Source: a virus (lineage: Duplodnaviria; Caudoviricetes). From it: 64,000 bases of DNA. A program made the position numbers and the translations under genes. The DNA is taken from positions 32,001 to 96,000 of IMG/VR virus record IMGVR_UViG_3300025912_000012; one strand, written 5' to 3'. The notes under the pieces are model-generated. The model was not told the DNA's origin and searched no databases. It saw nothing but the letters and a program-made list of their open reading frames with translations. This document shows positions 1 to 64,000 of the stretch, one piece after another (position 1 is the stretch's first letter; every line of letters begins with the position of its first letter).

Positions 1-473
1 TTGTCAAGACAGGAAAGGCATTTCAGTGGCTTACGCGGATTCATCCTTTTCTCCAGGGGAAAGTCCAGCGGGACTTTCCGTGTATCGCATTTCGGGCACA
101 GCCAGCCGCCACGACGTACATCTGACGCGCTCTCGGGGAGCTTCCTCCCGGGGTTGCGGCAGTCCCGGCACAGTACCTTATGTCCTGTAGGGTGATGCTT
201 GTCAACATGGTAGTCATCCCACCTGCGCACCCTCGTGCACCCGACGCAGCAGGTGACTTCGAGCGCCACCGACCATTCTCCCGGTTTGAGGGGGGTGAAC
301 GAGGGGGCGACGGGATCGGGGACATCCTCAAGATCATGTTCCTGCGTCTTGCGTGCCACCTGCAGCGCGTACACCTCGATGAGGCGCATCATCCCGGACA
401 GCTCACGCGGGTTTCTCACCCCTGACGAGTACAGCTTCGCCCTGAGGTCTTCCCGTCCCACTATCGACGGCAT
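1..473 (-). CDS. Cys-rich (multiple CxxC) hypothetical protein, runs off the left edge
   Basis: Hand translation from ATG at 473 after GAAGGA RBS: MPSIVGREDLRAKLY...CCVGC...CRDC...CPKC...CLSC, open to position 1. Confidence 0.6.
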   Translation of the reverse strand, partial: MPSIVGREDLRAKLYSSGVRNPRELSGMMRLIEVYALQVARKTQEHDLEDVPDPVAPSFTPLKPGEWSVALEVTCCVGCTRVRRWDDYHVDKHHPTGHKVLCRDCRNPGRKLPESASDVRRGGWLCPKCDTRKVPLDFPLEKRMNPRKPLKCLSCLD

Positions 474-483
474 ATCCTTCCTT

Positions 484-1575
484 TCATGCTGTTCTTCTCG
501 GCTGTACCAGGTATCTCACATCCCCGCAGGTGATGAGGAATGCTCTCCCGGTGTAGGCAAGGGAAATGTCATCCCCGAGGGATATCCCGTCAAGAAGGTA
601 CCTGGGGGTGAAGTCGAATGATCTCTGCTCCCTAGTCACCCCTGCGATTCCCTCATCCCCGAGGGCTTCCCATTCCAGCTCGCCACGATACCCTGCGTCC
701 TGGGATGCCGAAACCGTGAGCACGTCCCCGAAGGAGAGTTTCACGGTCCCCCTGTCTCCCGCCGCAAGGGTTGCCATCTTCACGGAGGAGGCAAGCTCAG
801 CCCCGTTTACGGGTATCTCAGGGGGGTAGTCGCGGGTGATCATCTCCCATCCTTTCGCGAACTCTCCTGACACCTGGGGCGCAGTCACGGTGAGTCCCTC
901 GGTGGCTACCCCTGCAAGGGAGGCGTTCCACCCGAAAGACACCTCATTCCCGAGGACGTGGCTGAAACGCTCCAGGACGCTCGCGGGCACCAGGAGCGGC
1001 CCAGGAGACGAGACACCCGCCTTGAGGGTCACAGCGGTGAGCTGAGGGCTCGCCAGCGCCATCCGCGATCGGTCCGTGGACACCATCAGTAGTTTCCCGT
1101 CGATAATGTCCACACGGATAGCCCGCAGAACGGGGTCATTCCTCGCGGCTGCCATGTTCACGATTCTCACCGCATCCGCGAAATCTCCCGAATCGAGCTT
1201 TCCCAGCACATCGGGGAATTCGAGCCATTTCGGGAATCTGCTCCCAGGGGACGCGGACAGCGAAAACTGCGATTTCCCGGAAGTGACCGTAGCGCTGGTC
1301 CCGTCAGATTCGAGGAAAATGCTTTTCCCGAAATATTTCGAGAATTCGGAAAACATCCTCCCCGGGATGATAACGGAATCTTCGGATTTCACGTCTGCTT
1401 CGCAATCTGAGGTGAAAGTCACCTGACCGTCAGATGCGGTGATGCTGATTTTCCCGGATTTCGCGGATACGAGCATTCCCGCATGAATCGGGTTTACGGG
1501 TCTTGACGGAAGACCCGCTGCTGCTTTCGCAATCGCAGCAGCGAGGTCTTTCCCGTCAGCGGTGAACGTGAGCAG
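484..1575 (-). CDS. dnaN: DNA polymerase III beta subunit (sliding clamp)
   Basis: Clamp-like motifs (STDRSRMA, FTPRYLLDGI, RYLVQPRR). The frame extends upstream of the ATG at 1476 with a DnaN-type N-terminus (FTADGKDLAAAI...LPSRPVNPIHAGML); probable CTG start at 1575. Confidence 0.8.
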   Translation of the reverse strand: MLTFTADGKDLAAAIAKAAAGLPSRPVNPIHAGMLVSAKSGKISITASDGQVTFTSDCEADVKSEDSVIIPGRMFSEFSKYFGKSIFLESDGTSATVTSGKSQFSLSASPGSRFPKWLEFPDVLGKLDSGDFADAVRIVNMAAARNDPVLRAIRVDIIDGKLLMVSTDRSRMALASPQLTAVTLKAGVSSPGPLLVPASVLERFSHVLGNEVSFGWNASLAGVATEGLTVTAPQVSGEFAKGWEMITRDYPPEIPVNGAELASSVKMATLAAGDRGTVKLSFGDVLTVSASQDAGYRGELEWEALGDEGIAGVTREQRSFDFTPRYLLDGISLGDDISLAYTGRAFLITCGDVRYLVQPRRTA

Positions 1576-1857
1576 CAGAATATCCTTTCGAGTCTTTACG
1601 TGTTAAGAATCTCCCCCAGCGGGAACGCGGGATATTATTCCAGGGGATTTTTTTAATACTAGTGACGATTATGCCACCATGCTGCGATGAAAAACGCGAG
1701 CACTCCAACCAGGAGCAGCCCCCCCAGATATTCGAGCAGCGTAAAACTCATCTCTTATCCTCGGTCATCATGTTTCCGCAGACCCCGCACCGGGGCTGCC
1801 GAACCGAGACTATCGCATTCCCGTACCTGCACGAGCACTTCCAGACTTTCGCGGAAG

Positions 1858-2958
1858 TCACCTCATGACCAGGACTCTCGTCCCTGGTACGAGCTTGCGG
1901 TTGTTGCTCGTGCTCAAAATGTAAACCTTGTAACCCAGCCCTGTCCATTTCCCGGGGGAGACGCGCACCTCGCCTGTCTCGGGGAGACCCAGCTTGGCGC
2001 GGACCTGCGGTCCCACGTACACGCTCTCCGTGTTCGTGGAAGGATCCCATACCGCGACCGCGATCTTCTTGTACTCCTGGATCCTTTCCCGCTTGGTCAT
2101 CTCGTAGTAAGCCAGCCCGGGGGCGTACTGCTTTCCCGTCTTGGCTTCCATGAACTGATCGATGCGGGCGTTCTGGATTCCCGCGAGATCCTCCGGGTTC
2201 ACGTTCTCGAAGTAATAGGACCCGGGAGTCATCGGGACGAGGGACTTCTTGAGATCAGACGCCTTCGGGGCGTTCATCTCGAACAGGTTCTTGACACTTG
2301 ACGCGGTACCGCTGCGGACTGTTGCCTGATAGCTCTGTGTCGCAGCTGCTACCGCGTACCCGATCTCCTCGATAGCGTTCTCCTGCGTCGGATCCCAGAT
2401 GGAGATGTTTCCCTGCGGGAACCCGTAACGGGTGAGGAAATGCTTTCCCTGCGCATTCGGGGTGAACGCCGCGATCGTGTAGTAGTCAGGGAGGCGGGAG
2501 ATTTTCGGGGCGAGGCTTGTCTTGCCCTGGTGAGTGGAATGCAGCTCCTGCCCGTCTGAGATGAGCCACAGCAGGTGGAAATGCTTCCCGTACTTGACCG
2601 GGAGGGCTTCCAGGTCATTCAGCGTACGGATCACGTTGTCGCACAGTGCGGTTCCCCCGGAGATCCTGTACATTCCCTTGATGCTGGGGACCCGCAGGAC
2701 ATCCATGTCGTACAGCAGGCACTCGAAATCGACATGCCCGAAGCCAGGGGAGCTGAACTGGAAGACCGATACGCGGGTCTCCTCATTCGGGTGGTTCCTG
2801 CTGTCGGAGGCGAGTGCCTTGATGTGCCCGTCCAGCACCTCGGGGACCGCGCTGCGGTGCGGGAGCATTGACCCGGACGAGTCGAGAAGGAACGTGTGAT
2901 GATGAATCGTGTTTTCCACGGGATTCCTCTCAGGGAAGAGGCGGAGTTTCATTGTCAT
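1858..2958 (-). CDS. von Willebrand factor A domain protein
   Basis: MIDAS motif FLLDSSGSM, GGTALCD, LISDGQE. Confidence 0.8.
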   Translation of the reverse strand: MTMKLRLFPERNPVENTIHHHTFLLDSSGSMLPHRSAVPEVLDGHIKALASDSRNHPNEETRVSVFQFSSPGFGHVDFECLLYDMDVLRVPSIKGMYRISGGTALCDNVIRTLNDLEALPVKYGKHFHLLWLISDGQELHSTHQGKTSLAPKISRLPDYYTIAAFTPNAQGKHFLTRYGFPQGNISIWDPTQENAIEEIGYAVAAATQSYQATVRSGTASSVKNLFEMNAPKASDLKKSLVPMTPGSYYFENVNPEDLAGIQNARIDQFMEAKTGKQYAPGLAYYEMTKRERIQEYKKIAVAVWDPSTNTESVYVGPQVRAKLGLPETGEVRVSPGKWTGLGYKVYILSTSNNRKLVPGTRVLVMR

Positions 2959-2963
2959 TTCTT

Positions 2964-3362
2964 TTAGAACGGGGGCTCGTCGTTATAGTCAGCGCCCTTA
3001 GCGGGAGCCTTGCTGCTGCTGTTCTTGGCAGGCCACTTGAGGGAGCGTCCGAAGTCATCAAGGGTCATCTCTGCGGAGTACCCTGTCTTCCCGTCCTTCT
3101 CGTACTTGCGGATCTTCAGGATTCCTGATGCGATTACCAGCTCACCTCTCTGAAGGTCCGCTTCCGCGATAGCCTCTGCCATCTGACGCCACGCGGTGAA
3201 CCGGATGAACGAGGCGTCCCCGTCCTCCCATTCTCCTGCTGCGTTCTTCGTGCGTTCGCTGACTGCGATGGTCCCGTTCAGGACCGCGATCCCCTGCGGA
3301 GTGAAACGCAGCTCCGGGGCATCGACAAGCCTCCCGTGCAGGGTAAGATCAGAGTTACTCAT
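2964..3362 (-). CDS. ssb: single-stranded DNA-binding protein
   Basis: GRLVDAPELRFTPQG OB-fold, WEDGDASF, acidic tail DEPPF; start taken at MSNSD. Confidence 0.93.
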   Translation of the reverse strand: MSNSDLTLHGRLVDAPELRFTPQGIAVLNGTIAVSERTKNAAGEWEDGDASFIRFTAWRQMAEAIAEADLQRGELVIASGILKIRKYEKDGKTGYSAEMTLDDFGRSLKWPAKNSSSKAPAKGADYNDEPPF

Positions 3363-3391
3363 GCTGCTCCATTCGTCTTGTTCCTGTCCTT

Positions 3392-3799
3392 CTATTGTAC
3401 CAGATTTTCGGTGTCTTTGCTGGTCAGCGGGCATAGATGCCGGTCTCTGGCTCTCTCCAGGACCCCGATGAGAAGCTCCTCTCCGCCCCACTTCGGACCG
3501 TAGATTTCCCCTGTTGCGCTGTTGTAATACTTCACCCCGAGAGTGTCATCGCGACCTTCCACGACGAGGATCGCGAGACATCCGTGCCCGTAGTGTTCCG
3601 CGTGCCTGCGGATGTACTCCCATTCCCTGTCACTTACGAGAATTCCTTTCGACTCGCAGAATGCCGTGGGATGCAGGCACTTGCGGCAGTACTGCACGTA
3701 GTCGATGTCAATCCCGCGTACATCCTCTACTCTTCTCGCGATCCTGGAAAGGCTCGTGACTTTCCGCTTCCCGGTGCGCTCAATATTTCTCGCAGTCAT
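3392..3799 (-). CDS. hypothetical protein, possible PD-(D/E)XK nuclease fold
   Basis: IDIDY...CxxC...FCESK pattern; start taken at MTARN. Confidence 0.45.
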   Translation of the reverse strand: MTARNIERTGKRKVTSLSRIARRVEDVRGIDIDYVQYCRKCLHPTAFCESKGILVSDREWEYIRRHAEHYGHGCLAILVVEGRDDTLGVKYYNSATGEIYGPKWGGEELLIGVLERARDRHLCPLTSKDTENLVQ

Positions 3800-3952
3800 A
3801 AGCTCAACGGTAAACGGGGAGCCTGCGACCTCGCCACCATCATCGCAGGGTACGCCAGCCCCGGGGCAAGCGCAAGCACCACCTCGATTTGACTCCCCTG
3901 CTGAGCGCTGGTACTCTCGCCGCCAACCCCTTTTTTTCCTGCTGGAAGGAAC

Positions 3953-4963
3953 ATGTACATGGAAAGAACGTTCGACATCCGGACCCTCCTCGGGGGGACG
4001 CTGCTCAAGGAAGTCATCACCGATGACTGGCGCATCAGGCTGGACCCGGAGGTGGCTCACGTACTGCTGTCCACCGCGCTGCTCCCCGGGAGGAATTACC
4101 GCAAGCCTAACGGTGAGCTGATGTTCTCCAGGCTGTCTGGCGCGTTCAGGAACCGCAGGATCGACGGGTCGCGGATACGCACCTACGCCCAGAAGATGGT
4201 CACGTACGGAGCTGACGGGACCTGCGAATGGAAGGACCGCATCACCGAGATCGGAGTCTCCCCCGATGGCATGCTGTCCATGGGATTCCATACCTGCCTC
4301 GCGGTGATCCTTTCCGGAACCTCGCACGAGGTGCGCCTGCTCGCGAACTTCACTGAGTCAGAGCGCAACTCCGAGGGCACGGGACGCAGGCAGGACTTCG
4401 GGGATGTCCTCCACCTGTACGGGGTCCCCAGCTCCAGGTCCACGGCGGCACTGATCCAGCTCATCGTCAACCACCGCCGTACCCTGTCCCCGCTCAACTC
4501 CATCACCCCCGGGAGCACCCGGAACACGATGACTGAGCTGATGACGATCGTGGACTCGGACGAGATGCCTCTTATCACTGAGGCTGTCGCGTACGGGAAG
4601 CGCCTGTCAAAGAGGTTCTGCTCCACTCAGGGCAAGTACAAGAGGCGTTCCGCGATTGCCCCCGCGATCGTGGCTCACCTGTACCTGGAATGGATGGAGT
4701 CTCATCCTGCGCAAGCCACGGAGTTCTTCCAGGGACTGGAAACCGGGGAGGGTATCTCCGGGGTGGTCCTGCTACTGCGGGAGCGCCTGATGGCTATCGC
4801 AGGCGGGGGAGGTACCGCAGTGGACGCGCAGCTCGGGGTGTACGCCCGGACCGCCTCCCTGTTCGGGTTCGCGTGGCGGCACTACCTGACTGGCAGTGAG
4901 CTGGCGAAGATCCAGCTGTCCAACCCTCCTGCCCCGGTGTGGTGCGAGAGGCACCGCCCGTAG
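3953..4963 (+). CDS. divergent ParB/Srx-like N-terminal domain protein
   Basis: IGVSPDGMLSMGFHTCLAVILSG resembles the DGxLxDGQHRLxA motif; GGAAGGA RBS. Confidence 0.55.
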   Translation: MYMERTFDIRTLLGGTLLKEVITDDWRIRLDPEVAHVLLSTALLPGRNYRKPNGELMFSRLSGAFRNRRIDGSRIRTYAQKMVTYGADGTCEWKDRITEIGVSPDGMLSMGFHTCLAVILSGTSHEVRLLANFTESERNSEGTGRRQDFGDVLHLYGVPSSRSTAALIQLIVNHRRTLSPLNSITPGSTRNTMTELMTIVDSDEMPLITEAVAYGKRLSKRFCSTQGKYKRRSAIAPAIVAHLYLEWMESHPAQATEFFQGLETGEGISGVVLLLRERLMAIAGGGGTAVDAQLGVYARTASLFGFAWRHYLTGSELAKIQLSNPPAPVWCERHRP

Positions 4964-5021
4964 GGTAGGTTACTCGGGAACCGGGGGAGGTTCCACCGCC
5001 ACTACCTCCCCCGGTTCCTTT

Positions 5022-5300
5022 TTACTGTTCTTCTTTAGGAATTTCCATCCCTGCTGCATCGAGTGCTTTAAGAATGCTGCTCCGCGTGTACAGCTTGTCC
5101 ACCAGCTTGCCATTCGGGGTCCCCGGGTTAGATGACGCGGTAATGCACACGGTGTCATTGTTCACGTAATGGTCAATCCTGGGGACTCCCCCGGTGGATT
5201 CAAGGTAAACCCGCAGGGTTTCGGTGAGCCTGTCAACGTCCCCGAGGGTGAGCGGTTCCTCCGTGGACACCCACACCGCCAACTCAACCCACGACTTCAT
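5022..5300 (-). CDS. hypothetical protein
   Basis: ORF overlapping the end of the LexA-like gene. Confidence 0.6.
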   Translation of the reverse strand: MKSWVELAVWVSTEEPLTLGDVDRLTETLRVYLESTGGVPRIDHYVNNDTVCITASSNPGTPNGKLVDKLYTRSSILKALDAAGMEIPKEEQ

Positions 5301-5568
5301 CGGTGACCTTCTTCTCAGACTTGATTAGGATCTTGCGTCCTGCTTCGGTAACCTGTAGCGTGCGCGGGCATCCCGGTTTGCGAGTGACTAGCCCGCGTGC
5401 CTCCAGGGTGTCCACGTGGTGAGCTACGCTCGACGTGGACTTGACTTGCAGGGCATCCCGCATCTCCAGGTATGTCGGGGGGAAGCCCTGCTCAGCGGTG
5501 CTCTCATAGATGTACCGCAGGACCATGCCCCAGGTGACGAACGCATTCGGGGCGCGTGTGTTGCTCAT
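5284..5568 (-). CDS. LexA-type winged-helix DNA-binding protein, no peptidase domain
   Basis: GFPPTYLEMRDALQVKSTSSVAHHVDTLEARGLVTRKPGCPRTL matches the LexA N-domain. Confidence 0.85.
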   Translation of the reverse strand: MSNTRAPNAFVTWGMVLRYIYESTAEQGFPPTYLEMRDALQVKSTSSVAHHVDTLEARGLVTRKPGCPRTLQVTEAGRKILIKSEKKVTDEVVG

Positions 5569-5945
5569 GACGAAAATGATAGCATACATGTTCGATGAAA
5601 GAAGGATGAGATGCCTCCGAAAGGACCAACGTGCTCATGCTGGCATACATACTGCTGCTTCCCTCCGCTATGGAAAGTCTGGGGAGGGAGACATTGCGGG
5701 GATGTCAGCAACGGGTGCCGTTTCCCGAGGGGAACCTCGACGCTGCGTAAGCGAAGGGGTCCGCGTAAAGGATCACGCACGGGTTACGGGAAATAGAATT
5801 CGAGATTGAATTCCCTCATGCGAAATAGTTTTCGAAGATCAGGAAAAGTTACAACCAGAATCTTGTTTAGCGCTTGCACGGGGGGTACATTCCTGGTATC
5901 GGGTCCAGACCTAGCCCGTTGTCCTCGTGTCGAAGGAGTAAAGAC

Positions 5946-6125
5946 ATGAACGCACAGGTCACACTACGATCCGGAGATGACCAGGAGATCGTGAACACCT
6001 CCCGTCCCCCGGAGGTGGGGAGTCACGTGAAGCACAACGGGAAGCTGTGGCTGGTCACGGCATGTGAGTACCAGCTGAGCCACAGGATCATCCCGTTCTC
6101 GATGATCGTGCCCAGAGCATCATGA
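5946..6125 (+). CDS. small hypothetical protein
   Basis: AAGGAG RBS before ATG 5946. Confidence 0.55.
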   Translation: MNAQVTLRSGDDQEIVNTSRPPEVGSHVKHNGKLWLVTACEYQLSHRIIPFSMIVPRAS

Positions 6126-6251
6126 TCTCCGGGCTGAGCACCTGTCCTCGGTGTCATCACCCATTCTCCTGGGTAATAATGAGACCCAGGAGATGCCCAG
6201 CCTGCAAGTGCAGGTTTAAAAGACGAGTACGGAGGAAAGTAACGGGGAAGT

Positions 6252-6294
6252 GAGAAAGGACCAGCCTTCGGAGGGGAGAGGCTGGTCCTTTCTC
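6252..6294. terminator. hairpin between convergent genes
   Basis: GAGAAAGGACCAGCCT...AGGCTGGTCCTTTCTC, 16-bp inverted repeat. Confidence 0.7.
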
Positions 6295-6295
6295 G

Positions 6296-6643
6296 TTAAG
6301 CTACAGAGGTGAGGACCGCAGTGCCCGCGAACGGGGGACCGCCATCCGCGAACACGTTGCTCACGACAGTCCACTCGCCAGGGCGAGGGTCGGTTGCGCT
6401 GACAGTGACAGGGTGCGGACCATTCCCCGGGGTGGCAGTGTTAAACGAGGGGAAGTTCCCTGACTCGTCACTGCTCTGGGATGCGTCCGGGGATACCCCG
6501 TCAGACAGGGCGACAGTCACCGCAGTCGCGACCTCGGATGCGTCCGCGACATCATCAGAGGTGTACTGGACAGTGAGGGTAACAGGTGCGCCGGGAGCGT
6601 AGCTCGCAGCGTCAAAAGCCCATGAGGTGAAAGCAAGAGCCAC
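6296..6643 (-). CDS. hypothetical beta-rich protein
   Basis: AAGGGAG RBS, GTG start. Confidence 0.65.
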   Translation of the reverse strand: MALAFTSWAFDAASYAPGAPVTLTVQYTSDDVADASEVATAVTVALSDGVSPDASQSSDESGNFPSFNTATPGNGPHPVTVSATDPRPGEWTVVSNVFADGGPPFAGTAVLTSVA

Positions 6644-6806
6644 AAAACTCCCTTAATGATGACGACGATGCTTATGTTTCTCAAGTCGATAGTACACGAT
6701 TTTCTTTCGCTTGTGAATCCCCGTGGAGATAGTTACATTCACCGGGACGAGGATCTCCTGGTACCACCACCAGCGATTGCGGAACCAGAGTCGCAGCAGG
6801 ATCATT

Positions 6807-6995
6807 TTAATCCCTCTCACGCCACCTGTGGTAATGGGGGGTACTGTACGCTATCGCGAAGATGAGCCCGACGATGAACATGACAACCCCTGCTGCATGA
6901 ATATTCAGCCAGGGAAGCCATCCGATTCTCGCGGTCGTCTTCACCGCGAAGGTAATAATACCCCCGAGGGTTGCCACGATCAGTGCGACTATCAT
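6807..6995 (-). CDS. small membrane protein
   Basis: two hydrophobic segments. Confidence 0.55.
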   Translation of the reverse strand: MIVALIVATLGGIITFAVKTTARIGWLPWLNIHAAGVVMFIVGLIFAIAYSTPHYHRWRERD

Positions 6996-7205
6996 AGTCT
7001 TCCTAGTGTAGCATATTCCTGCTACCTTTTGTACACCTGTATCATTCCTGCTTTGAGCAGCTGTTCTTTCGTGGCGGGTGGTCTCCCGCTCCCGGAGCAG
7101 GCAACCATGGCTCGCCTTGCCCTGCTCCAGCGATTATGCGGGAGCATGATGCCTGCCCTGGCTTTCTTGCTGAGAAAGCATCCTGCGCAGGTCGCGTATT
7201 TTATG

Positions 7206-7349
7206 TTACTGCCCATGAGGCTGATGCAATCCTGTCGCGGAACGAGTGCACTTAGGCGGGGGAATGCTCTTCTGGTCTGTTACCCATACGTTCCGCCCGG
7301 TAAGCCAGATAGGTTTACCGCAGTGCCTGCACTTACGCTTGGTTTCCAT
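7206..7349 (-). CDS. Cys/His microprotein
   Basis: METKRKCRHCGKPIW...C...HQP, hand translated; same pattern as 37713-37850. Confidence 0.55.
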   Translation of the reverse strand: METKRKCRHCGKPIWLTGRNVWVTDQKSIPPPKCTRSATGLHQPHGQ

Positions 7350-7597
7350 TATCTTTTCCTATGCTTACCCGAAGGAAGGGAGCAGGGTATATCCTGAGGG
7401 TTTTCCTGCTGCGATCAAGATACACTCCGAGTACCATGTAGCGCAAGGAAAACTCGGCTCTCATTTACTCTTCCCTTTTGATCTGGGCTTGCACCAGTTT
7501 CACAAGCTCCCTGACCTGATCCTGCGTCAGGGACAGTCCCGTATTAATGTGCACTTCCCGGGGGGCTGGGGTGAGCAGTTCCCTGATGCGCTTCAGC

Positions 7598-7804
7598 TCA
7601 TCCCTGATCTCCATCAGGAGTTCGGTCTCCCATGTCATTCAGCAGCCCTGCCTCTCGTAGTGCGTCGGTTATCTTCCTGACCAGGGACAGTCCCGCGAGA
7701 GGTTCTGCCTCTCCTGCCATTACCTTATGACTATAGGTGAAATGGTCGTCTAGCACCTTGCTGACGATGCGTTCCGCCTCGCCCCAGGTGGCTGGGTTTT
7801 CCAT
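7598..7804 (-). CDS. hypothetical protein
   Basis: AAGGAAG RBS, lies in a run of small genes. Confidence 0.55.
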   Translation of the reverse strand: MENPATWGEAERIVSKVLDDHFTYSHKVMAGEAEPLAGLSLVRKITDALREAGLLNDMGDRTPDGDQG

Positions 7805-8014
7805 CAGCTTCCTTTCAGTAGCAGGTCCCCGTGCCCGAGGAGCAGCAGCGTCAGGACTACGACCAGGATGATTACCACAGCAATCCCCAGTGCTCTCATC
7901 TCTCCCTGCATCTCCTGCCTGGGCAGAACGGGCAGTACATGACTTTAGGATCTCTCGTGTCTTCGTGCAGCTTAAGCGGGTGACTGCACATGGAGCAGTT
8001 GATAAGCCTGGTTG

Positions 8015-8524
8015 TCATTTAAGCCGCAGTTCCCGCATGAGCTGGATGATCCGCTCGAAAGCCTCCACGTTCCCCATCGCGTCGTTGACAGGGTTGTGGT
8101 CGTGTGCTGTCTTGCGGTATTTCTTCCAGGACTGAGTGTCACTCCAGTTCTGGTTGACCCCAGCCCAGAAGTCGCTGATCCTGCGGGCTGAATGACCGAA
8201 AGGGTTAGGGAGTCCTGCGTAGTCGTACATCCCCGCGATCCACATGAAGTCATACGCGGGATTGTCTGACACCATGACAACTCTCCCGGGGCATACCTCT
8301 GCAAGCCACTCAGACAGTCGTGAAGCCACTACCGGCTCAGTGCTGACACGTTTCCCTATGACAGGGATCGCGGGGTTCTCAGGGTCAGGTGAGCTTTCGA
8401 ATAGCTTCCCGTGGAAGCTGACCCTGGACAGGTAGTGGACTGCCCCGAATTCCGCCAGGGTTCCTTTCACGGGGGAGGTTCCCCTCGCCTCGCAGTCAAC
8501 GAACACCAGGTTGGTCAGGTTCAT
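8015..8524 (-). CDS. DEDDh 3'-5' exonuclease (RNase AS-like)
   Basis: FVDCEA, DNPAYD, HNPVNDA motifs. Confidence 0.85.
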   Translation of the reverse strand: MNLTNLVFVDCEARGTSPVKGTLAEFGAVHYLSRVSFHGKLFESSPDPENPAIPVIGKRVSTEPVVASRLSEWLAEVCPGRVVMVSDNPAYDFMWIAGMYDYAGLPNPFGHSARRISDFWAGVNQNWSDTQSWKKYRKTAHDHNPVNDAMGNVEAFERIIQLMRELRLK

Positions 8525-8615
8525 TTCACCGCCCCCAGCAGGGTGAGGATGATCCCGAGAATGAACGGGGTCATCAGCAGGAGAGCGACGATGGTCAGCC
8601 TGTCTGGTCCGCGTG

Positions 8616-8911
8616 TCATGCCCTCCCCTTCAGGATACTCTTGCACTGAGGGCAGGTCACTTTGTCTTTCCTGGGTGAGGTTGTCTCCTCGAAGAGGAGG
8701 CGTCTCCTGCATGCCGTCAGGTACATGCTGTCGGTCTTGTAATGCACTTTCTGTTCGCTCATGCTCTCCCCTTCAAGAGCAGGATGTTCCTGCACTGAGA
8801 GCAGGTAACGTCTTTCCTGATCGAGGTTACGCCATCGAGAGGGGAACGTTTCTTGCATGCTGTCAGGTACATGCTGTCAGTCTTGTAGTGCACTCTTATC
8901 TGTTCGGCCAT
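8616..8911 (-). repeat. tandem duplication of a ~150-bp zinc-finger microprotein gene (8759-8911 and 8616-8762)
   Basis: Both encode VHYKTDSMYLTAC...VTCxQC..IL..KGRA, coupled by an ATGA overlap. Confidence 0.85.
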
Positions 8912-9617
8912 CGCAGCAGGATACCAGATGCTCACCCTCCGCGCAGCATCTCCTCAACTGCGGTCAGCTTAGCCAGCAGCTCACCGAGAGTGAGCTTCCC
9001 GTCACGAGAGCAAGCCTCCAGCATCTTCACCTTCTGCATCAGGGGAAGACCATCCCAGTACTTCGTGCAGATGCTCTCGTAATCATGCAGGCAGGAGTTA
9101 CACACTCCTGTGCTCACAAGGTCGCCAGAATACCAGCGTGCATTTCAGCGTGCGCTTACGAGAAGGACCATGATCGCGGTCCTCGATCCAGCGGATTGCA
9201 TCCACGTAAGGATCGAACGGGGGTATCACCTGGTCAGCCTGCTTTTTGGGCGAGGGTATTCCATCGTGTACCCGCGAACTATGACATCCGCGCTTGTCTC
9301 GCAGTTCCAGCACCTGACTGCCTGCCGCCTGTTCTTGACCGCATTCCTTCCCTCAACCTCGCACTTAGTGCATTTCCACCAGGCTGTCAGGACTGACGCT
9401 GCCATTGTTTTCCCCTGTTCTTTTCTTTTTTTGCCGCGAAAGGAATGAGTAACTCTAAGTGACGAGGAAGGTGCAAGTTAGCTTTGTCCCCTGCACCCGC
9501 AGTTGCATCTCCACCTGCGCTTACCCCAGTGATGCCTGTCTCGCAGGCATCTCCTGCACTGTCCTGTCGCCTTAGATACCCTGCGCAGGGCTTTGCGGTC
9601 AAGACGGTGCTTCCTGA

Positions 9618-10079
9618 TCATGCAGCTACCCGGGTTTCCAGTAGTCCTCTCACTTGCTCCCGGAGTATCTCCAGGGCAGCTTCCTCGCTGTCAGCCTCGA
9701 TATCAGCAGACAGGCAGATCGTATCGTCATAGCTGCTCAGCATGTAAATCCCGTCAGGGTCCCTGTCAGACCACCACTCGAAAGAATAACCCTGGTCAGG
9801 GACCTCAACAGAGACACGGAAACATCCAGGATGCTCTATTGCGTAGAGATCCTTCCCGATTTCCTCAAGCAGCCACGCCTTTCTTCCGTCAATCAGGTCA
9901 GCCATCTTCGCGGTCAGGGACAGCTCCTGCTTCTCCTGCTCAGTCCAGTCCCCGTCAGAGATGCTTTCCAGGGATATGTCCAGCCATAGTTCCGGATCAG
10001 GACCAGGAGAACAGGAGCTGTTCATGTCCCTGGCAGTACGGAAAAGGAGAATGTTCCCCAGGAATTCCAGATGATCCAT
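9618..10079 (-). CDS. hypothetical acidic protein
   Basis: ORF track, 153 aa. Confidence 0.6.
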   Translation of the reverse strand: MDHLEFLGNILLFRTARDMNSSCSPGPDPELWLDISLESISDGDWTEQEKQELSLTAKMADLIDGRKAWLLEEIGKDLYAIEHPGCFRVSVEVPDQGYSFEWWSDRDPDGIYMLSSYDDTICLSADIEADSEEAALEILREQVRGLLETRVAA

Positions 10080-10480
10080 AAGGGAAGCATATCAGGAGCT
10101 TTCCTTATTCGCTGGGATGCTTTTCCTGATGGCGGATCAGGAAGTCTGCCAGATCCTGGCGTGCTGTCCTGTTCTTCTTGTTCTTGCCTAGTTTCGCGGA
10201 GATCCTGACGTTCATCGTGCCTGCTTTGCAGGTGATGTCATAGAAGGTCCCATGCTTAGACCGTACGACCTTCCATCCTGAGCTGCGCAGTGCCCGCAGG
10301 CGTGTCTCTACCCAGGCATCAGGGTGCCTGTCTACTGCTGACATCGTGTTCCTTTCGTAGCTTCTGGTCGGTGACCTTGCAGTGTAGCACAGGACGGAGA
10401 GCTGTCTGCAAGACAGACCTCTCCCGGTATTCACTGAACAGTGAACGCTTGTTAGCGTTAACATATTCCCGGTTGGAGAA

Positions 10481-10517
10481 GAAAAAAAGAAACCCCCTGA
10501 TTTCTCAGAGGGTTTCT
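10481..10517 (-). terminator. intrinsic terminator after primase-helicase
   Basis: AGAAACCC/GGGTTTCT stem followed by a U-tract on the minus strand. Confidence 0.7.
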
Positions 10518-10525
10518 AGGCAAGA

Positions 10526-12334
10526 TTAGAATGGGGGATTGTTCGGATCGAACACGTGATCATCACGTGTTGTCACGTGTTCGTCACGTGATGATCTCAT
10601 GGGCAGGGACCACAGGGTTTCATGTCCGTGACCTACCTCGCACCGGTCCGCATACCCGTCATCAGCCAGCTTGTTCAGCTCCCGGGAGCGAGTCTCCCTT
10701 TTCAGGGGGATTCCCCCAGCCTCTACGATCTTGTCCACCAGTTCCTGGGAGGTCTGCGGGGTGCTAGTCAGCTGCTCGTACAGGGAACGCCTCGAAGGTG
10801 GCCATGAACGGTCGGCAATCCTGTCTCCTGGCTGCTCAGGATCGTCTCGGGTGAATGCAGGGTCGATCAGACCGCCCCCTGTGTGCACATCGACATTCCA
10901 GAACCGGTGCAGCCAGCCACGTCGATCCTTCGTGATGACAACCTTAAGGTTGCCCTCTTGCTCCCGGGTGAATGCAGTGACCATCGTGACCTTGAGCTGC
11001 ACGTCAAGGGCAGCCAGTTTGGCTCCGGAACCCCTGGCATACCTGCTGGCTTCTGATGCTTTAGTGTCGTGGTCAATAACGACTACAGCTGCCCCGACAT
11101 CCCTGGCAATAGGGGTGAGAACCCTGCTCCACCAGTTAGTCACCGCAGGAGCACTGTTCTCGTCCAGCCCAGCCCGAGCCAGGAAGGCAGCACTGCTATC
11201 CACGAGCATCATCGCCGGGGAAATATCCTTAGCAAAGCTAATGAGTTCCCCGATGTCCTCATCGTCCCAGGATCTCCCGGGGAACGGGACATAGGACATG
11301 TTTTCCAGCTCATCTACGCTGGAACCCAGGGCTTGCATCTTCTCAGTGACGATCTCAGCTCCGCCCTCCTCGTCCAGGAACAGGACGTTCTTGCCCTGGC
11401 GGAGTAGCTGTACTGCCCAGAACAAAGCCAGTGTCGTTTTCCCGCAGTCAGGAGCCCCGGCTATGGAATGCAGTCCCCCCTCGTAAATGAGTCCGTCACA
11501 GAGCAGTACGGGTGCGGCAACGCCGCGTTTCATTGTCTCTGCGAGGGAGACAACCCGATAGGGACGCACTCTTTTTCCTTCCGTGAACGGGATGAGCTGA
11601 TCGAGATTGTAGCCTGCGTCCAGATGATCGGAGATGTCATCCCCGTGTCCAGTTGTCCGGGACTGGAGGATGCGAATTTCCGGGACGATCCCTTTCAGGT
11701 GTGCCGCGATCCCCTTGGCGTGAGCTATGCCAGCCTCATCCCGGTCAGCCACGATGTTGACGCACCCGACGCCATGCAGAGCCTTCGAATACTCGGGACG
11801 CCACTTGGTTTTCCCGGTGCCAGCACCCTCAAAGTTGCAGGTAGCAGTGATCCCCAGGGAGGTCAGGCGATCTACATCTTTCTCCCCTTCGGTGATCCAG
11901 ACTGTCTCTCCTATTTTACCAGCTGCCAGCACAGCAGGGAGATTATACAGGACTTTTTCAGTGCCTTCCGCGATCCCGTTAACCCACCCGTTACCATTGG
12001 GATGCTTAATAGAGAATCTCTTGGGGACATAGCGGAGTTTCGCGAACAGAACCTCGCCATCCCCGGAGACATACTTGTAGTAATGTGGTTCGCTTACAGC
12101 GAGCGGCTCATCGAACATATCGTCCCACTTAAGGTCCAGCGCTGACATGATATCTTCAGTTTCGCACCCCAGATGGCAGCACAGGACTACCTTGCCGCTT
12201 TTGTAGTCAACGGAGAGGCTGGGTTTCACGTCCCCGTTGTAATGATTACCCGTAGGGCAGTTCCAGTTGCCACCGTGCCGCTGAGAGCTTCCGGCAGCAT
12301 GAAGCGCAGCAGTAACCTTGTCAAGCGCACTCAC
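10526..12334 (-). CDS. DNA primase-helicase (Zn finger, TOPRIM, RecA-like AAA_25 domain)
   Basis: CPxxxH..D..PSLS and CHLGC; ITEGEKD, ADRDEAG, DISD; Walker A GAPDCGKT; LVDS, IDH. Confidence 0.92.
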   Translation of the reverse strand: MSALDKVTAALHAAGSSQRHGGNWNCPTGNHYNGDVKPSLSVDYKSGKVVLCCHLGCETEDIMSALDLKWDDMFDEPLAVSEPHYYKYVSGDGEVLFAKLRYVPKRFSIKHPNGNGWVNGIAEGTEKVLYNLPAVLAAGKIGETVWITEGEKDVDRLTSLGITATCNFEGAGTGKTKWRPEYSKALHGVGCVNIVADRDEAGIAHAKGIAAHLKGIVPEIRILQSRTTGHGDDISDHLDAGYNLDQLIPFTEGKRVRPYRVVSLAETMKRGVAAPVLLCDGLIYEGGLHSIAGAPDCGKTTLALFWAVQLLRQGKNVLFLDEEGGAEIVTEKMQALGSSVDELENMSYVPFPGRSWDDEDIGELISFAKDISPAMMLVDSSAAFLARAGLDENSAPAVTNWWSRVLTPIARDVGAAVVVIDHDTKASEASRYARGSGAKLAALDVQLKVTMVTAFTREQEGNLKVVITKDRRGWLHRFWNVDVHTGGGLIDPAFTRDDPEQPGDRIADRSWPPSRRSLYEQLTSTPQTSQELVDKIVEAGGIPLKRETRSRELNKLADDGYADRCEVGHGHETLWSLPMRSSRDEHVTTRDDHVFDPNNPPF

Positions 12335-12575
12335 ACATCACCGTTACCTTTTAAGCAGCGCGTTATGGCACGTGCAGAAGCAGGTGATACCCCAGGTGCA
12401 CTTCTTATGCCTGCGGGCGATGCATGCTGCTGACCTGAACCTCTGTATCATGTCTTTTCCTCAGCATCCGAAATGGCATTTGTAGTTGTGTCTCCAGCAG
12501 TGAACCCTGACTGTTCCCCTTCTAGGGGTGCAGTCACTGCATACGCAGGCGCATTGCTTAGGGGTGCATGTCTGG

Positions 12576-12923
12576 CTAGTCATCTTCAATCAGCTCCAGG
12601 ATCAGCTGCCCGTATTTAACACGCGGGAGATTATCACCGCGCTGAAGAGTAAAACTCGTGACGAACTTGTCATTGTCGTCGTGGATAACCCCTGCATCGA
12701 CCAGCCCGTCAAGGATTGCCTTGAAGCTGGGATACAGGTTGGCTGTGTCTCTTATCCGGTTGTCAGGGGCGCGGAAAATACACACCACCTGAACCTTCCC
12801 GAACGTCATAGGGTGTTTCCCGACAGTCCGGAAAGCCTCTGACCTCAGTCGTTCAGTTTTCTTAGCCCGCTGCTTGTAGTGGATGCGGTCGTTGGCGTTG
12901 AGCAGCTCCAGCCCCGGGGGCAT
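12576..12923 (-). CDS. RusA-like Holliday junction resolvase
   Basis: RDTANL..SFKAILDGL.DAGVIHDD. Confidence 0.85.
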   Translation of the reverse strand: MPPGLELLNANDRIHYKQRAKKTERLRSEAFRTVGKHPMTFGKVQVVCIFRAPDNRIRDTANLYPSFKAILDGLVDAGVIHDDNDKFVTSFTLQRGDNLPRVKYGQLILELIEDD

Positions 12924-13369
12924 TTCGACACGGAGAATCCTCTGCTCGACACAACCACCTACTCACTTGCTCCAGGGAATTTCACTGGCTCTGGCGGGTC
13001 AACCACGTCTATCTGATCATACATGTACCGTGACATGTAGATCCTGTTGTCCTTGATGTCCGCGATCACCTGGTATAGCACACCAGGGGAAACGCTCACG
13101 TACTGATCTTTTGCCGTGATAGGGGAACGGGTAGCGCAGTTTTCCACGGGCACGAGGACCAGTTTGTATTCGTTTTTCACATCTCGTCCAGGATTCTCAT
13201 GACCTTCTCCTTGAACCTGATAGCAGCATCCTCGTGATCGAACTCCCCGGTAACCTCCACCATGTACGGGGGGAAGCTTTCTTCCATCCGCTCCCCGGAA
13301 AAGTAATACAGGGGATTCCAGTTCCGGGATATGTTGACACTCCACTTGATCAGGTGGGTTGTCTTGTCA

Positions 13370-13675
13370 TCAGAAGTCATATTTTCCTTTCCTCGGGATT
13401 TCCCCTGGCTCATCCCAGCTGTGCACAAGCCAGCCATCGGTGTAAGATTGCGCGGGGTTGGCGTGTACATGACTGTGACACTCCCGGCACAAAGCCACAA
13501 GGTTCGCAAGCCCGAAAGCAATTTCCTCATCGCTTGTCCCGCCCATGCCTTTCACTTTGCGGTGATGAACGTCAGTCGCAGGGCGAGAGCACCGCTGGCA
13601 GGTCTCCTCGTCACGTTCCAGAGCCCCCCTGCGTGCCTTATCCCAGGTTAGTTTGCCAGTGTCCTGATACGCCAC
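13370..13675 (-). CDS. HNH endonuclease
   Basis: CQRC...DVHHRK...NLVALCRECHSHVH. Confidence 0.88.
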   Translation of the reverse strand: MAYQDTGKLTWDKARRGALERDEETCQRCSRPATDVHHRKVKGMGGTSDEEIAFGLANLVALCRECHSHVHANPAQSYTDGWLVHSWDEPGEIPRKGKYDF

Positions 13676-14261
13676 ACGATAGCCGCCGCTATGTCCCGCT
13701 GATCCTGGTCAAAGCCAGGGTGATCGTTGATCTCCTCAAGCCAGGTGTCCAGCTCACCTTCCCCGACAATACGTCCATCCGGGAAGGTGAGGATGTATTC
13801 CCCCGCATTAATCACATGACTCCCTGTCTGAGAAAGTACCGCACCATATGCACCCGGGAGAATTACATATCCCGTGTACGTACTTGCCTTCCGCCAGCTC
13901 CTCCCATTCAAGGGGAGGGTTCACCTTGTTATAGTGGTCCCACTTGACCCGCTCTATCAGCTCCAGCGGGGTTGTCGTCGCGCTCATCAGGCGCTCCCCG
14001 CAGGAACAGGTCACCTCCAGCAGCACGTCTGCGGTGACCGTGATCTCATGGCTCATACGCTCTCCTGGTGCGCTCGTACAGCGTGGCTGATGTCAGACAG
14101 GGGGAGGAACCCCAGGTCATCCCCGGGAGCCTCCATGATGATCACCCCACATTCGCACACGACCTGGACACCTGCAAGTACCTCCCCGTCCTCAGGTCGG
14201 AAGCACGTCTCCCTGGGGTCAGGATCATGCGCGTACGCTGCGACGATGGCTTCGTGGGACA

Positions 14262-14498
14262 TCAGTCTCCCCCCATGACCGACATCCCGGGCAACGCTAC
14301 GTCCAGCCCTGCCTGAAGGTGCTCCGGATCTATCATCGACTCCGCGTGCGGCTCCCCGAGGGCGTCAGTGATATATGTAGCCAGCTCAGGGGTGGCATGC
14401 CACATTTTCGCGGAACACGTATAGTCCGTGTTGAACGTGACAATCTGCACCATGGTCACGGGAAGCACCTCCGGGGGGAACTGCTCCTTATAGTCCAT
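14262..14498 (-). CDS. hypothetical protein
   Basis: ORF in operon. Confidence 0.55.
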   Translation of the reverse strand: MDYKEQFPPEVLPVTMVQIVTFNTDYTCSAKMWHATPELATYITDALGEPHAESMIDPEHLQAGLDVALPGMSVMGGD

Positions 14499-14904
14499 TT
14501 ATTTTCTCCAGGTCTGTCAGGGTCTGCTCCCAGCTTTCGAACCGGATGGCACGGTCATCGATGTAGGCAGAAGCCGAGAGCTTATGGTTGGTAACCAGGA
14601 GGATTCCCGCAGTCTGCCAGAACACCCCGTTCCAGTCAGCCCCCGTGTCCTGCTGATCCCAGGTGTCGTACGGGGAATCGTCCGTGGTTACCTCGAACCC
14701 TCGTTCCTTCAGCCATTTCGCGACCTGCCCGGTGTGACGGGAGGTAAAAATGAACACGTTGTAGTCTTCCATCAGCTTACGGAGAGCCTCCAGAGCCCCG
14801 GGCGTAGGTGTCCCGTAGATGCTCCCGTCCTGCCACCCGTTCTCGTAGCTGTGGATAACCCCGTCAAAGTCAACCGCTACTGTCTTGCGGAAAATGTCAG
14901 CCAT
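14488..14904 (-). CDS. HAD-family phosphatase / nucleotidase
   Basis: VDFDGVIHSY, FTSR, K..A.AYIDDRA. Confidence 0.85.
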   Translation of the reverse strand: MADIFRKTVAVDFDGVIHSYENGWQDGSIYGTPTPGALEALRKLMEDYNVFIFTSRHTGQVAKWLKERGFEVTTDDSPYDTWDQQDTGADWNGVFWQTAGILLVTNHKLSASAYIDDRAIRFESWEQTLTDLEKINGL

Positions 14905-16914
14905 TTACCGTGGCACCTCACATACATCCGTCGTGCAGTACATTTCACCTTCTGCTTCTGGCAGTTTGTCGCTGTCATAGAGGGAATCCCAGTCGATGGG
15001 ACGGATTCGGCTGCGCATATCCTCCCATATCTCACGGGAAACACGCTGGTAGGGAGCCTGGGCGTAGGTTCCTTCCGCCATCGGGAGGAACGACACAGTC
15101 TTCAGCTGCCCGTCGAACGCACGCAGGACAGCAGGGATTTCTTTCGCCTCATCCTCGCTGAACGTGACTGTAACACTGACAGCGTTGTCTGACCAGTACC
15201 GCTGAGCCTGGGCAGCCAGGGAGGTCTTCTCCCAGACAGACACGTCACGCTCAGCCCGCACGTCCGGGGCTTCCACGGGCATGGAGATGACCACCGTAGT
15301 GTCAGGGTCTGCTACAGACGGCTCCACGGGGTACCCTGCGTCCCGCATAGCCTTCACGAACGGGGAGTACCTGACATCCCTTACCGTCCGGACGTAGTAC
15401 CCTGCCTCTTTCGGGAAGTGAACCCCGGGGGTGACTCCGAATAGCAGGGAGACAGTTCCACTGGGCTTTACTGTCGTGACCCGGATGGACTCGCGGATGC
15501 CCAGCCATTCTGAATACACCTTGTCCCACCTGCGGATCTCTGCGTATCCCCTGTCCTGCCAGCGCTTCAGCTCACTCCAGCCATGCTGTTCCGCGAACAT
15601 GGCAACCCCGGTCATAGAGGTCCCGATCCTGCGGTTCCTTGCCATGACGGAATTAGTCTCCGCCCATTGAGTGGGGAGAAGGGTGACGCTCTTTGCGTAC
15701 AGGTAAGCGAACTTAAGGGTACGCAGGTAATCACCCAAGTCCGTGCAGTTCGTGGGGAATGTTTCCACGAGGGTGCACAGCTCATTGTCTTCCAGTGGCT
15801 GCTCACCGCACGGGTTGAGCCCCATGGTGCGGTATTCTTTCCCGTCCGCAGGGTCACTGAGTCTCCCGTAGTTCTGCACCACGTCTTTCCAGAAGATCCC
15901 CGGCTCCCCATTCAGTGCGATCCTCTTAGCCAGGTGGGAGTAATCCCCCCCGGTTTCCGCGATGACAGAATTGTTGGACAGGTGACCCCACCCGTCAGCA
16001 CCCATTCTCTCCGGGTTGATGTTCCAGTCTTTCAGGTCCAGGAAATCCTCGTCGTCTGCCCTTCCCAGTGCGATCTGAGCTGACCTTCTGACGCTCGCGG
16101 AAACGACACACTTCCCGGTCATGTTCATGATGTCCGCGATGTCCGTTGACGTGAGAGTTTCCCCCTCGCGACCAGACAGGAGCTTTGTCACCTGGTTGTG
16201 CAGCTTTTCCAGCGGGTCAGGACCGCTCGCGATCCCCCCGAAGGTTTTAATGGGAGCCCCGGCAGGACGGACCCGGGAGTAGTCGAACACAGGGAGTCTC
16301 CCCCCGGTGAAGAATGCACGCAGCAGGGTGGCGAGAGATTCGCACCATCCTTCACGGGAATCCCCGACAGAATGAGGGAATCTTCCTTGCGGAGTATGCA
16401 GGGTAACCTTCCCTGCTCCCTCAGTGTCGAACCCGACCCCGACCCCGAGCATGGACATGGACATCATGCGGGTGAACGGGAGGGAGGAATCGGGCATGTC
16501 CGCGAGGGCAGCGGTGGAAATGAACCCGCAATTCTGGAGTGCAGACGAATCCTTGCGCCCGTTGACAAGTTCCGTACCCATAATCCAGAGCCCTCTCCCG
16601 GGGGGACTCCACTTGCCCGCGAAACACCGCTCGTACGCCTCCTGAGCGCTCGCGTGAGCCTGCTCATCACTCCAGGGGAGACGGTTCGCCAGAGCATGGT
16701 CACGCTGGATTGAATACATGCCGTTGATGACACGCTCCAGTCCCTCATAGAACCTCTCGCGTGTCCCGTCAGGCTTCTTCCTCGCGTACTTGGTAATCCA
16801 GCTGTGCTCCCCGAGAGAATTACCTTCTCCCATAGGGAAACCCCAGCGCGGGGAACGATCACGGTACTGATCTACGAATTCACCGCGAAGATGAAACGAA
16901 AGGAAGTCACTCAT
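14905..16914 (-). CDS. nrdJ: class II (adenosylcobalamin-dependent) ribonucleoside-triphosphate reductase
   Basis: PPGRGLW, LQNC, RRSAQI, NPCGEQ, TTVKPSGTVS, C-terminal CTTDVC. Confidence 0.95.
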   Translation of the reverse strand: MSDFLSFHLRGEFVDQYRDRSPRWGFPMGEGNSLGEHSWITKYARKKPDGTRERFYEGLERVINGMYSIQRDHALANRLPWSDEQAHASAQEAYERCFAGKWSPPGRGLWIMGTELVNGRKDSSALQNCGFISTAALADMPDSSLPFTRMMSMSMLGVGVGFDTEGAGKVTLHTPQGRFPHSVGDSREGWCESLATLLRAFFTGGRLPVFDYSRVRPAGAPIKTFGGIASGPDPLEKLHNQVTKLLSGREGETLTSTDIADIMNMTGKCVVSASVRRSAQIALGRADDEDFLDLKDWNINPERMGADGWGHLSNNSVIAETGGDYSHLAKRIALNGEPGIFWKDVVQNYGRLSDPADGKEYRTMGLNPCGEQPLEDNELCTLVETFPTNCTDLGDYLRTLKFAYLYAKSVTLLPTQWAETNSVMARNRRIGTSMTGVAMFAEQHGWSELKRWQDRGYAEIRRWDKVYSEWLGIRESIRVTTVKPSGTVSLLFGVTPGVHFPKEAGYYVRTVRDVRYSPFVKAMRDAGYPVEPSVADPDTTVVISMPVEAPDVRAERDVSVWEKTSLAAQAQRYWSDNAVSVTVTFSEDEAKEIPAVLRAFDGQLKTVSFLPMAEGTYAQAPYQRVSREIWEDMRSRIRPIDWDSLYDSDKLPEAEGEMYCTTDVCEVPR

Positions 16915-17306
16915 ACTTCTCCTATACCTGACAGTGACAGCAGCGCTTTCTCCCTGGAAAGCAATGATCTTCCTATCTCTACTCTCTTATGCAAAGCCTG
17001 GAGGTTCGCGTTCTGCGTACGCACCCTGCCTTTAGCCTTACCCCATTCGAGATACGCTTCTCTTGCATCTACCTGATAAGACAGCGTGCTCTGCCTGGAC
17101 TGCGCTTTCCTTACCTCCACGCTCCCCTCAAAGTCAAGGAATGCTTTATCCTGAGCCCATTCCAGCGAGGTTTCAGCGCTTCTGTATTCACCTTCCGCGT
17201 CAACAGCGGCTTCCTCAAGTTCCCCCAGGAGTTTCACCTCAGCCTGCAGATCCCTCCCCAGCTGAGCTAGTTGCTGAGCCAGTACTTCTGCATCGTAACT
17301 GCTCAC
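16911..17306 (-). CDS. hypothetical coiled-coil protein
   Basis: overlap-coupled ORF. Confidence 0.65.
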   Translation of the reverse strand: MSSYDAEVLAQQLAQLGRDLQAEVKLLGELEEAAVDAEGEYRSAETSLEWAQDKAFLDFEGSVEVRKAQSRQSTLSYQVDAREAYLEWGKAKGRVRTQNANLQALHKRVEIGRSLLSREKALLSLSGIGEV

Positions 17307-18037
17307 GCTGCCAGCACCCCGTCTCTTATCTCAGTTGACCACCTGTGCAGTTCTTTCGCTGCGAGGAATGCCCTGAAATTATCCTCGGAATGATTCACGG
17401 GAACGAATTTCCAGGAGCGGGGTCGGATATGCACTGCCGCAATCCCGTCAATAGCAGGGACAGAGAGTTCTTCACCCTCGGGGGTGATGATAAATTCTCC
17501 GTGGGCAAGAGCAGACAACTGCAATCCCACTTCATCGTGGAGATTTTTCCCCGTCTTGTAATCTATCAGCCACGTTTTCCCCGCGATAATGCAGATAGCA
17601 TCAGCCGTGCCCGCGTAGTCGTGGGTGCGGTTCCACAATGTAACCTCAGTGCGGACAAATTCGGGGCGCTTTTCCAGCAGGAATTTAACGAAACTCCCCA
17701 TGTAAGGATTAACTTCCGGGGGATTCCTGTGCGGAGTTCCTTTGCACCAGTTGTCTATGGCTGAGTGAACCGCAGTCCCGAGGACAGCAGAGGCATCTCG
17801 CTCTCTCTCGTGCGCGTTCTTTATCTGCCGCACTTTCACCCCGGGATTCCAGGTGGACATCTCCCCCCAGTGGTCAACCGCATACTCAGCTGCGATCCGT
17901 GCAGCCCAGCCTGTCAGCAGGGGCTTGTTCACCTGGTTGATGATCGTAGTGACAGAAGGAACCAGCTCGCCTGTAACCGGGTGGCAGTAGGCACGGGAAC
18001 CATCGGGCTGGTCCTGACTGAGTACGGGGTTTGTCAC
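17303..18037 (-). CDS. PD-(D/E)XK exonuclease (RecE/Cas4-like)
   Basis: PSVTTI, GTAVH, YAGTAD, IDYKTG, QLSA. Confidence 0.88.
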   Translation of the reverse strand: MTNPVLSQDQPDGSRAYCHPVTGELVPSVTTIINQVNKPLLTGWAARIAAEYAVDHWGEMSTWNPGVKVRQIKNAHERERDASAVLGTAVHSAIDNWCKGTPHRNPPEVNPYMGSFVKFLLEKRPEFVRTEVTLWNRTHDYAGTADAICIIAGKTWLIDYKTGKNLHDEVGLQLSALAHGEFIITPEGEELSVPAIDGIAAVHIRPRSWKFVPVNHSEDNFRAFLAAKELHRWSTEIRDGVLAA

Positions 18038-18305
18038 ATAGTTCTCCTGCCGCAGATAATGCAGCTGGGAACGATCCCGCGCCAGCGGTCTTCCAGTGCT
18101 TTATCGATGACCTCCTGGGTGAAGATGTCCTCGATCGTCCTGGTGTCTTTGTCATTCATCCGGGTCTCCGTATTCGAATTCGCCGTGGTCAACATACGGG
18201 GCGCAGTCCTCGCACCAGTGATCTTCCATCCCAGGGAGAGTGTCCTGGATCCATTGCTCTTTCTCCAGGAACGGGGTGACGCGCTTGCGTGCCTCCTCCA
18301 GGGGG

Positions 18306-18635
18306 TCAGCGTCTTTCATTTCTCCCCGCATTCTCCCAGGTCAGAGCAGGATTCGGATGCCATTCCAGGTGATTGTGAAAGAAACCTGCGTGACTCGTCT
18401 TGATGCTGTGCTCATGCTCCGCAGCCCCCTCCTCGTCCAGGAGATTGAGCAGCTCGTGGATAACATCGATCAGGTCGTACAGCTCCTCAGGATCACGGTT
18501 CTCCGCGAACTCTCCGTACTCTTCCCCGAGTTTCTTCGTGAGAGCTGACACAGGGTCAGGGGAAATCCTCCACTGCCCGCTGATGTGACCTTCCAGTTTC
18601 TCCTGCTGACGATCACGGACTATCTTCCATCCCAT
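18306..18635 (-). CDS. MazG-like nucleoside triphosphate pyrophosphohydrolase
   Basis: KIVRD...KKLGEEYGEF...EELYDLIDVI. Confidence 0.75.
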   Translation of the reverse strand: MGWKIVRDRQQEKLEGHISGQWRISPDPVSALTKKLGEEYGEFAENRDPEELYDLIDVIHELLNLLDEEGAAEHEHSIKTSHAGFFHNHLEWHPNPALTWENAGRNERR

Positions 18636-19477
18636 TACTCAGCACCTGCACTTTCCCCAGGTACATCTCCAGGATTGCTATCGCTTTTCGGGAGCACCAG
18701 TTCGTCGTTCCTCCGGTAGAGGTAATCCTGGACGGTGATCTTCTCCCCTGTCGCAGGCATGAGGATTTCGCTGGGAAGATGACCGGAGGTTCCCGCGATC
18801 ATCCACGCCTCCCGCAACTGCTCAACGGTGGTAGCTTCCGCTATCTTCGTGATCAGCTGCTCCAGTGTCAGGATCTCTTGTGCGGGAGCCTGCACGCGCC
18901 TGCGTGTCCTTGAAGGAAAAACCTTTGGGATCGTCTCTGCGTCCTCTGACTCGGGAGCCTCGGGTGCTATCACCGGGACATCATCAGTATCCGCAGCGGT
19001 GCTCTCAGGACGCACCAGGGTCCACCTGACGATCGCGTCCTGACTCCCCTTGTTATAAAGGGACAGCCCGAACTGGTCACCCAGGTTGATGGCGCATCTT
19101 CTCAGTGCATATGTCTGGGAGTTTGTCAGGGCATTCCCGTGGGCTTCCCCTCGGACAGGATGGGTTGACTCCCCGACGTGAGCCCCGTCGTAAAAGCACA
19201 CCGGCTCCCCGTCAGGAGCGGAAATGGTAAGCCTCACCCGGGTGCGGTACACGACATACCAGGCTTTCTTGCCCTGGCTTGTCTGTGTCTCGTTCTCGCA
19301 GACCAGCTGCTGGTCAAGAGTCTCCTCGTTCCAGCGCCCGAACCCGAACACCCTGGTCAGCTCAGCGCGTACGTCGTAACCTTCAACGTAGGAGAGTCCC
19401 CGTGTGACCGCTACCCGATTCGGGTGGATTGGCTTGAGCAGGAGATTAATCTGATCCTCGGTGAAGTATCCCATCAT
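18635..19477 (-). CDS. Rad52/Rad22-family single-strand annealing protein
   Basis: LSYVEGYDV..ELTRVFGFGRW, ALRRCAINLG.QFGLSLY. Confidence 0.9.
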   Translation of the reverse strand: MMGYFTEDQINLLLKPIHPNRVAVTRGLSYVEGYDVRAELTRVFGFGRWNEETLDQQLVCENETQTSQGKKAWYVVYRTRVRLTISAPDGEPVCFYDGAHVGESTHPVRGEAHGNALTNSQTYALRRCAINLGDQFGLSLYNKGSQDAIVRWTLVRPESTAADTDDVPVIAPEAPESEDAETIPKVFPSRTRRRVQAPAQEILTLEQLITKIAEATTVEQLREAWMIAGTSGHLPSEILMPATGEKITVQDYLYRRNDELVLPKSDSNPGDVPGESAGAE

Positions 19478-19676
19478 TCCTCCGTGTTTCCGGGAACGAA
19501 AAAACCGCTCTCAGGCATGGCGAAGCCTCCGTAAAGAATAAGCTGAGGTCGCTCACGGGAGAGCGGCGATATACTCCAAGGATACGGGATCCAGCCCCGC
19601 CAGTCCAGTACCAGGACCCCTCGTGGCGGTAGCGAGGTCGCCCCAGGTCACGCTATGATCCTCCCCTGGAGGTTCG

Positions 19677-20819
19677 ATGAGATCGCAGGTTCTGCACGGA
19701 GACTCTCGCATGATCCTCAGGGAATACCCTGATAATTTTTTTGATTCCTGCTGCACAGACGCACCCTATGAACTAGGGTTCATGGGGAAACGGTGGGATT
19801 CCACGGGGATTGCTTACGATACGGAACTATGGGAGCAGGTTTTCCGTGTCCTCAAGCCTGGCGCTCACCTGGCAGCGTTCGGGGGGACACGCACCTATCA
19901 CCGCATGACGTGTGCCATCGAGGATGCTGGCTTTGAAATCCGTGACAGTCTCCACTGGATTTACGGGTCAGGGTTTCCTAAATCCCTGGACATTTCTAAG
20001 GCAATTGACAAGACAACCGGTGCTGAGCGCGAGGTCATCGCGAGACCGAAGACAGCGGTCGGGGTGTTCGCGCACTCCGGGAAGGGGGCGCCGCAGGACA
20101 TCGCCAAGTATGCGGACGCGTACGCGATCACAGCGCCCGCGACGCAGGAGGCGGTACGGTGGGACGGATGGGGCACTGCGCTCAAGCCCTCCCATGAACC
20201 GATCGTGCTGGCACGTAAGCCATTCCCCGGGAGCGTTGCCCCAAACGTCCTCAGCTGGGGAACCGGGGGGATTAATATCAACGCCTCCCGGGTCGCGCAC
20301 CTAGACGGAAAGAATCCCTCAGCGGCGCGACGGGCTGGCAAGGCTCCGGGTCGCGAGATCGGCTCATGGGCGAATGACCGGCGTACCCCGGAGACGTTCG
20401 CAGCGGAACACCCCGGCGAGGATTCTGGCAGATGGCCTCCGAACATCCTGCTCACCCACTCTGCGGACTGCGACGATCACGCCTGCGCTTCTGGCTGTCC
20501 CGTGCTGGAGCTGAACACTCAGAGCGAGGCGTCCCGGTTCTTCCCCTGCTTCAAGTACCAGGCTAAAGCCGCCTCGAAGGAACGACCATGCGGGGAGGTA
20601 GTTCACTCGACAGTCAAGCCTCTGGAGCTGATGCGCTGGCTGGTGCGGCTGATCACCCCGCTCGAAGGGGTGGTGCTCGACCCGTTCGCGGGGAGCGGTA
20701 CGACAGGGGAAGCCTGCGTTCAGGAAGGGATGAGCTACGTGCTCATCGAGAAGGAGGCTGATTACATTCAGCTGATCCACGACAGGCTGAGCCAGCCGTC
20801 CCTGTTCGAGGAGCTATAG
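19677..20819 (+). CDS. N6A/N4C DNA methyltransferase, beta class
   Basis: TDAPY motif IV first; HSTVKP and VLDPFAGSGTT motif I near the C-terminus. Confidence 0.93.
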   Translation: MRSQVLHGDSRMILREYPDNFFDSCCTDAPYELGFMGKRWDSTGIAYDTELWEQVFRVLKPGAHLAAFGGTRTYHRMTCAIEDAGFEIRDSLHWIYGSGFPKSLDISKAIDKTTGAEREVIARPKTAVGVFAHSGKGAPQDIAKYADAYAITAPATQEAVRWDGWGTALKPSHEPIVLARKPFPGSVAPNVLSWGTGGININASRVAHLDGKNPSAARRAGKAPGREIGSWANDRRTPETFAAEHPGEDSGRWPPNILLTHSADCDDHACASGCPVLELNTQSEASRFFPCFKYQAKAASKERPCGEVVHSTVKPLELMRWLVRLITPLEGVVLDPFAGSGTTGEACVQEGMSYVLIEKEADYIQLIHDRLSQPSLFEEL

Positions 20820-20964
20820 GCAAGCAGAAAGGCTGCCCTGATTGCTCAAGGCAGCCCTCTGCGGTGATCAGATGCGGACGAGGTACCGGTCCCTGACGGG
20901 GAAATTCCCCAGCCAGAATCCGAGCAACCCCGGGGCGTATTCCGGGATTCCGTCTCGGAAGACG

Positions 20965-30428: not shown

Positions 30429-30500
30429 GGGGAGATAGTTCAACGGTCAGAATTTCCGGCTCCAACCCGGAAGATGTGGGTTCGAATCCTACTCGCCCTG
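30429..30500 (+). tRNA. tRNA-Trp(CCA)
   Basis: cloverleaf, loop CT-CCA-AC, TTCGAAT. Confidence 0.9.
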
Positions 30501-30589
30501 CGTTACGCCTCTCGTACAGGCTTGCTAAATTGAAAACTACATCTTTTCAGTACAGGTCGGGGGACGGGTTGTGGTACCGTCCTCCGCAT

Positions 30590-30663
30590 GGGCTGCTAGC
30601 TCCAATTGGCAGAGCAACTCCTTTGCACGGAGAAGGCTATCGGTTCGAATCCGATGCGGTCCA
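30590..30663 (+). tRNA. tRNA-Ala(TGC)
   Basis: cloverleaf, G3:U70. Confidence 0.92.
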
Positions 30664-30664
30664 C

Positions 30665-30862
30665 GTGGCAGATAAGAAACTATCAGATGACCTGATTCGC
30701 TGGATCAGGACAGTCAATCTCCCCCAGCGGGTGGTTGCGCACCAGCTGAAACGTAATCACGGGATCACGGTTGACCAGTCACTGATATGGCAGATCAGGG
30801 CAGGCAAGAAATACGCAGACGTTTCAGCTGTCCCCCCGCTTGACACTCTCGGGGATAGCTGA
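30665..30862 (+). CDS. small HTH-like protein
   Basis: GTG after tRNA; PQRVVAHQL...VDQSLIWQIRAGK. Confidence 0.5.
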   Translation: MADKKLSDDLIRWIRTVNLPQRVVAHQLKRNHGITVDQSLIWQIRAGKKYADVSAVPPLDTLGDS

Positions 30863-30868
30863 TAGATT
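30840..30868 (+). promoter_or_regulatory. internal promoter
   Basis: TTGACA-17nt-TAGATT. Confidence 0.7.
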
Positions 30869-30928
30869 TCCTCTCGTTCCCCCGTTGACTTGCTCCTCAG
30901 GAGCACTCGGGGTTCTCGGGGGAACACA

Positions 30929-31002
30929 TGCCAGCTCGTCTAACGTAAGACACCCGTCCTGATAAGACGGGAGATGGTGATAGCGTAATTCACCGCTGGC
31001 CC
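30929..31002 (+). tRNA. atypical tRNA-Ile(GAT) with 9-nt T-loop
   Basis: CCGTC-CTGATAA-GACGG; T-arm GGTGA-TAGCGTAAT-TCACC. Confidence 0.7.
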
Positions 31003-31005
31003 TAT

Positions 31006-31078
31006 GGGGCTGTAGCTCAGCTGGCAGAGCACCTGCATGGCGTGCAGGGGGTCCGGGGTTCGAGTCCCCGTCGCTCCA
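31006..31078 (+). tRNA. tRNA-Ala(GGC)
   Basis: cloverleaf, AT-GGC-GT. Confidence 0.92.
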
Positions 31079-31239
31079 CGCAAAAGCGAAGGAGAAAAGA
31101 ATGGCTAAGAGCAGGGTCAGGAAATGGCTAGGGACTGACGTATCGCTCCGCAAGGCAATGATCTTCATGGTGTTCGTGATGGTTGCCTTGTTCTTGCTCG
31201 CGGTATTCGGGGTGATACAGCCCAGCAAGTAGTGTTAAT

Positions 31240-31272
31240 CAGGATCGAGGAAGACGGTAATCTGCCGCGTGG
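31240..31272 (+). pseudogene. probable 5' half of a tRNA-Pro truncated at the anticodon loop
   Basis: CAGGATC-GA-GGA-AGACGGTAA-TCT-G-CCGCG-T directly before the endonuclease start; no 3' half seen. Confidence 0.45.
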
Positions 31273-31274
31273 AG

Positions 31275-31772
31275 ATGGACACTCACCTGAAGGGCGAGTT
31301 CGCTGTCCTGAAGGTCTTGATGCGAGCGGTAGAAAAAGGCTGGATAGCTAGTCGTCCGACCCGAGAGTGCCGATACGATCTAGTGCTAGATGATAAGGTT
31401 AAGCTCTATCGAGTTCAAGTTAAGTATGCTAATCGGCTAGCATCTCACACTAAAGGAGCGATTCATCTAGCTCTTACGCAAAGTGGAATAAGAAAAAAGA
31501 ATCCCTACCTAGATAGCGAAGTGGATGCACTAATTGTCTACATCGCACCAGCAGACATGTTGATCTGGCTAGAGACAAGTCATTTCCACAAGAAACGACA
31601 GCTCCATATTAGATATGAACCAGGCAAAAATAAGCAGAGGCAGGGAATTCTTCTTGCTGAGAATTACATTTGGTTAGCGGCTTATAGTGTAAGGGTAAGC
31701 GCGCTGGTCTCGGGGACCAGCAGACCAGGTTCGAGTCCTGGTAAGCCGACTAGGCAAGCCACGTGCCTTTAG
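31275..31772 (+). CDS. PD-(D/E)XK homing-type endonuclease (PDDEXK_5-like)
   Basis: KGEFAV..V, RYDLVLD, RVQVKY, EVDALIVY; AT-rich codons. Confidence 0.85.
   Translation: MDTHLKGEFAVLKVLMRAVEKGWIASRPTRECRYDLVLDDKVKLYRVQVKYANRLASHTKGAIHLALTQSGIRKKNPYLDSEVDALIVYIAPADMLIWLETSHFHKKRQLHIRYEPGKNKQRQGILLAENYIWLAAYSVRVSALVSGTSRPGSSPGKPTRQATCL
31678..31749 (+). tRNA. tRNA-Pro(CGG)
   Basis: cloverleaf nested in the 3' end of the endonuclease ORF. Confidence 0.9.
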
Positions 31773-31817
31773 CTGCCACCCTTGCTAGCAGGTTGAACGG
31801 GCAGCATGTGGCACCAT

Positions 31818-31888
31818 CCGGATGTAGTGAAGGGGTAAAACGCCAGCCCTGGGAGCTGGAGTCGGAGGTTCGAATCCTCCCATCTGGA
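31818..31888 (+). tRNA. tRNA-Pro(TGG)
   Basis: CCAGC-CCTGGGA-GCTGG. Confidence 0.9.
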
Positions 31889-31890
31889 CG

Positions 31891-32085
31891 CAGCTGAGTT
31901 CTCCCCCCTGTAAGTTCAGCTGTAATATGATGCGCATGAAAAGATCAGTATCCCGGGCGACTCAGTGGAGACTGGAAACGGTCTGTTGAGGCTCAGAGAT
32001 ACAGGCTACAGGCACTGCGCTGCCCTGGTAGTCCGAATGTCCCACTCCCCTTGCCTCCCCCTGCCCGGGGGTGCAGGGGGGGTGT
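31891..32085 (+). ncRNA. putative structured RNA
   Basis: CAGCTGA hairpin, long GAAA-tetraloop hairpin (GTATC...GATAC), C/G hairpin; no convincing ORF. Confidence 0.4.
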
Positions 32086-32087
32086 AT

Positions 32088-32159
32088 GCCTCCCTAGCTG
32101 AGATGGATTAGCTACCGGTTGAAGCCCGGTGTAGGCAGGCTCGATACCTGCGGGTGGCA
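32088..32159 (+). tRNA. tRNA-Phe(GAA)
   Basis: ACCGG-TTGAAGC-CCGGT. Confidence 0.88.
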
Positions 32160-32160
32160 C

Positions 32161-32332
32161 GAAGCACGCTGCTGATGACTGGCGGCAGGCGTGTTTCCCC
32201 GCTGAGGATCCGTGTCCTCGGCAAACCCCCTCCGTTGAGTCCGCGTCCTTTTCCTTCCTGCGCGGATTCCGGGGGGATCGGGAGGAGGGACGGGCGGTTT
32301 CTGTCCGGTTGCTTGCCTGTCCCTCCTCCTCC
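32161..32332 (+). ncRNA. putative multi-hairpin small RNA
   Basis: four consecutive GC-rich hairpins, one with loop TCCTTTTCCTTCCT. Confidence 0.5.
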
Positions 32333-32382
32333 AGGGTCGTGTAGTGCTGGCTAGGTAGTTCCTGGTTTAATATCCTGATAGA

Positions 32383-32700
32383 GTGCCTACCACTCCTGCG
32401 CAACAAAAACACTATCAGGAGAATCGTGAACGCTACATTGCCCAAGCAGCTCAACGCAGGGCAATGCTGGCGAAAATGGTACGCGAAGCAAAAGATAAAC
32501 CTTGCGCAGATTGCCAGGAGAAATTTCCTTACTACGTAATGGATTTTGATCACGTAAGAGGTAAGAAGATAGCAGCTATAAGTAGATTGATTAACAAAGG
32601 AAGTCTTTCTGCTCTTTTGGCAGAGATGGAAAAGTGTGATGTGGTGTGCGCTAATTGTCACCGCATTCGTACTTGGAGTTATCTTGCGGATGTAGCTTAG
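32383..32700 (+). CDS. HNH endonuclease
   Basis: CADC, DFDHV, EMEKCDVVCANCHRIRT. Confidence 0.9.
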   Translation: MPTTPAQQKHYQENRERYIAQAAQRRAMLAKMVREAKDKPCADCQEKFPYYVMDFDHVRGKKIAAISRLINKGSLSALLAEMEKCDVVCANCHRIRTWSYLADVA

Positions 32701-32759
32701 TGGTAAAGCCCTTGCCTTCCAAGCAAGCCACGCCGGTTCAATTCCGGTCATCCGTTCCA
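32686..32759 (+). tRNA. tRNA-Gly(TCC)
   Basis: cloverleaf with encoded CCA. Confidence 0.93.
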
Positions 32760-32831
32760 GGTTATAGTTCAGCTTGGTAGAACGCTAGCTCGGGGAGCTA
32801 GAGGTCGCAGGTTCGAATCCTGCTAGCCTGA
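32758..32831 (+). tRNA. tRNA-Pro(GGG)
   Basis: CTAGC-TCGGGGA-GCTAG. Confidence 0.92.
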
Positions 32832-33055
32832 CGTGTTTAAGAAAAGAACAAGGCGCATGCCTAAGAGAATAATCAAGAGAAGAGCAAAGCGACTGGGGAA
32901 AACCCGGTTCGACTGTCCGCGATGCCTTTCCGTGGTCCCCTGCGAAGGATGCAAAAGGGGGTCGGAAGGGCGAAACTAGAGGAGAATTGTCATGCGAAAG
33001 CCTAAGCAGCCCCGGTTGAGGCGGAGCCGAAACAGGCTCCCCCGAAAGCTTTGAT

Positions 33056-33128
33056 GCTCCGGTAGCTCAGTGGCTAGAGCAGGCGGCTCTTAACCGTCGT
33101 GTCGTGGGTTCGATCCCCACTCGGAGTA
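33056..33128 (+). tRNA. tRNA-Lys(CTT)
   Basis: cloverleaf. Confidence 0.93.
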
Positions 33129-33291
33129 CGTAAGGAGAATGATGAGATATGTGCTCATATACAGGATGGTGCGACTGCCGCTGCCGCCCTTGCCTTAACG
33201 GGAAGCATCATAAGAGGCACACGAGACAGTGCCACAAGAATTGCTAGGAGAAAATCATGGGGACTAAACAGAACCTGACTTCGGGCATCAT

Positions 33292-33364
33292 GCTCCGATA
33301 GCTCAGTGGAAGAGCGGTGGGCTTTTAACCCGCGTCGTCCTCGGTTCGAACCCGAGTCGGAGTA
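33292..33364 (+). tRNA. tRNA-Lys(TTT)
   Basis: cloverleaf. Confidence 0.93.
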
Positions 33365-33366
33365 CT

Positions 33367-33507
33367 ATGAGAAAGCAATGTGATCGCTGTAACGGCGATA
33401 AGTTCATGAAAGACGAGGACGGAGAGTTTATCCTCGATGAGAACGGGGAGAAAATCCCTTGCACATTGTGTCTCGGGAGAGGTTATATTACTATCAGTTT
33501 TATGTAA
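33367..33507 (+). CDS. DnaJ-type zinc-finger microprotein
   Basis: CDRCNGDK...CTLCLGRG. Confidence 0.6.
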   Translation: MRKQCDRCNGDKFMKDEDGEFILDENGEKIPCTLCLGRGYITISFM

Positions 33508-33582
33508 GGGCGACTGAAGGGAACTGGCATACCTGGCTAGCTCAAACCTAGTCGTTTCCCGGTTCAAATCCGGGGTCGCCTA
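33508..33582 (+). tRNA. tRNA-Leu(CAA), short variable loop
   Basis: GCTAG-CTCAAAC-CTAGT. Confidence 0.88.
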
Positions 33583-33601
33583 CGCAAAAGAGGAAAACGT
33601 C

Positions 33602-33688
33602 TTGAAAAATATATGCTGCGGGGTTTGCTGGAGGTTCTTTTCAAATAAAGAAATACGAGCGCACATGAGAATTCATGCAAAAAAGTAA
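33602..33688 (+). CDS. C2H2 zinc-finger microprotein
   Basis: GAGGA RBS, TTG start; CGVC.RFF.....AHMRIH. Confidence 0.6.
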   Translation: MKNICCGVCWRFFSNKEIRAHMRIHAKK

Positions 33689-33693
33689 TACAA

Positions 33694-33764
33694 TTCCGGA
33701 TCGTTCAACGGCAGGATGCTAGGCTCTGAACCTGGTGATGTTGGTTCGAATCCAGCTCCGGAAG
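33694..33764 (+). tRNA. tRNA-Gln(CTG)
   Basis: cloverleaf. Confidence 0.92.
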
Positions 33765-33843
33765 CGCAACAGATCGCAGGCGTGGCTGTCTTGCGACTGG
33801 AGAGAGAAACGGTGCGCCAGCTGGCTTACGCCTCTCTCGGCAT

Positions 33844-33914
33844 GCCCCTGTAGCATAATGGCAGTGCACCGCACTCGTAATGCGGCAGTCCCTGGTCAGT
33901 ACAGGGCTGGGGCT
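33844..33914 (+). tRNA. tRNA-Thr(CGT), atypical T-loop
   Basis: CCGCA-CTCGTAA-TGCGG; T-loop GTCAGTA. Confidence 0.82.
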
Positions 33915-33986
33915 CTAGCGACGGGCTTGATGTGCGGCTTAGCGCCGTGACGGGAGTAGCGATCCTGTGTCGTGAAATTCGCCCAT

Positions 33987-34071
33987 GCGCTTGTGGCGGA
34001 ACGGTATACGCGCTAGCTTGAGGTGCTAGTGGTCCGCAAGGGCTGTGCAGGTTCAAATCCTGTCAGGCGCA
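33987..34071 (+). tRNA. tRNA-Leu(GAG)
   Basis: cloverleaf with long variable arm. Confidence 0.93.
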
Positions 34072-34185
34072 CGTAAGGAAAGGGAAAAGAATGAGATGCC
34101 CTCGATGCACGGGAATGCCAAAGGCTGCTTGTATCTGTAAAAGAAAATGCAGGTCTCGGCACTGCCTGTTCCCGTTTTAAAGCAT

Positions 34186-34257
34186 GCCGGATTAGCTCAG
34201 TGGTAGCAGCTACCCCCTTGTAAGGGGAAGACATCAGTTCGATTCTGTTATCCGGCT
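34186..34257 (+). tRNA. tRNA-Thr(TGT)
   Basis: cloverleaf. Confidence 0.88.
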
Positions 34258-34415
34258 CTGGAGGGGGAATGTGAGAGCAAAACGAACTCCTGCGGAAAGA
34301 AAAGAATTGAGAAAGCATCAAGGGTGGGTTACCTGCCCCGATTGCCTGCGGAGAATGTACTGGGTTATTTTCAAGCCGCGAAGATGTCGTTACTGTGGAG
34401 AGAGGCTGACTTAAA

Positions 34416-34652
34416 ATGGATTTCAGCGATGCTCTGCGAGCGATGAAAGACGGAAAGAAAGTCCAGCGGGGAATCTGGAAAAACCAGGCAGTCTTCGGTC
34501 GATTTGACCCGTGGGCGGAAATAGAACAACCCGCACCAGGCTGGGCAAAGATAGTAGTAATAAAAAGCAACGACCCGGGAGTCCCGAACCGCGCAGCTAC
34601 GCTATCGCAATGGGATGTTGTCGAGGCGGATGACTGGGAAATCGTAGAATAG
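34416..34652 (+). CDS. DUF2829 / Tad2-like protein
   Basis: MDFSDALRAMKDGKKVQRGIW...SQWDVVEADDWEIV. Confidence 0.7.
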   Translation: MDFSDALRAMKDGKKVQRGIWKNQAVFGRFDPWAEIEQPAPGWAKIVVIKSNDPGVPNRAATLSQWDVVEADDWEIVE

Positions 34653-34657
34653 CTTAA

Positions 34658-34729
34658 TGCGGAGTGGGGTAATGGCAACCCGAGAGTTTTTGGCACTCTG
34701 AGATGCGCGTTCGAGTCGCGCCTCCGCAG
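34658..34729 (+). tRNA. tRNA-Gln(TTG)
   Basis: cloverleaf. Confidence 0.9.
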
Positions 34730-34740
34730 CAGGAGGAATC

Positions 34741-35028
34741 ATGGAAATCGTAGAGATAAAGAGCACCAGTTACCCTAACGCAGCGGAACTCCCTAACAAG
34801 TCAGGGCGTCCCATCGCAAAGCGCCAGGGATCTCCTGGCGGTAACTCCAGGATGGAAAAGCACCGCTCCGGATCGTACATGCCCCGCCTGGGTGGCAGGC
34901 TGCTCACGGAACAGCAGAAGTCTGACCGGGACGCTACCGCGTCAGGTAAGATGATCCTGATCATCATCGCGGGAAAGAAGCGCAGATTCATTCGCGAAAA
35001 GGATTACCTTGAAGGGAGGTACTTCTGA
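34741..35028 (+). CDS. basic hypothetical protein
   Basis: AGGAGG RBS. Confidence 0.65.
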   Translation: MEIVEIKSTSYPNAAELPNKSGRPIAKRQGSPGGNSRMEKHRSGSYMPRLGGRLLTEQQKSDRDATASGKMILIIIAGKKRRFIREKDYLEGRYF

Positions 35029-35399
35029 TGAGGGGTGTCGGAGGTAACTAATGCCAGAGGGCAGGCTGGTCCCGGACAGGGACTGGGAAGGGAATTTCAC
35101 CGGGGTGCTGGTGTGTGTCAGCTGCCTGGGATGGAACTGCCAGCACGCACGCGGCGAGATTTGCGACATCCGCAACTGCGGGTGTAAGCTAGGATACTAC
35201 GTCAGTCCGATCACACCGACCCCCCAGTCGTTAAACGGGATACCATGTGGCATATATGCTCCTGTAACGCCTACGCTTGCATCTGCCAGGCTGCACTGAG
35301 GGAAAACTACAGGGATTGTTTCGACTGCTGGGCTGGGTACCACTGGTACAAGCAGGAGAAAAAGAAGAAAAAGTACGAGGTCCCCGCATAGGGGACTGT

Positions 35400-35472
35400 G
35401 CCCGCTTAGTGATAACGGTAAGCACACTGCCTTGGTAAGGCAGGGGTCGGAGTTCAATTCTCCGGGTGGGCT
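35400..35472 (+). tRNA. tRNA-Thr(GGT)
   Basis: cloverleaf. Confidence 0.92.
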
Positions 35473-35473
35473 C

Positions 35474-35549
35474 GTGGCCGTGGTGTCAGCGGTTAGCATC
35501 TGACCTTGCCAAGGTTAGGGGGCGAGTTCGAATCTCGTCGGTCACTCCA
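35474..35549 (+). tRNA. tRNA-Gly(GCC)
   Basis: cloverleaf with CCA. Confidence 0.92.
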
Positions 35550-35663
35550 GGAGTAAGGAAATCAGGGTTGATTCACCCACGGAGCCCTGGTTTCTCCTGC
35601 GGGAGGACGTGAGGTTGCAGGTATCAACCGGTGAAACCTGGTAATTTGCGTCTCTCTCGTGAT

Positions 35664-35734
35664 GCGAGTGTAGCTCAATGGCAGAGTTCTAGCTTCCCAA
35701 GCTAGATACGCGGGTCCGATTCCCGTCACTCGCT
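35664..35734 (+). tRNA. tRNA-Gly(CCC)
   Basis: cloverleaf. Confidence 0.9.
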
Positions 35735-35763
35735 CGAAAAAGAAAAGAACAGAATGGGATGCA

Positions 35764-36234
35764 ATGCGCAAGCTACTGGTTATTGTCGCGATAATCCTGG
35801 TAGGGATGGCGTACGCGGGGGACAAGAAAGTCCTCCATAAGGGAGGTTATCACGCCTCTCGCTCAGCAAGACAGGCAATCTCGTACGCGAGGGCTCAGCT
35901 GGGGAAACCGTACCTGTGGGGAGCGCAAGGACCGAATGCGTTCGACTGCTCAGGACTGACGTACAGGGCATGGAGGCTCCCCTCATCTCAGCGGACATCT
36001 GAGCAGCAGTGGAGTGCACAGCAGCACGTATCTCACCCTCACCCGGGGGACCTGGTATACTTTCGCGGGGTCCTCGTAGGGGGCGAATCTCCTCCTGGGC
36101 ACGTCGGGATCGTCATCGGGAAAAACAAGATGATCGACGGGTACGGGAGTGGTACGGTAATGAGGATCGAGTCGTTCGGGAAGGCTAGCTCAGCTCCCGG
36201 ACTGCAGGAAGTGATGGGTTTCACCCGTCCGTGA
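35764..36234 (+). CDS. secreted NlpC/P60 peptidase
   Basis: QLGKPYLWGA.GP.AFDCSGL, PGDLVYF, GHVGI. Confidence 0.93.
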   Translation: MRKLLVIVAIILVGMAYAGDKKVLHKGGYHASRSARQAISYARAQLGKPYLWGAQGPNAFDCSGLTYRAWRLPSSQRTSEQQWSAQQHVSHPHPGDLVYFRGVLVGGESPPGHVGIVIGKNKMIDGYGSGTVMRIESFGKASSAPGLQEVMGFTRP

Positions 36235-36243
36235 GGGCGGTAT

Positions 36244-36328
36244 GCGCTGGTGGTGGAATGGCAGACACGCTGGACTCAGAATCCAGTGATCCGGAAGGGT
36301 CGTGAGAGTTCAAATCTCTCTCAGCGTA
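36244..36328 (+). tRNA. tRNA-Leu(CAG)
   Basis: cloverleaf with long variable arm. Confidence 0.93.
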
Positions 36329-36343
36329 CGGAAGGGAAAAGAA

Positions 36344-36760
36344 ATGGGAAACGTCAAGCAGGTCATCGTTATACGGAAAGACCTGAAAATGCGCCGGGGT
36401 AAGGAAATAGCACAGGGTGCGCATGCCTCGATAGCATTCCTGACTCATCAGATTGAAAGACTCGGGGGTGCAAGCAAACTACACCCGCAGGACGATAAGC
36501 TGTTTGCCTGCGCGTTCATCACCCAGGCTGAATCTGACTGGATCCGGGGGAATTTCCGTAAGATATGCTGCATCGTGAACAGCGAGGAAGAACTGCTCGC
36601 GCTTGTCGAGAAGGCGAAAGCGGCACAGGTTACCTGTGAGCTGATCCAGGATGCGGGGCTTACCGAATTCGGAGGGACTCCTACGTATACCGCAGCCGCG
36701 TTCGGACCGGACTATGATGAGAACCTGGACCCGATCACCGGAGACCTGGTGCTATACTGA
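36344..36760 (+). CDS. pth2: peptidyl-tRNA hydrolase, Pth2 family
   Basis: KQVIVIRKDLKMRRGKEIAQGAHAS, IQDAGLTEF, FGP, ITGDL.L. Confidence 0.95.
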   Translation: MGNVKQVIVIRKDLKMRRGKEIAQGAHASIAFLTHQIERLGGASKLHPQDDKLFACAFITQAESDWIRGNFRKICCIVNSEEELLALVEKAKAAQVTCELIQDAGLTEFGGTPTYTAAAFGPDYDENLDPITGDLVLY

Positions 36761-36916
36761 TTTCCTGAGAGGGGGGTTGGGTATGGCAAAGCTGCACGCA
36801 CGTCCTAGTAATCAGTATCGGTACGAGCATTACGACCCTTGGAGTTGAAAGACACGGGACAGTGGCTACCGCGTTCCCGTGAGCCCGGACTATCCTGGGG
36901 TAGAGCGGTGGCACCT

Positions 36917-37001
36917 GGAGGATGAACCGGACAGGCGTGCCGGGCTCCGTTGCTAGCGGATGCGCAGGTGATACTGTGGCTTTCGAATAGTCCGTCCTCC
37001 G
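36917..37001 (+). tRNA. (8/4) tRNA-Ser(GCT)
   Basis: 8-bp acceptor GGAGGATG/CGTCCTCC, 4-bp T-stem. Confidence 0.88.
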
Positions 37002-37125
37002 CGTGATTAAGAGAATGATCATGTGCACCGGATGCCTGAAGCTAGCCCCGTATGGTAAGGTTTTCTGTCCGCATTGCGGAAAGCCCCTGACGAACGGCGG
37101 GGGCGGGAACTGAAAAGGGAAAAGA

Positions 37126-37386
37126 ATGGGATTCGCGATATTCGTACTGCTGATGATCGGGCTTGTCGCTTTCCTTTCGAGGAAGGCGCTGTTCCGCAAG
37201 AGGGTGGTACGCAGGCTGAGTGATGACCGGCAGCTCTACGAGAGTTCTCGTGTTCCCGTCACCGGTCCGTGCGCCTGCGGAAAGCCCAGGTGCCCCTATA
37301 AGGGTAAGAAGCATCCTCCGCAGACTACCCCTGGTCGGCATGCTCACAAGGTTCACAGGGTGGAGCAGCTGAGGAAAAAGAAGTAA
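37126..37386 (+). CDS. membrane-anchored hypothetical protein
   Basis: N-terminal TM segment, CACGKPRC. Confidence 0.6.
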   Translation: MGFAIFVLLMIGLVAFLSRKALFRKRVVRRLSDDRQLYESSRVPVTGPCACGKPRCPYKGKKHPPQTTPGRHAHKVHRVEQLRKKK

Positions 37387-37391
37387 AGCAC

Positions 37392-37476
37392 GGAGGATGA
37401 ACCCGTCAGGGTACGGGCACTCGCTGGAAACGAGTTGAGCCTACGGGTTACGGTTCGAGTCCGTCGTCCTCTTCCA
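37392..37476 (+). tRNA. (8/4) tRNA-Ser(GGA)
   Basis: 8-bp acceptor, ACGG/CCGT T-stem, CCA. Confidence 0.9.
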
Positions 37477-37477
37477 T

Positions 37478-37565
37478 GGAGAGTGAACCTGCCAGGGAGC
37501 AGGCGCTGCCTCGAAAACAGCTGGGTGTCCTGTGAGACACTGGGGCTCGGGACCTCCGCTCTCCG
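37478..37565 (+). tRNA. (8/4) tRNA-Ser(CGA)
   Basis: GGAGAGTG/CGCTCTCC, GGGG/CCTC. Confidence 0.85.
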
Positions 37566-37975
37566 CATGGAAACGCAGTACACTCATTACACGAAGAACT
37601 GGGCGAACGTCACGGCATGCAATAAACCTGTCCGTCAGGTCATGTACGTCAGCCATCACGCCAGGATGGTGACGTGCCCTTTCTGTAAGACGAAACTCTG
37701 AAAGGAAACGAAATGAAAAAGTGCAGGTTCTGCGGTGAGGATCTTTACCGGGAGGGACGCTACTGGACGACGAAGCAGTACAGTACGATACCGGCTTCGA
37801 TCGTCTGCCAGTCACCGAAATCCCCGAATTACCGGCATTCTCCGAAGTAACGGGAGCTACCGACATGGCAGTGTACGCAAAAGAATGCGGGAATAAGCAA
37901 CACGGGAAGTGCGGTATCTGCGGAGGATGCAAGGTCTCAAGTTGCCGCTCACGCGGATGCTGGGGCTGTTTCTGA

Positions 37976-38057
37976 CGGGAGCATGCTACCGGCGTAGCAC
38001 CCTGCCTTGAAAGCAGGGACAGGGTAACTCCTGGGGGATCGACACCTCTGCTCTCGG
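37976..38057 (+). tRNA. (8/4) tRNA-Ser(TGA)
   Basis: CGGGAGCA/TGCTCTCG, GGGG/CCTC. Confidence 0.85.
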
Positions 38058-38068
38058 CGTAAACACAT

Positions 38069-38142
38069 GGACATCAGTTCACCTGGTTGGTGGAGCTACG
38101 CTGATAACGTAGTCGTGCAGGGTTCAATTCCCTGGGTGTCTA
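38069..38142 (+). tRNA. tRNA-Ile(GAT)
   Basis: CTACG-CTGATAA-CGTAG. Confidence 0.88.
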
Positions 38143-38143
38143 C

Positions 38144-38216
38144 GGGCTAGAAGCCAAACGGTTGAGGCACCTGTCTTATGAACAGCGGATACTGGGTTCA
38201 ACTCCTAGCTAGCCTA
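38144..38216 (+). tRNA. tRNA-Ile(TAT)
   Basis: anticodon loop CT-TAT-GA. Confidence 0.85.
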
Positions 38217-38229
38217 CGCAGGAGGATGA

Positions 38230-38454
38230 ATGCTGAAAAAGAAATCGAAAGACATACGTCTCGGGGACCTGATCCGCACGATGTGGAAGGTGGAGGGCAA
38301 GACGAAGGTCGTCTGCCTGCACTGCGAGTGGCGACCCACCAAGGGCATCGGGTATCCTAACGCCACCCGGGAAGCCAGGGCGCACACCAGGGACAGAAAG
38401 CACCTGACCAGGGTCGCGTCCGTAGAGATCGTAGAATACCGCGTTAAGAGATGA
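38230..38454 (+). CDS. CxxC..H..H zinc-binding protein
   Basis: GGAGG RBS; CLHC...AHTRDRKH. Confidence 0.65.
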   Translation: MLKKKSKDIRLGDLIRTMWKVEGKTKVVCLHCEWRPTKGIGYPNATREARAHTRDRKHLTRVASVEIVEYRVKR

Positions 38455-38815
38455 TATGGACCTGGAACAGTTTTTCGCACATCACTCAGACGAGAGCATG
38501 GAGCCTGTCGATATCGTCTGGGAGTGGGTTCCTGCCGGAACCTACGGGTACTGGCAGCGGGACCCTCACCATGAGGCGATGAAAGTCCTCCGCGACGCTG
38601 GTATGCTGGCTCCCGTGATCACAGAGGAGCTTCCCTGATGGCTCCCCCTAGTGGTATCCGCGTCTACATCAAGAACCACTACAGCTGCGATGACTGCGGC
38701 GCGGAAAAAGGGAAATGGTGCATAGCGTTCAAGGACGGCAAGTCTCATCAGGGTTTGTTGCACAGGTCCCGGCTAGTCAAGTATCATAGGGACAGCGAGA
38801 ACTTCGGGTAAACAC

Positions 38816-38887
38816 GCCCCTGTCGTTCAAAGGACAGGACTACTGCCTTCTAAGCAGTCAATGAGGGTTCGATTCCTTCCAGGGGTG
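38816..38887 (+). tRNA. tRNA-Arg(TCT)
   Basis: cloverleaf. Confidence 0.92.
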
Positions 38888-38952
38888 CGATCCCCCTTTG
38901 ATAGAGCTGGGCAGGCACCTAAGGGGTCTAGGTGCTCGGGAAGACCTGCCAT

Positions 38953-39024
38953 GCTCCCATCGTCCATGGGTTAGGATCCGTGTTTCTCAGACACGGGAAC
39001 GGAGTTCAAGTCTCCGTGGGAGTA
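38953..39024 (+). tRNA. tRNA-Glu(CTC)
   Basis: cloverleaf. Confidence 0.92.
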
Positions 39025-39391
39025 CGCATGAAACCACTGACACCTGACGAACAGGATGCCCTGGCAGCCAACTGCGGCTGGTGCTGGGCGTATCCAGGAA
39101 AACCATGCGTCACAGTCTCCGGGGTGATCCGCAGGCATCCGCATAAGAGGAGGATCATCCGCGCAGAGCGCAGGGGAGTCCTCGGGGGGGTGGGGAGAGT
39201 ACTGATGGAAAACTGGAAGAGAAACGCATGACAACGGTATACAGGTGTCCTCGCGGCGGGTTTCACAAGTTCGCGAAGAAGAAAGTGATCGCTATCACCT
39301 GGGTTCACAAGGTTCCGTGGATTACCAGGAAGGTTAAGTGCACGAAATGTGGCGGGCTTTTCCCTAAAGGAATCACCGCACCATAATACAT

Positions 39392-39463
39392 GGTCCCATC
39401 GTCTATGGGTTAGGATCCGAGGTTTTCACCCTCGGGGACGGAGTTCGAATCTCCGTGGGATCA
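39392..39463 (+). tRNA. tRNA-Glu(TTC)
   Basis: cloverleaf. Confidence 0.92.
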
Positions 39464-39464
39464 C

Positions 39465-39536
39465 GCCGACATGGTGAACTGGCTATCACGCGTCTCTCAT
39501 AAGGACGAGTATCTCGGTCGATACGAGATGTCGGTA
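39465..39536 (+). tRNA. elongator tRNA-Met(CAT); Ile2 not excluded
   Basis: CGTCT-CTCATAA-GGACG; T-loop GTCGATA. Confidence 0.8.
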
Positions 39537-39553
39537 CGCAGGAAGGAAGGATC

Positions 39554-39772
39554 ATGAAGCAGCACATCTGGTGTCTCGTTGACCGGTTCACGAAGCTGAC
39601 AGACGAGATGAACGAGCTGAAAGAGCAGACCCGGGAGCTGTCCTCGGAGAGGGATCAGGTTGCCCTGGAGATGACCCTCACGGGACTGCACCTGCGGGAA
39701 CTGGGGAAGATGTGCGGAGTGAGTGCCCCGCTGATCTGCCGCCTGGCACAGAAAGCCAGGAATAAGATTTGA
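39554..39772 (+). CDS. small HTH protein
   Basis: LHLRELGKMCGVSAPLICRL. Confidence 0.65.
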   Translation: MKQHIWCLVDRFTKLTDEMNELKEQTRELSSERDQVALEMTLTGLHLRELGKMCGVSAPLICRLAQKARNKI

Positions 39773-39797
39773 CACCGGCTGCTGCTGGGTGTAGGGT
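39769..39797 (+). promoter_or_regulatory. internal promoter before the initiator tRNA
   Basis: TTGACA-17nt-TAGGGT. Confidence 0.7.
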
Positions 39798-39808
39798 TTA
39801 AACATCGA

Positions 39809-39882
39809 CGCGGGTTGGAGAAGCTAGGTATCTCGCTGGGCTCATAACCCAGAGGACCCCGGTTCGAATCCGGGACCCGCTA
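39809..39882 (+). tRNA. initiator tRNA-fMet(CAT)
   Basis: unpaired C1, three G-C pairs in the anticodon stem. Confidence 0.92.
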
Positions 39883-39919
39883 CTGGACCTGGGGTATGTC
39901 TGTAAACTGCCCCGAACTT

Positions 39920-39992
39920 TGGCCTCTAGCTTAACTGGCAGAGTCACTCCCTGTTAAGGAGTTCGGTCCCGGTTCGAATCCGGGGGGGTCAG
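39920..39992 (+). tRNA. tRNA-Asn(GTT)
   Basis: cloverleaf. Confidence 0.92.
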
Positions 39993-40033
39993 CGGATCGG
40001 GGTATATGGTTCCGCCCTGCCCCGGTCACCAAT

Positions 40034-40105
40034 GGTCCTATAGTGAAGCGGACATCACATCGCCCCGTCAAGGCGATAGCCCGGGTTCAACTCCCGGTAG
40101 GATCG
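40034..40105 (+). tRNA. tRNA-Asp(GTC)
   Basis: cloverleaf. Confidence 0.92.
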
Positions 40106-40239
40106 CTGGGGGAACAGTGTGGCACTGGTTAAAAAAGTACTCGTATTGTGTAGTTGCCACTGTCCCTACTGTCTCCCCAGAGGCGGAACGCATTGCGGTG
40201 TCAGCAGTAACGGATGTCCCGTAAGATGAAGGAACTGAA

Positions 40240-40428
40240 ATGATGCTTGCAGACAAACTGAACTCACCTGCCCTCACGGCTGTCGGGTTTTCTCTTACGG
40301 TAATTGCCTCAGCTTGTGTCGTGATTGCCTCAGCGCGGCTATTCGGGCTGCGGGGACTGCTAGTCTCCAGTGGCTTGCTGGCAATCGTAGCGCTTATCAT
40401 GGGTATTATAGTTGCAGGACACAACTGA
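40240..40428 (+). CDS. small membrane protein
   Basis: two TM segments. Confidence 0.6.
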   Translation: MMLADKLNSPALTAVGFSLTVIASACVVIASARLFGLRGLLVSSGLLAIVALIMGIIVAGHN

Positions 40429-40433
40429 ATTCC

Positions 40434-40504
40434 GGGTGACTAGCTCAATGGGAGAGCACTGGCTCGACAAGCCAGGGATAGGGGTTCAATTCCCTTGTCG
40501 CCTA
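40434..40504 (+). tRNA. tRNA-Val(GAC)
   Basis: cloverleaf. Confidence 0.92.
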
Positions 40505-40505
40505 C

Positions 40506-40587
40506 GGGGATGAGAAGGGTTCGACTAGCCTTAAAGCCGGTGATGCCGGAACTGGCTAGGACTCCGGTTCGACACCGGGCATCTCCA
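40506..40587 (+). ncRNA. minimal tmRNA: tRNA-like domain only, no tag reading frame
   Basis: GGGGATG/CATCTCC-A acceptor with G3:U70, stemless D-loop ending GGTTCGAC, CTAGCC/GGCTAG stem, GAC connector, TCCGG-TTCGACA-CCGGG T-arm. Confidence 0.8.
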
Positions 40588-40640
40588 CGGGTCCGGGGGT
40601 TAGCTTCAAAGGATTTTGTGGTTAGGTTCTGGACTTTCAT

Positions 40641-40713
40641 GCACCCGTCGTCTAAAGGACTAGGATAACGGCCTACGAAGCCGTTGATGGAGGTTCGATT
40701 CCTCTCGGGTGTG
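40641..40713 (+). tRNA. tRNA-Arg(ACG)
   Basis: cloverleaf. Confidence 0.92.
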
Positions 40714-40933
40714 CGCAAGGAAAGGAAAAGAAATGATAGCGGTACTGATAACTGCGGTAGCATTCTGCGGTACCTTGTATGCGACAGTCCATCCTGGTCC
40801 GCTGCACGGGTTTTTTCACCCCGCGCACTATTCCACAGGGAATGCCATAGCACAGGTCAGCTACGCGCTGATCATCGGGGCGATTGCTTACATGATTGAC
40901 AGGAGATTCTCGCGGAGGCGAAGAAGATAATAC

Positions 40934-41005
40934 GGTCGATTAGCTCAGCGGCAGAGCAGCGCCCCTACAAGGCGCGGCGCGGGGGTTCGAGTCCCTCATC
41001 GACTA
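40934..41005 (+). tRNA. tRNA-Val(TAC)
   Basis: cloverleaf. Confidence 0.92.
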
Positions 41006-41063
41006 CGAAAGTCCTGGTTAACTTACATATCACGTGTTCGCTTGCACTCCAGGGCTTTCTCAT

Positions 41064-41135
41064 GGCGGGTATAGCACAATGGTAGTGCGCTGGACTGTGA
41101 ATCCGGTTATCCGAGTTCAATTCTCGGTATTCGCC
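41064..41135 (+). tRNA. tRNA-His(GTG)
   Basis: cloverleaf with G-1:C73. Confidence 0.92.
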
Positions 41136-41321
41136 CGAGTAAGGGGGAGTTGTGAGGATTCTAGGGAGACGCAGGGAACAAAAGTGTTCCCTTTGCAGGA
41201 TAAGGCGTCGCATTAAAGGTGCGACTATTTGTTCTGTATGCTACAATAAGTCGGTCGGGACTTCGGTTAGGAGCAAGTAATGCATCGATATTATCCGGGT
41301 CAGTACACCTCGCGCTGACTC

Positions 41322-41401
41322 GCCGGATCTTGCACTGGGATGCTCGATTGCCTGTAAAGCAATTGCCTCTGGCTAGACAAGTTCGATTCTTGTATCCGGT
41401 A
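41322..41401 (+). tRNA. tRNA-Tyr(GTA)
   Basis: ATTGC-CTGTAAA-GCAAT, variable arm. Confidence 0.85.
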
Positions 41402-41824
41402 CGTGGGTAAAGTCCTCAGTTTTCCGCCAAGATGCCCGAAATGCAAGGCTCCCCCGCGAAGAGCAATAGGGAGTCAGAGCACCGGGCTGATCATCTATAC
41501 TTGCTCGGGCAAGGATAGGCATAAATGGAATAAGACGTTCACCAACCTAACCAGATAGCTGTCATGAAGACTTATTTTCCGAAGGAAATGATCCACGTGC
41601 GACGCGACGGGATGACCTTCTGCGTGATCTGCCAGTACCTGTGTGTACGCGGTCAGCGCTGTAACTGTTGCAGGCGTACCTGATGAAAATATGGATGTGG
41701 ATTAACACAGTGATAATACTGTCCTCACTTCCGCTGATAGCGGTCAGCGAGAATGCGGCAGCTGCCGCACTTATCGCCGGGGCGGTATCGACTGCCGTCA
41801 GGATGACAGTCCAGCGCTGAAAAT

Positions 41825-41896
41825 GCCCCCGGTGACGGACTCGCCTCGGAGCTTCCGAAGCTTTGATGTCTGGTTCGACTCCAGACGGGGGTACCA
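41825..41896 (+). tRNA. tRNA-Arg(CCG) with reduced D-arm
   Basis: intact acceptor, anticodon and T arms plus CCA; D region GTGACGGACTCGCCT. Confidence 0.8.
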
Positions 41897-41897
41897 T

Positions 41898-41969
41898 GGC
41901 TCGCATCTCACTGGTGTGGGAGAATGGCTGCAACCCATTCGTTGACGAGTTCGATTCTCGTGCGGGTCT
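41898..41969 (+). tRNA. tRNA-Cys(GCA)
   Basis: AATGG-CTGCAAC-CCATT, U73. Confidence 0.88.
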
Positions 41970-41985
41970 CGGAGGAGGAACAGAA

Positions 41986-42195
41986 ATGATACTGGCAGCA
42001 CAGACAGCACCGCTCGATACGTTTGATTATGTTGCCGCAACCGTCTTGTTCTGTCTCGGATGCGTCGGGCTACTGATCTGTTTCCTTTCGGAGGGATTCC
42101 GGAAGAAGCTGGGACTGGGCATTCCCGGGGGGAGTATCACGTTCGTCCTCGGGTGCCTGACCCTCCTCGGGTTGTGTGTCTTCCTTCTCCGCTAG
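41986..42195 (+). CDS. small membrane protein
   Basis: GGAGGAGG RBS, two TM segments. Confidence 0.6.
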   Translation: MILAAQTAPLDTFDYVAATVLFCLGCVGLLICFLSEGFRKKLGLGIPGGSITFVLGCLTLLGLCVFLLR

Positions 42196-42263
42196 CCCCC
42201 GATTGCGGATCTTTCACCGGGTTTCCTAAACCTGGCTGCCCGGTTCGACTCTGGGCGGGGGTG
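42195..42263 (+). tRNA. tRNA-Arg(CCT) lacking a D-stem
   Basis: GCCCCCG/CGGGGGT acceptor, TT-CCT-AA, TTCGACT. Confidence 0.78.
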
Positions 42264-42527
42264 CGTGAGCATAAATCCACCGCGAATATGCCTCCGTTGC
42301 AAGGTTTATCCCGCGACAGATGGCAGTAAATATTGTCCGCGATGCAGGAAAGCAGGAGGATAAGGAATGAGAAACCAGCCAGCCAGGAGAAAGACGGATT
42401 CAACCCGCAGGGTGAACGGAAAGCTCCAATGGCGCGTCTACGGGCTTGGATGGGTATCTACAAAAACGATGATAACTCTCGTTGTCATCACTGTCATCCT
42501 GATCGTGCTTATCTTCCTCGGTTTCTG

Positions 42528-43166
42528 ATGGCGGAGGACGAAAAGAAAAAACTATCCCCGGTTACCCTCGCTGCCGGGGCAGGAGCATCCATCCTGTCCA
42601 TGGTGATCGGGTCGTTTTTCAAGACAGCGGGGACTATCGCGGGGGCTGCTATCGCGTCCGTCACTTACAGCGTGGGTGCTTTCTGGTTTGAGGACAAGGC
42701 ACGCAGAGCGCACGCGAGAGTGGTTGCCCGGAGGAATCAGGGGAAAACGCCAGCTCCCTACGAGCGGCTGGCAGACCTGCCCCTGGAGCGTTCCCTGATC
42801 CGTGCTGAGGCGTCGCACAGCATCACCCGGGACTGGGGGATAGGCAAGCGGGTACGTGTCTCTGCGGGCATCCTGGCGTTCTGCCTCGTGTCCGCGATCG
42901 TCACCTTGTTCGCGATAGAAGGTGTGACAGGGAAGACTCTTTCCTCGAACCTGGGGAACGGGACCCAGTACGGGACGACACTTGGCGGGTACAGCTCCCA
43001 GAAGCCTTCTCCCGTGTCGTCGCCCAGCACCCCCCCTAGCATCCTGCCTTCCCCTTCCAGTGCCCCTGCGGGCTCTGGAGCCCCGTCAGGAGTGACTCCT
43101 GACGCTTCCCCGACTCCTACCGCCCCCGGTAGTATTACCTACACGGGGATATCGTCAGGACAGTAG
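42528..43166 (+). CDS. membrane protein with Pro/Ser-rich tail
   Basis: three TM segments; start MAEDEKKK. Confidence 0.7.
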   Translation: MAEDEKKKLSPVTLAAGAGASILSMVIGSFFKTAGTIAGAAIASVTYSVGAFWFEDKARRAHARVVARRNQGKTPAPYERLADLPLERSLIRAEASHSITRDWGIGKRVRVSAGILAFCLVSAIVTLFAIEGVTGKTLSSNLGNGTQYGTTLGGYSSQKPSPVSSPSTPPSILPSPSSAPAGSGAPSGVTPDASPTPTAPGSITYTGISSGQ

Positions 43167-43175
43167 GGGAGAAGC

Positions 43176-44189
43176 ATGAAAGTACTGGTCACCGGGAGCG
43201 CGGGATTCATCGGGGGATACCTCCTCGGGGAGCTGCTCCAGCGCGGGTACGAAGTCGTGGGGCTGGACAACTTTTCTAAATACGGGAAGGTACGCAGATC
43301 CTACGACAATGACTATCAGCTGGTCGAAGGTGATGCGCGAGATCCCGAGACGGTGACCCGGCTGCTCCGCGATTGTGACCATTTCATCGCGAACGCCGCG
43401 ATGATAGGGGGAATCTCCTACTTCCACGCCTATCCCTACACCCTGCTGGCAGCCAACGAGCGGATCACCGCAGCTGCCTGCGATGCGGCGCTCAGCGCAC
43501 GCAGGTACGGGAGGCTGAGGAAAGTCACGTTCATGTCATCCTCGATGGTGTACGAGAACGCCTCAGCGTATCCCTCATATGAGGGGCAGCAGCTCCAGAT
43601 CCCTCCCCCATCCTCAGCGTACGGATTCCAGAAGCTCGCGGTGGAATACTTCGCGAAAGCCGCCTGGGATCAGTACAAGCTTCCCTACACCCTCGTACGC
43701 CCGTTCAACTGCGTGGGCATCGGGGAATCCCAGGCTTTCCCGGAGAGGGATATTCTCCCTGGAAATACGCAGCTGGCAACAAGTCATGTCGTTCCCGACC
43801 TGGTACAGAAAATCCTGAAAGGTCAGGATCCGCTGCACATCCTCGGGAGCGGGTCGCAGGTGCGGCATTACACTTACGGGGGGGACCTCGCGGAGGGGAT
43901 CATCACCGCAATGGAACACCCTGACGCGGTGAACGAGGATTTCAACCTGTCCTCAAACCAGGGGACCACCGTACGTCAGCTCGCGGAAATGATCTGGCGG
44001 AAAATCAAAGGCGACACCCCGCTGAGGCTCATTCACGATATCCCGTTCGAGTATGATGTTCAGTGCCGCATCCCGGACGTGAGCAAGGCAGCAGGAATCC
44101 TCGGGTTCACCGCCAGCACTTCCCTTGATAAGATACTGGACGAGGTAATACCGTGGATTGACTCTGCGATCAGGTCAGGGGCGATATAA
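43176..44189 (+). CDS. NAD-dependent nucleotide-sugar epimerase/dehydratase
   Basis: TGSAGFIG, SSSMVY, YGFQK, RPFN. Confidence 0.93.
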   Translation: MKVLVTGSAGFIGGYLLGELLQRGYEVVGLDNFSKYGKVRRSYDNDYQLVEGDARDPETVTRLLRDCDHFIANAAMIGGISYFHAYPYTLLAANERITAAACDAALSARRYGRLRKVTFMSSSMVYENASAYPSYEGQQLQIPPPSSAYGFQKLAVEYFAKAAWDQYKLPYTLVRPFNCVGIGESQAFPERDILPGNTQLATSHVVPDLVQKILKGQDPLHILGSGSQVRHYTYGGDLAEGIITAMEHPDAVNEDFNLSSNQGTTVRQLAEMIWRKIKGDTPLRLIHDIPFEYDVQCRIPDVSKAAGILGFTASTSLDKILDEVIPWIDSAIRSGAI

Positions 44190-44190
44190 G

Positions 44191-44652
44191 ATGGCTGACT
44201 GGGATGCTCGCTGGCTCGGGCTTGCACGGGAAATCGGGAGCTGGAGCAAGGACCGCAATACTAAAGTCGGGTGCGTGATTATCGGGCTGGAATCCCGGCA
44301 GCTTCTCTCCGCTGGATATAACGGATTCCCCCGGGGAGTAGACGACAGCATTGAGGAACGGTACAGCGGTGAGGTGCGTGATGGGATCCGAGAGAAACTC
44401 CGGTGGACTGAACACGCTGAACGTAACGCGATCTACAACGCGGCACGTCACGGGGTCAGAGTCTGGGGTGCGGTCATGTACGTCCCCCTTTTCCCTTGCT
44501 GCGACTGCGCTCGTGCTATTATCCAGGCGGGACTGAAAGCGGTAGTGACCTGCGATAAGCCTGACCTTGTTCACCCGGTCTGGGGAAGCTCATGGGAGGT
44601 GTCCCAGATCATGATGCAGGAATCCGGGGTCAGGATTTTCTACACGTCCTGA
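44191..44652 (+). CDS. dCMP deaminase
   Basis: SKD..TKVG, GYNGFPRG, HAE.NAI, PCCDC. Confidence 0.93.
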   Translation: MADWDARWLGLAREIGSWSKDRNTKVGCVIIGLESRQLLSAGYNGFPRGVDDSIEERYSGEVRDGIREKLRWTEHAERNAIYNAARHGVRVWGAVMYVPLFPCCDCARAIIQAGLKAVVTCDKPDLVHPVWGSSWEVSQIMMQESGVRIFYTS

Positions 44653-45011
44653 GAGATGATCCTGCTCTTGACCGTCTCGTAAAGCATTCCCTGCACGTTG
44701 AACAGGACAGCGCACAGGACTTCCTCCAGGTCGCTTTCCCCGGCTTGCTGGCTGGAACCTTCCAGGATCAGCCTGAGATCCTGGATATGCCTGGACAGGG
44801 AATGCTTGTATACCTCCATGGGTATCCCCTGCTTCCAGTTGTCGCTGTCACGCATCTTCCCGTCGCTCTGCTGGCGATGCTTGTGCATGTACTCGCAGAA
44901 CCGCTTCTCCACCAGGGCGCTGGTGAAATTCCACGGCTCGTGCTTGCCCTCGGTGGTGTCCCGGGTTGCCCCGGTGGAAAACGTGCGCAGCTCAGACATG
45001 GGAATGATCAT
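44640..45011 (-). CDS. dATP/dGTP pyrophosphohydrolase-like protein (DUF5664-like)
   Basis: TFSTGATRD, DNWKQGIP, SLSRH, AVLFN. Confidence 0.7.
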   Translation of the reverse strand: MIIPMSELRTFSTGATRDTTEGKHEPWNFTSALVEKRFCEYMHKHRQQSDGKMRDSDNWKQGIPMEVYKHSLSRHIQDLRLILEGSSQQAGESDLEEVLCAVLFNVQGMLYETVKSRIISQDV

Positions 45012-45127
45012 ACCAGCTTCGCGATGATCAGGATCAGCGCGATTGCGAGGAGCACCAGGACAGGGTATTTGACGCACTCCCAGAAAAACTTGAGATTCAC
45101 CGTATTCCTCCTGGAATAGTAAAAGCA

Positions 45128-45158
45128 GCCCCTGTCAGCCTCTCGTCCTGACAGGGGC
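45128..45158 (-). terminator. terminator after lysis genes
   Basis: GCCCCTGTCAG/CTGACAGGGGC with a minus-strand U-run. Confidence 0.7.
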
Positions 45159-45172
45159 ATGCTCACGCCTGA

Positions 45173-45349
45173 TTATACGACAGGCGGCTTCGAGTTGGGG
45201 ACCGCGTAGATGCCAAGAGCTGCCGCTGCGGCAACTGCAGCGGAAACCCAGTGGTTCGTCCCGTAATACAAGGTCGCGAACGTCAGTGCCTGACCCGCGA
45301 TCCCGGTGAGGAACTTCGAGTACTGCCCGAGGTTCTTCAGCTTGCTCAT
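45173..45349 (-). CDS. holin
   Basis: two TM segments, ALGIYAVPN end, directly after endolysin. Confidence 0.75.
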   Translation of the reverse strand: MSKLKNLGQYSKFLTGIAGQALTFATLYYGTNHWVSAAVAAAAALGIYAVPNSKPPVV

Positions 45350-45350
45350 A

Positions 45351-46118
45351 TTATCCTCCGACGATTTTCTCCCAGGTCTGCACACCGCAGATCCCGTCTT
45401 CTGTGAGGTTGTACTGCCGCTGGAGCAGTTTCACCGCGTTCGCGGTTTCCGGACCATACTCCCCGTCCACGCTGCACTTGTACCCGTAGATGTAGTTCAC
45501 GATCGCCTGGACTCTCCGCACATACCAGTGCGGGAGGTTCGTATCGGAAACCCCCTGCTGCAATACGGGAAGCAGCCTGGTCACTGAGGAATATGTCACT
45601 GGTATCACGGTCCCTCCGGTAGAATCTGTCGTTCCTGCGCCCCCGAAAAAGTCATCATGTAGCAATGACTGATCCAGGGAGATTCCCCGGGCGACATCAG
45701 TCCACTGCGTCCCGTCCATCGCGGAGTTCACCAGCTTGCACGTGGACGGTCCGCAGATGTGCTCCCCGTGCCCGTAGTGGGCACTCCAGAGCCTCACGGA
45801 GTTCCGCTGGATTCCCGCCTTAGCCAGGATGGTCAGCACCCCGTTCATCGTGCTCACGCTCGCGTACAGGCACGGGCGGGGGGCTTTCTGCCGCTTAACC
45901 CACGCGGGAGCCTGCGCGGGGGTGGCGTCCCCGGGTTCCACATCGAGGCAGTCCGCGTCATCGTGCGCGAACACCGCGATGGACAGCAGGTTCGCGTGGG
46001 GAAACTTTGCCTTCAGCTTCGGGTACGTAGCCCAGTGCCCGTCCACATACCCTGCATATGCAAAGTTACCTGCGGGGAGTGTGCTGACATCGATTGAGTC
46101 AAACATGGTGATGGTCAT
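45351..46118 (-). CDS. endolysin (GH25-like barrel plus peptidoglycan-binding domain)
   Basis: LDVEPGDA, RPCLYAS, TQWTD; VDGEYGPET..AV...Q...LTEDGICGVQTW. Confidence 0.85.
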   Translation of the reverse strand: MTITMFDSIDVSTLPAGNFAYAGYVDGHWATYPKLKAKFPHANLLSIAVFAHDDADCLDVEPGDATPAQAPAWVKRQKAPRPCLYASVSTMNGVLTILAKAGIQRNSVRLWSAHYGHGEHICGPSTCKLVNSAMDGTQWTDVARGISLDQSLLHDDFFGGAGTTDSTGGTVIPVTYSSVTRLLPVLQQGVSDTNLPHWYVRRVQAIVNYIYGYKCSVDGEYGPETANAVKLLQRQYNLTEDGICGVQTWEKIVGG

Positions 46119-46321
46119 GAACCCTCCTCATTTCCTGAGGGTAGATCATCCCCAGAAGCTTGTCCAGTACTAGCGGTAATGTGTTCTTTCAGTTCCTCGT
46201 GCTTTGCGGTGATATGCTTTTTCAGGGAGAAATGGTGCCAGATGAACAGCGCTATCGTCCACACAGAGATCGCGAACACGTTAGGCCACAGCTGAGCCCA
46301 GTCTTCAGCAATGAGATGCAC
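46115..46321 (-). CDS. small membrane protein (lysis cassette)
   Basis: one TM segment. Confidence 0.55.
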   Translation of the reverse strand: MHLIAEDWAQLWPNVFAISVWTIALFIWHHFSLKKHITAKHEELKEHITASTGQASGDDLPSGNEEGS

Positions 46322-46550
46322 GGTAACCCTCGCACCAGTTGTCGTAGCATTCAGTGCACATCGCGGCAGTTTTTATCTCCAGCCACCGACCGCACTCTTT
46401 GCAGTAGTCTTCTCTCACGGGGTTTCACCTGGCAGTCGCAGTCCTTTTGCTTGCATTTATCATGCCACATGCGTATCCCTGCTGAGAAGTCTTTCTCCAG
46501 CAGCGAGGCTTCCTCTGTCAGGTATTCCGCGATCTCACAAGGACGGCAGA

Positions 46551-46712
46551 CTACCCTCGACGCCACGGGGTATGATCCCAGCCTTCGCTGATGCACCACA
46601 GCAGCAGTCCGAGGATGAGCAGCAGCATCGAGTCGATCCGGTCGTGATGCAGGTTCCATGCGTAGAAAACGAACGAGAATGCGAGACTTATTATCGCGAG
46701 CAAGCGAACCAT
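46551..46712 (-). CDS. small membrane protein
   Basis: two TM segments. Confidence 0.55.
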   Translation of the reverse strand: MVRLLAIISLAFSFVFYAWNLHHDRIDSMLLLILGLLLWCISEGWDHTPWRRG

Positions 46713-47053
46713 TATGACTCCTCTGTAGATGATTCTTCTTTCCTGGAATCCTTGTGAATCTGAATCCACCTGATCGAACGCCACACCATTCCCCCTGCGA
46801 TCAGGATGAAAATCCCGATGTCAACCCATGCCGCGATGTATGATGTCAGCCGGTTGAACGACCAGAACAGGGAGATCGTGGAAGGAATGAACGCCATCCC
46901 CAGGAGAACGTCAAGGAATACGATGCTCCTCCCGATGACATTCTCCCACCAGGGGGCAAGCCTCGTGTAGATCGCGATGAACGCGAGGATCGAGGCAATG
47001 TTCGTGAGCAGCACGATCTTGTAGAGAAGGATGATTAGCTGGTCCTGTGTCAT
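46712..47053 (-). CDS. holin-like membrane protein
   Basis: three TM segments, PWWENVIGRS. Confidence 0.7.
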   Translation of the reverse strand: MTQDQLIILLYKIVLLTNIASILAFIAIYTRLAPWWENVIGRSIVFLDVLLGMAFIPSTISLFWSFNRLTSYIAAWVDIGIFILIAGGMVWRSIRWIQIHKDSRKEESSTEES

Positions 47054-47274
47054 GCTGGTGTCCTATTGTGATGATGCCCGTTGACGAGCGTTGCCCGCAG
47101 CAGCTCCGCGAACTGATTATGTTCTGCCGCTTTCTTCAGCGGCGCGACAATCTGAGAGCGGATTTCCTCATGTCGCTCAGCGGAATACTGGGCTTCCTGC
47201 TCAGCACTTTCCGCACGTTCTTTCGCGGCGGCTACCCGCTCATCAAGTTCCGCTATACGTCTCCGCCATCTCAC
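47050..47274 (-). CDS. small coiled-coil protein
   Basis: HNQFAELLR; coupled ORF. Confidence 0.65.
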   Translation of the reverse strand: MRWRRRIAELDERVAAAKERAESAEQEAQYSAERHEEIRSQIVAPLKKAAEHNQFAELLRATLVNGHHHNRTPA

Positions 47275-47594
47275 AGCCCCACGTCCTTCGCGGTCAGCTC
47301 CAGCGGCGCGGACGGCGGTGGAGTCGGGTTTCTCCCGGCAGCAAGACCAGCCAGGGCGCTGATCAGCTGATTGGTAACCTGCCCTGCTGAGGCAGTCTCG
47401 TCAACTGTTTTCCGCTCCGAAGATATGGCTGAACGCAGGGCGTTATTCTCTGTGTGCAGTTCCTTGTTTTCTTCTTCCAGCCGGGAGAACTCCTGTTCAG
47501 AGTGGATTTTCCCGGTGAAAAACGCGTACACCCAGAGAGCCAGAACGATAAGCGCCCCGCCACCCCCGGTAATCAATGGCAGGAAGCTTTCCAC
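47271..47594 (-). CDS. membrane protein with coiled coil
   Basis: N-terminal TM segment. Confidence 0.65.
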   Translation of the reverse strand: MESFLPLITGGGGALIVLALWVYAFFTGKIHSEQEFSRLEEENKELHTENNALRSAISSERKTVDETASAGQVTNQLISALAGLAAGRNPTPPPSAPLELTAKDVGL

Positions 47595-47623
47595 AAGGAT
47601 TCCCCTCTCTAGCTATTTAGTTT

Positions 47624-48286
47624 TCAGTTTTTGCGAGCACGCACCCATTTCGGGTACGTCTCATCTATCTCTGAATGCAGCAGTGCAATCCCGTCCGGGT
47701 GCACGTTCCCCTCCGGGGGTTCTTCTCCCAGCATGGACAGCCTGGTGCCCGCGTTCACGATCGCGGGGAGGGTGAGTCTTTTCTCCCTCATCCCGGAGAA
47801 GCTCCCGACGAGCCGCCACTCCTGTGCTACCGTTCCCCGCCAGGGACGAGGATGCATCAGGTTCGGGGAGTACGCGCACCAGCGCATCTCCATTCCCACG
47901 GGGACGTGAGCCTCCCGGGAGATCAGCCCCTGCACCGCAGCCTCGGAGGGAATCTCGTCAATCCCCCCGTGCATCACGATGTCATCCTGTTCCGCATTCA
48001 CTGCCTGTGCCAGGTATTCCCGCAATGCGTTCTTCTTTTCCAGGGCTGGAGCGTTCTGCGGGAGTTCATGCGCCTCCACCCGGACGTGATTCCATCTTCC
48101 CCGGTAGGTTTCCCAGAGGTTACTCTCCGCGAAATGCAAAGGTTTCGGGGTCTTGTCAAGAGTTACCGCTGCCTCGCAGATGACATGCACTACGTCAAGA
48201 TCCTCAAGCTCAGTGAAACGTGCTTCGAGAAGTTGCAGGTCAGCCTCTGAGCTGACGATGACGCAATCGAAAACCCGCATAGCCAT
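47624..48286 (-). CDS. glycosyltransferase family 17-like protein
   Basis: VFDC...EADLQLLEARFTEL...HVICEA..T....PKPLHF, IDEIP. Confidence 0.7.
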   Translation of the reverse strand: MAMRVFDCVIVSSEADLQLLEARFTELEDLDVVHVICEAAVTLDKTPKPLHFAESNLWETYRGRWNHVRVEAHELPQNAPALEKKNALREYLAQAVNAEQDDIVMHGGIDEIPSEAAVQGLISREAHVPVGMEMRWCAYSPNLMHPRPWRGTVAQEWRLVGSFSGMREKRLTLPAIVNAGTRLSMLGEEPPEGNVHPDGIALLHSEIDETYPKWVRARKN

Positions 48287-48291
48287 CCTTT

Positions 48292-51200
48292 CTAATAGTA
48301 ACTAGGAGGCTCGAAATCACAGATAAGCTCAATGTTAGCAACAACCTCGCCGTCACCTGCGTTGTTGTTGTTCTGTCCCCCGAACCGGATTCTCCGGTTG
48401 ATTTCCGTGACGCGGAGCGTGAGAACTTCTCCGCCTCCTCCCACTTGCCATTCTTCCAGGGTGAGGATATCCCCGATGTTTATGCTCGCCACGATATTCC
48501 ACGCGGGAGGATAGGGTGCAGCGTCAATATGCACATTCTGAGCCCGGGTCTGCGGGCTCCCGAAGTTGGTGAACAGCCAGTTAGCCTGACTCTGCATCAC
48601 AGTCTGATCCTGCAGCCAGGAGACAACCGCGAGAGGCTGAGCCCCGTGCTGTATCTGCGAAGCCAGCACGTCAGCAGCATCACTCGGGGTGAGCAGCGGC
48701 AGCTGAGCCCCGCTCGGGGAGAACGGCTGCACGGTAATCACGTTGTAGATACGCTGTGGATCGTTAACAAGCTGATACTGCTCGTAATACGGGATTTTAT
48801 CAGTGGTAGCCCCCGCCGTAGGAGGAGCGTTCGGGGTGAGAGTCCACACCGGGTTACTGTACTGGGATGCAAGATGATCCCGCATCCAGTACGTGAGATT
48901 CCCCTGGTTGTCCACGTAAAGCATTCCCCCGTCAGACTGCTGGATCGCCTGAACAGAGCTTCCCACCTGCTGCCCGCCGCCAGAGAAACCAGGAGCTTGC
49001 ACCAGGTCAGGAGCCGGGTCGATGGAACGCTGCGGGGTCGTGCATCTCCCGGCGCGCATCAGGCGCTCAATCCGCTGTCCCACGGAATCCCCGAGAGCTG
49101 TCGCGGCACTCGGGGGGGAGGCACCCGACCCGAACCCGGATTGCAGTGAATCCCCGCTTCCCACGACAGTTTCCAGGAGTTTCTCAGTGCCCACGCTCGC
49201 GGACGTATACACGGTGAACAATGGTGCCAGCCCTACCCAGGACATCCACATGGCGTAAGGCCATGCGAAAAACTGGTTAATCCCGGTGCTGGTGTACTGG
49301 ATAACCTGCCCGATACCCGAGGTGATCGCACGAGCTGACGGACCGGAAGAATAAGCTCCCGCGTTCGCGGTCGCGATAAGCGAGAACGTGAACCCGGAGA
49401 CGCTGCCCGCCCCCCCGCTCGGGGGATTACCAGGGGAACCCCCGTAACTTCCCGAATAGAACGCCCCGTCCGGGGTCGTCTGATATCCCCCGTCACTGGT
49501 CTGGTCCAGTCCCGAGAAGTCCAGCGACACACCGGCACCCGGAGGGGAGGACACCGGAGCGAGGGAGACGATAGGAGCGGGAATCAGCCCGAACCCGGTG
49601 ATCGCGGCAGTGTAATGCGCAAGCAGTCGCCATACGGGGAGCTGATAAGAGAACACTGCCCAGTGGGACAGTGCCATGTTCCCCCCGTGCACCAGGTTGG
49701 ACGTGTTCGTGCCACCCCCGGACCCCATGTCCCCGCAGAGGATCAGGTATTTCCACGCAGATGTCATTCCTGTCGCGGACCCGGAGACATTCGCGGTTAT
49801 TCCCCCGTTGAGCAGTACCTGCCATGTCGTTGTGGTCAGCAGGATGTCCACGGAATTCCATGCCCCGGAGCGCAGGTCGGATGCGGAATAAATGCTATGC
49901 GAAGTTCCTGTCGCCCCATTATAGGTAATCAGATTGAGGTGCCCGCTGGAATCCAGCTGGAGGACGCACACGGGAGCTGTCGCGGTAGCCAGTTCGCAGA
50001 TGGTAATCGAGGTGAACGGCTGTGCGGTCAGGGACGTGTTATCAAAGTTGTCCATGGAGACAAAGTAGTTGTACCCGCTCCCGGATCCCTGCAATCCGAC
50101 GTTGAACCAGCCTTTAATCGTAACCCCCCCGGAAAGCCCGGGGAAACTGTTATCGTTCGCGGACAGGAACCATCCGTGCGACCCGGTACTCCCAAGCATC
50201 CCCGACTGCTGCCAGCTTGCGCTCCCGGGGGCAGCCTGGACCGGGTTCCCGGAGGAGGCGATTGCAGAAGGACTGGATACAGGATCCCCGTACATCCATC
50301 CCGAGTTTGCCCCCACTCCGTATGTGGCGACACTCCCGGCAGGAGGGGTGACTGATCCTACGATCCCGAAGAAACCATTGGAAGCCACTTTTGCCGTGAT
50401 GTCAACCCCGTTAAATCCGTAAGTATCCTGCGCGGTGATCCCGTTCGGGGACGGGACGATATTCATCACCGTCGTATTCCCGGAGGCAGCGTTCAGCAGG
50501 ATAAGAGGGAGAACCCCGCCTTCCAGGGGCTGGTCGTCCATCGGGTACCACGCGTACGGGTTGTCCTCGTAAATCTCAGACCTGTAGAACGCAGGAGCAA
50601 CAGCGGACATCGCGGACCAGATGTCCGTTCCCGTAACAGGAGACCACTTGCGCAGGACACTGGATAGCTGTCCCTCCCATTCGTGGGAGTTCCGCTGGAT
50701 TGAATACCAGCGGTTAATAGTGCGACCCCCGAAAGTCCCCAGCGCGAACCGGATACGTATCGGAGTCCCGTCAGTAAGACTTACCTGACTTACCGTATCG
50801 CTGGTCATGACACTGGTCGCGGACGGGGAGAACGTGATGTTCACGTTACCGCCACTGGGAGTCCCGATGCTCGTAACGGTAAAGAAAGTCCCCGAGTTCA
50901 CGGTGTCAGTGAATCCGTCACCTACGCTGATGCTCGCGGCATTCGCGGTTGTCACCGTGAAAAAGTTATGCAGCCCCGGGGTTCCGACAGTGGAAAAACT
51001 CCACGGGGTCGCACTCGGGGTGAGCGCCCCGTCAAAGTTGTCCAGTTCGAGGGCAAGGTTCGTGGACTGAAGCTGCCCCAGCTGATACTGAATTCCCGTG
51101 GTTTCATCCCAGGACCACAGCCTGCTCGTCAGATCCGTCCAGGTCAGTTCCGAATTCGGAGTGTTGAACCCTCCCCCGAATGCTGCCTCGAACTTCGTGT

Positions 51201-52845
51201 AAGGCCAATTCGGATTCTGGCTCGCGGGTACCGGGGATGCTGCTGATACGAGCACCTGGAGCAGTATCCCTGACAGATCCTCCGAGGAACTGGAAGTCCC
51301 CGATACGCTTACTGATCCCAGGGTACTTGAAAGGAATGCTGCGGTGAGAATATTATCGCACGTAGTGTCTACGTCGTTGCTCTGCGTTTGGGTAGCGAGA
51401 GTCGTCCATGTCGCGGGGGCGAAAGCCTGCCCTGATGCGATGTTATCTCCCCCCACGGCACCCATCGTGAAAGCTGCCTGTGACGGGGCTCCCAGCGACA
51501 GGCTCACCGAGGTTCCCGAGGATGTGTAGTTACTCGTCCTCGCCGTTACCGTATCCCATGGTCCGAGACCCGCGATTTCCACGACGAGAACGTTGATAGC
51601 CGCGATCGACATGTCCGGGGCGCAGTAAACGTACTGCGGGACAATCGTATTGGTTGCTCCCATCCCGATGTTGGGAACATATGAAATCCCGGTGCGGACG
51701 TTCTGTCCCGATCCGCTCGCGGGGAACTGCCGCCACCACTGATGAGTGTCGTCAGAAACTCCCGTGTGAACGTTGATGATCTGAGGGTCCTGTGTCCACG
51801 ACGCAATGCAGAACAGCCAGTTTCCCGCAGTAGGAGTACCCGATCCGACCCCGACTGAGTTTGCCAGGTTCAGCGGGACGACGCAGGATTGCAGCGCAGA
51901 TGTGGTACTTCCGAAAGTAGTTCCCTGTCCGTACGAGTTCGCCCACTGGTTGACGATCGTGGCACTGGGGAGCCCCCCGGACGCGGACATGGTACCGACG
52001 CCCGAGATGCTTGCCTTCACGCCCAGGGTGGCGTTAGGCGTCATCGTGCCAACCCCGGAAAGGGTGGCGTTCCCCGCTCCGGTACGCAGCGCGGAAAGAG
52101 TACCTACCCCGGAAAGGGTCGCGGCCCCTCGCGGACCGCCCTGCGCGGTGAGCGTTCCCACCCCAGTCATGGTCGCGGTCCCGGAAATCGCAGCAGTATA
52201 AGTCAGGCTGATCTGCCCGCCAGCGCCATTCCCGCCAGTGGTGCCCCCTGTGCGCCCGGAACCGCCACCCCCGCCACCTCCGAGGCTGTTCCCGTCCGAC
52301 CCGGGGTTCCCGGTGGTATTCCCGTTCCCGCCTTTACCGCCAGCTCCCCCGTCCGGGGAACCAGCAGAACCACCTGAGGCTCCGACAGCGTTCCCGAATC
52401 CGTTACCTCCGGTACCGCCTGCGCTTGACGATCCCGCGCCACCACCGCCGCCGCCCCCGGCAGGGTTGCTGGTGAGGATACCGGTACCGCCAGCTCCTCC
52501 GTCGTGGTGAATGCTGTTAGTGCTGCCGGTGCCTTTCGTACCTGCCGTCTGCCCGAGAGTATTTCCCCCGTGATGCGCGGTGACGGTTACCGAATCGCCC
52601 GGGAAAACGGTATTAGTACTGCTTCCGCCAGTCCCGATCGTAAACGAGTAGTTGGACGCAGGAGTGACGGCAAGAGTTGTTTCTTCCGCATACTCCCCGC
52701 CTCCGCCTCCACCGCCCGAGTGGGAGCTGCCACCGGTAACCCCGTTCCCTCCGTCTCCGCCTTCTGCCCAGCACTGGCAGTCGATGGAGCTGATCCCGGC
52801 TGGGGCGCTCCAGCTTCCGGATGACGTAAAAGTGACCGTAGTCAT
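48292..52845 (-). CDS. large tail / receptor-binding protein (Gly-rich N-domain, LamG-like region)
   Basis: 1517 aa downstream of the tape measure gene; TFTSSGSW..PAG Gly-rich domain; WTDLT; PYAWYPMDD. Confidence 0.8.
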   Translation of the reverse strand: MTTVTFTSSGSWSAPAGISSIDCQCWAEGGDGGNGVTGGSSHSGGGGGGGEYAEETTLAVTPASNYSFTIGTGGSSTNTVFPGDSVTVTAHHGGNTLGQTAGTKGTGSTNSIHHDGGAGGTGILTSNPAGGGGGGGAGSSSAGGTGGNGFGNAVGASGGSAGSPDGGAGGKGGNGNTTGNPGSDGNSLGGGGGGGSGRTGGTTGGNGAGGQISLTYTAAISGTATMTGVGTLTAQGGPRGAATLSGVGTLSALRTGAGNATLSGVGTMTPNATLGVKASISGVGTMSASGGLPSATIVNQWANSYGQGTTFGSTTSALQSCVVPLNLANSVGVGSGTPTAGNWLFCIASWTQDPQIINVHTGVSDDTHQWWRQFPASGSGQNVRTGISYVPNIGMGATNTIVPQYVYCAPDMSIAAINVLVVEIAGLGPWDTVTARTSNYTSSGTSVSLSLGAPSQAAFTMGAVGGDNIASGQAFAPATWTTLATQTQSNDVDTTCDNILTAAFLSSTLGSVSVSGTSSSSEDLSGILLQVLVSAASPVPASQNPNWPYTKFEAAFGGGFNTPNSELTWTDLTSRLWSWDETTGIQYQLGQLQSTNLALELDNFDGALTPSATPWSFSTVGTPGLHNFFTVTTANAASISVGDGFTDTVNSGTFFTVTSIGTPSGGNVNITFSPSATSVMTSDTVSQVSLTDGTPIRIRFALGTFGGRTINRWYSIQRNSHEWEGQLSSVLRKWSPVTGTDIWSAMSAVAPAFYRSEIYEDNPYAWYPMDDQPLEGGVLPLILLNAASGNTTVMNIVPSPNGITAQDTYGFNGVDITAKVASNGFFGIVGSVTPPAGSVATYGVGANSGWMYGDPVSSPSAIASSGNPVQAAPGSASWQQSGMLGSTGSHGWFLSANDNSFPGLSGGVTIKGWFNVGLQGSGSGYNYFVSMDNFDNTSLTAQPFTSITICELATATAPVCVLQLDSSGHLNLITYNGATGTSHSIYSASDLRSGAWNSVDILLTTTTWQVLLNGGITANVSGSATGMTSAWKYLILCGDMGSGGGTNTSNLVHGGNMALSHWAVFSYQLPVWRLLAHYTAAITGFGLIPAPIVSLAPVSSPPGAGVSLDFSGLDQTSDGGYQTTPDGAFYSGSYGGSPGNPPSGGAGSVSGFTFSLIATANAGAYSSGPSARAITSGIGQVIQYTSTGINQFFAWPYAMWMSWVGLAPLFTVYTSASVGTEKLLETVVGSGDSLQSGFGSGASPPSAATALGDSVGQRIERLMRAGRCTTPQRSIDPAPDLVQAPGFSGGGQQVGSSVQAIQQSDGGMLYVDNQGNLTYWMRDHLASQYSNPVWTLTPNAPPTAGATTDKIPYYEQYQLVNDPQRIYNVITVQPFSPSGAQLPLLTPSDAADVLASQIQHGAQPLAVVSWLQDQTVMQSQANWLFTNFGSPQTRAQNVHIDAAPYPPAWNIVASINIGDILTLEEWQVGGGGEVLTLRVTEINRRIRFGGQNNNNAGDGEVVANIELICDFEPPSYY

Positions 52846-52884
52846 TCAGCGCCTCCAAGAAGATAAGGAAAACCCAGGGGGAAA

Positions 52885-53280
52885 TTAAACGAGGGAAATG
52901 GAGATACCGGCAGCAGCTACCTGGAATGTGTTCCCGTTGGCGATAGTAATAGGCTGCCCGGTCCAGGACCCGAAAAGATGCCTTAGCGGAGTCCCTTCAT
53001 TGCCCCAGGTTTCCAGTCCGACAATCGACCAGTTTCCACCGCTCCCGTTCGTCCACGAAGCGGTAGACGAATTGGATGTTGCCGCAGCGGACGCGGCGTT
53101 GAATGTCATCACCGTACCGCCAGCGGTATACCCGGTCCCGGTCAGCTCCGTCATGTTACTTGTCGCGGTCGGGGCGCTCGTTCCCAGCCTGGTTTTAACC
53201 GTAGTCGCGGCTGTATAGTTCGTTGCGGTCAGCTCAGCGTTAAGAACACGGTTAGCGTCCGTCTGGTCGAACATTGCCAT
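52885..53280 (-). CDS. minor tail protein
   Basis: ELTGTGY, TIANGNTFQVAAAGISISL. Confidence 0.7.
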   Translation of the reverse strand: MAMFDQTDANRVLNAELTATNYTAATTVKTRLGTSAPTATSNMTELTGTGYTAGGTVMTFNAASAAATSNSSTASWTNGSGGNWSIVGLETWGNEGTPLRHLFGSWTGQPITIANGNTFQVAAAGISISLV

Positions 53281-53283
53281 TTT

Positions 53284-53532
53284 TTAACGCACCTCCTCAA
53301 AAGTAGTTTCCGGGACAACCCCCGCGACATCCATCAGGTATTCAATGTCAAACAGAGTGAGGTCAGCCCGCCCCGTGATCGTGACAGGGCGGCATCCGAT
53401 ACCTGCATGATCGTGCGCTATCAGGCAGCAGTTGCATACGACCGCCAGGTCAGGGTGCTGGAAATCCCATGTTTCCGCAGACTTCCCGCATGAATTGCAT
53501 TCGACCAGCAGTGGCTTAGGCTCGAAACGCAT
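53284..53532 (-). CDS. hypothetical Cys/His protein
   Basis: GGAGG RBS, CNSC. Confidence 0.6.
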   Translation of the reverse strand: MRFEPKPLLVECNSCGKSAETWDFQHPDLAVVCNCCLIAHDHAGIGCRPVTITGRADLTLFDIEYLMDVAGVVPETTFEEVR

Positions 53533-53544
53533 GATATGCCTCCT

Positions 53545-56500
53545 TTATGCACCTTTCCCGGAGAGCTGAATCCCGGTCTTGTTGTTGCGCTTGGCTTGCT
53601 TCAGCAACGCAGCCTGGATTTTCGCGACCAGTGCCTTGATCTGCGCCTCAGTCAGGTTCAGGGTCCCGCTCTGTCCCGCGTTCACGTTGATGTTGATCGA
53701 GGTTCCGCCCTGCCCTACGAATGTCCCGGAGCGGAGATTAGGTGCGAGCATCCCCCCGTACTGAGCCATTGCCGCCTGCGCGCCCAGTCCTTTCGTTGCC
53801 CCGCCAAGCTGACTCCACAGGGAGTTGACGCCTTTAATTCCCCCGTAGTCGTTCATGATCGATTGCGCGAGAGCGTCACCCTGCACGGGTCCTGCCGCGA
53901 TCAGCTGGGAAATGATATTCTTGTTCAGCTTTCCCTTGCGGAGAGTCGCGATGTCTTTTGTGAAAGACTGCACTGACCCGAGATAGGACTGCATCTGCTC
54001 GTAGACGGTCCCCCCGCCTGAGCCCGGGGTAACATTCATGTTCCCGAAAATTCCCGAATCCCCGAAGCCCTGACCTTTCATTGCAGCAGAGGCAACGTTT
54101 CTTGCCAGCCCTACCTCCTGGCTGATCTTTTTCACCAGAGAGGTTGCTATCTCTTTCGCGGAAGCGGAATTCTTGATTTCTTTCGCGATAGCCCCGGAAA
54201 GAGTGAACGCGAATTCTTTCGCAATTTTCGCCAGGTCCGACGCGGGAATCCCCCCGCTGCTTTTCGCATGGGGAACAACCCCGCCAGCCGCGAAATGGGA
54301 TGCGGAAGACTGGGGAACTCCCCCGAACCCGGGAACCTTATGTGCCGCCAGGATAGGCGCGATCAGCGGGACAAGATACCTGGGGATAATTGCCTCCCCT
54401 GGTTCAAGCATCGCGGGAATGATATCTCCCAGCCCCGTCCCGGGGACCATTCCCCCGGTCTGCATCCCGATCCCCTTCGTGGTTACCAGCCCCCCGTAAT
54501 GCCCATGGGAAAGCAGATATCCAGGGGAGACTCCCGCCGCTACGCTTTTCGGGACACCCAGCTGGGTGTGGACTGTGTTGATGTAGTTAGTAACCACGTT
54601 CGTGGTTACAGTTACCGTCTTCCCGGTGAGTCCCGCGATGGCAGCCTGGAGAGTCTGCACAGGGTGTGAGTTCGCGTAAGCAGCCACGTTCACGTTTTTC
54701 CCGTGCAGGCTGTTAACCAGCTGCTGGAGGGTCTTGACTTTCCCGTCCCCGGTGACCTGTGCCTCGATCTTCAGTCGTACCGCTTTCGAGACACCTGCCT
54801 GCCGAAGCACGGCATCCAGGCTGGCTTTCATCGCAGCCCCGCCTTGCACTCCAGCTGCCCGCAGCTGGCTTACCATGTCCTGCACGGCGCTCTGATTGAT
54901 CATCGGACCACCGAAAGTCCCGCCCCCGAATTTACCGCTCGCCCCGGCAGTTGCTGTCTTCTGGATTGCCATTGCATCCTGGTAGACTTTAGCCAGCCGG
55001 TGCGCCCCGACCTGGGCACCCGTGTAATCCGCAAACTGCTTTGCCACCTCGGGCAGGTTGGCTGACGCGACGACAGTATCGGTCATGTTCTTGTTGAATG
55101 TCTTTGAACTGCCAGCCATTCTCGTGATCGACTGCTCAGCGCTCTTGAAGTTCTGCGCCAGGGACTTGCTCGTATCGTAATATCCGGTGACCCCCATCTG
55201 GGCACCCTGCTGCATGAGCATCGCAAGAGCTGACTTGGACTGCCTTGCCTGCGGAAGAATGGACTTCAGCTGGAAGGCGCTCATTTCCTGCGCCTGCGGG
55301 AGTCCCGCAGTCCCGAGTGTCAGGTAGGTCCGCATCTGGTCATTGAAACCCTGCATCTGGGTGATGAACCCGGGCTTAGACGAGCTTGTGGATGCGAACG
55401 CCTGCCATGCTGCCGCCCCGCCAGGAGTGGTATAGGAGGTGAGAGCTTTCGCTATCGCAGCGGCAGGTGCCGCGCCCGCTGCTGCTGCCAATCCCGCTCC
55501 GGTAGGACCGCCAGCGATGATCTGCTGATAGGAGTCCATTGCCTGATTGACTTTCGCCAGGTTCTGCATTGCACCCTGGCTCATGATCGTCTGCCCTGCG
55601 ACAGCAGCCCCGAACGCCCCGGAAGATTGCGTCATCGGGGCGATGACCCTCGCGTAAGAGGTCACCATTTCTTGCGCAGCGGCAGTTAGCTTCCCGTTTT
55701 TCCCGAACGCATGGGACATGTCCAGCATCGCGTTCTGCCCGATCTGGAACGCGTCCGCGAGGGAAACGCTTTTCAGTCCTGCCTTTTTCAGTGCAGCCAT
55801 CAACTCGGGAGCTGAATTAGCCAGGTTCCCCATCTGGGTTGCGAAACCCTGCATCCCCGCCCTGTACTGATTCGCGTCATATGTCGGGAGGGTTGCCAGC
55901 CTCTGTGCTGCCCGAGGGTCGGGGCTGACATTAACAGGAAGCCCGAGAGCCCCTGCTTTTCCTACATATCTCCCGGAGGTAGCCGCGAGTCCGCTGGCAG
56001 TAGTGACCGCATGCGCGAGCGGCTGCCAGGCATCACTGAAACCAGCCTGGTTAATGCTATCCTGCAGCCATCCCAGTCGCTGCTGCGGGAGGTTTTTAGC
56101 GGTAAGTCCCGCTGACATCAGGTAAGCAGTTCCCCCGAGGAGACCCGCAGGCCATCCGGCGATACCCGCGAGCGCTTCCCCAGCTCCGGATATCCCTAGC
56201 CCGAGACCTTCCAGCATTCCCCCTGAGGCTCCCATTCCCCCGAGGGCAATCCCGCCTTTGGAGATCAGTCCCCCGAGTCCCCCGACGCCTTTAAGTCCGA
56301 GCATCCGCCCGATAAGCCCTTCCCCCCCGAGCAGCGCCGGTCCCCAGCGGGACGCAGCCTCATAGGAGAGCAGTGCTCCGATAACAGGTCCGGGAGTGTC
56401 GCGGGTGATTCTCGCGAGCAGCCCGGTCCCGCCCTGGACGGTGGACAGCAGATCCTGCCCGACCCCGGGGAGGTTGGGCGCAACATTCAGCAGGGTGTTC

Positions 56501-57672
56501 CCGATATTCGCCCCGATGTCCCCGAACTGGCGGAGGTATTCGGGACCTCCTCCGAGAGCATCGGAAAGCCTCTTCCCTGTTCCGCCTTTAGTGAAGTTGA
56601 TCGCCATCTGGGCAAATCCCCGGTCCAGCATGCTCAGGGTGTTCGTGCCCATGTCGATGAAACCCTGACCGCCTCCGCTCTGGAGGATTCCCAGGAGACT
56701 CCCTGCGATATCATACCCGGCACCCTGCGCCCTGTCCTGAGCTGTCTGCAGTGCCGTCCCGCCCCCGAGGAATTTCCCTGTGGTCATATTGAAGGCATCC
56801 CCGAGGGCTTCACTCGTGGTGAAAATCGCCTTGTATCTCGGGACCATTGCCTCAATCGACTGCACTCCGACAAGGGCAGCCGCACCCGCTGCGGTCAATG
56901 CAGGGACAACAGTGGCTGCAACCTCGGCGGTCATCATCCCCCAGAAGCGGACAGCATTCCAGCCTCCCCCTCGCCAGGGGACAAAACTCCCGCCGCCGCC
57001 CCCGGAAGGACTGCCGGTCCCGAAAATCGTGCGAGGATTAATGCCGCCGTCACCGCCGCCGCCTGCTGCCATGCGGGCAGCCATGATGGCTGCGGCACCT
57101 CCGCCACCGCCACCCCCGCCCCCGCCTGCTGCGCTGGCAATAGCGGCATCGATGATGCCCGCGCCATCCCTGTTCTTGCCTCGTGTCGCTGCAGCAAGAT
57201 AATCAGAGGTTCCCTTATGGATAGCCGCAATACTGGTAGCAGCATCGTCAGCTTCTTTCCTGACCGCTTCCAGCTTTTTACGGTAATCATCAAGGGCTCT
57301 TGAGCCTGATGCTATCGAGGTAGTAGTATCGTCATGCGTCCGACCCAGCTCCCTGACCATGATCGCCTGATCGCGGGAGGCATTCTGAAGGTTGGCATAC
57401 ATGTGCACTGCGTCTTTGACAGCCTCAGTATGCTCTATGACTGAAGCGGAACCCTCCCTGTTAGCCATGACCATGGAACTCATGTCGTTCCTGAGATCAA
57501 TGTTGATCTTCATCATTTCTCTCTGGGAGGCAATCATGTCATCGATGGCGGTCCTGTTTTCCTTCGCCATCTTGATAGCCGCAATGACAACCTCGTCAGC
57601 GGCTCTCGTATATCCGCTGCTGTCAGCGTCAAAACGCTGAGTTACATCAGGTAGACCGCCAGCCTTAGGCAT
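53545..57672 (-). CDS. tape measure protein
   Basis: 1375 aa Ala/Gly-rich; GGMVPG..DIIPAMLEPGEAIIP. Confidence 0.88.
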   Translation of the reverse strand: MPKAGGLPDVTQRFDADSSGYTRAADEVVIAAIKMAKENRTAIDDMIASQREMMKINIDLRNDMSSMVMANREGSASVIEHTEAVKDAVHMYANLQNASRDQAIMVRELGRTHDDTTTSIASGSRALDDYRKKLEAVRKEADDAATSIAAIHKGTSDYLAAATRGKNRDGAGIIDAAIASAAGGGGGGGGGGAAAIMAARMAAGGGGDGGINPRTIFGTGSPSGGGGGSFVPWRGGGWNAVRFWGMMTAEVAATVVPALTAAGAAALVGVQSIEAMVPRYKAIFTTSEALGDAFNMTTGKFLGGGTALQTAQDRAQGAGYDIAGSLLGILQSGGGQGFIDMGTNTLSMLDRGFAQMAINFTKGGTGKRLSDALGGGPEYLRQFGDIGANIGNTLLNVAPNLPGVGQDLLSTVQGGTGLLARITRDTPGPVIGALLSYEAASRWGPALLGGEGLIGRMLGLKGVGGLGGLISKGGIALGGMGASGGMLEGLGLGISGAGEALAGIAGWPAGLLGGTAYLMSAGLTAKNLPQQRLGWLQDSINQAGFSDAWQPLAHAVTTASGLAATSGRYVGKAGALGLPVNVSPDPRAAQRLATLPTYDANQYRAGMQGFATQMGNLANSAPELMAALKKAGLKSVSLADAFQIGQNAMLDMSHAFGKNGKLTAAAQEMVTSYARVIAPMTQSSGAFGAAVAGQTIMSQGAMQNLAKVNQAMDSYQQIIAGGPTGAGLAAAAGAAPAAAIAKALTSYTTPGGAAAWQAFASTSSSKPGFITQMQGFNDQMRTYLTLGTAGLPQAQEMSAFQLKSILPQARQSKSALAMLMQQGAQMGVTGYYDTSKSLAQNFKSAEQSITRMAGSSKTFNKNMTDTVVASANLPEVAKQFADYTGAQVGAHRLAKVYQDAMAIQKTATAGASGKFGGGTFGGPMINQSAVQDMVSQLRAAGVQGGAAMKASLDAVLRQAGVSKAVRLKIEAQVTGDGKVKTLQQLVNSLHGKNVNVAAYANSHPVQTLQAAIAGLTGKTVTVTTNVVTNYINTVHTQLGVPKSVAAGVSPGYLLSHGHYGGLVTTKGIGMQTGGMVPGTGLGDIIPAMLEPGEAIIPRYLVPLIAPILAAHKVPGFGGVPQSSASHFAAGGVVPHAKSSGGIPASDLAKIAKEFAFTLSGAIAKEIKNSASAKEIATSLVKKISQEVGLARNVASAAMKGQGFGDSGIFGNMNVTPGSGGGTVYEQMQSYLGSVQSFTKDIATLRKGKLNKNIISQLIAAGPVQGDALAQSIMNDYGGIKGVNSLWSQLGGATKGLGAQAAMAQYGGMLAPNLRSGTFVGQGGTSININVNAGQSGTLNLTEAQIKALVAKIQAALLKQAKRNNKTGIQLSGKGA

Positions 57673-57686
57673 GATTCACCTCCTTT

Positions 57687-58169
57687 TTACGGGTCGTACG
57701 GCTCGAATGCTTTGATACCGTGATCACGCAGTGATCCGTCGTCAACGGACTCATCTACGGTCGGTTCGAGGAATGGATGCTCAGGGGATTCGAGGAACGT
57801 GTGATACCAGGCTCCCCCGGAGTCACGCCACTGGAGGAATTTCTTTCCCACCGGCTCGATGGTGCACCCGTATTCAAGAATCCGGGAGTAGTCAACCCGG
57901 TTTCCCACCCACGCGGATGCTTTCCCTCCGCTCCCGTACGAGGGCTTGTAGAACATCCCCCGGGCGAGCTTCCCGGTACCACGCGCAGGAGGCTCCCCCG
58001 GGCGAGTACGGTGCCATGCGCCTGATCCGTGGCTTGATCTGGTCAGGGTGTCTTTCGCGGTACGTTCGGAGATGAATTTCGCCATTGCGGTAGCGGCGGC
58101 AGCGGCACCCCCGTGCGTTCCGGCAGCAATCGCCTTCCAGACATCTATGTTTTCCTCGAAAGAAGCCAC
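57687..58169 (-). CDS. HK97 gp10-like tail completion protein
   Basis: PGEPPARGTGKL, YSRILEYG, HPFLEP. Confidence 0.8.
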   Translation of the reverse strand: MASFEENIDVWKAIAAGTHGGAAAAATAMAKFISERTAKDTLTRSSHGSGAWHRTRPGEPPARGTGKLARGMFYKPSYGSGGKASAWVGNRVDYSRILEYGCTIEPVGKKFLQWRDSGGAWYHTFLESPEHPFLEPTVDESVDDGSLRDHGIKAFEPYDP

Positions 58170-58171
58170 AC

Positions 58172-59305
58172 TTACCGATTAGCCATCCTCTGAGCCAGCT
58201 CCGCGACAGCTGGTCCCATGTATTTCTCCGCGACATTATCAATACTATATGTTTCCGCGAATTCCCGCAGCTGCTTGCGGTCAATGTCACGGTTATCGTA
58301 CGACTCGGTGAAGGCGTCAACCATTTGCTGAATATCAGGGCGGATCCACCAGCCTTTATGGACGCCATTCCAGAACGGGGTCCCGTCTATCTGGATCCCG
58401 TACGGGTTGAGTTCTTCCATGGAGGATGCCTTCGTGGTGATCACCGGGGTTCCGCAGGCTTGCGCCTCCATGATAGGGAGACCGAACCCTTCCGCGTACG
58501 TGCATGCCGCGAGCACGTCGATCGCGTGATACCAGTCTGCGAGTTCTTTCTGTGACACCATTCCCGCGTGATAGTGATACTGGTCAGTAACCCGTATCCT
58601 GTCGGTGATCCCGAGGGATTCCGCGAGGAATTCCAGATCCTGACCTCCCTCGCTGTGAACCCCTGCGTGAACCGCGAGGATGGCATCCGGGTGATCAGTG
58701 AGGAACTTCGCGAAAGCCAGGAACATCTCCGGGGCTGCCTTACGTACCGCATCGTTGTTCGCGGCATTGACCCCTATAACGAACTCATCCTGCCGCAGAC
58801 CGAACTTCTCCCGGATGGCTACCTTATCACCTCCCGGGGCATAAAGGTCCGTGTCGATCCCGTGAGGGACATACAGGGGGTTAAGCCCGGCGTCGGTGAA
58901 CCTGTCCTTCCCGAAAAGGCTCATCGCGATCACCTCATCCCCGGTGGCATCCACGATGCTCTTGTCCGCAGCGGACATGGGACGGCAATCACACGGGAGC
59001 CAGTGAGCTACCGGGAGTTCCCGCAGGAGATTCGGGTCCATCACCCAGATATCCCCGAGAGTGATTATGATATCGGGGTTGAGGGCTTTCGCGTGCTCAT
59101 AGAGACTGGCAGAGCAGTACGCGTGCCCGAATCCGGGGAGCACGGGGATTCCGTGCCATTCTGTCGGGCTACCGCTCAGTCCCCAGTAGGAGCTGATCGC
59201 GACCTCGTGACCCATTTCGATCAGTTTCCGTGTCCAGATTGCGGTCTGGTTCCCGTAACCCGAGGGAGCCCAGGGTGCGGTGGAATGCCAGAGAATAGAA
59301 CTCAC
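58172..59305 (-). CDS. GT-B glycosyltransferase (GT4-like)
   Basis: SGYG, VPHGIDT, RK, EGFGLPIMEAQACGTPVI. Confidence 0.92.
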   Translation of the reverse strand: MSSILWHSTAPWAPSGYGNQTAIWTRKLIEMGHEVAISSYWGLSGSPTEWHGIPVLPGFGHAYCSASLYEHAKALNPDIIITLGDIWVMDPNLLRELPVAHWLPCDCRPMSAADKSIVDATGDEVIAMSLFGKDRFTDAGLNPLYVPHGIDTDLYAPGGDKVAIREKFGLRQDEFVIGVNAANNDAVRKAAPEMFLAFAKFLTDHPDAILAVHAGVHSEGGQDLEFLAESLGITDRIRVTDQYHYHAGMVSQKELADWYHAIDVLAACTYAEGFGLPIMEAQACGTPVITTKASSMEELNPYGIQIDGTPFWNGVHKGWWIRPDIQQMVDAFTESYDNRDIDRKQLREFAETYSIDNVAEKYMGPAVAELAQRMANR

Positions 59306-59325
59306 GTGCGGCTTCTTCCTTTTAG

Positions 59326-59574
59326 TTATTCGTCTTTCGGGGCAAGCTGAACTGCCGCCCTGCCTTTCGCTTCCATGGTGAGCGGAAGCCAGTGTGCCTG
59401 CTCCAGGGTCAGTTCATCGACCTGCTGAGGGGTCCAGCGGAAATTATCCGCGAACCAGTGATAAGTCCACATAACGTCAGGAAAACCTTCCGGGCTTTCC
59501 GGGGCGAACTTCTGATCATGCCCGTTCGCGGAGAATATGAAAATCTGCGTTAGTCGCTGGACGGCTTTTTTGGG
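59326..59574 (-). CDS. tail assembly chaperone, -1 frameshift extension (gpT-like)
   Basis: slippery C CCA AAA AAG at 59565-59574; -1 frame encodes ...FRWTPQQVDELT... Confidence 0.8.
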   Translation of the reverse strand, partial: PKKAVQRLTQIFIFSANGHDQKFAPESPEGFPDVMWTYHWFADNFRWTPQQVDELTLEQAHWLPLTMEAKGRAAVQLAPKDE

Positions 59575-59915
59575 TCTGCCGCACCTACGGCACCGCGACC
59601 GGCGATCTTATCCATGAGAGGCTGCACAGCTTCTTCCAGGGCTGCGTAATCGTCCAGGTCCATCTGATCCCCGATGATCACGTCAGCAGCCGCGAAATGA
59701 TTCTGGGCTGGCACCGGGACCGGATAGGACCAGCTGGTGATGATCCTCCCGAGCAGGGCGTTCCGCATGTCATTCTGCATCGCGAGGAAACTAGTCGAGT
59801 TTCCTTCCTCGCGGATGTCAACTTTCGCTACTTCCTGTACTGCGAACCGGTCGATAACTTTCAGCTGGTCCCTGTATTCTACCCACGCTCCGCTAGGAAG
59901 CTCGATACGAGGCAT
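59550..59915 (-). CDS. tail assembly chaperone (gpG-like)
   Basis: follows the major tail gene, ends DPKKPSSD. Confidence 0.82.
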   Translation of the reverse strand: MPRIELPSGAWVEYRDQLKVIDRFAVQEVAKVDIREEGNSTSFLAMQNDMRNALLGRIITSWSYPVPVPAQNHFAAADVIIGDQMDLDDYAALEEAVQPLMDKIAGRGAVGAADPKKPSSD

Positions 59916-59941
59916 TCGCGTCTCCTTGATTGGTTGTTACA

Positions 59942-59984
59942 AGAAAAAGGGCAGCAGCAAGAAAGAAATCCTGCTGCTGCCCTT
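59942..59984 (-). terminator. terminator after major tail gene
   Basis: AAGGGCAGCAGCA/TGCTGCTGCCCTT plus U-tract. Confidence 0.7.
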
Positions 59985-59998
59985 CTGTGAAAAAACTG

Positions 59999-61351
59999 CT
60001 AGTACGTGGGAGTGCTGTTAATCAGGGTGACCGTCCCCGGTCCGAGTCCTCCCGAGCCCCCGATGTCCGTCGAGTTGGCGACACCTTCGAAACTGTTTCC
60101 GTATCCGATGAGCAGCTTATTCCGCATGATCTTCGACTTAACGTTTGCCACCTGGTTCGCGTTGAACGTGAGGGTGAAAGGCGTTCCCGCGTTGGGGATG
60201 CCCGCGTTGGTCACCGAGATGCTCATCGGAGCCTGCGCGTTGAGCAGCATCAGGTCCAGCGGAGCCTCAGAGTTCGTGGGATCCCACTGGATACTCCCGT
60301 CCATTGTCAGCGGTCCGCGACCGATAATGAACGGCTGCTGCGTTCCCGCGACAATCCAGTACACCTGGGTTGCACGCTTGAAGCTGACATCAAACTCCCC
60401 GATACCTGAGTAAGCTCCCGTGCTGCTTACAGTGTTACCCGCGACGACAACCGTGGAGTTCCAGTTGGGGATAGGGCGGGAGTTTGTCGTGGTATTAGTT
60501 ACCGCGTTAGTCGCGACAGTGGAAATCCACGAATCACCCATCATCTTGATGTTCAGCAGCTGCTCCGCGTTCCCGGAGAAGTCCAGCGACTTAAGTACCC
60601 CGGAGGGGTACTGCCGAGCCCCGAAAGTGTTCGTCGGGGCAGTCCCGTAAGTAGCGCTCGTGAATACGTTGACTATGTTGGTTACATCCGTGAATGTGTG
60701 AGTCGGAGGCTGTGCGCCGTACGCTCCCCCGTATCCCAGGGGAGTGTTCAGTGCCGCGAAACGGTGGGTGAATGTGGTACCGGCACAGAAACTGAACACG
60801 GTGTTTCCTGCCGCAAGACCCGAGTTGTGAGCGAAACGCAGCGGGGTGTTCGCGAACCCGATAGTGGATGCGGCAGTGTTGCTGATGATCACCACTTCGT
60901 TAAGATACGAAGCGGGTGTGTTAGTGGTGAGCGCAGTTCCCAGCTGGATAGCAGCACCCACGGTGAACTGCGAGGGAACAGCGCTCACAGTGGCGACTGT
61001 CGCCCCTACCGCCAGCGAGCTGGAAACCGTCGTCGGGTTGGACACCGAGTTGCAGGTGGTGGAAAGGTCCCCGAAAACGTTGTCAAAGAAATATCCGTGG
61101 GAATCCAGGAAGTTAGGTCCCCCGAAAGAGAACGTACCCTGGTTAACCCCGATAGTCTTGTAAAACAAGTCCGTCATGCTTCCCCTGATGGCTTTATCAT
61201 CAAGGAAATGCGGGGTGTCTTCTGGCTCGAATGAATTCTGATCCAGCGGGTGCGTGATAACCGGGTTTACCGGGGTGCCCGCTGTCAGTTCACGGGCAAT
61301 CCCCAGCCAGGACAGGACGCCAGGGTACACGTTCGGTGTGCCAAGAGCCAC
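59999..61351 (-). CDS. major tail (tube) protein
   Basis: 450 aa Thr/Gly-rich, WLGIARE..AGTPV, upstream of the chaperone. Confidence 0.8.
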   Translation of the reverse strand: MALGTPNVYPGVLSWLGIARELTAGTPVNPVITHPLDQNSFEPEDTPHFLDDKAIRGSMTDLFYKTIGVNQGTFSFGGPNFLDSHGYFFDNVFGDLSTTCNSVSNPTTVSSSLAVGATVATVSAVPSQFTVGAAIQLGTALTTNTPASYLNEVVIISNTAASTIGFANTPLRFAHNSGLAAGNTVFSFCAGTTFTHRFAALNTPLGYGGAYGAQPPTHTFTDVTNIVNVFTSATYGTAPTNTFGARQYPSGVLKSLDFSGNAEQLLNIKMMGDSWISTVATNAVTNTTTNSRPIPNWNSTVVVAGNTVSSTGAYSGIGEFDVSFKRATQVYWIVAGTQQPFIIGRGPLTMDGSIQWDPTNSEAPLDLMLLNAQAPMSISVTNAGIPNAGTPFTLTFNANQVANVKSKIMRNKLLIGYGNSFEGVANSTDIGGSGGLGPGTVTLINSTPTY

Positions 61352-61379
61352 ACAACTCCTTCTGCCCTGTTAGTGGGCT

Positions 61380-61895
61380 CTATGCGTTAAACAGTTCCCA
61401 GATAGAAACATTAACCAGAGCGTCATATCTTTTACGCCGCTGGTCAGCGAGAGATTCGATACCGGTCCGGTATGTCATCTGCTCTCCGGTATTGTAGATC
61501 GTGGAAGTCAGGTTCGTGTTCGGGTCAGTGATGTACGCGGGATTCGGGAGGGAAAACCTCAGCGCGAACATTACCGCGTCCACCATTCCCGGGAAAATCG
61601 GGTCCTGCTGCGTACCCGAGCCCCCGGAGGTCCATGTCATGTAAATATCAGTGCGGTGCAGGATTCCCTTCGTGCCCGAGGAGGTTCCCACCCCTGTATT
61701 CCGGGGGATCGTCCCCCCCAGCTCACTTGAACGATTCTCGTCCCCGTCCGAAGGCCATATGTAAATGGCAGGGATTGATGTCTGGATCCTCGGGTCAGGA
61801 GGGGTAATGAAAGCCTGCGCGTCAGGGATCCCGTACGGCATAGGGAGACCGTCAAGGAGGGACACAAGGAAAGACTGAACCGCGACAATTGACAT
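61380..61895 (-). CDS. probable tail terminator
   Basis: position; PAIYIWP. Confidence 0.55.
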   Translation of the reverse strand: MSIVAVQSFLVSLLDGLPMPYGIPDAQAFITPPDPRIQTSIPAIYIWPSDGDENRSSELGGTIPRNTGVGTSSGTKGILHRTDIYMTWTSGGSGTQQDPIFPGMVDAVMFALRFSLPNPAYITDPNTNLTSTIYNTGEQMTYRTGIESLADQRRKRYDALVNVSIWELFNA

Positions 61896-62105
61896 GGTTC
61901 ACCTGTATCCCTTTATATTAGCACGAATAAGAAAACTAGCTAGCGCGACGCGCTTTCTGCGCACGCTGCGGAGCCTGCGCCCTGCCATTCCCGTTCGCAC
62001 CCTGGGTAGAGGAGAAATACACCTGCGAGACAACACCCTGCCTGCGTGCCCGGGTATGAGCGCGCCTGCGGCAGCGTACCGCCTGTGATCTGCGTGTCTG
62101 CATCA

Positions 62106-63095
62106 TTAGACAGTCCTCCGGTATGGTGAGCAGAGAAGCTCAGCCTCAGTATTCAATCCCACGATATCCCCGCCAGTTCCCTGTGAATGTCCCCCGATGT
62201 CATGAATCGTCGTTGAGGTGGCACCACGGGTAAGAGCTTCAGCTGTCGCGAACAGGATGCAGGCTTCCTCGATCGCGGCAGGGAGGGTGCTGACGATAAT
62301 CCCCGCCTGATGCGGATATGCGAGCGGTTCGGCAAGAGTCAGGATGCCCGGACCTGTACTTGCGGAGGCGGCGGTTACCCGGACGGCTTCCTGCTGTCCC
62401 GCGTCTTTGATGATCCCGGTAGCTCCGGTGTATGTCCCGAAATAGTTGGTGATCGCCCATCCGGTGCAGTCATCTACGGGGAGCGTCGTGGAACCTGCGT
62501 CTATGAATTCATCGATCTCTGCGTGAGGCCACCCGTTAATATAGGTGGTTTTGACAGCCCATCCGTTACGCCCGTACTGCCAGTTAATATAGCCAGGAGC
62601 TACCAGGATTGCCTGAGAACCCTGAGCGGTGCCCCCGGGTGATGTACTCCCGTACAGTCCGATGGGAGGCTGCTCAGGCTCGTAGAGTCCTGTGGGGAGG
62701 GAGGTCCACTGTCGAGGCCACAAGTTGTTGGGGCAGGTTTCGACGTTCAGCACTTCCAGTACAGGCCACCGGGAGAGGATGATGCGGGAGTTGAACCCGG
62801 AAAGCCCCCAGTAGGGACTTGCGGACTGTCCTCCAGCTCCGGGACCGGAGGTGATGCGGAAGTCAGGTCCGTGCAGCAGCTCGACATCCATGGTGGCACG
62901 GAGAACCTGGTTGCAGTAATTGTCCACTTTCGAGGTTGCCCTCGCGCACATATTCCAGATTTCAGCCTGCGTCTGGGCAGGGGTGGCGTCATCCCAGGGA
63001 GTTATCGAGGTCCAGTCAATCCCTGTGGGTGCCTGCTGGAGTGTCACAGCGGAAATATAAGGAGCAAGCCCCCTGGAGATGGGTGATGCCATCAA
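62106..63095 (-). CDS. head-to-tail adaptor
   Basis: RATSKVDNYCNQ, LPAAIEEAC, LLCSPYRR. Confidence 0.7.
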   Translation of the reverse strand: MMASPISRGLAPYISAVTLQQAPTGIDWTSITPWDDATPAQTQAEIWNMCARATSKVDNYCNQVLRATMDVELLHGPDFRITSGPGAGGQSASPYWGLSGFNSRIILSRWPVLEVLNVETCPNNLWPRQWTSLPTGLYEPEQPPIGLYGSTSPGGTAQGSQAILVAPGYINWQYGRNGWAVKTTYINGWPHAEIDEFIDAGSTTLPVDDCTGWAITNYFGTYTGATGIIKDAGQQEAVRVTAASASTGPGILTLAEPLAYPHQAGIIVSTLPAAIEEACILFATAEALTRGATSTTIHDIGGHSQGTGGDIVGLNTEAELLCSPYRRTV

Positions 63096-63178
63096 AACAC
63101 CCTCCCCTGATAGTCCTGTTGTTTAAGGATAGCGTTTAGCTGCTGTCTTCGGAAGTGTTCTCGTCTTCTTGTTCTTCT

Positions 63179-63469
63179 TTAAGCCACTTCTCGATCAGTC
63201 TCTCCCGGGTTTTCCCTGTGATCAGGTGACCCATCACGGAGTCCACTATCTGCGCCATGGTTCTCCTCTGGCAGTTCGATCCGTACGTCGCTTTTCTTGC
63301 CTAGTCTCTCGCACTTGTAGCAGAGATAATAATCCCCCTGCCATCTCGCGTGCTTCAGGCAGATATCGCCGCGACATGACTCGCATTGCGCGATAGGAGC
63401 AGCACTCCGGGCTGAGCGTCCGCGACGGGGACCGCCGCATTTGATGCACAACCCGGGTGCTCTGCTCAA
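63179..63469 (-). CDS. zinc-finger hypothetical protein
   Basis: CIKC, CESC, CLKH, CYKC. Confidence 0.6.
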   Translation of the reverse strand: MSRAPGLCIKCGGPRRGRSARSAAPIAQCESCRGDICLKHARWQGDYYLCYKCERLGKKSDVRIELPEENHGADSGLRDGSPDHRENPGETDREVA

Positions 63470-63477
63470 TAGGACTC

Positions 63478-63969
63478 CTATGTAGTAAGCCTTGCGATAA
63501 GCTCGTCTTTCTTGCCTTTATCGGAAAGACCCGCCTCGCGGCATCTAGCTTTCAGGGTCGCGATATGCAACCTGTTCAGGGGAATATCATCCACGGTCGC
63601 GGTGATTTCCTTCTGCTCGTTCATGGAGATTCCGCATTCACCGCAGAACTTGACGCCAGCGGTATTGTCATGCCCAGCAGGGCAGATGACACTCCCGTGA
63701 ATCACCGCATCGTTCAGTCCGGACTTCTGCAGGAAGAACAGGACATCGGGGCGGGTGGTAACGTCAATCCCTGCGGATTTCAGTGCGATCAGGGATTCAA
63801 GGGCTTTCAGCTGCTGTTCTCCGCGTTCCTTGATGACGTGATTGACCTGGATTTCATCAGGAGTCAGCGGGACAGTATCAGGGGTACTCGACCACATCGG
63901 GTCCGCGTCGGGGACGCGTTCCTGTCTTGAGGGAATACCGGCTTCCTTGTTCCCGGGGATTGTCCGCAA
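63478..63969 (-). CDS. hypothetical protein with zinc ribbon and SAP-like motif, may extend past the window edge
   Basis: CPAGH..FCGECG; LKARCREAGLSDKGKKDELIARL. Confidence 0.7.
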   Translation of the reverse strand: MRTIPGNKEAGIPSRQERVPDADPMWSSTPDTVPLTPDEIQVNHVIKERGEQQLKALESLIALKSAGIDVTTRPDVLFFLQKSGLNDAVIHGSVICPAGHDNTAGVKFCGECGISMNEQKEITATVDDIPLNRLHIATLKARCREAGLSDKGKKDELIARLTT

Positions 63970-64000
63970 GACTTTCGGCTTGCGATCCCCTTTCAGGTGC

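What the first reader, a model, noticed from the sequence alone, without database searches (positions are those of the whole stretch)
32857..42363. About 18 Cys-rich zinc-finger microproteins interleaved between tRNAs
Seen by hand translation, mostly below the ORF-track cutoff and many with a clear RBS: 32857-32979 (CPRC..CEGC), 33367-33507 (DnaJ-like), 33602-33688 (classical C2H2), 34091-34180, 34271-34414, 35051-35299, 37015-37113, 37567-37701, 37713-37850, 37865-37975, 38230-38454, 38638-38811, 39028-39231, 39228-39386, 41152-41280, 41403-41558, 41564-41683 and 42265-42363. They are 28-82 aa, mostly Lys/Arg-rich, and all on the tRNA strand with different finger types. Inference: a library of small RNA- or ribosome-binding or anti-defence effectors co-expressed with the tRNAs.
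Basis: partly seen in the sequence, partly recalled or inferred. Interest (0 to 1): 0.7.

Follow-up and report, generated by a model that had tools for sequence, protein, structure and literature searches.

The report
Zinc-finger mini-genes between phage tRNAs
An uncultured soil phage packs about twenty tiny, unrelated, cysteine-rich (probably zinc-binding) protein genes into the gaps of its 40-gene tRNA cluster; they are real genes under selection that come and go as whole units between related phages, but what they do is still unknown.

Summary
Observation confirmed. All 18 ORFs exist as described, on the tRNA strand. In the inter-tRNA spacers, 8 ORFs carry two CxxC knuckles and 19 carry a CxxC plus a second Cys/His pair. 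The opposite strand has none, and dinucleotide shuffles give 0.02 and 0.6.

Thirteen of the 18 have relatives in related phage contigs. dN/dS is 0.07-0.38 for close pairs, and Cys is kept at 92 of 92 aligned positions against 59% for other residues. Two belong to Pfam PF24623. Five rest on motif, RBS and spacing only; 33602 and 34091 are the weakest. At least three further Cys-rich ORFs were missed.

The set is heterogeneous, not one expanded family. Between close relatives, single RBS-ORF-stop units are present, absent or replaced at tRNA junctions, as is a Tad2-like anti-Thoeris gene. Seven ORFs start 0-2 nt after a tRNA(-like) 3' end.

Interpretation partly supported. A diverse small-protein library inside the tRNA operon is real. 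RNA or ribosome binding and anti-defence roles are untested, and paralogs outside the array argue against a tRNA-specific role.

This scan has noted zinc-microprotein arrays in other phages, but those were single-family expansions. I call this a new variant of a known kind.

The parts
32833..32979 (+). Zn-ribbon microprotein (CPRC..CEGC), 48 aa from GTG 32833 or 40 aa from ATG 32857
   Evidence: Two CxxC knuckles. GTG 32833 abuts the tRNA-Pro(ggg) 3' end. No homolog found. In L003 the same slot holds a different Cys-rich ORF that also starts at the tRNA end.
33149..33247 (+).
   Evidence: Lies in the Lys(ctt)-Lys(ttt) spacer. L039 and L003 hold other Cys-rich ORFs in the same slot. No direct homolog; moderate support.
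33367..33507 (+). DnaJ/anti-TRAP-like CxxCxGxG microprotein, 46 aa, acidic
   Evidence: Fills the spacer exactly, 1 nt after tRNA-Lys and 0 nt before tRNA-Leu. Relative P0005 is 78% identical with both knuckles kept. Pfam hits to DnaJ_CXXCXGXG and Anti-TRAP are sub-threshold. Called as a gene on 16 contigs.
33602..33688 (+). C2H2-like microprotein, 28 aa, TTG start (weak)
   Evidence: zf-C2H2 E 0.0025-0.0046, below the gathering score. Best of six frames by codon score, with a GAGG RBS. In L003 and L039 this spacer is only 12 nt.
34091..34180 (+). 29-aa ORF with 6 Cys (weak)
   Evidence: A precise RBS+ORF+stop unit (34073-34182), absent from L036, where the two flanking tRNAs abut. Codon score is the worst of six frames.
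34271..34414 (+). Zn-ribbon microprotein (CPDC..CRYC), 47 aa
   Evidence: L036 ortholog is 89% identical, dN/dS 0.13. Paralog at window 6122-6253. GGAGG RBS.
34416..34652 (+). Tad2-like (anti-Thoeris sponge family) gene, not a zinc finger, occupying a cassette slot
   Evidence: PF11195, E 3e-9, above the gathering score. Absent from L036, where the 34271 ortholog is followed directly by tRNA-Gln.
35051..35299 (+). Cys-rich microprotein; the conserved part is about residues 1-65
   Evidence: L036 ortholog is 85% identical, dN/dS 0.24. 12 of 20 substitutions fall at third codon positions, and there is an in-frame 3-nt indel. The tail is unconstrained: the stop is lost in L036.
35245..35391 (+). 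Extra 48-aa Cys-rich ORF overlapping the tail of the previous one
   Evidence: 44 of 48 residues identical in L036. Substitutions favour the third codon position of this frame.
37003..37113 (+). Zn-ribbon microprotein (CTGC..CPHC), 36 aa from GTG 37003
   Evidence: Orthologs in L040 and L036, dN/dS 0.36-0.38, with a conserved N-terminus upstream of ATG 37015. The start abuts tRNA-Ser(gct) 36917-37002. Sub-threshold DZR/Zn-ribbon Pfam hits.
37126..37386 (+). Extra 86-aa protein: N-terminal membrane helix plus a Cys cluster
   Evidence: Conserved in L036, L040, L003 and L039, just upstream of tRNA-Ser(gga). Cys kept in all.
37567..37701 (+). H-C-CxxC microprotein, 44 aa
   Evidence: L040 ortholog is 80% identical, dN/dS 0.07. 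ATG abuts tRNA-Ser(cga) 37478-37566. Paralogs at window 8616-8858 and 8759-8935 (-) and at L036:4704-4844. Absent at this site in L036.
37713..37850 (+). CxxC..C..H microprotein, 45 aa
   Evidence: L036 ortholog is 87% identical, dN/dS 0.09. Paralog at window 7206-7349 (-).
37865..37975 (+). 36-aa ORF with 7 Cys
   Evidence: Two or more CxxC. Absent from L036. Flanked by the direct repeat T[A/G]ACGGGAGC, which is the 5' end of tRNA-Ser(tga). No homolog found.
38230..38454 (+). C2H2-type (CxxC-x19-H-x5-H) basic protein, 74 aa
   Evidence: Relative P0002 is 68% identical, with both Cys and both His kept. GC3 0.79 and an AGGAGG RBS. In L036 the slot holds a 37567-like gene. AF2 pLDDT 70, no fold match.
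38638..38811 (+). PF24623 (Phage_zn_bind_8) zinc finger, 57 aa
   Evidence: 24.5 bits against a gathering score of 24. The N-terminus is conserved at the end of contig L036.
39028..39231 (+). PF24623 (Phage_zn_bind_8) zinc finger, 67 aa
   Evidence: 33.3 bits against a gathering score of 24. Orthologs in L040 (88%, dN/dS 0.09) and L003 (62%); P0013 and P0014 are also relatives. ATG lies 2 nt after tRNA-Glu(ctc).
39228..39386 (+). YRCPxGGxH...CxKCG microprotein, 52 aa; a small undescribed family
   Evidence: Orthologs in L040, L039 and L003. Only 7 cluster representatives among 1.84 billion proteins. AF2 gives an all-beta model with pLDDT 73; no significant PDB fold match.
41152..41280 (+). Very basic Zn-ribbon microprotein (CSLC..CSVC), 42 aa
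   Evidence: Positional orthologs in L003 and L039, about 24-33% identical with all four Cys kept. Absent from L040.
41403..41558 (+). CxxC..C..H microprotein, 51 aa
   Evidence: L040 ortholog is 71% identical, dN/dS 0.17. GTG abuts the tRNA-Tyr 3' end.
41564..41683 (+). H + 6 Cys microprotein (C-x2-C-x3-C-x5-C-x-CC), 39 aa
   Evidence: Orthologs in L040, L003 and L039, with invariant H11 and six Cys. Starts 5 nt after the preceding stop.
42265..42363 (+). Zn-ribbon microprotein (CLRC..CPRC), 32 aa
   Evidence: Two CxxC. GTG abuts a tRNA-like element at 42195-42264. Absent from L040. L039 and L003 hold 31-aa CxxC..CxxC ORFs in the same slot. Weak codon score.
30429..42264 (+). tRNA array that carries the cassettes: 35 tRNAs by default ARAGORN, plus Ser(gct) 36917-37002, Ser(cga) 37478-37566, Ile(tat) 38144-38217, Cys(gca) 41898-41970, and tRNA-like elements at 40506-40590 and 42195-42264
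   Evidence: Gene order is syntenic with L003, L039, L040 and L036.
30229..30257 (+). Promoter-like site (TTGACA-17-TATCTT with TG) at the head of the array; a second lies at 30840-30868
   Evidence: A consensus match only.
32383..32700 (+). HNH endonuclease inside the array
   Evidence: phrog_3106, E 1e-27. L036 carries a different HNH at another junction.
36344..36760 (+). PTH2 peptidyl-tRNA hydrolase, the conserved anchor used to find relatives
   Evidence: PF01981, E 2e-27. The start is probably ATG 36344, after the RBS that follows tRNA-Leu.

Best explanation
The ORFs are real protein-coding genes. They form a heterogeneous set of about 20 small (28-86 aa), mostly basic, probably zinc-binding proteins (zinc ribbons, CCCH/HCCC knuckles, C2H2-like fingers) from at least 15 unrelated sequence families.

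Shown:
- Each is a minimal RBS-ORF-stop unit, or just ORF-stop, sitting in a spacer of the phage's roughly 40-gene tRNA operon.
- The proteins are under purifying selection with invariant metal ligands.
- Between related phages, whole units are gained, lost or replaced at tRNA junctions while the tRNAs stay nearly identical.

Inferred:
- The units are transcribed with the tRNAs from the promoter(s) at the head of the array.
- tRNA excision cuts the precursor into mini-messages. Seven of these would begin exactly at their start codon (leaderless), which suits an actinobacterial host.
- The conserved tRNAs and the resident HNH endonucleases provide the homology and the breaks for cassette exchange.

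Most likely function (inference, about 35-40%): individually dispensable small binders of host or phage nucleic acids or proteins, used early in infection for host takeover, regulation or counter-defence, like the Tad2-type gene that shares their slots. They are probably not parts of the tRNA or translation machinery.
For: - Enrichment: 8 strict and 19 loose motif ORFs on the + strand, 0 on the - strand, 0.02 and 0.64 in shuffles. The syntenic array L003 shows the same (5 and 14 against 0.05 and 0.8), and the unrelated array L035 has 5 strict against 0.08.
- Codon score: the given frame is the best of six for 11 of 18.
- Relatives: orthologs exist for 13 of 18. dN/dS is 0.07-0.38 in nine close comparisons. 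Cys is kept at 92 of 92 positions against 59% for other residues in 24 pairs.
- Known family: PF24623 scores above the gathering score for two members.
- Heterogeneity: all-against-all BLAST finds no shared family inside the array.
- Cassette turnover at exact junctions for 34091, 37567, 37865, 38230, 42265, the Tad2 gene and an extra L036 ORF.
- Start placement: 8 of 41 tRNA(-like) 3' ends are followed within 0-2 nt by a start codon opening an ORF of at least 25 aa, against 2.1 expected (p 0.001). Seven of those eight are Cys-rich members; the eighth (30665) is not. Those ORFs lack a separate RBS, while almost all the others have one.
- Transcription: promoter-like sites upstream and no convincing terminator inside.
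- Host: the nearest cultured relatives are Streptomyces and Arthrobacter phages.
Against:
- Five members (32857, 33602, 34091, 37865, 42265) have no detectable homolog, and three of them have poor codon scores.
- Pairwise dN/dS on 30-80 codons is noisy, dS is saturated for the distant pairs, and BLOSUM-based alignment favours Cys-Cys matches.
- Some very Cys-rich members (6-8 Cys in 29-39 aa) could bind Fe-S or other metals, or be something other than zinc fingers.
- The functional reading rests on neighbourhood and evolutionary behaviour only.
Confidence: 0.6

Rival explanations
1. Translation-linked factors. The microproteins bind the phage tRNAs, their precursors, the ribosome or RNA-repair enzymes, and so belong functionally to the tRNA, PTH2, RtcB and mini-tmRNA rescue module.
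For: - They sit inside the tRNA operon next to PTH2 and downstream of RtcB.
- 16 of 18 are strongly basic.
- Zinc ribbons are typical of small ribosomal proteins and of RNA binders such as phage Mu Com (own knowledge).
- Some families keep the same tRNA neighbour across four lineages: 39228 sits beside tRNA-Glu and 41564 sits after tRNA-Tyr.
Against: - No Pfam match to ribosomal or RNA-binding zinc-ribbon families.
- Three families have paralogs in a tRNA-free small-gene region on the other strand.
- Cassettes vary between phages whose flanking tRNAs are 98-100% identical.
- In Streptomyces phage Gilson the small genes between tRNAs are mostly Cys-free: about 3 of 26 have a CxxC.
Confidence: 0.15
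2. Small DNA-binding transcription regulators or structural DNA binders of the phage, as proposed for the zinc-ribbon expansion of Bacillus phage G and implied by the name of PF24623.
For: - Two members belong to PF24623, a 'putative DNA-binding phage zinc finger'.
- Basic charge.
- Iyer et al. 2021 (PMC7824862) suggest specific transcription factors or structural DNA-binding proteins for the ~35 zinc ribbons of phage G.
- A C2H2-type ligand set is conserved in 38230.
Against: - The Pfam name is itself a prediction.
- Twenty regulators that are individually dispensable and turn over quickly would be unusual.
- Most members are too short for a finger plus a recognition element.
- No fold match to DNA-binding domains for the two models made.
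Confidence: 0.2
3. Chance ORFs or decayed fragments, for example remnants of HNH homing endonuclease zinc knuckles, with no function of their own.
For: - HNH genes with CxxC pairs live in these arrays.
- Five ORFs have no homolog.
- 34091 and 42265 have poor codon scores.
- Most were not called as genes in the public collection.
Against: - Enrichment is several hundred-fold over shuffles and over the opposite strand.
- dN/dS is well below 1 and Cys is invariant.
- The ORFs fill their spacers to within 0-5 nt and carry an RBS or abut a tRNA.
- No HNH profile hit at E up to 1.
Confidence: 0.05

Closest known systems
Small hypothetical genes interleaved with tRNA genes in large actinophages, e.g. 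Streptomyces phage Gilson (NC_048742, Stanwilliamsviridae)
   Same: One-strand tRNA region with 30-60 aa ORFs between the tRNAs, an HNH endonuclease, a tmRNA-like gene and an RNA ligase nearby. Some annotated CDS start at the base after a tRNA.
   Different: In Gilson only about 3 of 26 small CDS have a CxxC, whereas here about 20 of roughly 28 do. There is no sequence similarity apart from a tRNA-Lys.
Lineage-specific zinc-ribbon expansion (~35 copies) of Bacillus jumbo phage G (Iyer et al. 2021, PMC7824862), and the single-family zinc-microprotein arrays noted earlier in this scan
   Same: Many tiny zinc-type proteins in one phage genome, fast evolving, function unknown.
   Different: Those are paralogs of one family in tandem. 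Here the members are unrelated to each other, separated by tRNAs, and exchanged as single cassettes.
Pfam PF24623 Phage_zn_bind_8 (putative DNA-binding phage zinc finger)
   Same: 38638-38811 and 39028-39231 score above the gathering cut-off and keep the C-x2-C...C...H ligands.
   Different: It covers only 2 of the 18, and the family's function is itself untested.
Phage 'morons' and hyperplastic accessory regions (Hendrix-type mosaicism; own knowledge)
   Same: Single accessory genes present in one phage and missing at the exact junction in a close relative; includes an anti-defence gene.
   Different: Classical morons bring their own promoter and terminator. These units carry at most an RBS and seem to rely on the tRNA operon's transcription and processing.
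One-domain zinc-finger micro-proteins of haloarchaea (Nagel et al. 2019, PMC6562870, cited in PMC10117724)
   Same: Dozens of unrelated proteins under 70 aa in one genome, each with one or two CxxC pairs; translation was shown there by Ribo-seq and mass spectrometry.
   Different: Those are cellular and scattered across the genome, not clustered in an RNA-gene operon and not cassette-like.
Phage Mu Com and B. subtilis anti-TRAP (small zinc proteins that bind an mRNA or an RNA-binding protein; own knowledge)
   Same: Size, four-ligand zinc site, regulatory binders. 33367 has sub-threshold Anti-TRAP and DnaJ-CxxCxGxG hits.
   Different: No significant sequence match, so this is a model for how such proteins can work, not a family assignment.

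Membership tests
PF24623 Phage_zn_bind_8 | Profile score at or above Pfam's gathering cut-off (24 bits) | tested here: met
   39028-39231 scores 33.3 bits and 38638-38811 scores 24.5 bits. Precomputed PF24623 on relatives P0013 and P0014. None of the other 16 match.
PF24623 Phage_zn_bind_8 | DNA binding | not testable with these tools
   This is a name-level prediction only. No solved relative by sequence.
Generic zinc ribbon (two CxxC knuckles on a beta-hairpin scaffold) | Two CxxC (or CxxC plus C/H pair) 6-45 residues apart, conserved in relatives | tested here: met
   8 strict and 19 loose ORFs. Cys kept at 92 of 92 positions in orthologs. The AF2 model of the 39228 family is all-beta, pLDDT 73. 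The Foldseek top hit, the MqsA zinc domain, is not significant at E 0.78.
Generic zinc ribbon | Zinc actually bound | not testable with these tools
   Needs metal analysis of purified peptides.
Classical C2H2 zinc finger (PF00096 / PF13894), for 33602-33688 | Profile score above the gathering cut-off | tested here: not met
   17.8 and 18.8 bits against cut-offs of 25.2 and 27. The C-x2-C-x11-H-x3-H spacing is one residue short of canonical.
DnaJ CXXCXGXG (PF00684) / Anti-TRAP (PF15777), for 33367-33507 | Profile score above the gathering cut-off | tested here: not met
   16.7 and 16.3 bits against cut-offs of 32.7 and 32. Two CxxCxGx[KG] motifs are present and conserved in P0005.
Zinc-ribbon ribosomal proteins (L31, L32, L33, L36, S14, S18) | Profile match | tested here: not met
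   Only Ribosomal_L33 at E 0.22 for 42265-42363; nothing for the rest.
Single-family lineage-specific expansion (phage G type) | Members are paralogs of one another | tested here: not met
   All-against-genome BLASTP finds no similarity among array members. The only pair is the two PF24623 members. Three members have paralogs outside the array.
Moron (autonomous accessory gene unit) | Present or absent at a precise junction between close relatives | tested here: met
   34091, 37567, 37865, 42265, the Tad2 gene and L036:4370-4549.
Moron (autonomous accessory gene unit) | Own promoter and terminator | tested here: not met
   No promoter- or terminator-like sites flank the units, only RBS-like purine runs.

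The most novel reading that the evidence does not exclude
The tRNA array works as an integrase-free cassette platform. The conserved tRNA genes act as homology anchors for swapping whatever lies between them, helped by resident homing endonucleases. They also act as RNA punctuation: tRNA excision would turn each inserted ORF into its own short message, often leaderless. The zinc microproteins, together with Tad2-type genes, would then be a rapidly renewed arsenal of small binders against host defence or host machinery, all expressed at the level and time of the tRNAs.
Probability: 0.3. Interest if true: 0.8.

Novelty: new variant of a known kind. Interest (0 to 1): 0.58.

Why it matters
Gene callers mostly miss these genes. 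Of the eight ORFs looked up by exact sequence (two of them under two alternative starts), only two were on record in the 15-billion-protein collection, although the 74-aa ORF 38230-38454 was also on record. Yet they take up about a quarter of the array and are clearly under selection. So the 'non-coding' spacers of phage tRNA clusters can hide a large accessory proteome.

The exact-junction gain and loss, and the start codons abutting tRNA 3' ends, give two testable ideas. One is that tRNA genes serve as recombination anchors. The other is that tRNA processing produces leaderless messages in actinophages.

If even some of these proteins are host-takeover or counter-defence factors, the array would be a compact, naturally diversified source of very small binders with defined metal-clip scaffolds.

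Tried and rejected
- PHROGs scan of all 18: nothing below E 0.009, and no functional label.
- tblastn of 39028-39231 against 50,697 cultured phage records: no match.
- Word-based homolog searches for 38230, 33367 and 39028: one or two relatives each, so the families are very narrow.
- Exhaustive profile search of the 39228 family: 7 representatives among 1.84 billion proteins.
- ESM Atlas for 38230: only a 0.88 lead to DUF7848, not confirmed by Pfam.
- AF2 models of the 39228 family (pLDDT 73) and of 38230 (pLDDT 70): Foldseek against PDB gave no hit with E <= 0.001.
- PDB sequence searches: nothing.
- Search for RNase III-type long stems around the ORFs, as reported elsewhere in this genome: none in the array.
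- HNH-remnant idea: rejected, no HNH profile hits.
- Ribosomal-protein idea: rejected, no hits.
I therefore have no expression data and no population-level view of the 12-16 contigs that hold identical proteins.
- Literature searches for zinc microproteins or small ORFs in phage tRNA arrays found no paper describing this layout.

Full report
**Context.** The window is bases 32001-96000 of a 135-kb IMG/VR virus record estimated 88% complete. It has about 57% G+C. Its nearest cultured relatives are Streptomyces and Arthrobacter phages, and they are distant: a tRNA-Lys is 90% identical to Streptomyces phages, and a primase-like protein is 30-35% identical.

ARAGORN finds 35 tRNAs, all on the + strand, between 30429 and 41402. 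With a relaxed threshold and Rfam, four more appear: tRNA-Ser(gct) 36917-37002, Ser(cga) 37478-37566, Ile(tat) 38144-38217 and Cys(gca) 41898-41970. There are also two tRNA-like elements at 40506-40590 and 42195-42264.

Other genes in or near the array:
- an HNH endonuclease at 32383-32700;
- a Tad2-like gene at 34416-34652, NlpC/P60 at 35764-36234 and PTH2 at 36344-36760;
- RtcB upstream at 24582-25751.

I counted ORFs of at least 25 aa in the 8.9 kb of inter-tRNA spacers.

| Measure | + strand | - strand | 300 dinucleotide shuffles (mean; max) |
|---|---|---|---|
| Two CxxC, 6-45 residues apart | 8 | 0 | 0.023; 1 |
| CxxC plus a second Cys/His pair | 19 | 0 | 0.64; 4 |

The genome as a whole holds 26 two-CxxC ORFs, and 8 of them lie in this 9.5 kb. 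A codon-usage score trained on 63 long genes ranks the proposed frame first of six for 11 of the 18, where 3 would be expected by chance.

Every ORF has one of three start contexts. It has a purine-rich RBS (GGAGG, or the recurrent AAGGAAAGG type), or it starts 0-2 nt after a tRNA 3' end, or it follows the previous stop by 5 nt. Stops lie 0-5 nt before the next tRNA in seven cases.

**Conservation.** A PTH2-anchored search found a syntenic 34-tRNA array in IMG/VR (L003, PTH2 65% identical). It also found closer metagenome fragments: L036 (89%), L040 and L039.

tblastn and pairwise codon alignments give orthologs for 34271, 35051, 37015, 37567, 37713, 38638, 39028, 39228, 41152, 41403 and 41564. 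Protein searches add relatives for 38230 (68% identical) and 33367 (78% identical). For the nine close comparisons, dN/dS (NG86) is 0.07-0.38.

Over 24 ortholog pairs, every one of 92 Cys positions is kept, against 59% of other residues (Fisher p 2e-20). Two caveats apply: the pairs are not independent, and BLOSUM alignment rewards Cys matches. The His ligands of 38230, 39228 and 41564 are also invariant.

The spacer-motif enrichment recurs in L003 (5 strict and 14 loose, against 0.05 and 0.8 in shuffles). It also recurs in an unrelated 42-tRNA array, L035 (5 strict against 0.08). Five ORFs have no homolog: 32857, 33602, 34091, 37865 and 42265. Three of these have two CxxC knuckles, which is rare by chance. 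I rate 33602 and 34091 at about 60-65% real.

**What they are.** Pfam places 38638 and 39028 in PF24623 (Phage_zn_bind_8) above the gathering score. All other hits (zinc ribbons, double zinc ribbon, C2H2, DnaJ-CxxCxGxG, Anti-TRAP) are below threshold. PHROGs gives nothing.

The members are not paralogs of one another. Three do have paralogs in a separate region of small genes on the other strand:
- 34271 resembles 6122-6253;
- 37713 resembles 7206-7349;
- 37567 resembles 8616-8858 and 8759-8935.

The 39228 family has a fixed YRCPxGG..C.KCG signature. It has only 7 cluster representatives among 1.84 billion proteins. Its AF2 model is an all-beta hairpin structure (pLDDT 73) with no significant PDB match.

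Sixteen of the 18 are basic.

**How they evolve.** Window and L036 share tRNAs at 98-100% identity, but they differ by whole units.

- The 34091 unit (RBS, ORF and stop, 34073-34182) is missing in L036, where tRNA-Leu abuts tRNA-Thr.
- 37865 is missing in L036. In the window it is flanked by a direct repeat that is the 5' end of tRNA-Ser(tga).
- 37567 is missing at its site in L036, but a diverged copy there replaces 38230.
- The Tad2-like gene is inserted in the window at the last two codons of 34271.
- L036 has an extra 59-aa CxxC ORF in what is a 10-nt spacer in the window.
- 42265 and a neighbouring small membrane ORF are missing from L040.
- Across L003 and L039, the same tRNA-to-tRNA slots hold different Cys-rich ORFs.
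- HNH endonucleases sit at different junctions in the window and in L036.

**How they are probably expressed (inferred).** Strong promoter-like sites lie at 30229 and 30840, and no convincing + strand terminator lies inside the array. The tRNA genes do not encode CCA.

Eight of 41 tRNA(-like) 3' ends are followed within 0-2 nt by ATG or GTG opening an ORF of at least 25 aa, against 2.1 expected (p 0.001). Seven of these are Cys-rich members: 32833, 33367, 37003, 37567, 39028, 41403 and 42265. The L036 ortholog of 37003 also starts at the base after its tRNA. Annotated CDS in Streptomyces phage Gilson do the same. Cutting at the tRNA 3' end would therefore leave leaderless messages. Actinobacteria translate such messages well (own knowledge).

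**Function.** Nothing here shows function. I favour individually dispensable small binders used for host takeover, regulation or counter-defence, at about 35-40%. The reasons are their turnover, their heterogeneity, the paralogs outside the array and the Tad2-type neighbour in the same kind of slot. Tad2 is a Thoeris signal sponge (bioRxiv 10.1101/2023.05.01.538930).

DNA-binding regulators are the next option, at about 20%. This rests on the PF24623 name and the view of Iyer et al. 2021 on phage G zinc ribbons. A translation-linked role is possible, at about 15%. It is weakened by the paralogs elsewhere, by cassette variability beside identical tRNAs, and by the Cys-poor small genes of the Gilson tRNA region (about 3 of 26 with CxxC).

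**Novelty.** Small ORFs between phage tRNAs are already annotated in cultured phages, and zinc microproteins are common in phages. What seems undescribed in the papers I could search is the combination seen here:
- about 20 unrelated zinc-type genes filling a tRNA array;
- their exchange as minimal cassettes at tRNA junctions;
- the frequent start codon at the tRNA 3' end.

Earlier notes of this scan describe zinc-microprotein arrays in other phages, but as single-family tandem expansions.

Noticed in passing
window 36917-37002, 37478-37566, 38144-38217, 41898-41970, 42195-42264: Default ARAGORN misses four tRNAs (Ser-gct, Ser-cga, Ile-tat, Cys-gca) that appear at -ps90 or in Rfam. 42195-42264 is homologous to tRNA-Arg genes of L003 and L039 but scores poorly as a tRNA. 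The 110-aa ORF 41863-42195 spans tRNA-Cys and is probably spurious.
   Followed up: partly
window 34416-34652: A Tad2-like (PF11195) gene is present in the window but precisely absent from the close relative L036. It is inserted at the last two codons of the preceding zinc-ribbon gene.
   Followed up: partly
window 30665, 32833, 33367, 37003, 37567, 39028, 41403, 42265: Start codons lie 0-2 nt after tRNA 3' ends (8 of 41 ends, 2.1 expected). This suggests leaderless messages made by tRNA processing. The same is seen in L003, L039, L036 and in annotated CDS of Streptomyces phage Gilson.
   Followed up: partly
window 30429-42000 (tRNA borders): Most tRNA 5' ends are preceded by (C)AT, so that ATG straddles the border. 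Many 3' ends are followed by a shared purine-rich module of the G(T/C)AAGGAAAGG type before the next ATG. No tRNA encodes CCA.
   Followed up: no
window 6100-9450, mostly - strand: A second cluster of small genes with zinc-finger microproteins (6122-6253, 7206-7349, 7896-8018, 8616-8858, 8759-8935, 9226-9405). Three of them are paralogs of array members.
   Followed up: partly
window 32383-32700 and L036:~100-416: HNH endonuclease genes sit at different tRNA junctions in the window and in the close relative. The one in the window overlaps tRNA-Gly(tcc) by 15 nt.
   Followed up: no
window 35245-35391 against 35051-35299: Two conserved Cys-rich reading frames overlap by 55 nt. The substitution pattern switches from one frame to the other near 35245. 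In L036 the first ORF has lost its stop and runs into a tRNA.
   Followed up: partly
window 36302-36760, 40709-40930: The longest-ORF starts lie inside tRNAs. The real starts are probably ATG 36344 (PTH2) and ATG 40733 (a small membrane protein), each after the shared RBS module.
   Followed up: no
window 40506-40590: An Rfam tmRNA model matches an 85-nt tRNA-like element (48.9 bits, gathering score 47) right after tRNA-Val(gac). It appears to be a tmRNA-like acceptor/T-arm domain without a tag region.
   Followed up: no

Follow-up and report, generated by a model that had tools for sequence, protein, structure and literature searches.

A tmRNA reduced to its tRNA-like domain (TLD) lies at positions 40506-40587 on the plus strand of the window, the whole 64,000-nucleotide stretch of viral DNA analyzed here. 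The RNA keeps exactly the tmRNA parts that face RNase P, alanyl-tRNA synthetase (AlaRS), EF-Tu and SmpB, and it is without all message parts. Judged by comparison of related sequences, this mini-tmRNA is a widespread form that constitutes a large conserved phage family. We consider it reasonably probable that this is a working phage gene whose product, a tag-less mini-tmRNA, is charged with alanine, binds host SmpB and competes with host tmRNA; here charging, SmpB binding and a benefit to the phage are the parts that we infer. Bacteria rescue ribosomes and exert quality control mainly by trans-translation, which is also a drug target. That a widespread natural 80-nt RNA retains the half of tmRNA turned toward AlaRS and SmpB suggests interference with this route by many phages, whose genomes range from 16 kb up to 135 kb, the latter with full tRNA sets. 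The family may represent a minimal natural ligand of SmpB, and it offers a natural experiment on what a tRNA-like domain is capable of without a message.

The gene measures 82 nt to the discriminator A. Its letters at 40506-40587 (plus strand) are GGGGAUG-AGAAGGGUUCGA-CUAGCC-UUAAAG-CCGGUGAUGCCGG-AACU-GGCUAG-GAC-UCCGG-UUCGACA-CCGGG-CAUCUCC-A, and the 3'-terminal CCA is not encoded, CGG being the next letters in the sequence. Its parts are as follows.

40506-40587, plus strand: mini-tmRNA gene (TLD only), from Rfam RF00023 (48.9 bits), our own model R1 (76.5 bits) and reading of the sequence
40506-40512, plus strand: 5' strand of the acceptor stem, GGGGAUG (G1, G2, G3), pairing with 40580-40586; the stem is 99.9% paired family-wide
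40513-40524, plus strand: stemless D-loop AGAAGGGUUCGA, which carries GG and the tmRNA-TLD motif UCGA(C) and aligns with GGaUUCGAC in the tmRNA consensus
40525-40530, plus strand: 5' strand of the P2 stem, CUAGCC, pairing with 40554-40559
40531-40553, plus strand: P2 cap, from the fold, made of the A-rich linker UUAAAG, the hairpin CCGGU-GAU-GCCGG (40537-40549) and the linker AACU
40554-40562, plus strand: 3' strand of the P2 stem, GGCUAG, then GAC (jointly the conserved GGAC), from the fold and the tmRNA-model alignment
40563-40579, plus strand: T-arm with stem UCCGG/CCGGG and loop UUCGACA, from the sequence and the tmRNA-model alignment
40580-40587, plus strand: 3' strand of the acceptor stem, CAUCUCC (U70 opposite G3), and the discriminator A (A82 in RNA numbering), from the sequence

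The acceptor stem has 7 bp, including G3:U70, and the discriminator is A73. The D-loop has 12 nt and no stem, with GGGUUCGA at its end. P2 comprises 6 bp (C20-C25 with G49-G54 in RNA numbering), and its cap accounts for the 23 nt between both P2 strands. All stems are intact in sequence and fold. The thermodynamic fold of the mini-tmRNA by itself is unremarkable (z = -2.0), and the case for the element therefore rests on comparison with related sequences.

The Rfam tmRNA model RF00023 matches 40506-40590 over model positions 1-374, with 19 nt replacing 308 internal positions. The whole-window search gives 48.9 bits (E 2.7e-16), over the gathering score of 47, and the whole-genome search gives the same score; it falls to 40.4 bits if 135 nt alone are searched, and the margin over the threshold is small. 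R1 is a covariance model built from 18 family members, with the window's sequence among the 18 and that of mycobacteriophage DS6A not. It scores the element at 76.5 bits, a value that is partly circular because the element is in the training set, and its second-best site in the 135-kb genome is a tRNA-Ala at 24.9 bits. R1 separates the family from tRNAs, with 48-90 bits for members, 65.7 bits for DS6A and 20-25 bits for tRNAs. The tRNA-like domain is complete, with the 7-bp acceptor carrying G3:U70 and A73, the stemless D-loop, the T-arm and the P2 helix. The mRNA-like domain, with its resume codon, tag frame and stop, and pseudoknots, is missing, 23 nt lying between the P2 strands, and a canonical tagging tmRNA is thus impossible. 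The layout is that of the TLD-only DS6A type, namely 82 nt in all (under about 100 nt), halves in standard order and a short capped P2. The context is of that type as well, since the carrier genome (88% complete) has neither SmpB nor a full-length tmRNA.

Other assignments fail. A two-piece or permuted tmRNA is rejected by the standard order of the halves and by the scores of RF04321 (16.2 bits against 47) and RF01851 (10.2 bits against 70). A tRNA-Ala is rejected by the lack of any ARAGORN call or RF00005 match, and by the P2 helix with its capped hairpin, which occupies the place of the anticodon arm. A preliminary description of this DNA had proposed an 82-nt tmRNA consisting only of the tRNA-like domain at these positions. 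The sequence is as it described, with the G3:U70 pair, the stemless D-loop and the P2-like stem closed by a small hairpin all present, and both models (48.9 bits for Rfam tmRNA and 76.5 bits for R1) uphold the proposal; its statement that there is no anticodon loop likewise holds. The Infernal and ARAGORN runs that it suggested as a check gave a divided result. RF00023 passes its cut-off, whereas the mt-tmRNA model RF02544, run on the whole genome, matches nothing at E up to 1 and ARAGORN calls neither a tRNA nor a tmRNA at 40506-40587.

A hidden tag frame was also considered. The element contains a 7-codon frame, GCC GGU GAU GCC GGA ACU GGC then UAG, at 40536-40559 (plus strand). This frame is absent from DS6A and from two tRNA-array carriers (L033 and L064), and since it is not common to them we read it as a product of chance. 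In the family at large, 24 of 96 members contain a GCN...stop frame, where shuffling of the middles leads one to expect 32, and middle lengths show no periodicity of three bases. A hidden tag frame of the GCC...UAG kind is rejected, such frames being no commoner in the family than in shuffled sequences. These counts, together with the 23 nt available between the P2 strands, bear out the initial reading that pseudoknots, resume codon and tag ORF are all lacking.

As a kind, the TLD-only phage tmRNA is known from the literature. "Mycobacterium phage DS6A (TLD only)", tmID 11587 of the tmRNA Website, is an entry in Hudson, Lau and Williams (2014; PMC4131195), and the 2025 tmRNA database (PMC11915505) again gives DS6A as the phage example beside tag-less mitochondrial tmRNAs and two plastid genes of ~65 bp. 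The preliminary description had cited a precedent from mitochondria only, and DS6A corrects it in this respect. What is new here, relative to the literature searched, is the breadth, conservation and missing annotation of the mini-tmRNA family; that literature contained no description of a wider phage family. We place the DS6A element of JN698994 at 28478-28560, between gp33 and gp34, where it carries no annotation; its Rfam tmRNA score is 43.2 bits. The DS6A and window elements are alike in being phage-borne, ~80 nt long and in the standard half order, with G3:U70, a stemless D-loop ending in UCGAC and a discriminator A. Both have a 5-6-bp P2 with an A-rich linker and a small hairpin cap, followed by G(G/C)AC and the T-arm, and both are without a tag frame and without a phage SmpB. 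They differ in sequence, with ~43% identity (36 of 85 aligned columns), and in setting: the DS6A copy stands alone between protein genes of a 60-kb temperate siphovirus and falls below the Rfam cut-off at 43.2 bits, whereas the window's copy is in a 35-tRNA array of a ~135-kb phage and reaches 48.9 bits.

Other cultured phages also match family members, namely the Streptomyces phages LuckySocke, GiJojo, pSt2308, BRock and Alone3 and the Stenotrophomonas virus Jojan60. Two of their elements were placed as follows.

OR725497.1, 17977-18054 (L316, 2501-2578): mini-tmRNA of LuckySocke, R1 73.4 bits
NC_048650.1, about 97143-97220 (L315, 2492-2569), minus strand: mini-tmRNA of BRock (Borockvirus), R1 67.1 bits

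The BRock copy has UUUUGAC instead of UUCGAC. The BRock and LuckySocke elements share the architecture of the window's copy and sit in a tRNA array next to tRNA-Val(tac), with Arg(acg), His and Tyr genes and an RNA ligase gene close by; homologues in phage tRNA arrays, which the preliminary description had suggested seeking, therefore exist. The Streptomyces phage copies differ from the window's in starting with GGGU, not GGGG, and in reaching no more than about 75% identity. With the window's element as query, none of these Streptomyces phages was retrieved at E up to 10. GenBank has no RNA-gene annotation for the Streptomyces phage copies, and in GiJojo a 'hypothetical protein' (gene 44) overlies the element. 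The cultured carriers BRock and LuckySocke make the purpose of a tag-less phage tmRNA directly testable.

The bacterial one-piece tmRNA (SsrA, RF00023) shares with the window's element the acceptor with G3:U70 and A73, the D-loop GG...UUCGAC, P2a, GGAC and the T-arm with its UUCGA loop. The difference is the ~300 nt between its P2 strands (pseudoknots, resume codon, tag frame and stop), which the window's element does not have. Tag-less organellar tmRNAs are known from jakobid and oomycete mitochondria (RF02544) and from two ~65-bp Mallomonadaceae plastid genes (PMC3985003, PMC11915505). They are similar in having a TLD without a tag frame and a presumed partner SmpB encoded elsewhere (PMC3985003, PMC11915505). 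They differ in their replicon and evolutionary setting; the phage element has no RF02544 match, and a conserved P2 cap is peculiar to the phage form.

The family was delimited by a scan of IMG/VR with a strict pattern (GGGG, TCGAC, AC-4N-GTTCGA, CTCCA and a middle of 20-50 nt), which matches at least 119 contigs; these contain at least 94 different sequences, 68-92 nt long. Of the 119 loci listed, 118 form the complete acceptor of seven pairs, although the pattern had fixed only four. UCGAC and (G)GAC were imposed by the search patterns, and their conservation is not an independent result. The GG of the D-loop, left free by every pattern, occurs in 93 of 96 members. GGAC is seen in 86 of 96. 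Pair counts anchored on the motifs, with no alignment freedom, give 99-100% pairing for acceptor pairs 5-7 with three to six pair types each, 100% for the T stem with four of five positions varying, and 88-100% for P2 over six positions with all Watson-Crick and wobble types. In the alignment based on R1, 98.6% of cells are paired, against 68.0% when shuffled, and the covariation score is 0.758 against 0.146, a value that 0 of 500 shuffles reach. As a control, pairing was counted with the partners shifted by 1-3 columns, and it falls to 40-55%. In the same alignment P2 is 96% paired, with 5 of 6 pairs covarying, and the T stem is 100% paired, with 4 of 5 pairs covarying. The layout of the cap, an internal loop whose 5' side is 67% A and then a hairpin, is kept in 82 of 96 members; the hairpin usually has 3-4 bp and a tetraloop such as CAUG, CACG, CAAG or GNRA.

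Detection of the family depends on the tool. At E up to 1e-4, R1 finds exactly one match per source in 96 sources, always the mini-tmRNA and never a tRNA. The Rfam tmRNA cut-off is passed by 39 of 45 mini forms in the larger carrier records, at 47-75 bits. ARAGORN detection is erratic, with 'tmRNA' called on just 5 of the 119 loci listed (L011, L016, L054, L080 and L106). Annotation is accordingly missing: ARAGORN misses most copies, and the GenBank phage records checked do not annotate the element. When the region and the element were compared by megablast and blastn with 50,697 phage records, a set that may lack close relatives, nothing genuine matched; among the family members fetched, none exceeds 76% identity to the window's copy. 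The same pattern applied to bacterial genomes yields about 33 genuine copies among the matches listed, in Actinomycetota, Bacillota, Cyanobacteria, Bacteroidota, Gemmatimonadota, Chloroflexota, Saccharibacteria and others. The remaining bacterial matches (Planctomycetota, Krumholzibacteriota and Gemmatimonadota) were discarded as 3' parts of ordinary full-length tmRNAs. The false matches from Planctomycetota and Krumholzibacteriota measure 85-95 nt and arise from a chance upstream GGGG...TCGAC, with only 4-5 of 7 acceptor pairs formed; they include the Planctomycetota MAG loci L133, L136, L137, L143, L145, L191, L192 and L200, and L129, L139, L156 and others from Krumholzibacteriota.

G3:U70 and A73 form the identity set by which AlaRS recognizes tRNA-Ala and tmRNA. 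A repeat scan used a second pattern that ran from UUCGAC through the T-arm and left the acceptor free. Among the 88 distinct genuine matches listed, G1:C72 is present in 88, G2:C71 in 87, G3:U70 in 87 and A73 in 88. In these matches the pair 4:69 takes five forms, and pairs 5-7 covary. An identity set that is invariant beside freely varying neighbour pairs argues for selection for alanylation, and the RNAs of the family would then be charged with alanine. The same invariance suggests that the mini-tmRNA may work in its charged form, entering stalled ribosomes, beyond merely soaking up SmpB.

The window is part of a 135,079-bp IMG/VR virus record that is 88% complete. ARAGORN places 35 tRNA genes on the plus strand, from 30429 to 41402. 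Rfam adds a tRNA at 38144-38216 (plus strand, 49.4 bits), not listed by ARAGORN, which abuts tRNA-Ile(gat) at 38069-38143, and the array thus holds at least 36 tRNA genes. Further genes in and near the array are the following.

24582-25751, plus strand: RtcB RNA ligase, upstream of the tRNA array (Pfam, 361 bits)
35764-36234, plus strand: ORF like an NlpC/P60-type peptidase, inside the array, judged from its sequence only
36302-36760, plus strand: Pth2-like ORF inside the array, identified by a motif in its translation and by matching phrog_1866 (function unknown)
40434-40505, plus strand: tRNA-Val(gac), directly upstream, with its discriminator at 40504, one base before G1 of the mini-tmRNA (ARAGORN; Rfam tRNA 62 bits)
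40641-40714, plus strand: tRNA-Arg(acg), 53 nt downstream of the mini-tmRNA (ARAGORN, Rfam)

No promoter or terminator was predicted between the mini-tmRNA and the flanking tRNA genes, and no CCA-adding enzyme was found in this phage genome. The preliminary description had proposed a search for smpB in the rest of the genome. That search found none in the 135-kb genome (88% complete), and SmpB is equally absent from all 45 larger carrier records, 17 of which are at least 90% complete. Nor is there a full-length tmRNA in the 45 carrier records. The same description had the phage Pth2 recycling the product of the mini-tmRNA. As a general feature, a partnership with Pth2 or RtcB is rejected: both are encoded in this genome, yet PTH2 is found in only 1 of 45 other carriers and RtcB in 2 of 45, and 96 of the 119 loci listed have no tRNA gene in the fetched stretch. 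DS6A, like this phage, also encodes RtcB. A dedicated protein partner was sought among ORF clusters within 5 kb of 121 elements and rejected, the clusters being lineage-specific terminase, portal and capsid genes only. The largest lineage, to which complete 16-kb genomes with terminal repeats belong, has the mini-tmRNA between the genes for the large terminase and the portal, on their strand; in another lineage it lies about 190 nt upstream of the capsid gene, again on the same strand. Three small carriers (L016, L027 and L004) are IMG/VR records of 15.6-16.3 kb that are 97-100% complete, the L016 record having direct terminal repeats. Excision of the element in these three would split the late transcript between terminase and portal.

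The proposed function can be laid out as a sequence of steps. The mini-tmRNA would be transcribed together with the tRNA array, to judge by the common strand, the 1-nt spacer after tRNA-Val and the lack of predicted signals nearby. It would be excised by host RNase P and 3' processing, receive its CCA from the host enzyme and be charged with alanine by host AlaRS, as the invariant G1-G2-G3:U70 and A73 suggest. Because the phage is without SmpB, the mini-tmRNA must act on or with host SmpB, which it would bind through the conserved D-loop UCGAC, the GGAC and the core of the T-loop. It would then compete with host tmRNA for SmpB and probably also, as Ala-RNA with EF-Tu, for the empty A sites of stalled ribosomes. 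No degradation tag would be added, the resume codon and tag frame being absent. The net effect during infection would be that host trans-translation and tagging are suppressed or diverted.

Competition with host tmRNA is the best-supported effect, because inhibition by a similar molecule has been published. PMC4131195, citing Mao et al. (2009), reports that a similar TLD-only molecule strongly inhibits tmRNA, perhaps by SmpB titration, and that it does so 'whether or not chargeable'. The sources conflict on what was tested, which was 'a similar molecule' according to PMC4131195 and the DS6A form itself according to PMC11915505. Of the two roles put forward in the preliminary description, that of an SmpB decoy fits this reported inhibition. 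If plain titration of SmpB suffices, the strict conservation of the AlaRS set is unexplained, a sign that the RNA may have to be charged for its role. Nor is it evident what a phage would gain by blocking ribosome rescue. The other role, productive tag-less rescue, is possible if somewhat unlikely. Here the alanyl mini-tmRNA, with host SmpB and EF-Tu, would enter the stalled ribosome and accept the nascent chain. The peptidyl-RNA would next be released by host ArfA/RF2, by ArfB, or by drop-off and peptidyl-tRNA hydrolase. Ribosomes would be recycled for the phage with no protein marked for degradation, and several alanines might be added if the cycle repeats. In favour of this role, the alanine identity set does not vary even where the search left it free, and a pure sponge would not need it; this genome also encodes a Pth2-like protein and RtcB next to the array, and PMC11915505 supposes that mitochondrial tag-less tmRNAs accompanied by SmpB assist where mRNAs are incomplete. 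Against such rescue, no release-type partner is conserved beside the element, with PTH2 in only 1 of 45 carriers, the ribosome would again be left with an empty A site for want of a resume codon, and for the similar molecule the reported effect on tmRNA function is inhibition rather than replacement (PMC4131195). A tag-free rescue route run by the phage, through which phage synthesis would keep its ribosomes while escaping SsrA-directed proteolysis, seems rather unlikely. What speaks for it is that the alanine identity set, which a passive decoy would not need, is strictly conserved across very different phages.

It is quite improbable that the element is a tRNA-shaped RNA acting outside trans-translation, whether as a signal for RNase P/Z processing, a decoy for anti-phage nucleases or an alanine donor for non-ribosomal transferases. 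Such a role would suit the many small phages in which the element lies within one operon (terminase-element-portal or upstream of the capsid gene), where excision would split the mRNA, and it recalls the RtcB of this phage and DS6A, an RNA repair ligase. Of 45 carriers, however, just 2 have RtcB. Any tRNA would do as a processing signal or nuclease decoy, and neither the invariant G3:U70 and A73 nor the tmRNA-specific D-loop would be required. Moreover, the Rfam tmRNA model separates the elements from tRNAs (39 of 45 over the cut-off), and tRNAs score weakly with R1 (20-25 bits against 48-90). A functionless, decaying remnant of a full-length phage tmRNA of the Bxz1 kind has a very small probability. 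Bxz1, of the same subfamily as Myrna, has a full-length 437-nt tmRNA, while none was found in Myrna, the closest cultured match, or in Streptomyces phage Satis, which shows that the gene was gained and lost in this actinobacteriophage group. Every stem of the window's copy is nevertheless intact, and the mini form is shared by at least 94 different sequences, in which changes are compensatory and the identity set does not vary. The P2 cap is conserved, and the mini form is present even in complete 16-kb phage genomes. The covariation largely refutes the remnant reading, and the recent deletion that the preliminary description had named as a possible refutation is contradicted by a form conserved, with compensatory changes, in many unrelated phages. 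Origin from a Bxz1-like full-length tmRNA was also rejected, the Bxz1 TLD being by eye no closer to the window's than tmRNA TLDs generally.

The host of this phage is probably an actinobacterium, because one of its conserved proteins is 39% identical to mycobacteriophage Myrna gp18 and 33% identical to proteins of large Streptomyces phages. The sole PTH2 carrier among the 45 is a 115-kb record (G015, the record of L033), in which the mini-tmRNA lies at 32357-32441 and scores 57.3 bits. This record has a second, weaker match to the tmRNA model at 18620-18697 on the plus strand (32.3 bits), which could be a divergent second copy or a tRNA-Ala.
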